Source: Paraphysomonas bandaiensis
Taxonomy: Eukaryota; Protista; Chrysophyceae
DNA: 64,000 nt
Direction: 5' to 3'
Assembly: GCA_965644295.1 (NCBI GenBank)
Contig: CBFFRP010000070.1
Location: 1-64,000 of the forward strand
Both the position numbers and the translations under genes were made by a program. The notes under the pieces are model-generated. The model searched no databases. It was not told where the DNA came from and saw only the letters and a list, made by a program, of their open reading frames with translations. Below, in pieces: positions 1 to 64,000 of the stretch. Position 1 is the first letter of the stretch. Every line of letters starts with the position of its first letter.

Positions 1-260
1 TCCAACACGCACTGGCAGACTTCACCTCTTGCATCATACGATGACGAGTGCAAGTAAGGAACAACTTTGCACAGTTGCCTATGTGCATCAAGTTGTCCCT
101 CGGGGCATCGAACGGAGCGTTCCCACATACGCCTAGCAGCAGCCCTTTCACGGTAGGCATACCGATACCGATTGGACCTACGTAATAGAGAGCCCCGTCC
201 CCTACGATTGCGAGGTTTAGGCTTAGTGGAGCCCGCTGCTGGATCTGTAGTGGCAGACAT
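1..260 (-). CDS. N-terminal part of LTR-encoded SET-domain ORF (runs off window edge)
   Basis: Equivalent to 7851-8110; ATG at 260 on the minus strand. Confidence 0.75.
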   Translation of the reverse strand, partial: MSATTDPAAGSTKPKPRNRRGRGSLLRRSNRYRYAYRERAAARRMWERSVRCPEGQLDAHRQLCKVVPYLHSSSYDARGEVCQCVL

Positions 261-746
261 TGTTTATGCAGCAATGGATATGATGTATGTATCTGATGTG
301 GACATTGGTTCTTAGTCTGAGATAGTAGATGTAGAAAAAGCATCATACGGTATGCTGCACACTCACATACATGTTGGTCCATTGTAATACAGTAGCAGTA
401 CTCTGAATACGCAGTATTCAACGGCTAATTTACAAACTGGCGAGTGTGGTGTGTGGTGTCATCGCGAGTGTGGTGTGTTGTGCTTGTTCTATGTTGCATT
501 GCTTTACAGCTCAGTGTTTTGTTAAGTGTTGTTCTGTTTGTACACTAGTGTTCTGACTTCACTGGAGGTGGGGTTTGCGCGGTGATTCTTGGAGGGAGTC
601 ACTAGTACAAGCTTGCAACGCTTGACATACTGTTTAGAGTAATAATCATCCTGTTCTCCTGCAATCAGACGTACATATAGCTCTGGTTAACTCATTGTGT
701 TTGTTTCTGCTGCACAGCCTTGGTTATCAAACCTGGCTGTGTCATA
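1..746 (+). repeat. 5' LTR of Gypsy copy A (last 746 of 1360 bp)
   Basis: Direct repeat of 7851-8596 and 13994-14739, ending ...GCTGTGTCATA. Confidence 0.95.
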
Positions 747-1053
747 GTAATTAATTACTTAAAAAAGCAGATCAGCGCTGATAGTAATTGTTACACATAC
801 AACTCATTTTGCAATATTTGCAACACTTGTCATTCTTGCACATTAGAATACTGAGCTTGGCCTTTATTAGCCTCCTCGTATTCGAATAGTCCTTAGAGTC
901 TATAGATTGCATACCAGTGCAAGCTTAGGGATTAAGGAGTGATATCTTGCAGTGTTTGAGAATACATATCCGTGAGCGCGGACTCCGTTAGACTGCGCCG
1001 TTAAGAGTGTACCTTGGACACTGCAACAAACTCAATATTTTGGAAAACTGCTC

Positions 1054-1179
1054 TTATCGCATTGACAACTGACCGTCTGCGAAATGAGTGGATACCTCAA
1101 TTATTGAGTGGGTGAGAAAGACCTTGTAAGAGACTTGCAATACAATTTTATCGCATTGACAACTGACCGTCTGCGAAAT
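1054..1179 (+). repeat. 32-bp perfect direct repeat in Gypsy 5' leader (1054-1085 and 1148-1179)
   Basis: TTATCGCATTGACAACTGACCGTCTGCGAAAT occurs twice. Confidence 0.9.
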
Positions 1180-1274
1180 ACTTGTACAGCAATATCTACA
1201 TAGTTCGATCTTGCGATAGCTCCAACAAACCTGAGCCCAAGCTGTCCTGTGATTGATAAAGACCGCAATTCATA

Positions 1275-3077
1275 ATGTCTACTCCTAGTGGCAAAAAGTC
1301 CAGCAAGAAGTCGTCCACTGCCCCACTGCGTCCTAAACCAGTGGTACAGGAGGACTCACCAGATAAAATAGATGAGAGTCAATACGAAGAAGCGCCCATG
1401 ATGCCTTCACCTTCTGCCCCAGCATCCTCAGCAACCCAACAGATTCTGGACTCAGTACAGGAGATCCAAGGCACCCTGGGACAAGTAGCCTTTGCGATAT
1501 CCAACCTAGACAGTAGGGTACAAGCTCTGGAGAGTTCTAAGAGAGCAGATACACCTGATTCACCAGACACCCAGAGTGATGACACACCTGATTCATTCAG
1601 TAGCAAGGGCAGTAAAGCAAGTACCACACCCAGGGGAGTCACTAAGCGTGCTAAGAAAGACCGACCAAAACCCCGTTATTCCACTTTAGGAGATCTGGCT
1701 ACATTCAGGAGATTGCCAGAGAAGAAAGAGCAACTGAGTGAGGAGAGCTCCGACTCAGAGCTTGAGGAAGAGGCAGAAGAACATTTGGGGCGTCTTGCCA
1801 GTGTTTTTGGAGAGAAACGTCCAGGAAAGTTCTTCCGGAATTTGAAACGCAGCGCCAAGGTGGCCCAAGCTAAGACTGTCAATATAACTAGGCTTGAGAA
1901 GAAGTGTCACGTCAGGATTGAGACATTCAAACTTGGTAGAGTTTCAAGGGCGATCAAGGAGATTCTGGATTTCCAAGAAGAGGAAGAAACAGAAGTCCGC
2001 ATCCAGAAAGTTTTATCTAGAAACCTGAAGGATCACTTGCGTTCCGTCTATGATATTCAACACGCAGAATTAGCTAGCATGGACATATCTGACCTCATGA
2101 GAATCGTAGCCCTAGAGACGAAAGTTTTCAGCTGTGTTGGGTTTTACAACGAGCTGAAAGAATCTCTCAGCCATATGAAGGTCATGGAGTGGGACAATGT
2201 CAACGCTGTCAATTTTGAAGCCTTCTATTTTCAACAACTTCGTTTGATAGAATCCTTTAAAAGGATGTTGTCTATCATGTTGGAAAATGAAAGCAACAGG
2301 CGTTGGTGTCCACAGGCTGACGACAAGGAATACGGCCTTATTAGGCTATTTAAAACCCTGAACGACGTCACATATGTGAAATTTGTTCTAGGTTGTATTC
2401 CGAAGAAGAAGTTCGACTTTATGGAAGACTTCTTCAAACTATATACGGAGGTACTGTTAGACCATTACCAGATCACGATTGCTTATAAACAGTTGCCCTT
2501 CAAAGCAACCGTGCAACATCAGGCGAAGTATGAGGAATACATGAAGCGCAAGCGTGAAATGTTTTCTAGACCTAAGCCTGGAGTGGCAAAGAATTCCACT
2601 AGCACCCACTCTTCTACCAGGTTATTTAACATGGAAGAGGAACAGGCTTCTTTTTCTTCAAATGAATTTTCTCATGATGAAGAAGATTTATGGGATGCCT
2701 ATGGGGATACATGGAAAAGCAACAACCACAGTACCGATGTTCCTACTGGCGGCAAACCTAATGGCGAGCCAGCGACCGAAACTTCTGAAGAGAAAGATAC
2801 ATCCGACTCAGAAGGAGCTTTGCAAGCTATGGATGGCCAGAATCCATCTCATAAACCCAAACAAGAGAAGTATGGGTGCATGAGAAAAATCATGTATGGC
2901 AAGTGCGACAAGAGTGATTGTCGTTATAGCCATAATCCTAGAGCTCTCGCCAATACCGCTTCGGAATTGGCTGAGAAATCCCAAGCTTATTTGAAGACCA
3001 CTTCTTCAACTTCGGGGTCTCAGGATAAACCTCCTGCTATTTTAAGGAGAGATCGCTTCGGCGACTCTCGTCCTTGA
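1275..3077 (+). CDS. gag: Gag-like protein (600 aa) with C-terminal CCCH-type zinc finger
   Basis: First long ORF after LTR, directly upstream of pol; C-x8-C-x4-C-x3-H (CMRKIMYGKCDKSDCRYSH). Confidence 0.8.
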   Translation: MSTPSGKKSSKKSSTAPLRPKPVVQEDSPDKIDESQYEEAPMMPSPSAPASSATQQILDSVQEIQGTLGQVAFAISNLDSRVQALESSKRADTPDSPDTQSDDTPDSFSSKGSKASTTPRGVTKRAKKDRPKPRYSTLGDLATFRRLPEKKEQLSEESSDSELEEEAEEHLGRLASVFGEKRPGKFFRNLKRSAKVAQAKTVNITRLEKKCHVRIETFKLGRVSRAIKEILDFQEEEETEVRIQKVLSRNLKDHLRSVYDIQHAELASMDISDLMRIVALETKVFSCVGFYNELKESLSHMKVMEWDNVNAVNFEAFYFQQLRLIESFKRMLSIMLENESNRRWCPQADDKEYGLIRLFKTLNDVTYVKFVLGCIPKKKFDFMEDFFKLYTEVLLDHYQITIAYKQLPFKATVQHQAKYEEYMKRKREMFSRPKPGVAKNSTSTHSSTRLFNMEEEQASFSSNEFSHDEEDLWDAYGDTWKSNNHSTDVPTGGKPNGEPATETSEEKDTSDSEGALQAMDGQNPSHKPKQEKYGCMRKIMYGKCDKSDCRYSHNPRALANTASELAEKSQAYLKTTSSTSGSQDKPPAILRRDRFGDSRP

Positions 3078-3092
3078 GATAAGGAGGTTAAC

Positions 3093-6000
3093 ATGATTGA
3101 GGACCTAGAAGAACATGTGATCAGTGTTTGTGATGGGAATGATGATTGTGATTATCTCCCAGAGGCTAAAACATTGAATACTACTTCTTCAAAGGTCCAT
3201 TTCAAGGATGGAGCTAAGCTGTATGCTTCATATCCTTCAGCCAAGAAATTTTCATCAGCACATACTGTAGGTAGAGTAATTATAGACAAGAAGTTCGGAG
3301 TGGAAGAATTAGTGAAAGTTTTATGTGACACAGGAGCCCTATCCGCTAACTACGTAGCACGTGATCTTGTGGATAGATTGCGTACCAAGCTAGAACCTAG
3401 CAGGTTCTACAAGGTCAAACACCGTGTGGTTTTGGCAGACAGTAGAACCGTAAAGGATCTTGACGAAGGGGTTCGATTGAACTTAGTGTTTACCGATCCC
3501 AAGAGTCACACTTACCAGTACACTGGTGAGTTCATCGTGATCGACATGTCATCTAATGACATTATTTTGGGACTACCAGCCCTCACTGGGAAGCTATACC
3601 CTTTCATGTGTGCTGTCATGGAGCAGGCCCATGAGAATCATCTCGAAGATTCGGCTCAAGGGAACCATAATTTGAGTGCCCTACAAAATGAGGACATGGA
3701 ATCCAGAGAGGAACACCGACGTCCCTGGAGTAAAGCGAATGATGCTATCGCTCCAGAAGATAACGAGACTGAGTTACCCGTTCAATTCAAAGATGCTTTG
3801 ACATTCCTCGGAAAGTCTAGAGAGGAAGCTCTTAACGACTACTATGAACAAATAGAAACTCACGTCAGTCAGGAGATGAAACAAGAGACCAACATTATGG
3901 ATCTCTTATCTTCCAAAGCTGAGAAGGTATTCGTGCCTGATGAGTGGACAGGAGTCCGAGGTGTTGACCCTTTGACTCTTAAGTGGAAAGAAACTTTACC
4001 TGAAAGAATGAAACCCAGAGCCAGGCCGATCAACCCTAAGCTCTGGGAAGCATCCGAAAAGGAGTTCAGGAGACTATGTGGTTATTTTTACCAGAAGAGC
4101 AGATCTCCTTGGGCTTCATGCTTGGTGGTTGCTCCCAAGGCTACTCCACCTTATATCCGATTCTGCGGGGATTATGTTAATATCAACAAGCACATGCAAG
4201 TGGGTAATTATACAATTCCCAATGTCAAGCATGAATTGGACAAGATCATCAATTTCCCATTGTATATGGACATCGACTTGACCAACGCTTTCCATCAGAT
4301 ACCTCTAGCGGAAGAAACATCAGAGAGGCTTTCTATCCAGACGCCATGGGGCCAATATGCGCCAAAGTTCATGCCAGAAGGTATTGCGCCGGCTACTGGA
4401 ATTCTGCAAGAGGTAGTCAGGGAAATATTTGAAGATTTTTCTGACTGGGCCATTGTAATATTTGACAACATGTTGATATTGGCCAACGACCCTCAAGATG
4501 CGTATCAGAAATTTGAGAAAGTGATTGACAGATGCATCGAGAGGAATCTCAAACTGAAAATGCCAAAGAGTTGGCTTGGATTTAGAAAAGTAGACTTCTT
4601 CGGATACGTATGCAGACACAAATCCTATGAAGTCAATCCTGAGAAGAAGGAAGCCCTAGGCAAAATCCCAATGCCTACCAACACCAAACAAGCGAGGTCT
4701 CTGCTTGGCAAGGGCGTGTTCTTTTCCAGTTTTACCCCTAGATATTCAGACTTGGTTGCTCATCTCACAGATTTGACCAAATCGAAATTCAATTGGGACA
4801 AGACTACGTGGCGGCACGATTATGAGGCTGAATATCGTCGCTTCATAAAAGGCCTGCAAGATTCCTGCGAATTGTTCTACCCAGACTACAATTTGGAGTG
4901 GACACTGCGTACTGACGCTAGTGAGCTAGGAATCGGCTCGGTGCTTCTGCAGAAAAAGATTCTCGCAGATGGAACAGAGCAGTTGCAACCCATTGCCTTC
5001 CTGTCAAAGAAGTTTTCAGCTCAGGCTCAGAAATGGGCTACGATAGAGCAAGAAGCTTATGGTATTTACTACAGTGTCAAGCACTTAGCGTACTATTTGA
5101 TTGGGAAGCAGTTCACTATAGAGACTGACCACAATAATCTCTTGTGGATGGAGTCGTCTGAAGTACCTAAGATCACAAGATGGAGAATTTTCTTGCAATC
5201 TTTCAACTTCAGCATTAAACACATATCGGGTGCCAAGAATTGGTTAGCCGATTGGTTATCTCGGGAGCATCAAGTTGCGGCGTTGTCCGGTATATTCTTA
5301 GATGAAGACTATGCCGATGCCTACTTCCTTGGAGAGGACTGCACTGAGGATGAATTTTTTAACTTCTTGGGCAATTTTATGAACCCAGAAGACAGGGAAG
5401 TATCTCCTCATGCGCAAAGTTCAGTCACTCCCGAGGATGCCTTGCAACAAGTACATAATGCCCGAGTTGGACATCTCGGTGGGCGAGCCACTTGGATTCG
5501 ACTTAATAAGCAATTCCCCGGCCATGGAATTCCTTACAAAGTAGTCGAAGACTTCATTGCGAAGTGTCCAAACTGTGTTAAGACTAGATTGGCGATGAAA
5601 GAAGCGCTGATCCCTATAGTCCGAAACCTTAAGCCTCCGAGCGCTCGGAGTGCTATTGGTATTGATGCGGTAGAAATCACACCCCATGGTGCTGATGGAT
5701 ACACGCACATTAATGTCGTAGTCAACCTGTTCACCAAGTTAGTTTATCTTGAGCCAGTCAAAGGAGTGACTGCCCTCAACTTGGCAAACACGGTATGGAA
5801 GTATTGGAGTTACTACGGACACACTGATCTTATCATCTCAGATCAGGGTCCTGACCTAACTTCCGATCTTTTCAAACAACTGACTGAATATATGGGCGTC
5901 CGACACACCTTCAGCATAGCCAACAGGCATGCTAATGGTTGTGAACGCATCATCGGTGAGGTGGTCCGACATTTGCGTGCCCTAGTATATGAAAACAGCA

Positions 6001-7058
6001 AGCGTGTAGAACGAAAGGATGTTTTTGAGGATCCCAGCTGGATACCCAGCGCTCAATACATTCTGAATTCAGAAGTCTCATCCGAGACGGGGTACTCACC
6101 CTTTGAGCTCACTTTTGGCTCTAATGATCTGGAATATTTAACTATGAATATACAGACTTTGCCTGAGCGTGCACACGCCAGACTGACTGCTCTTAATGAA
6201 CAGTTAGAAGGCCTACGGGCGGCTTCCAAAACTTACCAGCAGCAGTTAGCGAGTGAACGTGCTGGGGAGGGAGTTCACCCGGACAAGCAGAACCGATATC
6301 AACCGGGCGACTTCATTTTATTTGACAAAGGCGCCAAGGTTCATCCCAAGATGTCACATCGATACATGGGACCTTTTGTTGTTAAGACCCAGTACAAAAA
6401 TGACATTGATTGTCAGCACCTTGCTACAGGGCAAGTGGTACGTGTTTCAGTGACAGACGTCAAACTGTTTCCAGGTGATAGAGAAACTGCGTACAGCATG
6501 GCTCTACGAGACCAGGATCAGCATGTCATTGACAAGATTCTCTACTATCGGGGTGACAGAGAGTCACGCTCCACTTTGATTTTTACTGTGAGATTTCAGG
6601 ATGGTGATGTCAGAGAAGTGCCTTATAGCAAGGACCTTTTTGACTCAGTGCCTTACGCGGACTTTTGTTCCAGCAAACGGTACCTCTACCACCTGATTTA
6701 TCCAGCGGAGGGTGCCAAGAAATATATCTCGGACATCCGACGCCAGTCTATCACTCAGTTCAAACCCGGTGACCATGCATATGTTGACCTACGCATTTAT
6801 GGCGACGTATGGTACGACGGACTGCAGTTACCAGACTCCCACTTACTGACCTATGTAGCTCCGATCCAGTTCACACACTGGTATCATCGAAGCTCTAGGA
6901 GAGTATTATCCGTCAAGGATCTTCTCACTCTCCGCACTTACCGTTATGACAACTACCTCGTGCATTGTTTCGTTCACCCTGAACTAGACACTAGCACTAT
7001 GGTACTCGTCGACAAGGACTTGGCTACACGCTACCCTCAAGTCCTTGAGTCCGTTTAG
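3093..7058 (+). CDS. pol: Pol polyprotein: aspartic protease, RT, RNase H, integrase, chromodomain-like tail (1321 aa)
   Basis: LCDTGA protease; RFCGDY, DLTNAFHQ, MPEG, IFDN (RT); TDAS, EQEA, TDH, ADWLSR (RNase H); H..H..CPNC, D-D-E, GPF (integrase). Confidence 0.95.
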   Translation: MIEDLEEHVISVCDGNDDCDYLPEAKTLNTTSSKVHFKDGAKLYASYPSAKKFSSAHTVGRVIIDKKFGVEELVKVLCDTGALSANYVARDLVDRLRTKLEPSRFYKVKHRVVLADSRTVKDLDEGVRLNLVFTDPKSHTYQYTGEFIVIDMSSNDIILGLPALTGKLYPFMCAVMEQAHENHLEDSAQGNHNLSALQNEDMESREEHRRPWSKANDAIAPEDNETELPVQFKDALTFLGKSREEALNDYYEQIETHVSQEMKQETNIMDLLSSKAEKVFVPDEWTGVRGVDPLTLKWKETLPERMKPRARPINPKLWEASEKEFRRLCGYFYQKSRSPWASCLVVAPKATPPYIRFCGDYVNINKHMQVGNYTIPNVKHELDKIINFPLYMDIDLTNAFHQIPLAEETSERLSIQTPWGQYAPKFMPEGIAPATGILQEVVREIFEDFSDWAIVIFDNMLILANDPQDAYQKFEKVIDRCIERNLKLKMPKSWLGFRKVDFFGYVCRHKSYEVNPEKKEALGKIPMPTNTKQARSLLGKGVFFSSFTPRYSDLVAHLTDLTKSKFNWDKTTWRHDYEAEYRRFIKGLQDSCELFYPDYNLEWTLRTDASELGIGSVLLQKKILADGTEQLQPIAFLSKKFSAQAQKWATIEQEAYGIYYSVKHLAYYLIGKQFTIETDHNNLLWMESSEVPKITRWRIFLQSFNFSIKHISGAKNWLADWLSREHQVAALSGIFLDEDYADAYFLGEDCTEDEFFNFLGNFMNPEDREVSPHAQSSVTPEDALQQVHNARVGHLGGRATWIRLNKQFPGHGIPYKVVEDFIAKCPNCVKTRLAMKEALIPIVRNLKPPSARSAIGIDAVEITPHGADGYTHINVVVNLFTKLVYLEPVKGVTALNLANTVWKYWSYYGHTDLIISDQGPDLTSDLFKQLTEYMGVRHTFSIANRHANGCERIIGEVVRHLRALVYENSKRVERKDVFEDPSWIPSAQYILNSEVSSETGYSPFELTFGSNDLEYLTMNIQTLPERAHARLTALNEQLEGLRAASKTYQQQLASERAGEGVHPDKQNRYQPGDFILFDKGAKVHPKMSHRYMGPFVVKTQYKNDIDCQHLATGQVVRVSVTDVKLFPGDRETAYSMALRDQDQHVIDKILYYRGDRESRSTLIFTVRFQDGDVREVPYSKDLFDSVPYADFCSSKRYLYHLIYPAEGAKKYISDIRRQSITQFKPGDHAYVDLRIYGDVWYDGLQLPDSHLLTYVAPIQFTHWYHRSSRRVLSVKDLLTLRTYRYDNYLVHCFVHPELDTSTMVLVDKDLATRYPQVLESV

Positions 7059-7210
7059 AGCACGGGACCAATCAACTTACACGCGATCTTCCAACTCCAA
7101 CGCTCCTCTGCTGCACCTTCGTTTTGATGGCTAATTTTTAGTTCCGTTGAAATTTGTGGGCCGCAGAGTGACGCCCGTCTTCATCATTTCGCATAATACT
7201 TATATCAAAC

Positions 7211-7236
7211 AAAAAAAAAAAAGGGAGGCGGGGCAA
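7211..7236 (+). other. Polypurine tract of Gypsy copy A
   Basis: A12-GGGAGGCGGGGCAA immediately before the LTR-initial TG. Confidence 0.85.
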
Positions 7237-8596
7237 TGTGACCACGTGGCATTTCACATGCCTCAGTCACGTGTCTATAGTAAGTGCAAAACTACTAACT
7301 ACGGGATGAAGACAGAGACGATAGAAGTATCAGAAACATATCATTATTACGCTACAGATTACTGAAGAACTAGCACTAGGACTGGAGGTACAATTTCCCA
7401 TAATCTGCCAACAGCTCTTCGCCGGCCGCAACTGCCCGAGTGGTCTGCACCCAGACCACGTCCAAGCCGGACTCATCTACTACAAATTCGCAGTTGAAGC
7501 GCCAGCCAGCAGCATGGTCAGAAGGATACACCGTGTTTATATACCTACCATGATTATGAGGCACCCGGGCCAAATAAGCTTGGGACCCCAGCGGCCAAAG
7601 GTAACCTATGTCCCGAGTGTCCCGCTCCGCATCTATATAGAAGTCCTTAGCCATCTCAAGTATGTATGCTCCCCAGCTGGGACGGGAGGTATACACTTCA
7701 CCGCTGTAGAGGCAGAAACGCAGTCCTAGCTCCAAATCCTGTAAGGAGAATAAACCTTGCTGTTCAGGCTTATCGCCCTGCGGGTTGGCAATGTTTAGGC
7801 CAGACCGGACTTCCACATAGGGATTCACTGTCCCACACCTCTGGTAGAAGTCCAACACGCACTGGCAGACTTCACCTCTTGCATCATACGATGACGAGTG
7901 CAAGTAAGGAACAACTTTGCACAGTTGCCTATGTGCATCAAGTTGTCCCTCGGGGCATCGAACGGAGCGTTCCCACATACGCCTAGCAGCAGCCCTTTCA
8001 CGGTAGGCATACCGATACCGATTGGACCTACGTAATAGAGAGCCCCGTCCCCTACGATTGCGAGGTTTAGGCTTAGTGGAGACCGCTGCTGGATCTGTAG
8101 TGGCAGACATTGTTTATGCAGCAATGGATATGATGTATGTATCTGATGTGGACATTGGTTCTTAGTCTGAGATAGTAGATGTAGGAAAAGCATCATACGG
8201 TATGCTGCACACTCACATACATGTTGGTCCATTGTAATACAGTAGCAGTACTCTGAATACGCAGTATTCAACGGCTAATTTACAAACTGGCGAGTGTGGT
8301 GTGTGGTGTCATCGCGAGTGTGGTGTGTTGTGCTTGTTCTATGTTGCATTGCTTTACAGCTCAGTGTTTTGTTAAGTGTTGTTCTGTTTGTACACTAGTG
8401 TTCTGACTTCACTGGAGGTGGGGTTTGCGCGGTGATTCTTGGAGGGAGTCACTAGTACAAGCTTGCAACGCTTGACATACTGTTTAGAGTAATAATCATC
8501 CTGTTCTCCTGCAATCAGACGTACATATAGCTCTGGTTAACTCATTGTGTTTGTTTCTGCTGCACAGCCTTGGTTATCAAACCTGGCTGTGTCATA
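7237..8596 (+). repeat. LTR (1360 bp), TGTGAC...GTCATA
   Basis: Follows PPT; near-identical to 13380-14739 (offset 6143). Confidence 0.93.
7376..8110 (-). CDS. SET-domain protein (244 aa), wholly inside the LTR, antisense
   Basis: SET motifs in order: QGLFS, YSGEV, Y..E....YIDA, GRYINT, NCEF, RAVAAGEELLADYG..Y; Arg-rich N-terminus. Confidence 0.88.
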   Translation of the reverse strand: MSATTDPAAVSTKPKPRNRRGRGSLLRRSNRYRYAYRERAAARRMWERSVRCPEGQLDAHRQLCKVVPYLHSSSYDARGEVCQCVLDFYQRCGTVNPYVEVRSGLNIANPQGDKPEQQGLFSLQDLELGLRFCLYSGEVYTSRPSWGAYILEMAKDFYIDAERDTRDIGYLWPLGSQAYLARVPHNHGRYINTVYPSDHAAGWRFNCEFVVDESGLDVVWVQTTRAVAAGEELLADYGKLYLQS

Positions 8597-9220
8597 CTGT
8601 TAGACCATTACCAGATCACGATTGCTTATAAACAGTTGCCCTTCAAAGCAACCGTGCAACATCAGGCGAAGTATGAGGAATACATGAAGCGCAAGCGTGA
8701 AATGTTTTCTAGACCTAAGCCTGGAGTGGCAAAGAATTCCACTAGCACCCACTCTTCTACCAGGTTATTTAACATGGAAGAGGAACAGGCTTCTTTTTCT
8801 TCAAATGAATTTTCTCATGATGAAGAAGATTTATGGGATGCCTATGGGGATACATGGAAAAGCAACAACCACAGTACCGATGTTCCTACTGGCGGCAAAC
8901 CTAATGGCGAGCCAGCGACCGAAACTTCTGAAGAGAAAGATACATCCGACTCAGAAGGAGCTTTGCAAGCTATGGATGGCCAGAATCCATCTCATAAACC
9001 CAAACAAGAGAAGTATGGGTGCATGAGAAAAATCATGTATGGCAAGTGCGACAAGAGTGATTGTCGTTATAGCCATAATCCTAGAGCTCTCGCCAATACC
9101 GCTTCGGAATTGGCTGAGAAATCCCAAGCTTATTTGAAGACCACTTCTTCAACTTCGGGGTCTCAGGATAAACCTCCTGCTATTTTAAGGAGAGATCGCT
9201 TCGGCGACTCTCGTCCTTGA
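8597..9220 (+). pseudogene. gag: 5'-interrupted gag of copy B
   Basis: Encodes only the C-terminal ~207 aa of Gag, abutting the LTR end. Confidence 0.9.
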
Positions 9221-9235
9221 GATAAGGAGGTTAAC

Positions 9236-12200
9236 ATGATTGAGGACCTAGAAGAACATGTGATCAGTGTTTGTGATGGGAATGATGATTGTGATTATCT
9301 CCCAGAGGCTAAAACATTGAATACTACTTCTTCAAAGGTCCATTTCAAGGATGGAGCTAAGCTGTATGCTTCATATCCTTCAGCCAAGAAATTTTCATCA
9401 GCACATACTGTAGGTAGAGTAATTATAGACAAGAAGTTCGGAGTGGAAGAATTAGTGAAAGTTTTATGTGACACAGGAGCCCTATCCGCTAACTACGTAG
9501 CACGTGATCTTGTGGATAGATTGCGTACCAAGCTAGAACCTAGCAGGTTCTACAAGGTCAAACACCGTGTGGTTTTGGCAGACAGTAGAACCGTAAAGGA
9601 TCTTGACGAAGGGGTTCGATTGAACTTAGTGTTTACCGATCCCAAGAGTCACACTTACCAGTACACTGGTGAGTTCATCGTGATCGACATGTCATCTAAT
9701 GACATTATTTTGGGACTACCAGCCCTCACTGGGAAGCTATACCCTTTCATGTGTGCTGTCATGGAGCAGGCCCATGAGAATCATCTCGAAGATTCGGCTC
9801 AAGGGAACCATAATTTGAGTGCCCTACAAAATGAGGACATGGAATCCAGAGAGGAACACCGACGTCCCTGGAGTAAAGCGAATGATGCTATCGCTCCAGA
9901 AGATAACGAGACTGAGTTACCCGTTCAATTCAAAGATGCTTTGACATTCCTCGGAAAGTCTAGAGAGGAAGCTCTTAACGACTACTATGAACAAATAGAA
10001 ACTCACGTCAGTCAGGAGATGAAACAAGAGACCAACATTATGGATCTCTTATCTTCCAAAGCTGAGAAGGTATTCGTGCCTGATGAGTGGACAGGAGTCC
10101 GAGGTGTTGACCCTTTGACTCTTAAGTGGAAAGAAACTTTACCTGAAAGAATGAAACCCAGAGCCAGGCCGATCAACCCTAAGCTCTGGGAAGCATCCGA
10201 AAAGGAGTTCAGGAGACTATGTGGTTATTTTTACCAGAAGAGCAGATCTCCTTGGGCTTCATGCTTGGTGGTTGCTCCCAAGGCTACTCCACCTTATATC
10301 CGATTCTGCGGGGATTATGTTAACATCAACAAGCACATGCAAGTGGGTAATTATACAATTCCCAATGTCAAGCATGAATTGGACAAGATCATCAATTTCC
10401 CATTGTATATGGACATCGACTTGACCAACGCTTTCCATCAGATACCTCTAGCGGAAGAAACATCAGAGAGGCTTTCTATCCAGACGCCATGGGGCCAATA
10501 TGCGCCAAAGTTCATGCCAGAAGGTATTGCGCCGGCTACTGGAATTCTGCAAGAGGTAGTCAGGGAAATATTTGAAGATTTTTCTGACTGGGCCATTGTA
10601 ATATTTGACAACATGTTGATATTGGCCAACGACCCTCAAGATGCGTATCAGAAATTTGAGAAAGTGATTGACAGATGCATCGAGAGGAATCTCAAACTGA
10701 AAATGCCAAAGAGTTGGCTTGGATTTAGAAAAGTAGACTTCTTCGGATACGTATGCAGACACAAATCCTATGAAGTCAATCCTGAGAAGAAGGAAGCCCT
10801 AGGCAAAATCCCAATGCCTACCAACACCAAACAAGCGAGGTCTCTGCTTGGCAAGGGCGTGTTCTTTTCCAGTTTTACCCCTAGATATTCAGACTTGGTT
10901 GCTCATCTCACAGATTTGACCAAATCGAAATTCAATTGGGACAAGACTACGTGGCGGCACGATTATGAGGCTGAATATCGTCGCTTCATAAAAGGCCTGC
11001 AAGATTCCTGCGAATTGTTCTACCCAGACTACAATTTGGAGTGGACACTGCGTACTGACGCTAGTGAGCTAGGAATCGGCTCGGTGCTTCTGCAGAAAAA
11101 GATTCTCGCAGATGGAACAGAGCAGTTGCAACCCATTGCCTTCCTGTCAAAGAAGTTTTCAGCTCAGGCTCAGAAATGGGCTACGATAGAGCAAGAAGCT
11201 TATGGTATTTACTACAGTGTCAAGCACTTAGCGTACTATTTGATTGGGAAGCAGTTCACTATAGAGACTGACCACAATAATCTCTTGTGGATGGAGTCGT
11301 CTGAAGTACCTAAGATCACAAGATGGAGAATTTTCTTGCAATCTTTCAACTTCAGCATTAAACACATATCGGGTGCCAAGAATTGGTTAGCCGATTGGTT
11401 ATCTCGGGAGCATCAAGTTGCGGCGTTGTCCGGTATATTCTTAGATGAAGACTATGCCGATGCCTACTTCCTTGGAGAGGACTGCACTGAGGATGAATTT
11501 TTTAACTTCTTGGGCAATTTTATGAACCCAGAAGACAGGGAAGTATCTCCTCATGCGCAAAGTTCAGTCACTCCCGAGGATGCCTTGCAACAAGTACATA
11601 ATGCCCGAGTTGGACATCTCGGTGGGCGAGCCACTTGGATTCGACTTAATAAGCAATTCCCCGGCCATGGAATTCCTTACAAAGTAGTCGAAGACTTCAT
11701 TGCGAAGTGTCCAAACTGTGTTAAGACTAGATTGGCGATGAAAGAAGCGCTGATCCCTATAGTCCGAAACCTTAAGCCTCCGAGCGCTCGGAGTGCTATT
11801 GGTATTGATGCGGTAGAAATCACACCCCATGGTGCTGATGGATACACGCACATTAATGTCGTAGTCAACCTGTTCACCAAGTTAGTTTATCTTGAGCCAG
11901 TCAAAGGAGTGACTGCCCTCAACTTGGCAAACACGGTATGGAAGTATTGGAGTTACTACGGACACACTGATCTTATCATCTCAGATCAGGGTCCTGACCT
12001 AACTTCCGATCTTTTCAAACAACTGACTGAATATATGGGCGTCCGACACACCTTCAGCATAGCCAACAGGCATGCTAATGGTTGTGAACGCATCATCGGT
12101 GAGGTGGTCCGACATTTGCGTGCCCTAGTATATGAAAACAGCAAGCGTGTAGAACGAAAGGATGTTTTTGAGGATCCCAGCTGGATACCCAGCGCTCAAT

Positions 12201-13201
12201 ACATTCTGAATTCAGAAGTCTCATCCGAGACGGGGTACTCACCCTTTGAGCTCACTTTTGGCTCTAATGATCTGGAATATTTAACTATGAATATACAGAC
12301 TTTGCCTGAGCGTGCACACGCCAGACTGACTGCTCTTAATGAACAGTTAGAAGGCCTACGGGCGGCTTCCAAAACTTACCAGCAGCAGTTAGCGAGTGAA
12401 CGTGCTGGGGAGGGAGTTCACCCGGACAAGCAGAACCGATATCAACCGGGCGACTTCATTTTATTTGACAAAGGCGCCAAGGTTCATCCCAAGATGTCAC
12501 ATCGATACATGGGACCTTTTGTTGTTAAGACCCAGTACAAAAATGACATTGATTGTCAGCACCTTGCTACAGGGCAAGTGGTACGTGTTTCAGTGACAGA
12601 CGTCAAACTGTTTCCAGGTGATAGAGAAACTGCGTACAGCATGGCTCTACGAGACCAGGATCAGCATGTCATTGACAAGATTCTCTACTATCGGGGTGAC
12701 AGAGAGTCACGCTCCACTTTGATTTTTACTGTGAGATTTCAGGATGGTGATGTCAGAGAAGTGCCTTATAGCAAGGACCTTTTTGACTCAGTGCCTTACG
12801 CGGACTTTTGTTCCAGCAAACGGTACCTCTACCACCTGATTTATCCAGCGGAGGGTGCCAAGAAATATATCTCGGACATCCGACGCCAGTCTATCACTCA
12901 GTTCAAACCCGGTGACCATGCATATGTTGACCTACGCATTTATGGCGACGTATGGTACGACGGACTGCAGTTACCAGACTCCCACTTACTGACCTATGTA
13001 GCTCCGATCCAGTTCACACACTGGTATCATCGAAGCTCTAGGAGAGTATTATCCGTCAAGGATCTTCTCACTCTCCGCACTTACCGTTATGACAACTACC
13101 TCGTGCATTGTTTCGTTCACCCTGAACTAGACACTAGCACTATGGTACTAGTCGACAAGGACTTGGCTACACGCTACCCTCAAGTCCTTGAGTCCGTTTA
13201 G
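9236..13201 (+). CDS. pol: Pol polyprotein, copy B (1321 aa)
   Basis: Translation identical to 3093-7058; only synonymous differences noticed. Confidence 0.95.
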   Translation: MIEDLEEHVISVCDGNDDCDYLPEAKTLNTTSSKVHFKDGAKLYASYPSAKKFSSAHTVGRVIIDKKFGVEELVKVLCDTGALSANYVARDLVDRLRTKLEPSRFYKVKHRVVLADSRTVKDLDEGVRLNLVFTDPKSHTYQYTGEFIVIDMSSNDIILGLPALTGKLYPFMCAVMEQAHENHLEDSAQGNHNLSALQNEDMESREEHRRPWSKANDAIAPEDNETELPVQFKDALTFLGKSREEALNDYYEQIETHVSQEMKQETNIMDLLSSKAEKVFVPDEWTGVRGVDPLTLKWKETLPERMKPRARPINPKLWEASEKEFRRLCGYFYQKSRSPWASCLVVAPKATPPYIRFCGDYVNINKHMQVGNYTIPNVKHELDKIINFPLYMDIDLTNAFHQIPLAEETSERLSIQTPWGQYAPKFMPEGIAPATGILQEVVREIFEDFSDWAIVIFDNMLILANDPQDAYQKFEKVIDRCIERNLKLKMPKSWLGFRKVDFFGYVCRHKSYEVNPEKKEALGKIPMPTNTKQARSLLGKGVFFSSFTPRYSDLVAHLTDLTKSKFNWDKTTWRHDYEAEYRRFIKGLQDSCELFYPDYNLEWTLRTDASELGIGSVLLQKKILADGTEQLQPIAFLSKKFSAQAQKWATIEQEAYGIYYSVKHLAYYLIGKQFTIETDHNNLLWMESSEVPKITRWRIFLQSFNFSIKHISGAKNWLADWLSREHQVAALSGIFLDEDYADAYFLGEDCTEDEFFNFLGNFMNPEDREVSPHAQSSVTPEDALQQVHNARVGHLGGRATWIRLNKQFPGHGIPYKVVEDFIAKCPNCVKTRLAMKEALIPIVRNLKPPSARSAIGIDAVEITPHGADGYTHINVVVNLFTKLVYLEPVKGVTALNLANTVWKYWSYYGHTDLIISDQGPDLTSDLFKQLTEYMGVRHTFSIANRHANGCERIIGEVVRHLRALVYENSKRVERKDVFEDPSWIPSAQYILNSEVSSETGYSPFELTFGSNDLEYLTMNIQTLPERAHARLTALNEQLEGLRAASKTYQQQLASERAGEGVHPDKQNRYQPGDFILFDKGAKVHPKMSHRYMGPFVVKTQYKNDIDCQHLATGQVVRVSVTDVKLFPGDRETAYSMALRDQDQHVIDKILYYRGDRESRSTLIFTVRFQDGDVREVPYSKDLFDSVPYADFCSSKRYLYHLIYPAEGAKKYISDIRRQSITQFKPGDHAYVDLRIYGDVWYDGLQLPDSHLLTYVAPIQFTHWYHRSSRRVLSVKDLLTLRTYRYDNYLVHCFVHPELDTSTMVLVDKDLATRYPQVLESV

Positions 13202-13379
13202 AGCACGGGACCAATCAACTTACACGCGATCTTCCAACTCCAACGCTCCTCTGCTGCACCTTCGTTTTGATGGCTAATTTTTAGTTCCGTTGAAATTTGT
13301 GGGCCGCAGAGTGACGCCCGTCTTCATCATTTCGCATAATACTTATATCAAACAAAAAAAAAAAAGGGAGGCGGGGCAA

Positions 13380-14739
13380 TGTGACCACGTGGCATTTCAC
13401 ATGCCTCAGTCACGTGTCTATAGTAAGTGCAAAACTACTAACTACGGGATGAAGACAGAGACGATAGAAGTATCAGAAACATATCATTATTACGCTACAG
13501 ATTACTGAAGAACTAGCACTAGGACGGGAGGTACAATTTCCCATAATCTGCCAACAGCTCTTCGCCGGCCGCAACTGCCCGAGTGGTCTGCACCCAGACC
13601 ACGTCCAAGCCGGACTCATCTACTACAAATTCGCAGTTGAAGCGCCAGCCAGCAGCATGGTCAGAAGGATACACCGTGTTTATATACCTACCATGATTAT
13701 GAGGCACCCGGGCCAAATAAGCTTGGGACCCCAGCGGCCAAAGGTAACCTATGTCCCGAGTGTCCCGCTCCGCATCTATATAGAAGTCCTTAGCCATCTC
13801 AAGTATGTATGCTCCCCAGCTGGGACGGGAGGTATACACTTCACCGCTGTAGAGGCAGAAACGCAGTCCTAGCTCCAAATCCTGTAAGGAGAATAAACCT
13901 TGCTGTTCAGGCTTATCGCCCTGCGGGTTGGCAATGTTTAGGCCAGACCGGACTTCCACATAGGGATTCACTGTCCCACACCTCTGGTAGAAGTCCAACA
14001 CGCACTGGCAGACTTCACCTCTTGCATCATACGATGACGAGTGCAAGTAAGGAACAACTTTGCACAGTTGCCTATGTGCATCAAGTTGTCCCTCGGGGCA
14101 TCGAACGGAGCGTTCCCACATACGCCTAGCAGCAGCCCTTTCACGGTAGGCATACCGATACCGATTGGACCTACGTAATAGAGAGCCCCGTCCCCTACGA
14201 TTGCGAGGTTTAGGCTTAGTGGAGCCCGCTGCTGGATCTGTAGTGGCAGACATTGTTTATGCAGCAATGGATATGATGTATGTATCTGATGTGGACATTG
14301 GTTCTTAGTCTGAGATAGTAGATGTAGGAAAAGCATCATACGGTATGCTGCACACTCACATACATGTTGGTCCATTGTAATACAGTAGCAGTACTCTGAA
14401 TACGCAGTATTCAACGGCTAATTTACAAACTGGCGAGTGTGGTGTGTGGTGTCATCGCGAGTGTGGTGTGTTGTGCTTGTTCTATGTTGCATTGCTTTAC
14501 AGCTCAGTGTTTTGTTAAGTGTTGTTCTGTTTGTACACTAGTGTTCTGACTTCACTGGAGGTGGGGTTTGCGCGGTGATTCTTGGAGGGAGTCACTAGTA
14601 CAAGCTTGCAACGCTTGACATACTGTTTAGAGTAATAATCATCCTGTTCTCCTGCAATCAGACGTACATATAGCTCTGGTTAACTCATTGTGTTTGTTTC
14701 TGCTGCACAGCCTTGGTTATCAAACCTGGCTGTGTCATA
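13380..14739 (+). repeat. 3' LTR of Gypsy copy B (1360 bp)
   Basis: Preceded by same PPT; near-identical to 7237-8596. Confidence 0.93.
13519..14253 (-). CDS. SET-domain protein (244 aa), LTR-encoded, second full copy
   Basis: Differs from 7376-8110 at 2 aa (V10G, Q243P); all SET motifs intact. Confidence 0.88.
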   Translation of the reverse strand: MSATTDPAAGSTKPKPRNRRGRGSLLRRSNRYRYAYRERAAARRMWERSVRCPEGQLDAHRQLCKVVPYLHSSSYDARGEVCQCVLDFYQRCGTVNPYVEVRSGLNIANPQGDKPEQQGLFSLQDLELGLRFCLYSGEVYTSRPSWGAYILEMAKDFYIDAERDTRDIGYLWPLGSQAYLARVPHNHGRYINTVYPSDHAAGWRFNCEFVVDESGLDVVWVQTTRAVAAGEELLADYGKLYLPS

Positions 14740-14771
14740 CAATAGCTGGGAGGCGTCATAGTACAACACTC

Positions 14772-14988
14772 AATTGAGGGGGAGTGTTGAGATCTGAAGA
14801 TTCTATATACTTGCAATTGAGTGCAGTATTATGTGAGATGCAAGGATCGAAAGATATATATGTAATTAGTACATTATATTATGTAGTATGAAACTGAAGT
14901 AGAAGTGGATGACTATACAGGATACGATCACTGAGTGTGTGGTTTGTACACTATAGTAGTAAATGAATGGTGTTGAACACATCGAACA
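14772..14988 (+). mobile_element. Probable 3' end (PPT + LTR) of a Copia element into which the Gypsy inserted
   Basis: TTGAGGGGGAG followed by TGTTGAG at 14785, same PPT type as 45659-45669; right end (...GAACA) uncertain. Confidence 0.55.
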
Positions 14989-15104
14989 CAACTTAGGTTC
15001 TTTATCATGTAATGTTTATAATTTCATCTTATCAGTTGAGAATAGTAAACCTTAGCAAATAATGTCAACTTCTGTTACTGTGAGTCACAAACATATAGAC
15101 AGCA

Positions 15105-15294
15105 GATAACGTTCTTCCCACTCAGAACAATAGTTGTGTGGTACAAGGAAAACTACAATATAAGTATAAAAGTGTCACTTGTGTAGACTTCTTGGGGCCT
15201 TGACGAATAAACAGGCATCCGGGACTGGGCCCACCTGAAGGGCATCCGGGGTATTGGGCTGCTTTTACTAAAGTCAAGCATCCCGGCTTTTCAC
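15105..15294. repeat. ~190-bp dispersed repeat; diverged copy split at 27574-27714 + 28518-28574
   Basis: Shared blocks GATAACGTTCT, TTGTGTGGTACAAG, CTTGTGTAGAC, CTTGACGAATAAACAGG, AAGTCAAGCATCCCGGC. Confidence 0.75.
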
Positions 15295-16261
15295 CTTAAT
15301 GACAGAGAGCGAAATTGGTTGCACCTTTTGGCGCTAAAAAGTAGGATATCAGAGTTAAGCACTAGGTAGTTAAATTGTATTACTAATTTATACACACCAA
15401 TTGCTAGTAATAAGACATGCACACGTGTTGAGTAGTGTTATAAGAAGTTTTTAGCACTATTACCTACCCTGCCTATATATTACCTGTGCACATATAAACA
15501 AGGTAGTTAAGACAAATCAATGTCAGTCATGGCAAGGCTCAAACACCCATAGTCGCGTCAGAAGAGTTTAGGCGCATTATTAGGATGCATGAACTTCACA
15601 ATATATATGCAGTATAGATAGCGCAATGTTGAGTTATGTTGTATAATATTTTACATATATTTACAATTGAAGTGAGATGATAGTAGTTTGAAATAGGTAA
15701 AACCAACCCGCAGCAGAAAAACGTTAATATATTTAAAAAGGAAGTAAATTCAGTTACTGACGAATGTCTATACAAGATATTTATAGGTATGAGGTTAACT
15801 GTTGATATGATAAATAGAGACGTTACATCATATAATATGATCTGAATCGTTTGTATTAATAACTATAAACGAAGAATATCTATTAGTAAAACTAAGCAAG
15901 TTTAAGGATTATGTGTAGAGCAGGGTTAACATCTGTGTACTATTCAATTCTAACAGGCTATACCAATTCGCAACTTAGCAACACTTTTAAATTAATTATA
16001 AATCGCAAAGTCAACCACATTTTAGAATCCATACCCAATCATTACCCAAATTAATTGGTTTATGCCCTATGTTTGGACGGAAAGTGCTTTTAACAATATA
16101 AAAGCTAAGGTCGTTTTAGTATTATAGCTGCGTTTCTAGTCTATAAATATCTCTGGTATTTCTATACCTTCTGCTCCAGCAATACACCTAATTTTCTCGC
16201 CGCATACATGTATCTGTAGTCACTAAACATTCCTTTTCAGTTTTTGGCCTGCAGTAACTAC

Positions 16262-16686
16262 CAGGGATAGGGAACAATATATTGCAATACTATTGTTAGA
16301 TAGCGTTCCATCAATAGTATTGATGGATTTTTTAAACCGGCCCTACAATACTATTTCAATATATTTCAATATATTGTACAATGTATTGCAATACAATATA
16401 TTATTAGGATTCAGCTTAATACATGATTGTATCTGTGAGTTATAATGTTCAATGAAATATACCATGAACTGAATTAGAGAGAGTATCTGTCGAAGATACG
16501 TGATCGTCATCATAACGTCGTCATTATCAGTTACACTTCTAACTATTCCGTTGTGCATGATAGTACGTTCTATATTGTTATTCATAATTTTCACTCTATC
16601 GTGTTCATTACTTACACTCTAATAATCACAACATTGTTTTACTATTATAAAGATCAATTCTTTATTTATATTGTTCCCTATCCCTG
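16262..16686. mobile_element. MITE (CAGGG TIR, hAT-like) interrupted by a solo LTR
   Basis: TIR CAGGGATAGGGAACAATATA / TATATTGTTCCCTATCCCTG; internal sequence shared with 16728-16851. Confidence 0.75.
16402..16666 (+). repeat. Solo LTR related to the Copia at 38713-45931
   Basis: 265 bp, starts TATTAGGATTCAGC, ends TT, flanked by 5-bp TSD TATAT. Confidence 0.85.
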
Positions 16687-16727
16687 GTACATCAGTTATC
16701 TGACAAGCTTGCTCACAGTCTATTTAG

Positions 16728-16851
16728 CAGGGAAAAGGGGGAAATATATTGCAATACTATTGTTAGATAGCGTTCCTTCAATAGTATTGATGGGGTTTTT
16801 AAACCGGTCCTACAATGCTATTGCAATACAATTTATTGTTCCCTATCCCTG
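16728..16851. mobile_element. Second MITE copy (hAT-like)
   Basis: CAGGG...CCCTG ends; flanks CTATTTAG / CTATCTAG (7/8 match, 8-bp TSD). Confidence 0.7.
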
Positions 16852-17978
16852 CTATCTAGTATCTGAAACCAGGGGTTCAATAACTATATATAGCAAAACT
16901 ATTGAGAGATAGTGTTCCAACAATGTTTTAGTTTTATAGCGTTCCGTCAATACTACTGATGAAGGTTTTAGAACCGGATCAATCATTGATCAGTAAAAGT
17001 AAACACATAAGTAGATTCCAGTTTTAGTACTAGTCATTGAGTTCACATTATAAAAAGAACACTTTGTTGGCTACTTCTTAGCTAATTACAATTTTCCTCA
17101 TACATATCCTCTGAGCCATCATCGGTGACGTCAGCATTTATAGCGCAAAGTAAATGTTGTGCCGATTCACCTGCTAAATTTAACGTTGTGTTTTCAAGTG
17201 TTTCAATATTCTGTGCATATCAACTTGTCCACAGTATCGTTGAAAGTTGTGTCACTTATGATGAATCAACAAAGTGGTACTGTATGTGCTTGAATTTCAG
17301 CTTAGTGTTTGAAACAAAACAAAAACTTCTTCAATCTGCCGTTCTTCCACCTTCAAAAACTGAGACTGTGGAGCTCTTCATCAAAACCTACCCAGCCTCG
17401 TCACAGTTGAGCTCAAAGTACACACTAATCATGACGAGAATCGCATCCACTTTGACTGCAGGGCACTACAAGAATACAGAAGCAGTCGCTATCAAGAACC
17501 ACGACATAGCCGGAATACAAATAGAGGTGTGACGGTGACTACAGCGAGGGAGCAGCAGAGGAAGCCTCGAATAAAAGAAAACTGGAGCTGAACTCATACG
17601 TAGCAGCTATGAGCCAGAGGAGTAAGAAGCTACATGCGTTTGTTCGTCACTCACGCTAACAGACATACATGTTCGTTAATGGGTTCCGGCCTGTCTGCTC
17701 GACACACCAGAGCAGAGCGGCGGAACCTGCCTGCAGATATCTTCCACTCATCGGTAGTCATCATCTTATTTTTCGGAAATAAATTGAAGTAAAAATCATC
17801 TAAATTACTGCAATACAACTACGGCTGAAATACAGATAATTGTTGTCTCAATTATTTGAGGCATCTTGGAACAAAAATATACAAAGGATGCCGATACGTA
17901 CTGCTGTACTCTGCTGTATACCGTATACGCAACTTCTGGTATTGTATGTATACTGTTGTATACACTGTTATCTGTAAA

Positions 17979-20700
17979 ATATCCCACTTTTACGAATATT
18001 TGGATCACCGTATAACGGACTTGCCGAACAATAAATGTTCGGAAAATCGGTTTATCTCCACCGTATAATTATGATATCTAGAATATCTCGATTTTACGAA
18101 CACATTATTGTTCGGCATTTTTTTACCGTTTGGCCACTATCGCCATTCAAACCATACAACACCAATGCCCATAAACTGCAAGAACAAAGAACTTAGAACA
18201 AATAAAGCACTTAAAACAAACCAAGCACAATGGATATTATTAGAGAGCAAAGTGAGTTCAGAGATGAGATTGCACAGCAAACCAAGCAGATGCGGTTAAC
18301 GGATAGCACCCGCAGGCAATATGCAGACAGGGTCAGGGCCTTTGCACATTGGCTTGATGAGCATTACCCCGCCTGCGTGGAAAGAGACAACGGTGACAAG
18401 CTCACACCAATACTACCGATACCTGACGTAGTCATGGAAAAGTACATGGCTCATGTGCTTCTTAAAATAGACAGCCGCACTGGTCTGTACTATGACCCTC
18501 CACAATATTACTCGTTTGCACACGTTAATGGACATCGAAGTGCTCTTAAGAATATGTACACGGAAAAGCGAATGAACCCTTCACCGGAAATAGAGAGTAT
18601 GTTTAAGGAAACTCTCGAGGGATTCAAGAGGAAGGTTGCTGACCTTAAGCAGCGTGGCTTATTACCTTCACGAGAAGGCAAGGCTGCAATGACCATGAAA
18701 GGGTACATATTTCTTGCAGAGAAAGCAGCTAAACAGGACCATGACTTTGGACTGTATACATTTTGCTTGTCCTATTTATTGCTATGCTGGAATTTGATAG
18801 CAAGATCTGTAACAGTTGCACATATAATGTACGATCATATATCTTGGGAGGAGGATGCACTGACCATTAATATTGGCAAACAGAAGAATGATCAAGAGGG
18901 AAGCAATGGATTTCCGCGTCATATATATGCAAACCCAAAAAACCCTATAATATGTCCTATTTTGGCATTATCAGTATGGGTGTTTACTCAAGGCTATCAT
19001 CGTGAAGGCTCTGATAGGCGCCTCTTCGGGAACCCAAGAAGTTCTCAAGATCGATTTGAGAAATGGCTCTCTAAAGTACTTAAAACATTTGCTGATGCTA
19101 TTATATCTCTGGGTATAATGATTGCAGAAATAGGAACACACTCATTCAGAAAAGGTGTTGCAACGGCATTAGCTAATTGCCCTGGTGGACCCAGTGCCAT
19201 AAATATATGGTTGCGAGCTGGATGGAGTTTAGGACCCGTTCAGAGTCGATACATATTTGAAGGAGCAGGTGGAGATCAATTTGTTGGCAGGGCAGCTACA
19301 GGTATATCAAGCAGTGATCCCGACTTTGCTATTCTTCCACCTCATTTCGATGACACTAATGGCCCGGTTCTATCCGTTGAAGAATGGGAAGACATACTGC
19401 CTGGCTTCACATCATTCTATCCTGAGAATTTTAGAGTGGCTTTGCCTTATCTTCTTGCTTCGCTGGCATATCATCATGACTGGCTATTAGACACTCTTTC
19501 ACCAAATCATCCTCTGTTTCTTCAAAGAGTTTGGACAAGTGGTATACTACAACGTCTACGACCGAAAGTATTAACTGGTGTGTTTCGAAATGATGTGTCA
19601 AGAATGAATGCTACTGGTGTTCCACCCAATGTGATTCTAGCTAATCGTATGTCGTCGCTGGAAGCAAATGTCGGGAACTTATCTAGAGGTATGCGAGAAA
19701 TGCATACGACATTACCGGAAGCATTGTGTACGAGAATGCTTGATAAGTTTACAGTTAATGGTGCGGTGCCAATAACTAGTACCGACATCGATAGTCTACG
19801 CGAAACACTTTTAGAAGAAATCAGAACAAGATGTACTCCACATAATGTGGAGCAAATTTCTACACAAGAAGAGCAATCCACATCACAAGAGAAGCCTGGA
19901 TTTTACACATGGGGAGGGCGCCATCATTTGTTTCCAGAGGGCTTTCGTTTTCCAAAAGGTAACATAAAAATGCTGTGGGATCTGTGGTGGGGGGGAGAAC
20001 CTCAGAGACATATATTACCCTACAGAAAAATCAAAGGCTTCGATTTATCCCGAACTGACCGGGTAAACTGGAGTAAATGTACCTGCATCATGAACGCACT
20101 AGTCTCCAAGGGCATAGAGATGAACGAGATCGGAGCAGTAGAGGATATTAGTAGCCTACTACCACGACAAAGAGATGCGTTATTCAGCAAAGTGTTTATA
20201 CCTTTCTGTATGAACATATTCGCGGTTGCTAATCCCGTTCTTCTCGATGATATAGGCATCGGAAAAATGTCATATACGACATTCTACGATTACATGAAGG
20301 GTCGCAAGAGGAATAAACGTAGACGGAATGAAATGGAGCAAACGGAAGAAGATAATTGACTGGTACATGTCTATGTTTGTGTCGTATATACGTGAGGGGG
20401 TCTGTGAGACTATTAACAGTCACCTTCACGTATATACATGAACAGACATCGCATTAATGGAGGGGTTGATGAGAATATGACGCTCAAGTAGATAGCTATC
20501 GGCTTCTGGTGTAGATATCATCTTGTTTCATGGCACTACTGACAGTTTAAAGTAACATGTAAAGTTGAACGTTAGATGACATACACATACAACACCATTC
20601 TACAACAGTACTCTACCACAATTATACAACAGTATACAGCAGTAATACTACATAATACCGTTCTGTTCGTATACTGTTCGTAAAAGCGGACCTTCTATAA
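17979..20700 (+). mobile_element. Crypton-type tyrosine-recombinase DNA transposon, unit 1 (2722 bp)
   Basis: Tandem unit with single YR ORF; subterminal inverted 13-mers CCACTTTTACGAA / TTCGTAAAAGCGG. Confidence 0.85.
18230..20359 (+). CDS. Tyrosine recombinase (Crypton/Ndc10-like) with probable C-terminal GCR1_C-like DNA-binding domain, 709 aa
   Basis: R (NLIARS), K (KQKND), HSFR, AGW, Y (VQSRY) catalytic set; C-terminal FPEGFRFP..LWDLWW.G. Confidence 0.88.
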   Translation: MDIIREQSEFRDEIAQQTKQMRLTDSTRRQYADRVRAFAHWLDEHYPACVERDNGDKLTPILPIPDVVMEKYMAHVLLKIDSRTGLYYDPPQYYSFAHVNGHRSALKNMYTEKRMNPSPEIESMFKETLEGFKRKVADLKQRGLLPSREGKAAMTMKGYIFLAEKAAKQDHDFGLYTFCLSYLLLCWNLIARSVTVAHIMYDHISWEEDALTINIGKQKNDQEGSNGFPRHIYANPKNPIICPILALSVWVFTQGYHREGSDRRLFGNPRSSQDRFEKWLSKVLKTFADAIISLGIMIAEIGTHSFRKGVATALANCPGGPSAINIWLRAGWSLGPVQSRYIFEGAGGDQFVGRAATGISSSDPDFAILPPHFDDTNGPVLSVEEWEDILPGFTSFYPENFRVALPYLLASLAYHHDWLLDTLSPNHPLFLQRVWTSGILQRLRPKVLTGVFRNDVSRMNATGVPPNVILANRMSSLEANVGNLSRGMREMHTTLPEALCTRMLDKFTVNGAVPITSTDIDSLRETLLEEIRTRCTPHNVEQISTQEEQSTSQEKPGFYTWGGRHHLFPEGFRFPKGNIKMLWDLWWGGEPQRHILPYRKIKGFDLSRTDRVNWSKCTCIMNALVSKGIEMNEIGAVEDISSLLPRQRDALFSKVFIPFCMNIFAVANPVLLDDIGIGKMSYTTFYDYMKGRKRNKRRRNEMEQTEEDN

Positions 20701-23422
20701 ATATCCCACTTTTACGAATATTTGGATCACCGTATAACGGACTTGCCGAACAATAAATGTTCGGAAAATCGGTTTATCTCCACCGTATAATTATGATATC
20801 TAGAATATCTCGATTTTACGAACACATTATTGTTCGGCATTTTTTTACCGTTTGGCCACTATCGCCATTCAAACCATACAACACCAATGCCCATAAACTG
20901 CAAGAACAAAGAACTTAGAACAAATAAAGCACTTAAAACAAACCAAGCACAATGGATATTATTAGAGAGCAAAGTGAGTTCAGAGATGAGATTGCACAGC
21001 AAACCAAGCAGATGCGGTTAACGGATAGCACCCGCAGGCAATATGCAGACAGGGTCAGGGCCTTTGCACATTGGCTTGATGAGCATTACCCCGCCTGCGT
21101 GGAAAGAGACAACGGTGACAAGCTCACACCAATACTACCGATACCTGACGTAGTCATGGAAAAGTACATGGCTCATGTGCTTCTTAAAATAGACAGCCGC
21201 ACTGGTCTGTACTATGACCCTCCACAATATTACTCGTTTGCACACGTTAATGGACATCGAAGTGCTCTTAAGAATATGTACACGGAAAAGCGAATGAACC
21301 CTTCACCGGAAATAGAGAGTATGTTTAAGGAAACTCTCGAGGGATTCAAGAGGAAGGTTGCTGACCTTAAGCAGCGTGGCTTATTACCTTCACGAGAAGG
21401 CAAGGCTGCAATGACCATGAAAGGGTACATATTTCTTGCAGAGAAAGCAGCTAAACAGGACCATGACTTTGGACTGTATACATTTTGCTTGTCCTATTTA
21501 TTGCTATGCTGGAATTTGATAGCAAGATCTGTAACAGTTGCACATATAATGTACGATCATATATCTTGGGAGGAGGATGCACTGACCATTAATATTGGCA
21601 AACAGAAGAATGATCAAGAGGGAAGCAATGGATTTCCGCGTCATATATATGCAAACCCAAAAAACCCTATAATATGTCCTATTTTGGCATTATCAGTATG
21701 GGTGTTTACTCAAGGCTATCATCGTGAAGGCTCTGATAGGCGCCTCTTCGGGAACCCAAGAAGTTCTCAAGATCGATTTGAGAAATGGCTCTCTAAAGTA
21801 CTTAAAACATTTGCTGATGCTATTATATCTCTGGGTATAATGATTGCAGAAATAGGAACACACTCATTCAGAAAAGGTGTTGCAACGGCATTAGCTAATT
21901 GCCCTGGTGGACCCAGTGCCATAAATATATGGTTGCGAGCTGGATGGAGTTTAGGACCCGTTCAGAGTCGATACATATTTGAAGGAGCAGGTGGAGATCA
22001 ATTTGTTGGCAGGGCAGCTACAGGTATATCAAGCAGTGATCCCGACTTTGCTATTCTTCCACCTCATTTCGATGACACTAATGGCCCGGTTCTATCCGTT
22101 GAAGAATGGGAAGACATACTGCCTGGCTTCACATCATTCTATCCTGAGAATTTTAGAGTGGCTTTGCCTTATCTTCTTGCTTCGCTGGCATATCATCATG
22201 ACTGGCTATTAGACACTCTTTCACCAAATCATCCTCTGTTTCTTCAAAGAGTTTGGACAAGTGGTATACTACAACGTCTACGACCGAAAGTATTAACTGG
22301 TGTGTTTCGAAATGATGTGTCAAGAATGAATGCTACTGGTGTTCCACCCAATGTGATTCTAGCTAATCGTATGTCGTCGCTGGAAGCAAATGTCGGGAAC
22401 TTATCTAGAGGTATGCGAGAAATGCATACGACATTACCGGAAGCATTGTGTACGAGAATGCTTGATAAGTTTACAGTTAATGGTGCGGTGCCAATAACTA
22501 GTACCGACATCGATAGTCTACGCGAAACACTTTTAGAAGAAATCAGAACAAGATGTACTCCACATAATGTGGAGCAAATTTCTACACAAGAAGAGCAATC
22601 CACATCACAAGAGAAGCCTGGATTTTACACATGGGGAGGGCGCCATCATTTGTTTCCAGAGGGCTTTCGTTTTCCAAAAGGTAACATAAAAATGCTGTGG
22701 GATCTGTGGTGGGGGGGAGAACCTCAGAGACATATATTACCCTACAGAAAAATCAAAGGCTTCGATTTATCCCGAACTGACCGGGTAAACTGGAGTAAAT
22801 GTACCTGCATCATGAACGCACTAGTCTCCAAGGGCATAGAGATGAACGAGATCGGAGCAGTAGAGGATATTAGTAGCCTACTACCACGACAAAGAGATGC
22901 GTTATTCAGCAAAGTGTTTATACCTTTCTGTATGAACATATTCGCGGTTGCTAATCCCGTTCTTCTCGATGATATAGGCATCGGAAAAATGTCATATACG
23001 ACATTCTACGATTACATGAAGGGTCGCAAGAGGAATAAACGTAGACGGAATGAAATGGAGCAAACGGAAGAAGATAATTGACTGGTACATGTCTATGTTT
23101 GTGTCGTATATACGTGAGGGGGTCTGTGAGACTATTAACAGTCACCTTCACGTATATACATGAACAGACATCGCATTAATGGAGGGGTTGATGAGAATAT
23201 GACGCTCAAGTAGATAGCTATCGGCTTCTGGTGTAGATATCATCTTGTTTCATGGCACTACTGACAGTTTAAAGTAACATGTAAAGTTGAACGTTAGATG
23301 ACATACACATACAACACCATTCTACAACAGTACTCTACCACAATTATACAACAGTATACAGCAGTAATACTACATAATACCGTTCTGTTCGTATACTGTT
23401 CGTAAAAGCGGACCTTCTATAA
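20701..23422 (+). mobile_element. Crypton-type element, unit 2 (head-to-tail copy)
   Basis: Repeat of 17979-20700 at offset 2722. Confidence 0.85.
20952..23081 (+). CDS. Tyrosine recombinase, identical second copy
   Basis: Translation identical to 18230-20359. Confidence 0.88.
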   Translation: MDIIREQSEFRDEIAQQTKQMRLTDSTRRQYADRVRAFAHWLDEHYPACVERDNGDKLTPILPIPDVVMEKYMAHVLLKIDSRTGLYYDPPQYYSFAHVNGHRSALKNMYTEKRMNPSPEIESMFKETLEGFKRKVADLKQRGLLPSREGKAAMTMKGYIFLAEKAAKQDHDFGLYTFCLSYLLLCWNLIARSVTVAHIMYDHISWEEDALTINIGKQKNDQEGSNGFPRHIYANPKNPIICPILALSVWVFTQGYHREGSDRRLFGNPRSSQDRFEKWLSKVLKTFADAIISLGIMIAEIGTHSFRKGVATALANCPGGPSAINIWLRAGWSLGPVQSRYIFEGAGGDQFVGRAATGISSSDPDFAILPPHFDDTNGPVLSVEEWEDILPGFTSFYPENFRVALPYLLASLAYHHDWLLDTLSPNHPLFLQRVWTSGILQRLRPKVLTGVFRNDVSRMNATGVPPNVILANRMSSLEANVGNLSRGMREMHTTLPEALCTRMLDKFTVNGAVPITSTDIDSLRETLLEEIRTRCTPHNVEQISTQEEQSTSQEKPGFYTWGGRHHLFPEGFRFPKGNIKMLWDLWWGGEPQRHILPYRKIKGFDLSRTDRVNWSKCTCIMNALVSKGIEMNEIGAVEDISSLLPRQRDALFSKVFIPFCMNIFAVANPVLLDDIGIGKMSYTTFYDYMKGRKRNKRRRNEMEQTEEDN

Positions 23423-23600
23423 GTATCTATCTACAGGAGTCTATACCGGTAGACTGCTGTATGCTGTATACCTACACAAGCAGCAAGTCGAGTGCGCTGC
23501 GGCAGTGTTCTGATAGGCTACGAGTACATACATACCCACATAGAGCAAGTGCACCCACCTCATACATAAAATCTCATAGATCTACACGTGACCGGCGCCC

Positions 23601-26381
23601 ATGTCCATACTCCTTCTACTGCTATCTGTCACATCATTCATCTCCGTCTGCTCTGTCTCCGATGATCTCTTCTATCAGGATATCTCTCACAGGTCTGTGT
23701 ATGCAGAGGGTCATACAGCCAACTGGGAACAGCTCCCCTTCACAGGCATCAATAAAGGGAACTCCCTGTTCTTGAGGGGCATCAGCTGCTTCTTATCTGT
23801 CTCTGATGGGGTCCTGTATTCGTCCTCTGTGAACCCCACTCAGAATAAGATCAAACTAGAGAGCCCCTTTAAAGCATGGAGGAGTGCCTACACTCTTAAC
23901 GGGGACGCTCTTGCCCTCGCTGTTAATCCCAATAATGAGAATTCCTTCTATGTCGTCACTGCAGATAATATTGAAGAGGTGCATCTGATCAATTCTACAG
24001 CTGATAATTCATGCGGAGCTGTGGAGTCTGTCGATTCGTTGCTGCCGAATGCATCGCCCTGGGGGATTGTAAATGCAGTTACAGCTTCAAAGCTATCCAT
24101 ATGGGTTGCATCCTCAGACAGAGGCCTGATTCAGGTATGAGCCTTTTTGTTTTATCGACGACACCACACTTGCGTATGGACTGTTATGTTGTTTTGAAAT
24201 CTGTGGCACGATTAACAGATTGAGGATGTAGGTGGACTTGGAGTCTGGTGAAACTTCCGTTGTTCCCGTTGATGACGCTGATGTGCGATCCTTGTATTGG
24301 GTTCAACCTTGGCAGCAGTTGTTCGTTGGTACACCCACTGCTCTATATACGCTGACCTACTCCCAGACAACCATCGCGTCGACAGACCACGAGTGGGTCG
24401 GTGCTATTATTGACACCGTACCACTGGATATGGCTTACGAAGAAGTGTATGACTCTCTATGGATAGCAAACAGAGAAAGTGTTCACCGGCTTACGAGGTC
24501 AGGTATGCTGTGGAGATATGGGCAGCGACAAGGAGCTCCTACGGGTAATATCACCTCCGTAACTTGCACGACCGGGATGGTATATGTTGGTACACTCTAT
24601 GGTGTAGCAAGAGTGGCTGGTAATGCTGATCCCACTCAGATCGATCAGCTCATGACTCATGCAACTACTAGTACTACTGATCCGTGGAAGTGGTCTTACT
24701 ACGAAGGCCATAGATACTTACCCCATGACCACACAATTGCCGTCGTGGGGGGGCGTGTGTCAAGCTCGGCTGTGGTACTGGCAGTATGTGAGACTGGACT
24801 TGCTCTTCTGGAAAGTGCTTTGTGGACGTTAAAAGAGAAGTCACTGTCAATGGGGACCTTTCAAAACCCTCGCCACAATCGACATGGGCTCACTACTGGT
24901 GTGAATCTCAACGAATATGGTGATTTGAATACTTATGTTCAACACTGTGACGACAACGATGGACTATGGACCAGTATGCATGCCATGGGTGAGATTTACC
25001 GGTACATGGTAACTGGTGAATTGGAAGCAAAGCAACTAGCGTGGACTGCTTTTGAGGCACTTGAATTGCTGAACATTCTACCAGGTGATGTAAACATTAA
25101 GTACAGTGTCAACCCTTTTTTTCCCCTCACCTGGCACGAGTAATGGTATTGATATAGGAGCTTATCCCAGATTTCCAGCCAGATCATTTTGTCTTTTGAA
25201 TGAATCTGAAACTCTGAGTGGCTGTAGTGGTGACGTATGGGTACAATCTGATGTAAATCCTAACTATATGTGGAAATCCACCACAAGTTCTGATGAAATT
25301 GATGGACATCTTGCCGTTCTTCCAATGATGTACGATCATATCGCATCCACAGATGAAGAGAAAGCTAGAGTATACGCTTTAATTGAAGGTAGAGTATAAC
25401 ATATTGCACATGACATGATACACTATAGTGTAGATATACAACTTGTTCCATGCTGGTACATTGTGTTGTGGTGTAATATATATCTCAGGAATTACAGGGG
25501 GTATCGTTGCGAATGACCTCTATCTTATTGACCCCTCCACCGGTGAGCCAACACACTGGGGCTTTTGGAACCCAGAACTGGTTAATGATGACCCAGAACA
25601 CTACTCCGAACGGGGAACTAATTCTCTTGGAATTCTAGCATACTTGGCCTCGGCCTACAGTGTCACTCACAACGAACTCTACGTGAAAGTGTTTTGGGAC
25701 TTGGGAATTAACCAAGGATATATCAAGAACTGTATGAATGCGAAAATTGACTGTCCAATGGAAGATAACCATAGCGATAACGAGCTGCTGTTTCAAGCGT
25801 ACCACATTCTCTTCTATGCCCTTCAGAGACTTCCATTGGATGACCCCGAGGTATCCCATATTCGTGAGGAGGTTTCTCGTATGGTGAACGCATTGGTTCC
25901 TTCAATTGATCGTATGTGGCACATAGTGCAAGGCGAGCGCAGTCCTTTGTGGCTTGGAATATATGCAGGTATTACAAAGTGGCGATTTGTGAGTTTTATA
26001 TGTATTGTGCATGGCGCTTCACATTCTGTTATAGTTCGTGAGTAAATGGTTCTGTATTTAGGTACCTGCCAGCGCCCAGTGAGCGAGAAAGATATATCTG
26101 ATGCTGTTTGGACATTGCGTCGGTGGGCCATTGATATGATAGTATGGCCAATCAAAAATTCTAATCGATGGGACATTACGGAGAGCCCATTCTTTCCACG
26201 GGACTCCTCCACAAATCATTTGATGCGCCAAATCATTCCCCCCGCAGAGAGAGTGACCACAAAGTGGAACGCGGACCCGTTTATATTTGATGCCGGCAGT
26301 GGATACAGTGAAGAGGCTCCATATGTATGGAGGCTGCCGTACTATCTGATGTTGTATAACAATCTCATTACTGATGAGTAA
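23601..26381 (+). CDS. Multi-exon secreted protein: beta-propeller-like N-half plus conserved bacterial-type helical C-half, function unknown
   Basis: Signal peptide; ~5 exons joined by GT-AG introns (~24136-24231, 25085-25157, 25389-25488, 25969-26061); motifs DNDGLWT, TSSDE..GH, WGFWNP, NHSDNEL, KWNADPF. Confidence 0.75.
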
Positions 26382-29242
26382 ATATGCTCAAGAGAGCGCT
26401 TTATGAATTTGAATTTGTATTTTTGTATCGTGAGCTCGGCCCTATATTGTGAGTAACCAATGTACACGCCATACTGGTCGCAACCGATCAACTTCTAGTA
26501 GTCTCCATTGTTGCGGAAAATTGCTTCACTCTTATCAGTAATAACACATTTATTGATTTGTACATGCTTGTTTATCCAAGCGATTATATATTGCAGCTTT
26601 AGATGTGTACATGAGTGGTCTACTGAGCCATTATGATATAAGGATAAAGAGAAGATGACGTTGGTAGTAGTATGTGATAAGTGGTAGTTAGTAGCTAGAA
26701 TTCCTAGTTAGGAATAATGAAATAAGTACTAAGGTCAGAAATTGGGTAACACACACAATATCTTTGATTTTTATGATGGGTTTGTGGTATGTGGCAGGAA
26801 TGTTCCATAACCGCATGGAACGGATTGATGTTGCTTCTTCATCACAGTGTGAACAATTTGTGGTGTTGAGTTAAGTCTTGAAATTCACAGTTGGTCGGTA
26901 TTACAGAAAAATAACTATTAGAATATAGTTAAAATGAGAATGAATGAGAGTGTGCTGCAGGCTTCCGTAACAATGAATTGGTTACAGGTGTCCAACAACA
27001 ATAAGTGCTATTATTTACAAAGCATCCAGTTATTGGCATTTTGCAGTGAATTCCCTACAATTCTATTTCTGGATTTTAGAATAGCTTTCTAAAATATAAA
27101 CTCATCCCACCAAAGATTTGCCCGCAGGAACATTAATATTTCAAGGTGTTACTAAAATCTTAGCTCTCTGCTAAACTAAACTACTCTTACAAACATTGGT
27201 AGTACTATGTAATTCAAACACTTCAGTATTGAAAGTCTTATTATTAGCAATAGGTGTAAAAACTCAGCACCAGCTCGGCGACGTACAACCAAACCGGGCG
27301 TTCATATTATCGTAGAATACATGCGTATTTTGTATGTGATAGTATTAGTAAGGTATATATTATATATGATAATAATATAAACCTTTATGGAAAATTTGGC
27401 TATTCGTGGCTATGTAGCTGTTTCTAGTGTCAGAAATTTTCTAAAACTACGTTACGTATGAGACAATAGGTAATAGTAGGCATAGCGGATATGGATATAC
27501 GTTTTATAGACCCTCAACAAAGTTCTGGAGGATAAGTTCCGGGAAACTAACGTGAGCCGCATATATATAGTCTGATAACGTTCTGTCCACTCATAGCCTA
27601 ATAATGCTTGTGTGGTACAAGAGGGACACCAATAAAAGTGTAAGTGTCGCTTGTGTAGACGACTTTGGGCCTCTTGACGAATAAACAGGTATCCGGGAAT
27701 GGGCTCACCTCAAGATGCAGACGCATATATAGCTATCTTCACCACTACTTACAGTCGTAGTATTAGTATCTATGCTCGGAGACGACGCGGCAACGGGCAC
27801 ATTACTAGTAGGTGGAGGATCATATAAGCAGGTGGACGATCATCATTTTTTCTCATCAAAAGATCACGAAGTTCTGCTAGTCCGGACATCATTTCCTGAC
27901 GAAGTTCAGCAGCAGTGGGAGGTATCAGATCTGCTTTCTGCTGGGATTTGACGACCTCGCCATCACCTTTATGAACAGTACTACTTATTCTGCTCGTGCG
28001 CTTTCGTGGTACCTCTTCCTCCGAGTCGTCGTTGGATATATGTCGCCACGAATGTCGACGACATTCTTCTTCCTTTTGCACTTTCCTACACCATTACACA
28101 CAGCAGTTAGTACACAGTGTATAGTAACAACGCACAACAATAATCAGAACAATACCGCATATATATACGAACTACGATCCCGTCATCATCTTTATGAACA
28201 GTATTACTTACCCTGCTCGTGCACTTTCATGGTATCTCTTCCTCCGGGTCGTTGGGTATGTCATCTGAGAGTGGGGTATCGTACAAAGAATAGCTTTATA
28301 ATATTATGCTTGACGGAATAGCTTGAACTGTATAATATGTGTGTGTAGTCGGTGACTTTTATTGCTGTAAAACTGAAGTAAAATATATGCAAGAAAGTAG
28401 TAAAAAATATTATAAACAATATTCCTCACATATCTTCATAGCTAGTTATTGTGCATATTTATACCCTTTTCCGACCATCAGCAAATATTTCACCAGGTTT
28501 TGGTACTACCTCGACTTAAGGGCATCTGGGGCATTGGGCTGCCTCTACTGAAGTCAAGCATCCCGGCGGTTCACATTCACTACTGATTATAGATATATAC
28601 TATACTTTAAGTGTGCTACAGCTTTTAGGTCTCCAGTGTTATTACCCCGTTATTGAGTTACTTATATTGCCCTAATTTGGCTGTGCACATAGAATAAGAA
28701 GATAAGGATATTTGTGTTTAAGTCGCGTCAAATAAAAATCTCAGTGATTTTAACTGTACAGAGAACAAGGACGCAGACGATTGTGTTGTTCTTAGCTTCT
28801 TGATAAAATAGTAAGAAAGAAAAGGAGTACTCTATTCTTTGCGTCATTGTGTAGTGTACAATCGTATATCGTATCTATGCTTGTCTTCCACTTCAACATT
28901 TTCAATATAGAAGAAACATAACGTGCTTTGCATTTTCTTTGTCCTATATTCACGGTTAGTGTGTGGCTATTTCTTTGTTGATGATTGTTATGAACAAAAG
29001 CTGTTCTCAAATAAATTAAATTATGGTTAATTTCCGCTAACAAGAGAAGCAGAGCCTTTACTAGAATTATACTATTTCAAATGACAATATTTTAATATTG
29101 TAAGTTCTATCACAACCTTGAGAGCTACTACTTCGTTAAGTACTAGTTCATTGATAGCTATATAAAATTTAAAACTAAATATTCAAGAGGAAATACGAGG
29201 TTAAATACAATATATCCACATCGATACGCGTTCGAGACGTAA

Positions 29243-31774
29243 TCAGGCAGAAGTCTTAAATTCACTTGTTGAGCTAAAGCTGACTTCTTCACAGGGCTCC
29301 AATACGGAATACGTATGGTTACGTCCGGCTGGACTTTCCATATTATCACTCCCTTGAACGGTATCGTCACTCTCTGCAAGTGCAAACATATCAAATGTTG
29401 GATACCAAGAACCATTTTTCTTTACCTTCAGATGTCTCAGTAGTTTGTGTGAGGGCAAGAAGGAAATCTACACATAGAGGTAAGGAAAAATCGAGAAATA
29501 CAGAGAGCTGCTTTCACCTTCATATGACACCACACCACTATCATTTTTATCGAAGACAGATATTGCTTTCTCTATTTGCCGAGCAGTATAGGGATCTAGC
29601 TCTAGAATGCAAGTGCGTTATTGATGTGACGCTAACAAAAATTGTATACAAAACTGGATGTAGATATAGAGTCGCAGCATACCTGCAAATTTCTCTTTAC
29701 TATTCCTTTTTTTCTTCTGCGGAATTACACTCCACGTTTTCGAAGATATGGGAAGGAACGGTATTCGGCGGCGCACTTTTATATCATTATTAGAGTGTTG
29801 GCTGTCTCCACTCAGACTGAACGAACACGCAGCTACCGCAGCTCTGCTGATGGAAAACCGTCTTTTAGGCAGCGTGTCAACTTTGCCACTCTGCTTGCTA
29901 CAAAACCATAAGAGGTGTTAGCAGAATACATAGAATGGTAGTGCTACTGCAATGGTATAGTTCTAAGTGCAACGTAGTCAAAGAAATTTCGCACCTCGCT
30001 TCTTTATTGTGTGCTGTTCTTGGGGGACTTTCATCAGAGGATACCCATGGGCGTTCTGCGTGACGCTTGGTGGCAGACGTTACACTTAACACTCGCTGCA
30101 TATCAGCAAACGAAATATAACCTGGCTCGAGAACAAAACGTATTAGGGTCACAAAAAAAACAAATATCACTTACCTTTTTCGTCCTTGTCAAGCATATAG
30201 AATGCCGTATTAAGAGACTCAATGTCGAAGTCCTTAGGATTGAGAGTAGCAGCCAGAAACTCAGTAAAGGAGATCTGGTTGTCCCCATTTACATCAACAG
30301 CTTCAAATATTTTATCTATATCATCAGGCTGCAGTGACTGAGTGTTGTCGGGGTCTAGAATATTACAGGATTTCATGGCCGCTCGAAATTCATCTCGCGA
30401 TAAAACTCCGTCTTTGTCTAAGTCAAACGACTGAAAGAAAGCTCTTCTATCAGCAGTCTTCGCATGAGGCATGTTGTAGGCCACGGCCATCATGCTCGTT
30501 TGCTGTAGCACGTTGGATTCAGTTTGTCGCTTCAGACTATTAAATGTAGCCGCGGCCATGTGTATGTCGCTAACACTAACATCTGATGTTACGGAACTCA
30601 CTGAGAGTCTGCGTGCTGGACTTGACATTGGTTCTTCGCTGCTGTATTCAGGTACATCTGGAAGGTCAAGCCAAGGATGCTTCAACGCCTCTGCTGCTGA
30701 GCATCGCAGACGGTAGTCATGGACAAGCAAATGTCGTGTGAATGACATGGCCTCCTTAGAGAGAATAGACCAGTCAGATTTCCTGTAACAGCACCGTCCC
30801 ATAAGTATACTAGCTGCTACTGAACCCTTGTTTTTACCCTTCAGAGTAAGGGCTTCAAAGGGCTTCTTACCACTTAATAAAGTAAAAGTAACAACTCCAA
30901 CAGACCATACGTCGCATCTTTCATCGTACTCCTCCCTGATTACTTCAGGAGCTGATGTATATAGCGTTCCACATCGGGTCTTTAAAGGTGTGGCACCAAT
31001 ATAACGGGTCCCTAATCCGAAGTCGATAAGCTTTATCTGTGCGTCCCAACCAGTGTGCTCAAACATAATGTTGGCAAGCTTGATATCTCTATGGCATATT
31101 CCTCGCCCATGCATATGATTTACAGCAGACAGGAGTTGGCGTATAACGCGCTTTCCTGCAGCTTCACCAACACCAATAGGAGCTGTGGACTGTACTCTAT
31201 TTAACCAAGTCACTAGAGTGCCACCAGTACAGAGTTCCATTACAAATCCAACCTGAGCATGAAGACATTCAGTGCTACACCAATCGAGTATGATATCCAG
31301 AAAAAATTTCTCACCTCATTCTTAGAGTCGTATACAGCATATAATCTGATTATGTTAGGGTGGTCAATATCTTTCAATAACTTATACTCCCTCTCCAGTC
31401 TGTGTCTTCTATCTCCCTGAGTGCGGCACAATTTGATGGCATACTGAGCCCTTGTTGCCTTGTGAGAGCCAACCATAACCACACCGAATGAACCCTTGCC
31501 TACATCACCAATGAACACAGATCAACAGAACAGAGTTGAGCATACCAAGAGAGAATCTGTCAGCGATGAGGTAGGTCTCGTCTATTGGGGTGTTGTAAGT
31601 CATCACAAAGTTACCAGTTAACGTGTCTCTGTGATCCTTCTTCCACTGCACGCGATTCTCAATCATCTTTCTTGTCTCTATAGTCTTCTTCACTTTCTTG
31701 TATACGCCGCATACGATTAACACTCCGCAGAGAGTTCCACACACAGAGATCAGGATTATAACAGCTTCATTCAT
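29243..31774 (-). CDS. Calcium-dependent protein kinase (CDPK) with N-terminal hydrophobic anchor, multi-exon
   Basis: GKGSFG, AIK, HRDIK, DFG, APE, DVWS; EF loops DLDKDG, DVNGDN, DKDEKG|YIS, DKNDSGVVSYE; last exon ends TGA at 29243. Confidence 0.88.
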
Positions 31775-32444
31775 GTGACTATGCGGCCTGAGAGAGAATG
31801 AAGCTGTTAGAATGCCTATTCACTCCACTCACAGACGTATTCCTTTCTTGTTGAAGGAATAGTGATTGATATATGCGAGTTGTTGTTGTTGTTGTGTTGA
31901 TGATGCGGATCAGACTGAGACTTCCATACATATGATTCTGATTCGGGGGATGTATGTGTGTACGTATCTGTGCCCCTCTACACAGAGAATGCCTCTGATT
32001 TCATTGGAGCTCCTCTCACCAAAATTTGGTGGTCACTTATTGCTATGAATTCCATCATTTGGAAGGTGTCAGCTGATTGGTGGATAACATAATTGCATAG
32101 ATCTGATTGGTGAGAAGTGGACTTCCCTCTCATAGCAATGGTCTACACTGACTCCAGTTGTCCAGTATTCTATGTATTCAGCTGTAGTTTACGTACTTTT
32201 CTTCTATAAGTACCGTATACTGGTATACATACTGTATTCTGCGGATAATTCCAACGGGTTTCTTCGGATTATCATAACGGTTTCTAGTGCAGTGAGGAAC
32301 ATACACACACACATACACACATACACACACACACACATACACACATACATCAACAGCCAGCTTGTGACTTGGGTCACACAGCAAATTCTCAATCTTAATA
32401 CTGTCAGACTCACTTGAGAGTAACATAAGCAGTTGTATCTGAGC

Positions 32445-33194
32445 ATGTCTCATCATCGCAAACGATCTCACAGAAGCCGTGTGTCAAGACATCAGAATAG
32501 TTCCGATTCGCCTGTACAGAACATACAGAACAATGGCCGACAGCACAGTCACTCTCGTGCCCCACAGCAATTAGCAACTGTACAGCCTAAATCAGAACTA
32601 GAGTTCAATAGAAGTAGACGGAAGTTATGTCCGGGTGGCCGTGATCCGGTTCCTAAACTCTCTCTTGATGGTATTCAGAAGAATGAGTCATACAGTTCCC
32701 CCCCGTTACTAAAACGAGATAGAGATTGTTCAGGCAGGGACCAGTTCCTTCATGGGGGTGACAGTAAAACAAATTCAAGATTGCCTGGAATTGCGACACA
32801 AGATTATAACAAGAGTTCACTGTCTGATAAGGGTCGTCAGAGGCTAGGCCGAGGCCAGCTAAGCAACCTCGACACAAAGCAGGAAGTTGTAGACTTGTCC
32901 CGAGATCTCCCTCCGAAACGTATCAACCAGTTACAGCCTCTGTCATCAAAAGTTTCAATGGGGGCAGTTGGACCAGATTATGCCAGTGCGGCCCTGGAAG
33001 CTATGAGTCGTGTCGAACGTATGCAGAGTAAAGCTCAACGACTTCCATCTCTCTCTATGTCTAGTGGTGGAGCTGATGCTAGCAGTAGTATATCGAAGGG
33101 GGTTCATAAGACAGGCATTAGCGATTTTAACAGTGGAAGGATATCGTCGATGAATCGCAGATTAGCCCCTGTGTCTTCCACACGACCATGGTAG
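32445..33194 (+). CDS. Hypothetical low-complexity Ser/Arg-rich protein (may have an upstream exon)
   Basis: ~250-codon ORF divergent from CDPK; no recognisable domain. Confidence 0.5.
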   Translation: MSHHRKRSHRSRVSRHQNSSDSPVQNIQNNGRQHSHSRAPQQLATVQPKSELEFNRSRRKLCPGGRDPVPKLSLDGIQKNESYSSPPLLKRDRDCSGRDQFLHGGDSKTNSRLPGIATQDYNKSSLSDKGRQRLGRGQLSNLDTKQEVVDLSRDLPPKRINQLQPLSSKVSMGAVGPDYASAALEAMSRVERMQSKAQRLPSLSMSSGGADASSSISKGVHKTGISDFNSGRISSMNRRLAPVSSTRPW

Positions 33195-35316
33195 TATGGG
33201 GTACCTAGTTCACGGTACCACCCCAGCCGCGGCTGCCATCAGCATGACAGTGCATGAAGCCCTCTATATATTATTACTGTAAACTGTTATATATTACTAG
33301 CGCATTTGTATAATATTTATGTTGGTTGCTTATTATATATGTAGTGCGAAAATGAATCTTTTCTGGTGCAGACTGTCAGGACGGCTATCGTTCCTTTTGT
33401 TTCACTGATATTTTATAATAAACAGCTCTGTTTCCACATACTGTGTACACTGTACAGCCTGTGTGTGAGTTTGGATGAGTAAACGCCGTCATGACTGATA
33501 TGGTCACACCATTCTAATATGAGAGTGGTTTGATTTCTGGTGACTTGAGATCTGAGGGATGGACGCTCAGAATCACATCACGACCTTTTGAATACGAAAA
33601 CAGCTTCTAACACGAAAAGTTGTTTTAGGTTTTAGCTTGAACTTGTATATATAAGGTCTAATTACCTCAGCTATATACTTATCTTGAAAATATAAAGTCG
33701 GAGTACACTAAGTTGAGTTGTTTCATTATAGCCACAGTTTTAGCTTTTAGCATATTCTTCGTTTAATATATAGCCTCTCAGCAACATTGTTTATCGTTCA
33801 TTGAAAATTAGTTAGTTGTATTTAACTACTCAACATCTTAGACAGACACGAATACTGTAGTAACTCTATTTTCTATTTCATTTTATCTCGCATATTATGT
33901 AGTTATGTAGCATGTAGCCTTTCATTAAGGCTATAATTACAGTACTTCAAGACAGTTTCTATTTACTATTTACTACTGGTCATTACCAAGTATTTCAAAA
34001 TAATTCAACACGTTTTCTAAATTATTCTCCCAATTCCCACTAGCATCAACTCAGGGGTACGCAATTGTCTAAAACCTAATAAATGGAAAAAATCTGGGGG
34101 AAGTACGACTCCAAAGCTTTAGTTTTCCTCAACATAATATCTCGAATCAGTTAATGTGCTTGATAGAGCATTAGTAAATTATAACATTTAATTTATTCAA
34201 CATGCTTCTTTGAATTATACAAAGTTAAGTAGTACGACCTTTCGTATGAAGATGTCCAAACTATAGCCCGAAAAAATGGATTACCTAGTAAATTGTACCC
34301 TCTTCTAATCAGCTTTAGTTTTTTAGTTGCTTTCTCCTAGGGACTCTTTATACTGGCTTAATATCTATTATGCATCGAGTTGGTTGTTATTCTGTTGTCT
34401 AGCAAGTCGTACACAGAGAAATTACAAGCATGCATTGGTTTATTACACATGGTGGTATAGAGCTCAATGATTTAATGAATAAATCTTTCGCTTTGTACCA
34501 ACCAAGGCAAGTTGCAAATTTTATGAAGAGATAATTCAGTTTAAGACAGTGTCCTTTTGGCTACTGGAAATTGTCAGTTTCTGCTGATAAACCTCCTTCT
34601 TATAGACGCCCAGTGGAATGCGGAGGCTTTCGCAACACGTAATTACACACTTATACTTAATTTCCCATAACCTGACTATGACCACTTGCAACAGCCGATC
34701 CCCCTCTCTCTGTTATCTCATCCTCGTCGTGTAGGCACTAGCCTTCCTGTCCCTTCACATGCACAGATGAGCACTCCTCTTATACGCATATACGATTCTC
34801 CTCATCTCAATCCACATCCGAATAGCCACATATACCATATCGCAATGAACTTGTATAGTGTGAAGACGGGCATATCCAGAAGGAAGATACCTGGCTGGAC
34901 AACTCTGGCCATGAACACGTTTGCATGCATGTATACATATATATACCGCAACGTGCATACGGTTCGTAACAGTGTACAAAAAAGATACGAACCAAAAAAA
35001 CATGTACTGAAAAGAGATCATGTCTGTTGAAGATATGCCCCCTTGAAATATTCTGATTTCAAGTTGTGAATGTTGACTCCCGCCTACAGCAGTATGTGTG
35101 TGTATGTGCCGTATATCTAGAGCACAGCCCAGTCCCTCGGCCTCCATCGTCATATGGATCCAACTAACAGGCGATAACACCCCCATACCAGTCGAGGTGA
35201 AGAGTAACCATATCACCGTCCTATTGAACTCCCCTCTCTTCCAGTCACTGCAACCACTGCACTGTCAGTAGTGGTGTCTATTATTAACACATACATACAT
35301 ATCTCCGTAAGACACT

Positions 35317-38274
35317 ATGAGGCCCTCCATCACATGCGTATTAGTTAGTTTAGCGATAGGATTCGTAGCATCAGAGGTGACGATCGCCCCTCAGGTTCAG
35401 ACTATATACGACAGAGCCCCTAAACTCCGTATAAAGGGAGTGGGGTTTGATGCGGATGAACACGACATATCTATAGAGATATCTGCTACAGGAGAGGACC
35501 CTCTAAGGATGGACAAGGACTTTATATTATCCAAATCAGATGATGGGATCATATTGAAACTATTGACATCTAGAAAGTAAGTGAAGAGAGCGTATGACTC
35601 ATATGTTGTGATTGTTTGTTATCAGATGGGTGGATCTCGCCACTCGAAACCCCCCAGTGGGATTAATCCTCTCTTCAGTCAAATTCAAGAGTAGCGGAGA
35701 TCGTAATCTTCTCCCTAGTCCTATGATTGTAGCCAATGTGCTTGCTACTCCCTCGATAAAGGAGAACACAGAAGTTATATATAAAACCGCCACTAATGAG
35801 CTGGAGATTGAAGGCTCTGGCTTTACAGGTGCAAAGAAGATCGATCTCTACTTTGATCCCCCACTTTTCAAGGAAATTGCCTATGAAGTAGTTTCGCCAT
35901 TTCCTCTATCAGGCAACTCTGTTACTCTTAGACTGAGACATAATTACGAATGGGCTGAGAACCCTGGTAAACTCAGCGTGATCGGAGTTGACACAGGTGG
36001 GGGACCTGTGAAACTTAACGGTGAAGTAGGCGTGGTAGTAGCAACTGTGGAAGATAACCTTGACGCTCACTTTGTAAAAGTTGAAGATACCGAGAGTGAA
36101 CAAGTTATATATCATGACGACCCGTCAGTTAAAATCAAGGGCTCTGGTTTCAACCCCGACGAGACCACTCTTCGTTTCAATAATGGTCTTCTTGGGAAAG
36201 GTGTTAACTACACCATCACCAGCCTCTCTGAGAATTCGATGACCCTTAGATTGACTCCTGGATCATTATGGCGTAAGAATGTGGAGAACTTACCTGGATA
36301 TCTAACCTTACTAGCGGTTAATGCTGGCGAGGGTTTCGTGGCTGTGGGCCCAACAAACGCAGGCAAGGGTCGCGACGTCGCGAGGGTCTTCGAGCGCCCG
36401 AATGTCTTTTCTTCATTCACCAAAATTTACCGCACGCATTCCCATGAGTTGCATATTCGTGGCGTGGGGTTCCCAATCGTCATGTCTACACCACAGCTGA
36501 AGTTCAACCCTCCTTTAACTGAAGGACGCGATTACACCATCCGCGTTGTAGACCGGACTAACATAGAGGTGAACCTTAAGGATGGGAGAGAATGGGCGTC
36601 GGGCCCTTGTGAGCTTCTGGTGACGGACATAAACACGAGAGGTGATGAAGCAGGGTGGGTGAAACTCCCTGGAGAGGGTGTGCACGTCGCACAGGTGGTG
36701 GATGATGTAGACAGTGAGTACACCGGTGGTGTGGAAGTTTACCCTATGACACAAAGAGTCTATCAATCGGTTTTGCACAGCAAAATTGATGTAACTGGTA
36801 CAGGATTCACCAATGGTATTTCCTTTATGTTTTCTCCTTCTTTGGCAGAGGGTGTAGACTATACCACTACATATGTAAGCAGAAACAAAGTTCAACTGAA
36901 CCTCAAGTCGGGTAAAAAATGGGCCCAGGAGCCGAATATGCTTGTAGTTAAGGCAGTTAAAGTGGACGGAAAGGACTATCCTCTTGCTAATGGTGATGGT
37001 ATCCGTATTGCCACCATTTTGGAGGATCCTGTTGTAGAGAGTGGTGATGACAATATCCATGAGACTCAAAGCAAAGTGGTGGTCATAAGTGGACGAGGAT
37101 TCACCAATGTAGCTGATGTGAAGGTTGTACTACGTCCTACCGTCCCCGGTGCATACAAAGTACTCTCTGTATCAGACGATACCATCCGTCTCCAGCTGAA
37201 ACCAGACTATGACTGGCTTCCTTCTTTCCTGACACTTGCAGACTCGGATAAGAAATATCCTCTGCAGGTGTCTTCTGTCGACACTGGAGCTGGGGATATT
37301 GTCTTTGACTCCCCGATTACTATAGGCAATATTGTGAAAGACAGAGAGGGTGTTGTGTGTGACGATTCTTGTGAGTTTGCTTTTGACGGTGTATGTGATG
37401 ATGGCACGGAGGATGAGATGTACTATAACTACTATGATGGATTCGGCTACTACATGGACGATGATTTCGGTGGCTACTATGGATACGGACAGTACGCTGA
37501 TGGTGAGGCATATGACGATGAGGTGGTATATTGGTACGACGATTACTATATGGAAGACGATCAAATGATGGTCTCCGCATGCCTTAAGGGCACTGATTGT
37601 ACGGATTGTGGAGGTGTTGATGCTATTGTGGATTACTCGAACATCGACTCTTCGGACACCAACGCAGTGGTGTGCACCAACACTTGCCCCTATGCGAGAG
37701 ACGGACAATGCGATGATCCCAGGGGAGCCAACTATTGTATTCTAGGGACTGATTGCCAGGTTAGAATATACATTTCTTATATATTGTCATTGCTGTAGAA
37801 AAGTGTGAATCGAGTGTTTTCTGGTTCTGATTCCTAAATATTCAGGACTGTGGACGTGTCGGAGCGGACAATTTCACCATTGTTGATGATGATGGCTGGT
37901 GGGAAGATGATGATGACTACTGGACTTTCAATGACGGGGTGTTTCTAGGTACTTAATGAGCCATGTATCTCTCTGTTGTGTTTACTGTTGTAACAGACCA
38001 GGCAAAGGGTCTTGAGGCCAACCGCCCTCGTGTGAAAGTAGTTCACACCGAGTCCGCTGGAGCTGCGGCGGTATTTTTGACCATGCTTGAGGGCATGGTG
38101 TATACTATCGGTGCAATATTCGCTGCCGCTGCTCTGTATGTGCTCAGTCGATGGTACAAAGGCCAGAGCATCCCGTTCATGCAGGTCTTCAATCCTGAGT
38201 CATCCGCTGTTGCAGACTTGGAGATGCAGCCCGCTCGCCGCATGCCAATTACTCCCGACGTCATTCGCACTTAA
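35317..38274 (+). CDS. Type I membrane protein with IPT/TIG-like repeats, Cys/Asp/Tyr-rich module and C-terminal TM, multi-exon
   Basis: Signal peptide; repeated I.G.GF motifs; CDDSCEFAFDGVCDDG and CTNTCPYARDGQCDD; TM near end; GT-AG introns at ~35578, ~37760, ~37889. Confidence 0.8.
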
Positions 38275-38712
38275 CTCATGAATAACATAAAGTAAGTGTA
38301 GCATACGAGTAAATGATAAGCTAGAAAGCACGTCTTCATAAGTATGTAAAGAACATCTGTAGTACAGCGAGTTTCATTTGCTTGATTCTTGAGAAACTTA
38401 ATTTTAAATTGTCAATTTCACAAAATCATAGTGCAGAAATGTTTTTATCCCCATTTTGTCTCAAAAAAAGCTTTTTTTGACCTGATTTGGGCTCAACAGG
38501 GCGTTCATATCAGCACCAGGCAAATATAGATGTACAACCTGTGCCTGAATAAACTTGATATGACTCGAATGAAGTAATTACTGTAAATATAATTTATTTC
38601 TACTACATATAGCCACATCCACGGCAGTTCTACGATCCAAATGCGCGACACCTGATTGCAAGCTACTCGTCCTCAACACACAAATACTCCCGACCCTACT
38701 ATTATACAAGGC

Positions 38713-38977
38713 TATTAGGATTCAGCTTAATACATGATTGTATCTGTGAGTTATAATGTTCAATGAAATATACCATGAACTGAATTAGAGAGAGTATCTG
38801 TCTAAGATACGTGATCGTCATCATAACGTCGTCATTATCAGTTACACTTCTAACTATTCCGTTGTTGTGCATGATAGTACGTTCTATATTGTTATTCATA
38901 ATCTTTACTCTATCGTGTTCATTTCTTACACTCTAATAATCACAACATTGTTTTACTAATAAGCTTAAATCTTATTT
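38713..38977 (+). repeat. Copia 5' LTR (265 bp, TA...TT)
   Basis: Matches 45670-45931 except one substitution and a 3-bp indel seen. Confidence 0.9.
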
Positions 38978-38987
38978 TGGTAGCGAG
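38978..38987 (+). other. Primer binding site TGGTAGCGAG (probably tRNA-iMet)
   Basis: TGG directly after LTR; same 10-mer at 61017. Confidence 0.8.
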
Positions 38988-41900
38988 ATGTCAGTTAAAG
39001 TTACAAGTTACGACTCAACCGACTCGGATTCAACAACCGAAAAACAGAAAGACTCAATGCCAAAGTTCGACGCGAAGAACTTCTTCTGCCGTGCATGGTT
39101 TTACAGAAAGCCCAAGATCGTTTATACCCTACAAAACGATCATCCAACTGAACCTGAAGAAGGAGAGATTTCAGATGACGAAGATTATCAATATCGACTC
39201 GACCAGTATCACGAAACGAAACGATATTATGATGAAGGTAATAACTACCTATGGTCTGTCATTTCGAGCGCTGTCATTGGTCAGGATGAAGAGGCCGAAG
39301 GGATTTTGGAAAACGTCCCCGATGGAGACGGAAAAACCGCCTGGACCGATCTGCTAGCCCACTTCAAAGAAGAAACGACTAACGATGTAATCACCGATCT
39401 GATTGGCCAATTTCAGAGCCTAAAAATCAAAAAAGGTCAGTCAATAATCAATTTTCTTGACGCTATCGAAAAGCTCAAAAACAAGCTTATCAATTATGGT
39501 CATCGGATCAACGACCAAGACTTAATATCCCGAATACGACAGGGAATTGTTTCAGAAGATAACATGGTTTACCGAGAATTGGCAATTAATCTGCAGCTAC
39601 ATCCAATTGATGATTATAAAGTATTGATTCGCAGACTTCGCGGGTTAGGAAGCTCATCTGTTGGAACGCTCCTATCATCCAACAATGAAGACACAAAAAC
39701 TGACAGTAGTCACCTCGCAGCATCAAAAACCCCATTTTCCCGCAGCAAAGTCAATTTTAAGCGAAAAAGGGGGACATCTTCCAAATATCGCTCCAATAAA
39801 CAGAAACATGATAAGAGAACCGATAAAGACATTAAGTGTTTCAGATGCGGAGGAAAGGGGCACATTGCATCGGAATGCAAGCACTCCTGGGAGAAGATTC
39901 AAGAGATGAAAAGCTCCTCCGACAACAAGTCATCAACAAGAGGAAAACCGAAATTCAAGAGAGTGAAATTCCAGACTCAAAGTAACGAATATTTCCACGA
40001 CCACTCTGATCAACTTGCAAATTATGAAGACAGTGGTCCATCGTCAGATTATCAAAAAGGACGAGACTACGGAGGAGTTGCTTACACACCGAGCGATGAA
40101 TCACACTTCGTTAGTGATCAAAAGGCAGGAATGGGATCTCTTGACTCGGGGTGCACAGTATCAATTACATCAGAAGCAAGCTACCTTACGGACTACACTG
40201 ATTGCCTCACCGAGATTCAAACAGCCAAATCAGGGTCTACAATGATATCCTCAGGTCATGGAAGACTTGGAATCATCCCCAACAAGTGCAAACACGTGGA
40301 CCAAGCGTCTAGGACCCTCATTTCTATTAGCCAACTGGATGACCTCGGACATGAAATCATATTCAGAAACCAGTCAGTGGAAATATTTAAAGACGGCATA
40401 TTGCTATCGAAAGGCCAGCGCGTTGGAGGACTATACGAAATTCCACTATCAGACCTCGGTATTCCCACTGATGAATCTCACCTCGCATCAACTGCCTCAG
40501 GTCAACCTGCACTGTTAGCACATAAGAGACTAGCACATGCATCACTTGGACTCATACAGAAGGCAATAAAATCACGTCTAATAACTGGTGTCAAGATGAC
40601 AAAGGAGGAGATGAGTGTTGCCTCTCTACCTGGCGGTTTATGCGATGGATGTGCGACTGGGAAATCACATAGACGCAAGCACAGGAATGCCACCCGCCAA
40701 ATGTTGTTGAAAAGAATGAGAAGGGCAAAGGAGCTGGGGGAGCTCATAGTAGCCGATTTCTCAGGACCACATACACCCGATGCAATTATTACCGGAAATC
40801 GATATGTACTTGGGATCGCTGATGTAGCATCAAGGTACCAGTGGGACTCCTACGTAACAACGAGAGATGAAAATTTCGTTATCCAATCCATTCAGAAAGT
40901 CGTCACGTATCTACACGCAGTAGGGGTAAACAACTACAACATTACCACGCCGATGGAGGGAAGGAACTAGTCTCACGAAAAGTATTGGAATATCTCCAAT
41001 ACATTGGAGCAACATGGACTTTTAACGCTCCATATACGCCCGAGGACAACCCATTTCAAGAGCGACCATGGAGAACCATCAAAGAACGAGCACTTAGTAG
41101 CTTGATGGATTCAGGTCTTCCAACGAATTTCTGGGAACAAGCCATGAAGACATCCACACACATGAAGAACAGAGGCTACCTTCTTGCAAAACTGCTAAAG
41201 GATTCATGTCCCCACTCCAATTCATCGAAAACGAAATACCAGACTTGAGTTATGCCAGAATATGGGGATGTAAATGCTTTGTGAATATCGATTCCAGTCT
41301 CCGAAAGAACAACTGGGACAGACATATAGCTGGCCTGGGTATTTTATGGGCTATCGAGAGGATGGTCCTGGATATATAGTCTTTGTTCCCGCATTAAGAG
41401 ATTTTGTTATATCAGGACATGTATTTTTCAACGAATGCGTTCCACCAGCGGATAAGAGATATTTTAAAGAGATAAATGAGATCTTCAGAGAGAATGAGAC
41501 CTCCAGGACAGTAGAAAGTTTCAAATATCTCATAGGTCTAGCTCATGTAGATCCAGACGATGGATTAACATATGTAACGACTCAAATAAAGCTCAGAAAA
41601 GGATTAATCGCAGCATATCGTGGTCTAGTGGACGACAGCGGTGACACTACACGAATCATCCAGCTCGACGACCCCATTCATGCTGCAGACGTCGAAAAGT
41701 ACACTGAAGAATACATAGAACTCAAAGCAATTGGTCTCAAATGTAATACGTCTCGATCGAAAACCCCAATACATAAATCCAGCAAATCAGATCGAGACCC
41801 CGATACAGTTAATGGATCTCCAGCGCCAGCCGCTACTTCCAGGGGGAGTGGCGTGAATCTACGACATCATGATGCCGTGCAGGAGAGAATCAGCAGCCAT

Positions 41901-44900
41901 CGGGATGAACCTACCCACTCCGATGCAAAGATAGCGAAGACTCGCCCTTCGAAACAATTCAATGGGAATCTAGTGCCGAATCCGGCACCACACGGTCAAG
42001 TGGATCGTGTGCGTCAGCGTGTGGCCAAACGCTGTAACAAGCCTGTTGATTCATCGGGAGATTCGGAAAATCAGGTTACACCTGAAGGGCCAAGTAAGGT
42101 CCGTGCTACAGCAAAACAACAATTTTTAGCTGCTGGTAGAAAGAGTGTTCTCCGAAGCAGGAGAATGGCCAGGAAACGGGTAATTGTAAATATACACAAA
42201 CTAGGTGATGGTGTATATACATGTGATGTAAATGCTAAACATGTAGTAAATCATATGGCACATGACACACAATGTATATCAAAATTACATATACAAACAA
42301 TATTGATATTGTTATGCATGCTATCAGTAATTGCGATGACATTGACGAGCTAACCGATACACCAAAGAGTGTTCAAGATGCTATTTCAGGTAAATATAAA
42401 CAGCAGTGGATCGATGCTATCAATAGAGAAATATCCACCCTTCAGAGGAAAGGGTGCTGGAGATACACTGCGTTACCACCTGGAGCAAGAGCCATAAAGG
42501 GGAAACTCATATTCAAAATAAAAAGAAAACAGAATGATATCAAATTCAAGGCTCGACTAGTCGCACAGGGTTTTACTCAAATCCAAGGCATCGATTACAA
42601 TGATACATACAGCCCCGTCGCAAAGGCTACATCACTACGTACAATTATTGCCCTTTCGACTATTATGAAACTCAAATTGCACCAAATCGATTTCACAACT
42701 GCGTACATCAATGCTGACCTCGAAGAGGACATATACATGTATCCCCCTCCTGGCATGGACGTCCCTGACGGAAAAGTCCTCAAACTGATGAAAAGCATCT
42801 ATGGTCTAAAGCAAGCAGGTCTTAACTGGTATAAGTGCTGTACAAATTTTATGCTAGATATGGGTTTCACCAGACTAATATCTGACCCGTGTATATTCAA
42901 AAAGCAGATTAATGGCAGGATTATGCTAATAGCCATGTATGTGGATGATATTATTATAGCATCTACATCCGACACTGATATCCAACAATTCAAAGACCAT
43001 TTATCCAAAAAGTTCGAAATTACGGATCTCGGACTCCTAGATTATTACTTGGGCATCTCCATTCATCAAGATTTTGACAAAAATATCACGACTCTCAGTC
43101 AGGAGCAGTACGTCAGAAAGCTACTGGACAAATTCAACATGTCCAACAGTAAACCCATGTCAACACCTATGTTACTGTCTTTCAACTATGATTTACATGA
43201 ATACAATCATCTTTCAGAGTCAAATCAAAGTTATGTTCAGAATTTCCCCTACAAGGAGCTCATAGGTTCCCTAATGTATCTAGCTGTATGCACTCGACCG
43301 GATATCGCCTATGCAGTCAATACTCTTGCCAGATTTTCTGATATGCCTAATCTAACTACCTGTAAATTACCAGAGAGAGGCAACAAAGACGAAGAGGGTA
43401 ATGAGATGGGAAGCATCCTGCACCAGTTTAATTGCAATGAGGACTCCTTCACAGTTAACATTGGTGGTTACAACCAAACATACTGCCGCAAGAAGTTCAT
43501 TTCAGATGGTGGTTCTTCTGTAAAGTGTTTCTTGGATTTGGAAATGCTATCGATGATCCCTTTATTGTTCAATTACTATGTACTTTCAGCTGTACTTGGC
43601 AAAGACGGTTCATATGTTAACTATTCTCGCTGTTGGGTGAGTAAAAACTCTGATGGAAAACAATACGTTGTTCTCTGTTATCTTCGGACCAAATGTAACA
43701 AATGGCGCTGTGACAGTGTTCTGTATGATCCCACTGAAAGTGGAAAAATTTTTCTGCTTACAGGTTTATCAAAAATGAAGCAGTACACTTTCCTTCCCGA
43801 AGTATCTCTCGACCATGACTGGGCGAAGTCAATTTTGGAAACCTATCTCCGCGACCCAAAGAACAAACTTGCATGGGACCCACAAGGAGATGTTCCGAAC
43901 AAGGATGAGACGGGAAACTGGATTCTTGATGGCTGGGATCCTGTAGAAGAAGGGTTGAAAGCAGCATTTGATCTCAGCAGCAAGAAGAGGCTTAGAAAGC
44001 GAAAGGCCTCTGTTCGATTTGCGGATGAAAATTTCAGTTCTGGCACTGGCAAGAAACCGAGAAAAAAAGCAAACAAACCAAGTCAGCGTGCTGTTGCGGT
44101 ACGTATATACAACTGAATTAATTTTGTTATAACTGACCATAAAATATCTTGTGTAATACAGAAGAAGGCTGTTAGTGCAGTTGCTGCAACGGAAAATGAT
44201 GAGAGAGATCGTGGCGAAGATGATCCTGTTATTATTGTCAAGCCAGCAGAGCCAAAGCGTCAACATCAAGCAAGAAACACTCTTCCAAAGAAACCAGATA
44301 TTCAAGAAGAATTGGAGGCCCAGAAACGGCGAACTGCTGAATTGGAGCAGTTGCTGATGAGTAAGACTCAGCCGACGAAAGCTTCTGCCCCTGCTGCTGT
44401 TGTGGGTGATAACTCTTTGTCTACGCAGACTACTGAAGTTCATCAGCGGACACCCTCTGCTGTAGGTCACAGTTACGAAATGACTCAACCGCCAATTTCT
44501 CTTCATGCGATGAATGCGATTAGATATGTTGAAAATGTAAAATTTGCAGATGCATTGCGCATGGCAGATCAGAATGCCTACTTGCAGCGGGAAAATATTA
44601 TTTTGAGACAGTCAATGTTTGGTAGTGGCAATCAGTAAGTAGTAGTAGTGATGTAACGATTTCGTAGTGACATAATCTTATTATAATATAATAAATGTTT
44701 AGAATTAGTCCAATTATCGTGTTATTTGCTAGTATACCAGACTTTCTCAAATATACCCTATATATATAGTACACATCACCTGGTCAAAGTACTTGACCAG
44801 GTTTTTACCTACCATCGACTTAATGCTGCGTTACATACATGTTCTTAGGTATCTCAAAGGCACTGCTAAGCAAGGATTGATATATTCTGGATCCCACATA

Positions 44901-45350
44901 ACATTGTCAGGATACTGCGATAGCGATTGGGCACGGTGTCACCTCACTCGACGGTCCACTACAGCCTTTACATTCTTCATAGGTAATTGTCTTATATCAT
45001 GGCAATCTCGATTACAGACAACTGTGGCATTGCCATCTACTGAAGCTGAGTATATGGCTCTATCGTCAGCAGCTCAGGAAGCATTATGGCTACGCTCCTT
45101 ATTATCATAAATTGGTTTCAAACTTCCATTCTCAACAACTATTTGGTGCGATAATAAAGGGGCAGTCCAATTACGTTACAATCCTACTCATCATCGTCGT
45201 ACGAAACATATTGCGATACGGTATCATTTCATTCGAGAAAATATTGCCGAAAACCAATTGACTGTTGACCATATTCCCACCACGTCAATGTTAGCCGATC
45301 TTCTCACGAAACCACTAGAGGAGCAACTAATTTTCTTCAATTGCGAACTA
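38988..45350 (+). pseudogene. Copia gag-pol, frameshifted and interrupted
   Basis: CFRCGGKGHIASEC knuckle, LDSGCT protease, HKRLAH..CDGC, KARLVAQG, SIYGLKQ, YVDD, CDSDWA; split over several ORFs. Confidence 0.9.
43371..44834 (+). other. ~1.46-kb foreign insert in Copia RT: intron-containing gene fragment plus terminal hairpin
   Basis: RT sequence ...TTCKL is interrupted and resumes ...IHVLRYLKGT; putative GT-AG intron ~44099-44161; hairpin 44778-44802. Confidence 0.7.
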
Positions 45351-45669
45351 CATTGATGGGGGGAGCTGGGTTCGACATCCCATCCAGCAGCAACAGGAAG
45401 CGATCAACAACCTCAGAGACACCTAAATCACAATTAACAAGCCACAAGCGACCTAGGTGGCTAGTTTGAGTTACACGGAGTTTTTACCATTTTTTTTTAC
45501 TTTTATTCAATACATGATGCTGGACTAGAAGGATGGTCTCACAATATGGCATCTCTGCAGTTCGCTTATTATTGACTAGTGACTGCTACTCTGGTTTTTA
45601 CTCTCAGTGTGCATAAGTTCATATTCTCTCTATTATCTACGGTTCACTGATTATTTCATTGAGGGGGCG

Positions 45670-45931
45670 TATTAGGATTCAGCTTAATACATGATTGTAT
45701 CTGTGAGCTATAATGTTCAATGAAATATACCATGAACTGAATTAGAGAGAGTATCTGTCTAAGATACGTGATCGTCATCATAACGTCGTCATTATCAGTT
45801 ACACTTCTAACTATTCCGTTGTGCATGATAGTACGTTCTATATTGTTATTCATAATCTTTACTCTATCGTGTTCATTTCTTACACTCTAATAATCACAAC
45901 ATTGTTTTACTAATAAGCTTAAATCTTATTT
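45670..45931 (+). repeat. Copia 3' LTR (262 bp)
   Basis: Follows PPT; followed by TSD. Confidence 0.9.
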
Positions 45932-48395
45932 AAGGCCACCAAAGCATCCTGGACATATGCTAAATACATCGCTATATATAGACAAACTACTCGCGCAGGC
46001 CGCTAGGAAAATACTCCGTCTCCCCCATGGATATCCCACGGATCTTATCTACCTTCCCCCGAAATACAAAGGGCTTGGACTGCGCAAATTTTCAACCCAT
46101 GCCCAGACTCAGAAATGGCATACACTTTATACAAATGCCTCGCCACCACAGCTCGTAAACAGCGCCAATAAAATGGAAGCGCTCGCACCCCGAACGTAGA
46201 ACACATGATCAAAGCAACTGGACCTACACTGACCACGGCATTTATATAGCTGACGCCGCCGCCAGCGGCGATTGGAAGACACTAGACAGAGTGCTCGGAG
46301 CCTCCAACTACAGTGTTGTCACAACTGACGCTACGCACATACTGGATGAATTCTTAACCACGGGTCAATGGCACTGGCGAAGATACGATACACATCTCCT
46401 CACAGACCCGGTCCCATGCTAGGAGACGTCACAGATCTCCACCACCAGTGGGACCTCCATCAATACACCCTCCGACGAGATAGCATGTATGCTGCACAAA
46501 CGCAGCGAGACCCGCAGTATTGGACACGCAGCGGAACAAGGCTCTCACACAAGCTCCATCCCCTCCGTACCCATAACTTCTCCAAACACTACATACATCA
46601 CCCTCGAAGAGCGTATACGCGAGACGGCATACGTATGGGACAAATCCTTCGCAATGGGAAGAAACCGAGCCAAAGGAAAATCTGGACATGATCGCACAAC
46701 GGCTTTCACATGCACAGATTGTGCACACCCCACAGACAACATGGCGCACATGCTTCTCACCTGCACTCACCCTCACATCATTCATATACGTGAAGATGTC
46801 CACCAAGCATACCACAATAAGCTTGACAAACTTCGCACACGCACGCTCCTCCATCCCTCTGGTTTTACACCGCCATAACCAAACTAGCCAAAGCCGCATG
46901 GAACCCAACCACCCCCCAGGTTGAGCGCTACTGGACCGGCCACATTACTGCCACACAATTGGCCGACGCATTCGGACGCCACATATCCAGCTCACTGCTC
47001 GAACATCAGTTCCACACCCTCGAAAAATCCATCGCCTCTATCCTACTCCCCCTATATGATGGAGGGCTCCGCATGCTTCGCAAAAGAGAATTCAGACACC
47101 ACAACGCAGACACGGCACCGGCGACATCGGTTACGACACATTCACAGCAACGCCAGTCCCAGGATACTTACCCGACACCAAAAATACTCCAGCTACTCCA
47201 GGCGACATCCACCCCAAGAACTACACTCTCTGCAAGAGTCCAGACCCGGCAGAGGCAAGCGCAACCACTCCGGAAACAACTCCTCCTTACTTGTGGCCGA
47301 AACCAAACCTCAACAACCAGCACCATCTCCACCACCGACTTACACTCTCATATACATCTCGCCTCATCCACCCCTCACATAATCCATGGCACAGGCCCGC
47401 CAGACACATTGCCCAAAGGTAGACCCCCCGACTAACCTCAATACAAGGGACGGTTGCACCATGGTGCTCGCAGCGATGCACAAGCAGTCCCGAGACGGTT
47501 GCCCGCCACTAGTAGTATATAGCAAATCTAGTTATTACTGTAGTTAGTCTATAGATATAAACTAGTTTCTGTACACAACCGTTCTCATGTAATAATCAGA
47601 CTTTCCTATATAAACTTGTCATGACTCGAATGAAGTAATTACTGTAAATATAATTTATTTCTACATATAAAGTATAGAGTATAATTACATATAGAGTATA
47701 ATATATATATATATTAACTGCACATATCCGCATATTTAGACTTCAACAGAGAACTCAAAAATTAATGGTAATACCCGATAGACTGATATACCACCACAAC
47801 CTCAATAGTAGAGTCATATACATCCTTCAAGAAGATCTTTCAACTGTACCAATGAGGTAAATTTGAGCTGTATCTTGCAACTCCCCCTTTTATTCTTCCT
47901 CCATAGAAACAATAAATATGAATAACTATATCTGCAGTATAGCACTACAGGTATAGTTTATATACCTCATACCTGTGCTAAAGTGCGCAATGATATATAT
48001 TTTGACATTGGTAGACCGAGACATTTCTTAGTAGTAGCATCATTTTTCTACTACCAATGATTTAATTCTCTTCTTATTGAAGAGTTTAGAACTTGAGATT
48101 AAATATTTTCGTCAACTTGCACCTAATTCTTCACGATTCTATATACCCAGCATCTTTTCGCTGAAAAATAATTTAATTACAAGTCTGCCCACCTACTCAC
48201 AAATATAATGACGTAAAATATCACTACGAAATCTACACTACCATTAACTGCATACCCATTATATTTAATTCAGTCATATTCATTCTTACACGGCGTTAAA
48301 ATATTGCGCATCGCTTCGTTTCAGTATTCAATACCTAGATGTTAATACGATCGGGTGGGTGGTGGTGGGCAGTGTGCAGCACTCTGGGCAGCGCC

Positions 48396-49677
48396 TTAAT
48401 GCGCTTCCGTAACAGCAGCGGCAACATAGCTTACAGAGGAATCTCTCATTGAGGTTGCTGCTGAGGATTGGGAGTATTTTAATCCTCTATGTTAACGGAT
48501 AAGATAAACATAAGTGGAAGTAATTTCGCGTTTTACCTCGTCTGAAATGACGTGTCGGACTGCTGAATGAGATCCAACATCAGCTTAATAGCATCTCTTC
48601 CGCATATAGTGTTCTTGGTGTTGTTGATGTAATCAACAAACCCCTTGACATCATGAGCTTCAATCAAAGCAACAGCGGACTTATCTAGCCACTCAATATA
48701 TTCGTGAATGCGACCCTATAGACAAAGTATAACTATGTACATGCGGTAAATAATTTCCAACAAACCTTCTCGGGGTCATAGGGCTGGTAGTTAAATCTAT
48801 GACCCCAGTGGCAAAAATCACTGCGAGCAGATTAAAGATAATCAACGCATAGTTTATTTCTATAGTGTATCACGAAACATACCTGGATATGACGAATAGG
48901 TTGGTGGGGTCTTTGAAATATGGCATGAAGATCTGGGCGTAATCATGAGGACTTCTAGATATTAGACTACCTAATCATCTTTCATCGTGAGACACATAGT
49001 CGATATAAACAAACAAGACATATCGTACAGGTATTGATCGGTACGACTGTAATCCCCTCCCTCCTCCCAAATATTTGGGCAATGTAAGGAAGCTGCATTT
49101 CCAGGCTATGCTCCTCTTCATCGTCACGTTTACTCATTACATCGAAAGCACCCGTACGAAGAAGGTCACTATAGCCCGCATGACTTTCAGAAGAACAAAT
49201 CAGATCAAACGCACCTCCTTACAGCCTCGTCCACTGTTAAGTTACCAACAGGGGTCTCCAGCACACTCGCTCCAGATATACAGAGGCGTTTAAGATAAAC
49301 GTGATGAGAGGGACCAAAGATAAACACTCGACTATAAGGAAATGTCAACTATCACAACTACAGAAGACGATCAGTCTGTCCTCTGCTGCCATGTACATGT
49401 ATGTGTATATGTATGTGTGTGTGTATATGTATGTATGTGTGTGTATACTGTACCTGTATTTCTCCGGATCGATCTGCTTATACGCATATGCGGCCGTCTC
49501 TCCTGCATAACTATACCCTGCATGAGGAACGACAAGTGCCTTAAGCCTCCCCCCCGTGTCTCTCTCTCCCGCCATCGTCAGCCAATTAGAGAGCTGAGAG
49601 CTCAGAGCTGTCTGTCGACCCTCATACCAGGAACCCGCATGAGAGGCCTCACGAGTATAGGGACGATGTGAGCGCAT
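48396..49677 (-). CDS. MEMO1: MEMO1-family protein, multi-exon
   Basis: R.ASHAGSWY, VVPHAGYSY.G.TAAYAY, EHSLEMQLP, SSDFCHWG.RF.Y, NTICGR, YSQSS..DSSVSY. Confidence 0.92.
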
Positions 49678-49938
49678 GTCTAATATGTCTTATAGTTATA
49701 TGGGTAGATTATTCACTAGTTAATTATGCTGTAGTGTGTATATAGAGAGACAGAGGGGTCTTCATGTTCCGTTGAAAATTTTGTCCTAGAATAAAAGGGA
49801 TTTTTTTAGTTTGTTGATAGTTGACACACATACCAGATAGAGGTTCAACAAAATCGTCCACTATAATAGGACAAAATTACAATTTTTTTGTAAGAAATTT
49901 CTGTCAGGATCAGAGAATAATATACATACAAATACTCT

Positions 49939-50106
49939 GCATACATACATACATACATACATACATACATACATACATACATACATACATACATACATAC
50001 ATACATACATACATACATACATACATACATACATACATACATACATACATACATACATACATACATACATACATACATACATACATACATACATACATAC
50101 ATACAT

Positions 50107-50139
<33 letters not shown>

Positions 50140-50290
50140 TACACACATACATACATACATACATACATACATACATACATACATACATACATACATACAT
50201 ACATACATACATACATACATACATACATACATACATACATACATACATACATACATACATACATACATACATACATACATACATACACAC
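49939..50290. repeat. (CATA)n microsatellite, ~350 bp
   Basis: Directly visible. Confidence 0.98.
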
Positions 50291-50396
50291 TCTCTCTATA
50301 TATATGTATAGTACACATCCATTAACTCATAGTCTTAACTCCCAATCCATGCAACCCTCCATCCACTCTTAATCCCTTACACTCCTCTTCCACACC

Positions 50397-53300
50397 ATGG
50401 ATCTCTTCGAAGAATGGCGCATGGATGAGTCCGAATCAGTTGCAGTCTCCGCCCCCGTTCATCAGGTGACCCCTCAAGATATTTTTATGTTCCTACAGTG
50501 TATACACGCATATCTCCACAGCTCATATATACACCCTCCTCCTCCTCCTCCTCCTCATCTCTCTCAGCAGGAACAAGAGCAGGAGCAGGATATATTCTCT
50601 ATCCGTCACTTAGACTGGAGTGTGAAGGCTCCCTCCAAGGCGAAGAAACACACTCGCACCATAACTAAAGTGAGGCTCGTCTATAGGCTCGTGCTGTCTA
50701 GATGTATATAGCAGCATGCTTGTATGTATGCTGACATGATATGTAACGATATGGCCATGTGGTGATGTGGTTACATGAGCAGGTCGCGGTGAACAACAAC
50801 GTGTTTGTGCTGGGAACCTCGGATGGTGTTATTCTTCGGTGGAATATCGAGGCAGGAGGAGACGCTGAAGAAATAGAATTATCCAAGAAAGTGGAAGTAA
50901 GGCTCCCTCATCGTATACATAGTGTCTAAGCGCTATATATAGGACAATATTCACGATATATTTATTGACTGCACTGCACACCATGTGATCGTATCTCTCA
51001 AGAACGGAGATGCATATTACCTCCACAGTAGAAGTAGTAAGGCGAGAAAGCTTTCTAAACTCAATGGCTCTGTGGAATGTGTTGCCTTCGATAGAACTCG
51101 AGTAAGCACCAATACTTCCTTTATATATTTTATTTCATCGCCACCTCCAGGCAACAGAGGCAAGCACGAAAAGCTTGTTGGTGGGCACGTCAACTGGTCG
51201 AGTATATGAATTGGTTATCGAAAGCTCTGGCAAAGAGAGAGTCTGTCAGCTCGTTCACCAGCTTGAAAATCCCCACCCTATTGCATCTATATACTTTGAA
51301 AGTTATGCTATACACAGTACAGCACAGCCTCCCGGCTCGACAGGGGCACAAGAAGATGGTTAGACTACAAATGGAAAATCACTGACATCTCTAATACCTT
51401 GTTGTCCATTTTAGAGGGAGGAAATAGAATCTTTGTGATTCTCTCCACTTCGTCGCCGACGAGACTGTACCACTTTATAGGGGGCCCTTCTTTTCAACAG
51501 CTTTTTCAAGACTATAAAACCACAGGTAGAACCCCTATTTATGTTTATCTTAGCGTTTGTGCGAAGTTGTTGATATAGATTGTAGGGTCATCCAGCTTTA
51601 CAGAGCTTCCAGGAACCATCGATTGTGCTTCCCTTCATTGTTACAGTAAACGCCATCCAGAGTTGGTACAGGCGTATGCATTGGTAACGCAAATGGGCCT
51701 CTATCATGGATCTATTTTGCTGTCTACGTCAGCCCCCCAGACCAGGTGAGTAGCATCACAACTATTAGTTGTGTACTGAAATGCAGCGTATACTATGTCG
51801 TTGCTGAACTTTTGCTACAGTGCGGACAATGTTCTCATGGAAGCTGGTTTGATGCCTTACATTCCTCCTCAAGGCGTATCTAGTCGTATGTTGCCAACGT
51901 CAGTTGTGGTCACTGAGTTTCATTTTCTCTTACTTTACCCACATGCCATGGTGTGCCTCAGCAGAATCACAGGTAGGTGTAAAATGCATGAAGCTAATTG
52001 TGGAGTAGAATACGCCATATGTATATGTGTTTGCAGTTGTTTTGAAGTAGCGTGTTTTGCTCCTATAGTTTCTTCTCGTCCTTGGCGATTATTTAACAAC
52101 GTCGTTATTCCATTCAGGGGAGGTGCAGCAGGAGGACAATCTCCTTTTGGTGCTTTCCAGTGGTGTTGGTCTGGGTGAGGATAGTGGGGAGCCCGTTTCT
52201 CTCATAAAAGACCCCGTGAAGAATGCGCTCTGGCTGGTGACAACCACGTCTATATTTCAGGTATGAACTTATCTTGAGGTTGTTGTGCTTTCTGGCAATT
52301 GTTTAGCTTCTTGCGGGTTTTGCCGTACCATATTTCCAGTTATTGACCGTGATATAGATAACTACAAAATCTGAGAACAGAAACGTGTGGTCGATGTACC
52401 TAGCTAAAGCGGTACAGGGTGGTGACCCTCGATTATTTGACACTGCTCATCAGTTCTGTAGGAAAGAGGTAACGATTCCTATCCCTAATATATACTTATA
52501 CCCATTGTTCTGCCTTGTCGTTTTGTAATATTGGAATGTATAGGAGCAACGACGAAGTGTTCATAGGGCACAAGCAGCGTACTATCTTAGCAAGGGAAAT
52601 CCAGAGAGAGCGGCCACCCACTTTGCCGTAACAGGAATACCATTCGAAGAGGTGCCATGATCCACATGCGCATACATTCAAACTGTTCGCTTATACCACT
52701 TAAATGTTATCTCATTGTGTTTGGATTCATGCAGGTCGTCCTTCTTCTACTCTCGTCAAAAGGCACAGCGTCAGCTCCAGTAATGCCCCACCTCTCAATT
52801 GACCAATCGCCATCCAGTTTTTCACTTTTGCTGGATATTGGGGAAATCGAAGTGTCTGATAGTACGGCCGTGTCTCTTCGAGTATATCTTCAGGAGAAAC
52901 TCCGTATGCTACCTGCGGGCTCTAAAAGTCAACGTACAATGATTGCCACGTGGTTATGTGAAGTCTATTTACACACCCTAGCTGTTGATCGTGATCGTGA
53001 GGGAGGGGTCGCTGGAGAGTCGAAAACAGGTCGTATGTTCAAAGACTTTCTACGGAACAACAGGTGATATCATTTTCGTGTATTGCATGCACCACACATA
53101 CTATACATACTTGTAGTGGAGTATTTCGTATGTTAATCGCTTCCGCCAACCTGTAAATATTTGACTTTTTCAAAACATAGAGGTACTCTCGACACTGCGA
53201 CCACTATCTCCCTTTTGGTATCCCGTGGACGCGATTTTCGGCCACTGCTACTGTTTTATTGCCGAATAGTTGGTGATTATGAGCGAGTGTTGAGTCACTA

Positions 53301-54929
53301 CGTTAGCGAAGGACTATACGCGGATGCAGTTTCAGTACTACAAGACTCTCCGATTGAAAAGGTAAATTTGCACTCTCATTGTAAGTTCTGCATGACATAC
53401 ATTTTGTAGGTGGAAGGTTTACTGTATAAAAAAGCACCCGTCCTTATGGAACATCATCCTGAGCTGACTGCCCGCCTTCTGTTATCGAAGCCATATCTCA
53501 GGCCGACTAGCCTACTTCCTGCGTTATTCAGGTATTCGGAAGTGCTGGATCGGCAGTACGCTCGTCTTGAGAGCAGACGCAAGGCCATGTCCCATCTTGA
53601 CCAGAAAAGCTTCGTGAGTCCTCTTGGGGAGCCGAGAACCAGCAATGAAGAACCAATTATGCAAGTTGCTGATGCTGAAGAGGAAATTGTTTTGCTGGAT
53701 GAGGACAGCGATGGGAACAAAAAGAATTTTGCAATATGGTACCTTGAAGAGACATTAAAGGCTGCTGCTGCGGATGGGGGAATATATATTGAACCTCCAG
53801 TGTATCACGCACTGATATGGTTTCTCGCCAAATATGACGATGACTCAGAAGAGGGCCTTTTGAATGTGATATGCCCATTGGTAGATGGTACGTATGGCGA
53901 TGAAGGAGTCATAATGGACAAAGATGGAATGGACTTAGCATTGGCTTTGAGAGTCTGCCGTCGATATAGCAGGACACGAGCGTGTGTATATCTCTATGTG
54001 TTGCTTGGAGCGATGGAGAAAGCAGTAGCTTTGGCTCTCGATGTTGATGTAGATCTCGCGAAATCAATCGCAGCGCGCCCTGTGGAGTATGGCATCGCCA
54101 AAAAGCTTTGGCTGGAGATTGTGCAACATATCATAGCAGTATGTCCAGATAACGATATGGGCAGAGTGTTGGGTGTTCTCAAAGAGAGCGGAGGTGTTTT
54201 GAGAATTGAGGTGAATAGCTTCGGCAACCAAATTTTGAGTGCCTAACATGGTTGTCGTGCAGGATATCTTGGAACACCTTCCGGACTTTACTGAGATAGA
54301 TCAGTTCAAGGATGAAATTTATGGAACACTTGAAGATTATGCGGGACGAGTGGAGGCAATGAGAGAAGAAATGGAAGAATTGTCGTCAGCAGCCGAAATG
54401 ATAGAGACGGTGTGTTGTGTTTGTATTTTATACTACGCTTTTCACAAAGTTTGTTTTGTAGGAGCTTACCTCTGTCACTACTCGAGGATATGGTGTCAGG
54501 GCTGGTCAGGTGTGCGAAATATGTGAGGATCCTATTCTAGGTCGACAGAGGCAATTTTACCTTTTTCCCTGTGGCCATGGGTTCCATGAAGACTGCCTGC
54601 TGAAGAAGTCACCCGAGTATTTAGACAGTGATACTGATGTAAGGATCCAGTAAATTCGTGCCACCGCCTAGTATAGCGAATATCTAATTTGTATTGTTTT
54701 TTCGCAGGTGAAACTAGCTTTATCCCTGGAAGAGCAAATTAAAGGTGTGGCTGCTCGAGCTAAGGATAACGACAAACGGTCTCTAGCCCAACTAGAGCAG
54801 TTACAAGCCGAATTGGATGGCCTTATCGCAGCTGACTGTCCACTGTGCGGAGATAGCATGATTCGGTCTGTGGGGAGGTCCTTAATCTCATCCGGTGATG
54901 CACTGGAAGCGAAGTCCTGGGAACTGTGA
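50397..54929 (+). CDS. VPS18: Vacuolar protein sorting 18 (Pep3), multi-exon
   Basis: TEFHFLLLY (Pep3 domain), QRTMIATWLCEVYL, KKLWLEI, LRIEDIL..LPDF..IDQFKDEI, RING C..C..FYLFPCGHGFH..C / DCPLCG. Confidence 0.92.
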
Positions 54930-56077
54930 GTATCTCTTATAAGCATGAAAACCGTGACATATTTGGACTGACTACGATGTGGAAGAGAATGCTAGTATGT
55001 GCTTTGTTGTTTCTGCCTATTCAGCTGTCGTGATTCCAATGCTTAGATGTATTAAGTGTTGAGTAGTGACTGCATTAAAAAATATGTCACATTTACGTTC
55101 GTTAGTTTGGGTGACCCTTTTCGTTAGTTTTTATGATTTCTATTAGAAGTAAGCTACGTGTAGGCAGAATGTATTGTCAATCCCTCTACCTATCACCCAG
55201 CAATACGTGGCGGTCGTACGCAAAACGTATATTAATCGGTATATTAAGCCGAAGAAAACAATACGTATGTAGTATATAGCTGCTATCATAAATAACTAAA
55301 GGAGTGCTGACTATATATGCTGACGGTTGCACACGAACTGGTGATAATGATTGAAAACTGTCCGCGGCGGATCTAACAAAGAATATAATGACCATGGTGT
55401 GTAAATGGCTTGTATGGTGAATGGTGAACGCATATAACTTGTTACAGGTAAAATAGTCACAAGTAGCTATATATTATACATTTGCTGCCAACGTAGATTG
55501 CTCAACTGTTATTTCATCTCAGATACGACGATATATTAATTCGATCCTTTTACTTCCGGGTAAGTGAGGATTTGTTTCCAACTTAAATCTTCATGGCCGT
55601 CCTTTCGAAACAGTGTTATGAGTAATAGCAGTAAAACCATGAACAATATATAACCGGTCTAAAATTATGAAGAGGTCGAGAGAGATCTCCTCCCCACTTT
55701 TTGTATTAAATTGCAGGTTTTGAAATAAGTTATCATTATAGTTATCACTAATATTAGAAATACTGCATACAATAAAACGAAACAGTACCAGCATGAACCT
55801 ACATCACGCCCAAACATGGTTACATTAACCTACTAAGACAGATAGCTACTACCAACTACTGCATTAACACATTCGCAACACAAGAACCTCACAGCAGATA
55901 ACCTCACCACACTACCTGTGACGTATATATGCGCGTGACTTGTCTCACACATATTAATTGTATGAAACAAACGATGTCATGCTTATATACACACAGGAAT
56001 AGACTGATAGTTCATTCTCACGTTTACCAGGGTGGATGGAGTTGTATTTGCGTTATTGAAGAGAGTAGATGTTGAAG

Positions 56078-58725
56078 TTACATAAGAATAGTCTGTTTCT
56101 CGCAGGCTTCACCGTAAAATCCAGTAAAACACCGACATATGCCGCTTTTGTAATCGCATATTCCGCGGCCGGAACAGTCTCTGCCTTGTTCATTGCCATA
56201 ACCTTGCAGTGGGTCCGCCATAGATGGGCATTCCTACAGTCGCATAAGGGTGGACAACTCAATCGACAGATTCATACCTGTTCACTACAGTCAGGTCCCC
56301 TCCAACCATAGTCACACAGACACCCCCATATCTTATACGCATCCCATGGGGTGTCATACACACGCCCTGCCCTTGCTGCTAAGTACTTCTCGGGTAAGCA
56401 CTCACCTCTGTCGTTGCAGTCCTAGAAAAAACCATAAGCAAAAACGCTTTTATTTCCAAGTGAAAACAACACAAGAAGTAGACTAACACACGGGTTACTT
56501 ATACTAAGCATTACATGACCATGCTAGACAATCTGGCCTGTAGCTAGATATAGTGCAACATACATTTGGACATTCACTTCGTTGACATGACAGTCCGCTG
56601 TAGCCTTCGAAACAGTGGCACTCGCTGCAAAGCAATATCATTATATCTATTTGAAGCACAGAAATAAAGCACATACCCAGTCGTCCTGTCGCAGATTCCT
56701 TTGTTTGAGCACTCCACCCACGGCCGTGCATCATTGGAACCCACAACTTTTTCCGCTACCCAGGCAAAGTTTCTAATCACAATCAATTACGATCAATACA
56801 TTAATAACAGGAAAATGGTCATATCATCACAAACTGATAAAAAGATGTATTCTTATGTTCGAAAATGCAGAGGATAACGTAGCAAAAACCTACTTTGGGC
56901 AGGTATGTAACGAACAATCTGCCCCGGTCCACTCATCCTCTCCGTCCAAACCAGGGTTACACTTACACCTATACGCATCATTTAGTAAACACAGGTGTGC
57001 ATATTTCAGTACGATACGCATAACAACAACCACAACAAACACGTAGAATGTTTCTCAGTTACCTGTCACTAAGTCCACTACATTCCCCATGGCCACTACA
57101 AAGGTTTTCGCACATGCCGGCTCTTCTCCACCTTTACACAACGTATAACACATGATACATTGCACTTACGAACGCACCACAGCACACACAAATATGAATA
57201 CAAGCAGATAATACTTATAATATATACGTTCTCCACAACAGAACAGGTCCCATAGTTACCTTCGACGGTGGGTCCACACAGTATGATGGTAATCCTCTGG
57301 TAGGTACGACGGTGCCGACGAAGGAATTGACGTAGGCTGCCCAGTCGGCTGACCAGTCGGTTGCCCAGTAGGTTGCCCAGTAGGTTGACCGGTGGGTTGC
57401 CCAGTAGGCTGACCAGTGGGCTGTCCAGTCGGCTGCCCAGTGGGCTGCCCAGTGGGCTGACTTGTAGGCTGACCAGTAGGTTGACCAGTTGGCTGCCCAG
57501 TCGGCTGACCAGTTGGAATGCACGTCGGTTGGCCAGTGGGTTGGCCGGTGGGTTGCCCAGTCGGCTGACCAGTTGGAATACATGTCGGCTGCCCAGTGGG
57601 CTGCCCAGTGGGCTGACCTGTAGGCTGACCAGTGGGTTGACCAGTTGGCTGCCCAGTCGGCTGACCAGTTGGTATGCACGTGGGTTGGCCAGTGGGTTGG
57701 CCGGTGGGTTGCCCAGTCGGCTGACCAGTTGGAATGCATGTCGGTTGACCAGTGGGCTGTCCAGTGGGCTGACCTGTAGGCTGACCAGTTGGAATACCTG
57801 TCGGTTGACCTGTGGGTTGACCTGTGGGCTGACCAGTTGGCTGTCCGGTAGGTTGACCTGTTGGCTGTCCAGTGGGCTGTCCTGTAGGCTGACCAGTAGG
57901 TTGCCCAGTGGGCTGTCCAGTAGGTTGCCCGGTGGGTTGCCCGGTGGGTTGGCCTGTGGGCTGTCCAGTCGGCTGCCCTGTAGGTTGCCCTGTAGGTTGA
58001 CCTGTGGGTTGCCCAGTAGGTTGGCCAGTAGGCGACGTGGGCACACTGGTTGGTTGGCCAGTGGGTTGACCCGTAGGTTGACCCGTTGGCTGTCCTGTTG
58101 GTTGCCCAGTAGGAGAGGTCGGAACACTAGTTGGTTGTCCAGTAGGTTGCCCAGTGGGTTGACCTGTGGGCTGCCCAGTTGGCTGTCCGGTCGGTTGACC
58201 AGTTGGCTGTCCAGTAGGTTGCCCGGTGGGCTGTCCGGTGGGTTGACCCGTAGGCTGTCCAGTAGGCTGACCTGTGGGCTGTCCGGTGGGCTGTCCTGTT
58301 GGTTGTCCAGTAGGAGAGGTCGGAACACTAGTTGGTTGTCCTGTAGGTTGCCCAGTGGGTTGGCCAGTGGGCTGTCCTGTTGGTTGCCCAGTAGGAGAGG
58401 TCGGAACACTAGTTGGTTGCCCTGTAGGTTGCCCGGTGGGTTGGCCAGTGGGCTGTCCTGTTGGTTGCCCAGTAGGAGAGGTCGGAACACTAGTTGGTTG
58501 TCCAGTAGGTTGTCCGGTGGGTTGCCCAGTAGGCTGTCCAGTTGGCTGCCCAGTAGGCTGTCCAGTTGGCTGCCCAGTCGGCTGACCAGTTGGCTGTCCA
58601 GTAGGTTGCCCGGTGGGCTGTCCGGTGGGTTGACCACTAGGTACACTTGTGGGAGCATTTGTAGAAGTGGAAATCATCACTACACATGCCAGAAGAAGTA
58701 CGAATAATTTAAAATGCTTAACCAT
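56078..58725 (-). CDS. Secreted protein: long (PTGQ)n stalk + EGF-like Cys-rich domain of Sig/Ocm (mastigoneme-related) type, multi-exon
   Basis: Signal peptide [16 protein letters not shown]; spliced exons give [68 protein letters not shown]. Confidence 0.82.
57325..58645 (-). repeat. Coding 12-bp tandem repeat (PTGQ units with PTSV/PTCI variants)
   Basis: Third-position-variable repeats, so conserved at protein level. Confidence 0.95.
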
Positions 58726-60821
58726 TTTAGATATTACAGAGACGTAAAAAGAAATAAACAAATAAATAAAAAGGAGAATCTAATGACAGTTTCGCTCCTG
58801 CAATGTGCGAAAAGCACTAAACTATTAAGTATCAATGCTCTTCATGCACTGTATTACTTTCAGAGTGTTATATATATCACATGGATCTCTTCCAAACCAA
58901 TTGCAGTGCAACATAATCGTGTGTGTGTTGAGTGGGATGCATCTAGATGTGTATGCAGCAGCACTCTGCACTCTGCTCTGTATATACATACACACACATT
59001 TCCGTTGAAAGGCGTTTCACATCTTACATATAGCATAATACAGTAGACTACAGCGAATACAGTATGTATTTTAGCAATTGTATAGTTGTATATACACATA
59101 TACAAGCCTGTAGTTTAATCATATTGCTAAACTTATGCGTATATATACTGAGAATACACAGTAGGGAGAGTACAGTTGAGAGGATATCATGAACTTATAT
59201 ACAGCGTATATCGTAACTCAGTATGACGTATACCGTACACCGCTGCTCTCTATAAGACTACAGTACATAGAGAAAATAAGAGATTAAAATCCCATATTTT
59301 TATATCTATTTAAGGGAAATTTAGTATAAAAAAACGATGATTTTTCGATGAAATATGCACAACCACCCCCAGTATGCATCTCTGTAGAGCTTCAGTCATA
59401 TACACACATGAGCAAGATACACTCATCGTCTTAGCTAATGAGACCCACTTGACTCTCCCTGGTTATGAATACCTCTGTTCGAGGAGTTGAGATGAGTCAT
59501 AACACACGATGAGCATCATGTGACACCCTCTCGTAGACACTGTATGCATATGTATGCATATGCTCATGTGTGTATATGTATGTATGTATAGCTGGAGTTG
59601 TCGTGTCTCACTGCACTCTCATTGTTTCTGTTACTTCCTCACTACATAAAGTGAAACAATTCCTCTGATGCCCCCTCCCTCCCTCCCTCTCTATACATGG
59701 ATACACACACACTGCAGTGAGACTTAAGAGACACACGCCACTAAACCAACAGAGAAGTGAAACCGTTACATCGTGCATATATATATATATATGTGTGGTC
59801 GCTTATACAGTAGTGAGAATACAGTCGATGTTGAAGTAATTCATGAATCATGTTACTGTATACGTTCTAATGTATACAACCCTGACGACACGTGTGTGTT
59901 GTCTAATGTACACACGACCACTAGTCTTTCGTTAGTATCCAGTATTCAGGAATAGTGCTCTATATAAACTTATTTGAGTTCCATTCATGTTCATGGTGTG
60001 GCAATTCGTACTTACTTACATACCATAGTAGTAGAAGTGGTACTACAGACTTCATTCGCTTGTGCTTTTACGTTGAAAATTGAAAATATGTTATATCTAA
60101 GACTTGACTTTCGTGGCTAGTAGGTATTAACTAAGTCACGACTATGCAACCATATGCTGTATAGCAGAGCCTGCCTGGTAACCATTATTGGCCCATTAAT
60201 GGTAGTCCAGTTCCCCGAAATTATATTGGCTATTAATACCTACGTAGATAATACCGCTCATAATAGATAGTGTGGTGCTTCATTAATTACTAATTTAGTT
60301 AAATAACAGCAGTCTACACTCTTAACTACTCATCATAATTCTTTTCAACCTCGCTTTATATCTTGCTTTAGGCGATCATTGCACAACGAACAAATATGAT
60401 ACACAGGATTCTCCAATTCACTCGGAAGAGGACTCTGAAAATTACACTGCAGTCAACTTTATTTGTCACCATGCCACCACCATCGTTGCGTAATGTCTAG
60501 TACATTATAATTATTTTGTAGTGAATGTCTTCTTATTAGCAATAGGCGTTTAAGAGTCAGAACTAATTTAACTAACTAGTTTAACTAACTTGTTTAACTC
60601 TGAAATCCTACTATTTAACGCTGCGAGAGCTGCTTGTCCGTCACCAAGGTGCCGCCACTGTGGCTCAAATTATTTTGAACCGTTGTTTAGCGTCTTTCAA
60701 ACTTGGGAAAAAGAGTGTATTCTATTAGAATATGGATCTTATTCTAGTATATTCAGTATGTCACTTCAAGACAATGTACGAGAATACAGTGAAATATAGT
60801 GATGTACAAATGCTGTGATGA

Positions 60822-63800
60822 TATTGAGAAACTGAAATAGTTTGATCGTTCAAGATATGTTCAGTAACGAGAGGTTCGCATATGTAGGATATTATGCAGG
60901 GATTATAATGAGTTAGTGTTGGTTATCACAACTTCGTGTAAACGATATTAATAAATCTATCTAGTCTTACGACAAATTCTCTCTGTGATCTAGTGTAAAA
61001 TGAGCGTTTCTCAACATGGTAGCGAGCGAGGAGGAGAGAAGGAGGATAGAGGAGTAGTGCCACAGTTTAATGAGAGCAATGTTGAACAATGGATTGAGGA
61101 CTTCGAAACATTCCTCATGAGGAAAGAGCAAAGTGAAGTAGCGGTGGAGCCACCACCGAAGGAAAGCGACTTTGGGGAACAGCCACTCACGTTAATGGAG
61201 GAGAAGTCTTACAGACAGGCTGTGAAGAAGTACTGGAAGGCGAATGCCATAGCGTATTCGTACTGCAGAGAGGCAGTGCAAACATCTTCGAAGGCGCTTC
61301 AGAAATTCCATCTTCTACATAAAGGGTTCAAGGCTGATGGAAAAGGAAGCAACAGGTTTAAGGCGCATATTATGATTGATGAGTTGAAGAAGTGCTTTGC
61401 TGGAGGGAAGCAAAACAAGATCAGTGAGCTGTTGACTCAGTATGGATCTTTCCGTATGCGTCCGGAGGAGACTGCGAAGGACTATATAATACGGTTTGAA
61501 ATACTGCTGAAAGAGCTACAGGAGCAGCAGCAGGACATATCGGAGCTCTCAAAAATAACACGGTTACGAGAAGGTCTGTTGAATGAAGAATATGCTCCTC
61601 TGAATGTTGCTTTGTATTTGATGCCTGATGATGTTGATTATGCAACATTATCAAGGAAGATAGAACGGTATGATGATACCATTCCTGGAAGGATTGCGTT
61701 AGAGCGGAAACGCAAGAAGGTGGAGGAGCTGAATTTCATTGAAAAGAGCAAACGGTCTCGAACGGAACGGGATAAGCGTAAGAAGGGCAACTGTAGATAT
61801 TGCAGGAAAGAAGGAATTCCTCATAGCCATTCAACTGAACAGTGCAGGAGGAAGCAGAGGAAGAAGGATGGAGAGATATCAGGGCAGCGTCCTGGAAGTG
61901 CGGAGTACACGGGATGCAGAAATTGCAAGTCTCTGGAACATCTTGCTGCTGATTGTCCAACGACGAAGAAAAAGCATTCTAGAAGAGGAGAGAAAGGGAA
62001 GAATCATGGTAGGAAGCCGGACAAACGGTTGCTGACAGTAGAGAATATACGGCGTGGAGAACCAGCAGATTTCTCTGATGAAGATGAAGCTAATATGATC
62101 GAGGATGTTATGAAATTGTCATGCAATATACATGAAACGAATATATGTAGTGTAAATGATGACATGCATTATACATATATTGACACCTGCTGTTCATCAT
62201 CAATGTTCTTGATGAATGATGTGACCATGCTTGACACTCATATGAATACATCAAAGGTGATAAACGGCTCTAAGAAGGGATCAGAGATTCATATCACAAG
62301 TGTGGGTTCCCGTGGAGCATGGAGAGACATTGAAATTTCAGATCAGATCAATCGATGCCTGTGCTCCGGACGTAAGCTGAACGAAATGGGATATAGACTC
62401 ACGGTTTGGTATGGCATCCAAATATATGATTGTAATACGGGTGAGCTAGTACTGGAGGTACCCATGAAGAATGGCATGACAGCAGTTCCAACTCAGCAGC
62501 TGTTGGAGCTTCCAGATGTGTCTACACCGAGTAATTGTGAAGTAAATCTTAGCGATAGGACTGGTGAGGACGAGCTGGAGTTGCTGCATCGGAGAGCGGG
62601 TCACTTCAACAAACATGCTTCAGTGGAGGCACATAAGAGGATGCTCATCATGGGTACAGGGTTGAAACGAAAACACCTCACAGCCAAGGTACACAAAAAT
62701 CAGTGTTTGTGTGATGTGTGTGCCAGGTCTAAGATAACCCGAGTCAGCTTCCGAACGAAGGACGAGAATTCCGTTAGACCGAATTTTTCAGCAGATATCG
62801 CAGTGTACTTAAATTGTCCTGCTAGAGGAGGTGAGAGGTATGTGTTAAAGATAACGCATCATGCCAGCAAAATGTTCTGGGCGACGGGTTTAGTCCACAG
62901 AACTGGGGAAGCGGTCTTAGAAGTCTTCAAAGAGCTATTTAGAGGAGATGTTAAAAGGTACAAGCTCAAGATGGAGCACTATCATGCAGATGGTGCAAGA
63001 GAATTAATCAGTGAAGAGCTGCGTCAGTATCTTAGGACACAGGAGTGCTATCAACATACGTGGAGCTCAACAGACTCTCCAGAAATGAATGCCATAGAGG
63101 AGAGGAAGTTCAGAACTGCTGGAGAGATGACTCTTGCAATGCTAATCCAATCTGGACTGCCACCGCAATTTTGGCTGGATGCATACATGGCAGCCAGATA
63201 TATTTTGATTCGATTGCCAACGAAAACAGATAAAGGGTATATGTCTCCTATAGAGTTTCTAACGGGCGAGCCTCCAAATTTGAGATATCTTAGGGTATGG
63301 GGGTGTCGAACTTATGTTCTTTCACCGAAGGCGGATCGACGAAAGGATTGGGAGGATAAGGCTCTAGTTGGATATTTAATGGGTTACTCTGATGAGAAGG
63401 TAGGATACCATGTATATCTTCCTGAATCAAACAAGGTGGTGACTACAGTCCATATATTGACTGATGAGTCAACGCCATCACGATCAGAGAAGTATTTTGC
63501 AGAGATTGATGCTCTTCGAGTGCGGGAGGCCGCTAGACCCAAGCTTGCATCCGACTATGCCAGCTTAGAAGGAACGTATCATATTGATGATGAGGACGGA
63601 CTTCTGTATAAGACAACAAGAGTTGTAGAACGTAAGGGGGTGTGATTGTAGCATACCGTTCACTTGTTACTGCAGGTCGCGAGCATATAGAGCACCGGGT
63701 GCCTATACACGTCGAAGACGTGGTGCGTATGACTGCAGAAACCCCCGGGAATACCGGGTACATAGGAAAGGGGGACGCCCTGAGTACTACGCCAGCCAGG

Positions 63801-64000
63801 GAGCTGGACCAGGGAAGACCTGGAGGGTTCCAGGAGAGTCCTGACCCAACCTGTCAACAGACAGTCGTGAGGTTGCAGACCTCGACAGACCATGGGTCTG
63901 GGGATGCGAGCGGGGCTCCTCCCACACCGCAAGATTTGCGGGCTCAGGATGAGCAAGGTATGGGTTCGTATATAACTACTAGACGACCTATTGAACTAGA
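60822..64000 (+). mobile_element. Ty1/Copia retrotransposon, 5' part (continues beyond window)
   Basis: LTR 60822-61016 (TATTGAGAAAC...GTTTCTCAACA, 10/11 inverted match), PBS TGGTAGCGAG at 61017, gag-PR-IN ORF. Confidence 0.88.
61000..63645 (+). CDS. Copia Gag-protease-integrase (frameshift in G-run at ~63636)
   Basis: Two zinc knuckles, YIDTCCS protease, LHRRAGH..CDVC, HADGARE, EER, WGC..Y; reading continues in another frame VIVAYRSLV..PIHVEDV. Confidence 0.85.
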   Translation: MSVSQHGSERGGEKEDRGVVPQFNESNVEQWIEDFETFLMRKEQSEVAVEPPPKESDFGEQPLTLMEEKSYRQAVKKYWKANAIAYSYCREAVQTSSKALQKFHLLHKGFKADGKGSNRFKAHIMIDELKKCFAGGKQNKISELLTQYGSFRMRPEETAKDYIIRFEILLKELQEQQQDISELSKITRLREGLLNEEYAPLNVALYLMPDDVDYATLSRKIERYDDTIPGRIALERKRKKVEELNFIEKSKRSRTERDKRKKGNCRYCRKEGIPHSHSTEQCRRKQRKKDGEISGQRPGSAEYTGCRNCKSLEHLAADCPTTKKKHSRRGEKGKNHGRKPDKRLLTVENIRRGEPADFSDEDEANMIEDVMKLSCNIHETNICSVNDDMHYTYIDTCCSSSMFLMNDVTMLDTHMNTSKVINGSKKGSEIHITSVGSRGAWRDIEISDQINRCLCSGRKLNEMGYRLTVWYGIQIYDCNTGELVLEVPMKNGMTAVPTQQLLELPDVSTPSNCEVNLSDRTGEDELELLHRRAGHFNKHASVEAHKRMLIMGTGLKRKHLTAKVHKNQCLCDVCARSKITRVSFRTKDENSVRPNFSADIAVYLNCPARGGERYVLKITHHASKMFWATGLVHRTGEAVLEVFKELFRGDVKRYKLKMEHYHADGARELISEELRQYLRTQECYQHTWSSTDSPEMNAIEERKFRTAGEMTLAMLIQSGLPPQFWLDAYMAARYILIRLPTKTDKGYMSPIEFLTGEPPNLRYLRVWGCRTYVLSPKADRRKDWEDKALVGYLMGYSDEKVGYHVYLPESNKVVTTVHILTDESTPSRSEKYFAEIDALRVREAARPKLASDYASLEGTYHIDDEDGLLYKTTRVVERKGV

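Follow-up and report, generated by a model that had tools for sequence, protein, structure and literature searches.

Mobile elements are usually viewed as targets of chromatin silencing, and only a few cases are described in which they carry chromatin enzymes, namely DNA methyltransferases in retrotransposons and SET genes in oomycete DNA transposons. SET genes have been noted in HarbingerS and MuDR transposons (Kojima and Jurka 2014, as cited in PMC12730594) and in a proto-Helentron of Phytophthora infestans (PMC4067079), and SET–transposon fusion gene models have been listed (bioRxiv 10.1101/2021.11.30.470311). Retrotransposons of dinoflagellates and charophytes have acquired cytosine DNA methyltransferases (PMC5890265), and a methyl-CpG binding domain is known from Copia elements (PMC6673714). 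In addition, plant Ty3/gypsy elements such as those of the Retand lineage have antisense ORFs downstream of pol, ahead of the 3′ LTR; most of the Retand ORFs specify a TRP28 domain, whose role is unknown, and none a SET domain (PMC11963269).

The locus described here lies in a 64,000-nucleotide stretch of DNA from Paraphysomonas bandaiensis (hereafter, the window). Like the HarbingerS, MuDR and proto-Helentron cases, as these are described, it is a protist mobile element with a separate small SET gene beside its transposition genes, and the presumed purpose of the SET gene is likewise to act on chromatin marks. However, those carriers are DNA or rolling-circle transposons, whereas the carrier in the window has gag, pol and LTRs, with the SET gene antisense and duplicated in the LTR. 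With the DNA-methyltransferase and methyl-CpG retrotransposons it shares a host-type epigenetic writer or reader and an acquisition that is old, multi-copy and selected; in contrast, their domains lie in the sense coding region and concern DNA methylation rather than protein lysines. Similar to Retand, a conserved antisense gene is found downstream of pol, and its layout recurs exactly in two relatives (L029 and L030), but the ORF in the window lies past the polypurine tract and inside the LTR, a position described for no Retand ORF. A protein-coding gene within an LTR is also found in mouse mammary tumour virus, whose sag is LTR-borne like the SET gene but is encoded in sense orientation and specifies a superantigen. 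A literature search, with Repbase Reports and GyDB outside its scope, turned up no LTR retrotransposon described as bearing a SET gene. Given the SET genes of oomycete DNA transposons, the novelty is narrower than suggested in an earlier sequence-only reading of this DNA (the initial annotation).

The carrier element and the ORF inside its LTR

Self-comparison of the window revealed an array in the order partial LTR a, gag and pol, LTR b, a second internal region, and LTR c (Table 1). With direct LTRs, RT before integrase and a polypurine tract, the carrier is a Ty3/gypsy-type (Metaviridae-like) LTR retrotransposon; RT, RNase H and integrase follow one another in the order expected from the initial assignment to Ty3/Gypsy. 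The Pfam domains of pol are RVT_1 (residues 377–505), RT_RNaseH (598–704), Integrase_H2C2 (782–831) and rve (857–944). No protease was detected by Pfam in the window pol, and one relative gave a weak RVP_2 match. The gag-like ORF shares 33–55% identity with the ORF that precedes pol in relatives. Within the window, the search for a primer-binding site returned no tRNA-type site after position 746, no complement to the LTR and no tRNA genes. A 4-bp target-site duplication is present in the relative L030, while the left end of the window array lies beyond the window. The copies in the window are 99.7–99.9% alike and hence young.

Table 1. Positions of features of the SET-bearing array in the window
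Feature	Position	Strand	Remarks
LTR copy a	1..746	+	last 746 bp, in window; 99.7–99.9% identical to 7851–8596 and 13994–14739
SET ORF copy a	1..260	-	open over the 86 N-terminal codons in view; differs from copy b at one residue
Internal region, unit 1	747..7236	+	between LTR a and LTR b
gag-like ORF, 600 aa	1275..3077	+	upstream of pol; weak CCCH zinc-finger match
pol, 1321 aa	3093..7058	+	intact; Pfam RVT_1, RT_RNaseH, Integrase_H2C2, rve in order
pol C-terminal extension, small beta-barrels	6528..7055	+	AlphaFold pLDDT >90
Polypurine tract, unit 1	7210..7235	+	purine run; ends two bases (7235–7236) before LTR TG at 7237
LTR copy b, 1360 bp	7237..8596	+	termini TGTGAC...GTCATA; common to units 1 and 2
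SET ORF copy b, 244 aa	7376..8110	-	ATG start; inside LTR b, antisense to gag-pol
SET core, residues ~113–240	7391..7774	-	family profile aligns positions to solved SET domains
Basic N-terminal segment and long helix, residues ~12–50	7961..8077	-	AlphaFold helix 22–50
LTR segment, SET start to LTR end	8111..8596	.	putative divergent promoter region, from geometry
Internal region, unit 2	8597..13379	+	99.9% identical to corresponding unit 1 part; one ~1.7 kb deletion
gag remnant, unit 2	8597..9220	+	gene broken by one deletion
pol, unit 2, 1321 aa	9236..13201	+	open
Polypurine tract, unit 2	13353..13378	+	register as in 7210–7235
LTR copy c	13380..14739	+	differs from copy b at 2 of 1360 bp; homology stops at 14739–14740
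SET ORF copy c, 244 aa	13519..14253	-	open; two amino-acid differences from copy b

LTR b is bounded by the polypurine tract followed by TG, and independent metagenome contigs settle where the LTR ends: the 1360-bp unitig L017 is identical to 7237–8596, L014 and L016 span the LTR completely and continue into foreign sequence past its 5′ end, and L015 has foreign sequence past the 3′ end. These boundaries place the ORF at 7376–8110 wholly within the LTR. The LTRs of L030 have the same termini as the window LTR, and a polypurine tract precedes the 3′ LTR in the window element and also in L011, L001, L025, L030 and L031.

The intact 244-aa antisense ORF initially annotated in the 1360-bp LTR is present; its frame is unbroken in the two complete LTRs and as far as the third is visible, and its three copies are 1–2 residues apart. 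None of 5000 shuffles of the LTR gave an ORF of at least 244 aa (mean longest ORF, 77 aa), and a chance ORF was rejected on this basis. Because the ORF lies inside the LTR, a full element of the window family has the gene twice, and a lone LTR would retain it once. Consistent with the proposal that the gene is kept by LTRs without an element, LTRs with non-element flanks, which are lone or 5′ LTRs, retain the ORF (L002, L005, L014 and L016). The related proposal that every insertion delivers the gene twice holds for full copies of the window family, but the LTR position is not universal: in L029 and L030, the SET gene is located between pol and the polypurine tract, outside the LTR.

Fold and conserved residues of the encoded protein

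Searched singly, the window protein gave E 4.2e-4 and 21.2 bits against Pfam SET (PF00856; curated cut-off 22.4), and its best phmmer match in the PDB was KMT5A (E ~0.08). As these matches were only marginal, the family was needed. Pfam counts and residue conservation were taken from 50 full-length relatives, 47 of which matched Pfam SET (best E 1.1e-13). The family profile matched 111 distinct solved SET chains (best E 3.7e-9), and two relatives searched singly against the PDB (P0022 and P0005) gave nothing at E 0.01. The best 50 PDB fold matches of the AlphaFold model (pLDDT 92.8, pTM 0.84) were all SET methyltransferases (E to 2.6e-7, probability 1.0, target TM-score ~0.6), with MLL1, LegAS4, SET7/9 and SET8 among the named matches. 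Profile searches and structure prediction both bear out the SET assignment of the initial annotation, with the window protein alone falling just below the Pfam cut-off, and the predicted ORF product is a compact SET-domain protein. Profile E-values for the substrate types H3K4, H3K9, H3K27, H4K20 and H3K14 were within ~30-fold of one another, so that the substrate class is not assignable from them.

LegAS4/RomA, a histone methyltransferase of Legionella with a SET domain (PDB 5czy, 8sr6 and 8swi), gave the only contiguous sequence alignment over the whole SET core and had the highest identity, 25%, among the best 50 PDB fold matches. Its cofactor motif, like that of the window protein, has the Asn-not-His form. 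However, LegAS4/RomA is secreted by a bacterium and contains ankyrin repeats; its identity is low, and common descent is unsupported beyond the SET superfamily. Giant viruses of algae and protists, such as Pyramimonas orientalis virus and Bodo saltans virus in BFVD, are genetic parasites that likewise encode compact SET proteins (fold E ~1e-7), but these proteins match no more closely than cellular SET domains, and minimal viral SETs are without the conserved N-terminal part of the window family, which spans ~110 residues. Chlorovirus vSET was not a named match among the best 50 in either fold library.

The SET motifs of the initial annotation are present and lie on family-conserved columns. 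Y135 and G137 are kept in 47 of the 50 relatives, N192 in 47, E232 in 49 and Y237 in 47, and the cofactor-binding and catalytic-Tyr columns are retained in 45–50. The annotated replacement of the usual RFINH His by Thr extends across the family: the position after Asn is Thr or Ser in 47/50 relatives and His in 0/50. LegAS4/RomA has Phe at the aligned position and is an active SET enzyme (PMC10653858), and hence the lack of the His does not preclude activity. The Arg-rich N-terminus is real and basic family-wide, with R44 and R51 kept in 48–49 of 50 relatives, and may act in nuclear import or nucleosome binding. As annotated, the post-SET cysteine region is absent, and the protein stops 7 residues past the DYG motif. 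A small Cys/His cluster had also been pointed out before the SET domain; its residues are present in the window protein but are common to just 3–9 of the 50 relatives, and a conserved metal (zinc) site at this position was rejected for that reason. Overall, the initial annotation is borne out in part, with an intact LTR-borne SET gene in a Ty3/gypsy element; to be amended or extended are the Cys/His cluster, which is not conserved, the LTR position, which is not universal, and the novelty, which is narrower.

Relatives, gene order and selection

At E ≤1e-10, the SET family comprises 98 clusters. A locus search with a 6-sequence alignment returned 4 loci, and a word-based search with a large alignment returned 14 proteins. 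An antisense SET gene adjoins pol or gag in L001, L003, L004, L007, L010, L011, L012, L013, L025, L026, L028 and L029, and it lies beside gag/pol in all relatives with enough flank, down to ~30% identity. The same arrangement is seen in at least two relatives selected by pol alone (L030, L031 and L032). SET and pol identities fall together, at 96/98, 58/84, 43/63, 34/61 and 31/59% (SET/pol), and in one decayed copy (L028), SET, gag and pol are all broken. Judged from these loci, the SET gene is a long-standing part of one Ty3/gypsy-type lineage of marine protists. A gene combining a kinase with EF-hands, the ocean metagenome origin of related sequences and the MMETSP homologue all indicate a marine protist, as opposed to animal, crop or human DNA. 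An MMETSP transcript of 915 nt contains the complete ORF of a 52%-identical SET homologue; read in SET sense, it finishes with a brief run of A, short of where the LTR edge would be expected, which provides a hint of SET expression in a relative.

In divergent pairs, differences in the SET ORF concentrate at codon position three (e.g., 45/34/105 at positions one, two and three; p 5e-11). For L001 vs L019, dN is 0.23 and dS 2.2, and dN/dS is 0.42 for SET and 0.37 for pol in the close pair of the window and L011. At the protein level, SET changes ~4× faster than pol (dN 0.46 vs 0.11). A truncated ORF was found in 5 of the 16 distinct close variants listed, and both differences between LTRs b and c are non-synonymous and fall in the ORF, a number too small to weigh. 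Between families, alignment of the LTR is confined to the SET ORF together with the polypurine tract and LTR start, and against the P0003 family, the polypurine tract and LTR start form the sole alignable non-coding stretch. These substitution patterns indicate that the SET ORF is a real gene under purifying selection.

Proposed mechanism and alternative readings

The SET and gag start codons diverge and are 1015 bp apart at the 5′ LTR (window positions 260 and 1275; L013). Since the segment at 8111–8596 has a counterpart facing gag at the 5′ LTR, SET and gag-pol may be transcribed divergently. Based on this geometry and the features of the protein, we propose a plausible mechanism. First, SET transcription would proceed outward from this LTR segment, and the transcript would terminate within the LTR, short of its edge. 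The basic N-terminus would bring the SET protein to the nucleus or onto nucleosomes. With S-adenosylmethionine, the protein would then methylate a lysine, most likely in a histone tail. Finally, the methyl mark would favour the element, most likely by countering host silencing of element copies. The target lysine and the activating or repressing sense of the mark are not readable from sequence. The element thereby probably delivers its own chromatin-modifying enzyme at each insertion site. We assign a probability of roughly 0.55 to the account as a whole, comprising a selected LTR-borne SET gene, divergent transcription, histone-lysine methylation and anti-silencing. Against this account, the SET mRNA would be antisense to the 3′-terminal part of the element genomic RNA and could feed RNA interference instead of opposing silencing. 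The faster change of SET than of pol, the truncated variants and the sub-threshold Pfam score of the window protein likewise count against it.

An active SET enzyme might alternatively write a repressive or targeting mark on the element's own copies or on chosen chromatin, by which the element restrains itself or guides insertion, with barrels at the integrase end as possible readers. The repressive-mark enzymes EHMT2, EZH2 and KMT5A fit the family profile nearly as well as activating ones, and additional small beta-barrels are predicted at the pol C-terminus. In fold searches, these barrels came closest to the SETDB1 triple Tudor, MBT repeats and Ty3 integrase, of which the Tudor and MBT proteins are methyl-lysine readers. 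The two units in the window also share one LTR. However, TM-scores of the reader-like matches are low (0.15–0.24), no Pfam reader domain was found in 29 pol relatives and no Pfam or PDB sequence match for the pol C-terminus, and integrase C-termini commonly hold small beta-barrels; a Tudor/MBT-like reader role of these barrels is a lead only. Shared-LTR arrays can, in addition, come from unequal recombination. We regard a self-restraining or targeting mark as unlikely. A bolder version would have the LTR SET enzyme mark a lysine that the Tudor/MBT-like integrase barrels read, so that the element makes and recognizes its own landing sites, and lone LTRs amount to hundreds of dispersed methyltransferase genes reshaping the host epigenome; this conjecture is decidedly unlikely.

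The substrate could also be a non-histone protein, such as the element's own Gag or integrase or a host factor. SET enzymes with such substrates are established, SET7/9 is among the fold matches, and the SET protein is without a histone-specific flanking domain. The conserved, strongly basic N-terminus nevertheless suits nuclear or nucleosome contact, and the closest matches are histone enzymes, which makes a non-histone substrate decidedly unlikely. Loss of methylation activity, with the SET fold serving as a binding module, appears quite improbable. It would fit the missing His of the usual Asn–His pair (50/50 relatives) and the lack of a post-SET region, and inactive SET proteins with chromatin roles are among those described in PMC12886896; an inactive fold, however, need not keep catalytic residues, so that retention of the Asn, the C-terminal-motif Tyr, the Tyr-x-Gly block and the Gly, Glu and Leu of the C-terminal motif in 45–50 of the 50 relatives counts against it, as does the activity of LegAS4/RomA without that His (PMC10653858).

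If the LTR SET genes were domesticated, dispersed host genes selected for the host, with a purely historical link to the element, intact ORFs in the lone or 5′ LTRs with non-element flanks (L002, L005, L014 and L016) would be readily understood. But divergence of SET parallels that of pol from one family to the next, SET has decayed together with gag and pol in L028, and the window copies are young, and this reading is therefore very improbable. A functionless chance ORF or recently captured host-gene fragment is hardly credible: retroelements do take up host sequence and the window protein alone is below the Pfam cut-off, but the 98 clusters, the codon-position pattern, the shuffles and the position conserved in elements with pol just 59–61% identical contradict it.

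The present case differs from the few described ones in that a whole diversified lineage of LTR retrotransposons retains a selected SET gene. In one branch the gene lies in the LTR, is hence doubled per insertion and would survive complete in solo LTRs, making the LTR a compact, portable gene cassette beyond its role as a regulatory repeat. The lineage also allows a natural comparison between genes inside and outside the LTR, and thereby of accessory-gene movement across the LTR boundary. Should the enzyme act on histones, such elements may contribute to the epigenomes of abundant marine protists.

In a distant relative (L021), the SET gene is located beside Helitron-type genes, as in the proto-Helentron. 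The interpretation of L021 as a solo LTR inserted in a Helitron was rejected, as no LTR terminus motif was found nearby. Separately, the SET-bearing retroelement lineage was observed to be common in ocean metagenomes.

An antisense ORF inside the LTR of a Ty3/gypsy-type element

The initial annotation placed an ORF entirely inside a 1360-bp LTR, antisense to gag-pol and open in both complete LTRs and in the visible part of a third. ORF calling and analysis of the LTR bounds confirmed this observation and support its structural reading. Self-comparison of the window showed that 1-746 equals 7851-8596 and 13994-14739 at 99.7-99.9%, and that 2452-8597 equals 8595-14740 at 99.9%, which indicates two units joined through a common middle LTR (LTR–gag–pol–LTR–internal region–LTR). 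The repeat terminus GTCATA lies at 746, 8596 and 14739, and beyond it the three copies differ. The bounds are also backed by contigs from outside the window (L-numbers denote loci of relatives, mostly from marine metagenomes): the 1360-bp metagenome unitig L017 is equal to 7237-8596, L014 and L016 carry a complete LTR with the 5′ internal region at one side and foreign sequence at the other, and L015 runs from the internal-region end through the LTR into foreign sequence. Thus, the window and independent contigs together place the SET ORF wholly within the LTR, on the strand opposite gag-pol. In 5000 shuffles of the LTR, no ORF as long as this 244-aa frame was found.

Features of the window, with positions on the forward strand
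Feature	Position	Strand	Remarks
SET ORF, copy a	1..260		first 86 codons, all open
ORF upstream of pol	1275-3077		600 aa; weak CCCH zinc-finger match only
pol	3093-7058		1321 aa; reverse transcriptase, RNase H, integrase zinc domain, integrase core in order
pol C-terminal extension	6528-7055		pol residues about 1146-1321; modeled as extra small beta-barrels, pLDDT above 90
Polypurine tract	7210-7235		followed by TG at 7237
SET ORF, copy b	7376..8110	minus	244 aa, ATG start
SET ORF, copy c	13519..14253		same length as copy b
Tandem duplication	17977-23427		2.7-kb unit, 99.96%
Protein kinase domain, then EF-hands	30167-31240	minus	calcium-dependent protein kinase type
Copia-type element	38710-45932		gag, integrase, RVT_2 ORFs at 38988-44116
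Short tandem repeat array	49922-50290		~8-bp steps, about 370 bp
Short tandem repeat array	57251-58660		12-bp period, about 1.4 kb, long ORFs on both strands
Another copia fragment	61000-63645		

The domain order of pol is that of Ty3/gypsy elements. The 600-aa ORF is conserved at the same place upstream of pol in relatives; a search of the element for a primer-binding site identified none. The two units share 99.9% identity, but a single deletion has taken ~1.7 kb from unit 2, leaving gag truncated and pol open. Close copies occur in Tara Oceans and other marine metagenomes, and in one NCBI assembly contig. The host is a marine protist; the DNA does not come from a human, another animal or a crop. 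All parts of the LTR–internal–LTR–internal–LTR array at 1-14739 are 99.7-99.9% alike, and this shared-LTR arrangement likely arose by unequal recombination or by insertion into an LTR. A similar repeat, 100% identical, is seen in L031 and L032 and may be an assembly loop.

Conservation across 38 relatives extends to the last ~180 residues of pol, past the integrase core. Among solved structures, this C-terminus best matches the SETDB1 triple Tudor domain, MBT repeats and Ty3 integrase, with low TM-scores of 0.15-0.24; no Pfam reader domain was found in 29 pol relatives, and the window extension has no Pfam match. These low scores and the missing reader domain leave a writer–reader pairing of SET and the modeled pol C-terminus possible but unsupported.

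Protein fold and conserved residues

Taken alone, the window protein matched Pfam SET at E 4.2e-4 and 21.2 bits, just below the 22.4-bit cut-off, and gave only weak KMT5A matches in the PDB. A word-indexed search returned five relatives at 43-96% identity. The profile built from these drew 345 cluster representatives with E-values of 1e-3 or lower, including 98 at 1e-10 or lower; the majority are 230-330 aa long and span the whole protein. At the family level, 47 of 50 full-length members matched Pfam SET (best 1.1e-13). A profile of these 50 members matched 111 distinct solved SET chains, the best being KMT2C, LegAS4, EHMT2, EZH2 and KMT5A (E 4e-9 to 1e-7). The AlphaFold model built from the 50-member alignment is confident (pLDDT 92.8, pTM 0.84), and its best 50 PDB fold matches are all SET methyltransferases (MLL1, MLL3, LegAS4, SET7/9, SET8, NSD; E about 1e-7). 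Both profile and structure searches support the SET assignment of the initial annotation. Matches in a viral structure library are SET proteins of algal and protist giant viruses, which are no closer in fold to the window protein than cellular SETs are.

Column conservation was counted over the 50 full-length members. The Tyr-x-Gly block and Y149 are each kept in 47/50, D167 and N186 in 50/50, R189, Y190 and N192 in 45-47/50, N206 in 48/50, and G230, E232 and L234 in 45-49/50. Y237, the Tyr of the C-terminal motif, is kept in 47/50, and an aromatic residue four places past it in 43/50. The replacement of the usual His after N192 by Thr, noted earlier for the window protein, proved to be family-wide, with Thr or Ser in 47/50 and His in none. 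In a profile-position alignment, the chain of LegAS4/RomA, a Legionella SET-domain protein, has Asn-Phe where the window protein has Asn-Thr, and the remaining conserved residues line up as well. LegAS4/RomA actively methylates histones (PMC10653858; bioRxiv 10.64898/2026.05.29.728679), so the lack of this His does not point to a dead enzyme. The basic N-terminus is likewise common to the whole family and is modeled as a confident helix in which R44 and R51 are nearly invariant. The Cys and His residues reported ahead of the SET core are present, but only 3-9 of the 50 members have them, so they do not make up a conserved metal site.

Association with the element, two layouts and selection

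At every locus with enough flank, the SET gene runs antisense to the gag or pol genes of this one retroelement lineage, either just beyond the pol end or upstream of gag (L001, L003, L004, L007, L010, L011, L012, L013, L025, L026, L028 and L029). Two further relatives, picked by the pol C-terminus alone and irrespective of SET, both carry the gene (L030; L031 with L032). SET and pol identities to the window drop in step (96/98, 58/84, 43/63, 34/61 and 31/59%), which is consistent with a single ancient acquisition and later inheritance along with the element. Judged by these comparisons, the SET gene belongs to the element. L028 is the one visibly decayed copy, with pol, gag and SET all interrupted (at least two, three and one breaks, respectively, counted from tblastn pieces).

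The position relative to the LTR takes two forms. In the families of the window, P0003, P0022, P0026 (relative proteins) and L031, the LTR start motif, with the polypurine tract ahead of it, is found 82-151 nt past the SET stop codon, and the gene is inside the LTR. In L030 and L029, the tract and LTR start precede the SET start codon by ~80 nt, which puts the gene between pol and the 3′ LTR, within the internal region, the same layout as that of the antisense ORFs of plant Retand elements (PMC11963269). L030:6825-15858 is a complete copy on a 586-kb contig, with a pair of 739-bp LTRs that are 99.6% identical, a target duplication of 4 bp, and termini TGTGAC...GTCATA as in the window family; the SET proteins of this layout have 329 aa, including an N-terminal extension. 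The LTR position described initially thus holds for the window family but is not general: the association is older and exists in two states, of which this is one.

The window and L011, the only close pair not picked for identical protein, gave dN 0.020, dS 0.047 and a ratio of 0.42 for SET, and a ratio of 0.37 for pol. In divergent pairs dS is saturated and differences fall mostly at third codon positions (by codon position, 45/34/105 for window–L020 and 52/46/121 for L001–L019, each p about 5e-11; L001–L019 dN 0.23, dS 2.2). The SET protein changes faster than pol (window vs L001, dN 0.46 and 0.11). Between families, the LTR DNA can be aligned only over the SET ORF and over a stretch made up of the polypurine tract and the initial 45 bp of the LTR. 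Among 16 distinct close variants, 11 have the full length; the N-terminal part is absent from three and the C-terminal part from one, and a contig end interrupts the remaining one.

Proposed working, possible other carriers and the remaining window

With the gene, its fold, the conserved catalytic columns, selection and the constant antisense position established, we propose a plausible working for the gene. At a 5′ LTR, SET and gag diverge from start codons separated by 1015 bp (260 and 1275 in the window; also L013), and both are probably driven from the LTR segment 8111-8596. The SET transcript probably ends inside the LTR: a 915-nt MMETSP transcript of a 52%-identical homologue has a complete ORF and 97 nt beyond the stop, closes with a short stretch of A in the SET sense and does not reach the LTR edge motif, and an AATAAT motif follows the stop codon in both the window and MMETSP sequences. 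The basic N-terminus would then target the protein to the nucleus or to nucleosomes, with a lysine there as the residue to be methylated. We lean weakly toward histones as the substrate and toward the element gaining from opposition to silencing, as the best contiguous and fold matches (LegAS4/RomA, KMT2C, MLL1) are tied to gene regulation; the lean is weak since enzymes of repressive marks match nearly as well. The earlier functional reading, in which the element would carry its own chromatin writer, is plausible. The LTR layout would carry a cost, in that the SET mRNA would be antisense to the 3′ end of the genomic RNA and could form double-stranded RNA.

Transposon-borne chromatin enzymes are already known as a class, to which the LTR SET gene would belong. 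SET genes occur in HarbingerS and MuDR DNA transposons of Phytophthora, according to a passage in PMC12730594 citing Kojima and Jurka 2014, and are reported in a proto-Helentron and some Helentrons (PMC4067079); SET–transposon fusion gene models are among 823 chromatin–transposon fusions (bioRxiv 10.1101/2021.11.30.470311). The nearest retroelement precedents are retrotransposons with DNA methyltransferases (PMC5890265) or a methyl-CpG binding domain (PMC6673714). Our literature search, which lay outside Repbase Reports and GyDB, turned up no SET gene described for an LTR retrotransposon or within an LTR. In L021:3994-12693 (JGI metagenome contig Ga0308003_1000687), a distant family member of 237 aa and 31% identity comes directly after genes for DUF6570, Helitron_like_N and PIF1 helicase domains, all in one orientation, with no LTR terminus motif near it. 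This suggests that the protein family may ride on more than one kind of element, with Helitron-type carriage possible, as reported for a Phytophthora proto-Helentron. In L018:328-522 and 621-1268, on the contig of the 43%-identical relative P0005, a second partial SET-like stretch precedes the complete gene immediately upstream, and the adjacent ORFs have no Pfam match.

Outside the array, the window contains copia-type elements and an EF-hand kinase ORF. Each 2.7-kb copy of the tandem duplication contains a 709-aa ORF without Pfam match (18230-20359 and 20952-23081). The copia-type element is flanked by ~265-bp repeats (38710-38977 and 45666-45931, 98% alike), and a third copy at 16402-16668 looks like a solo LTR. 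The kinase/EF-hand ORF, which suggests a protist or plant-like host, is the only clear host gene seen, of a type known from plants and protists.
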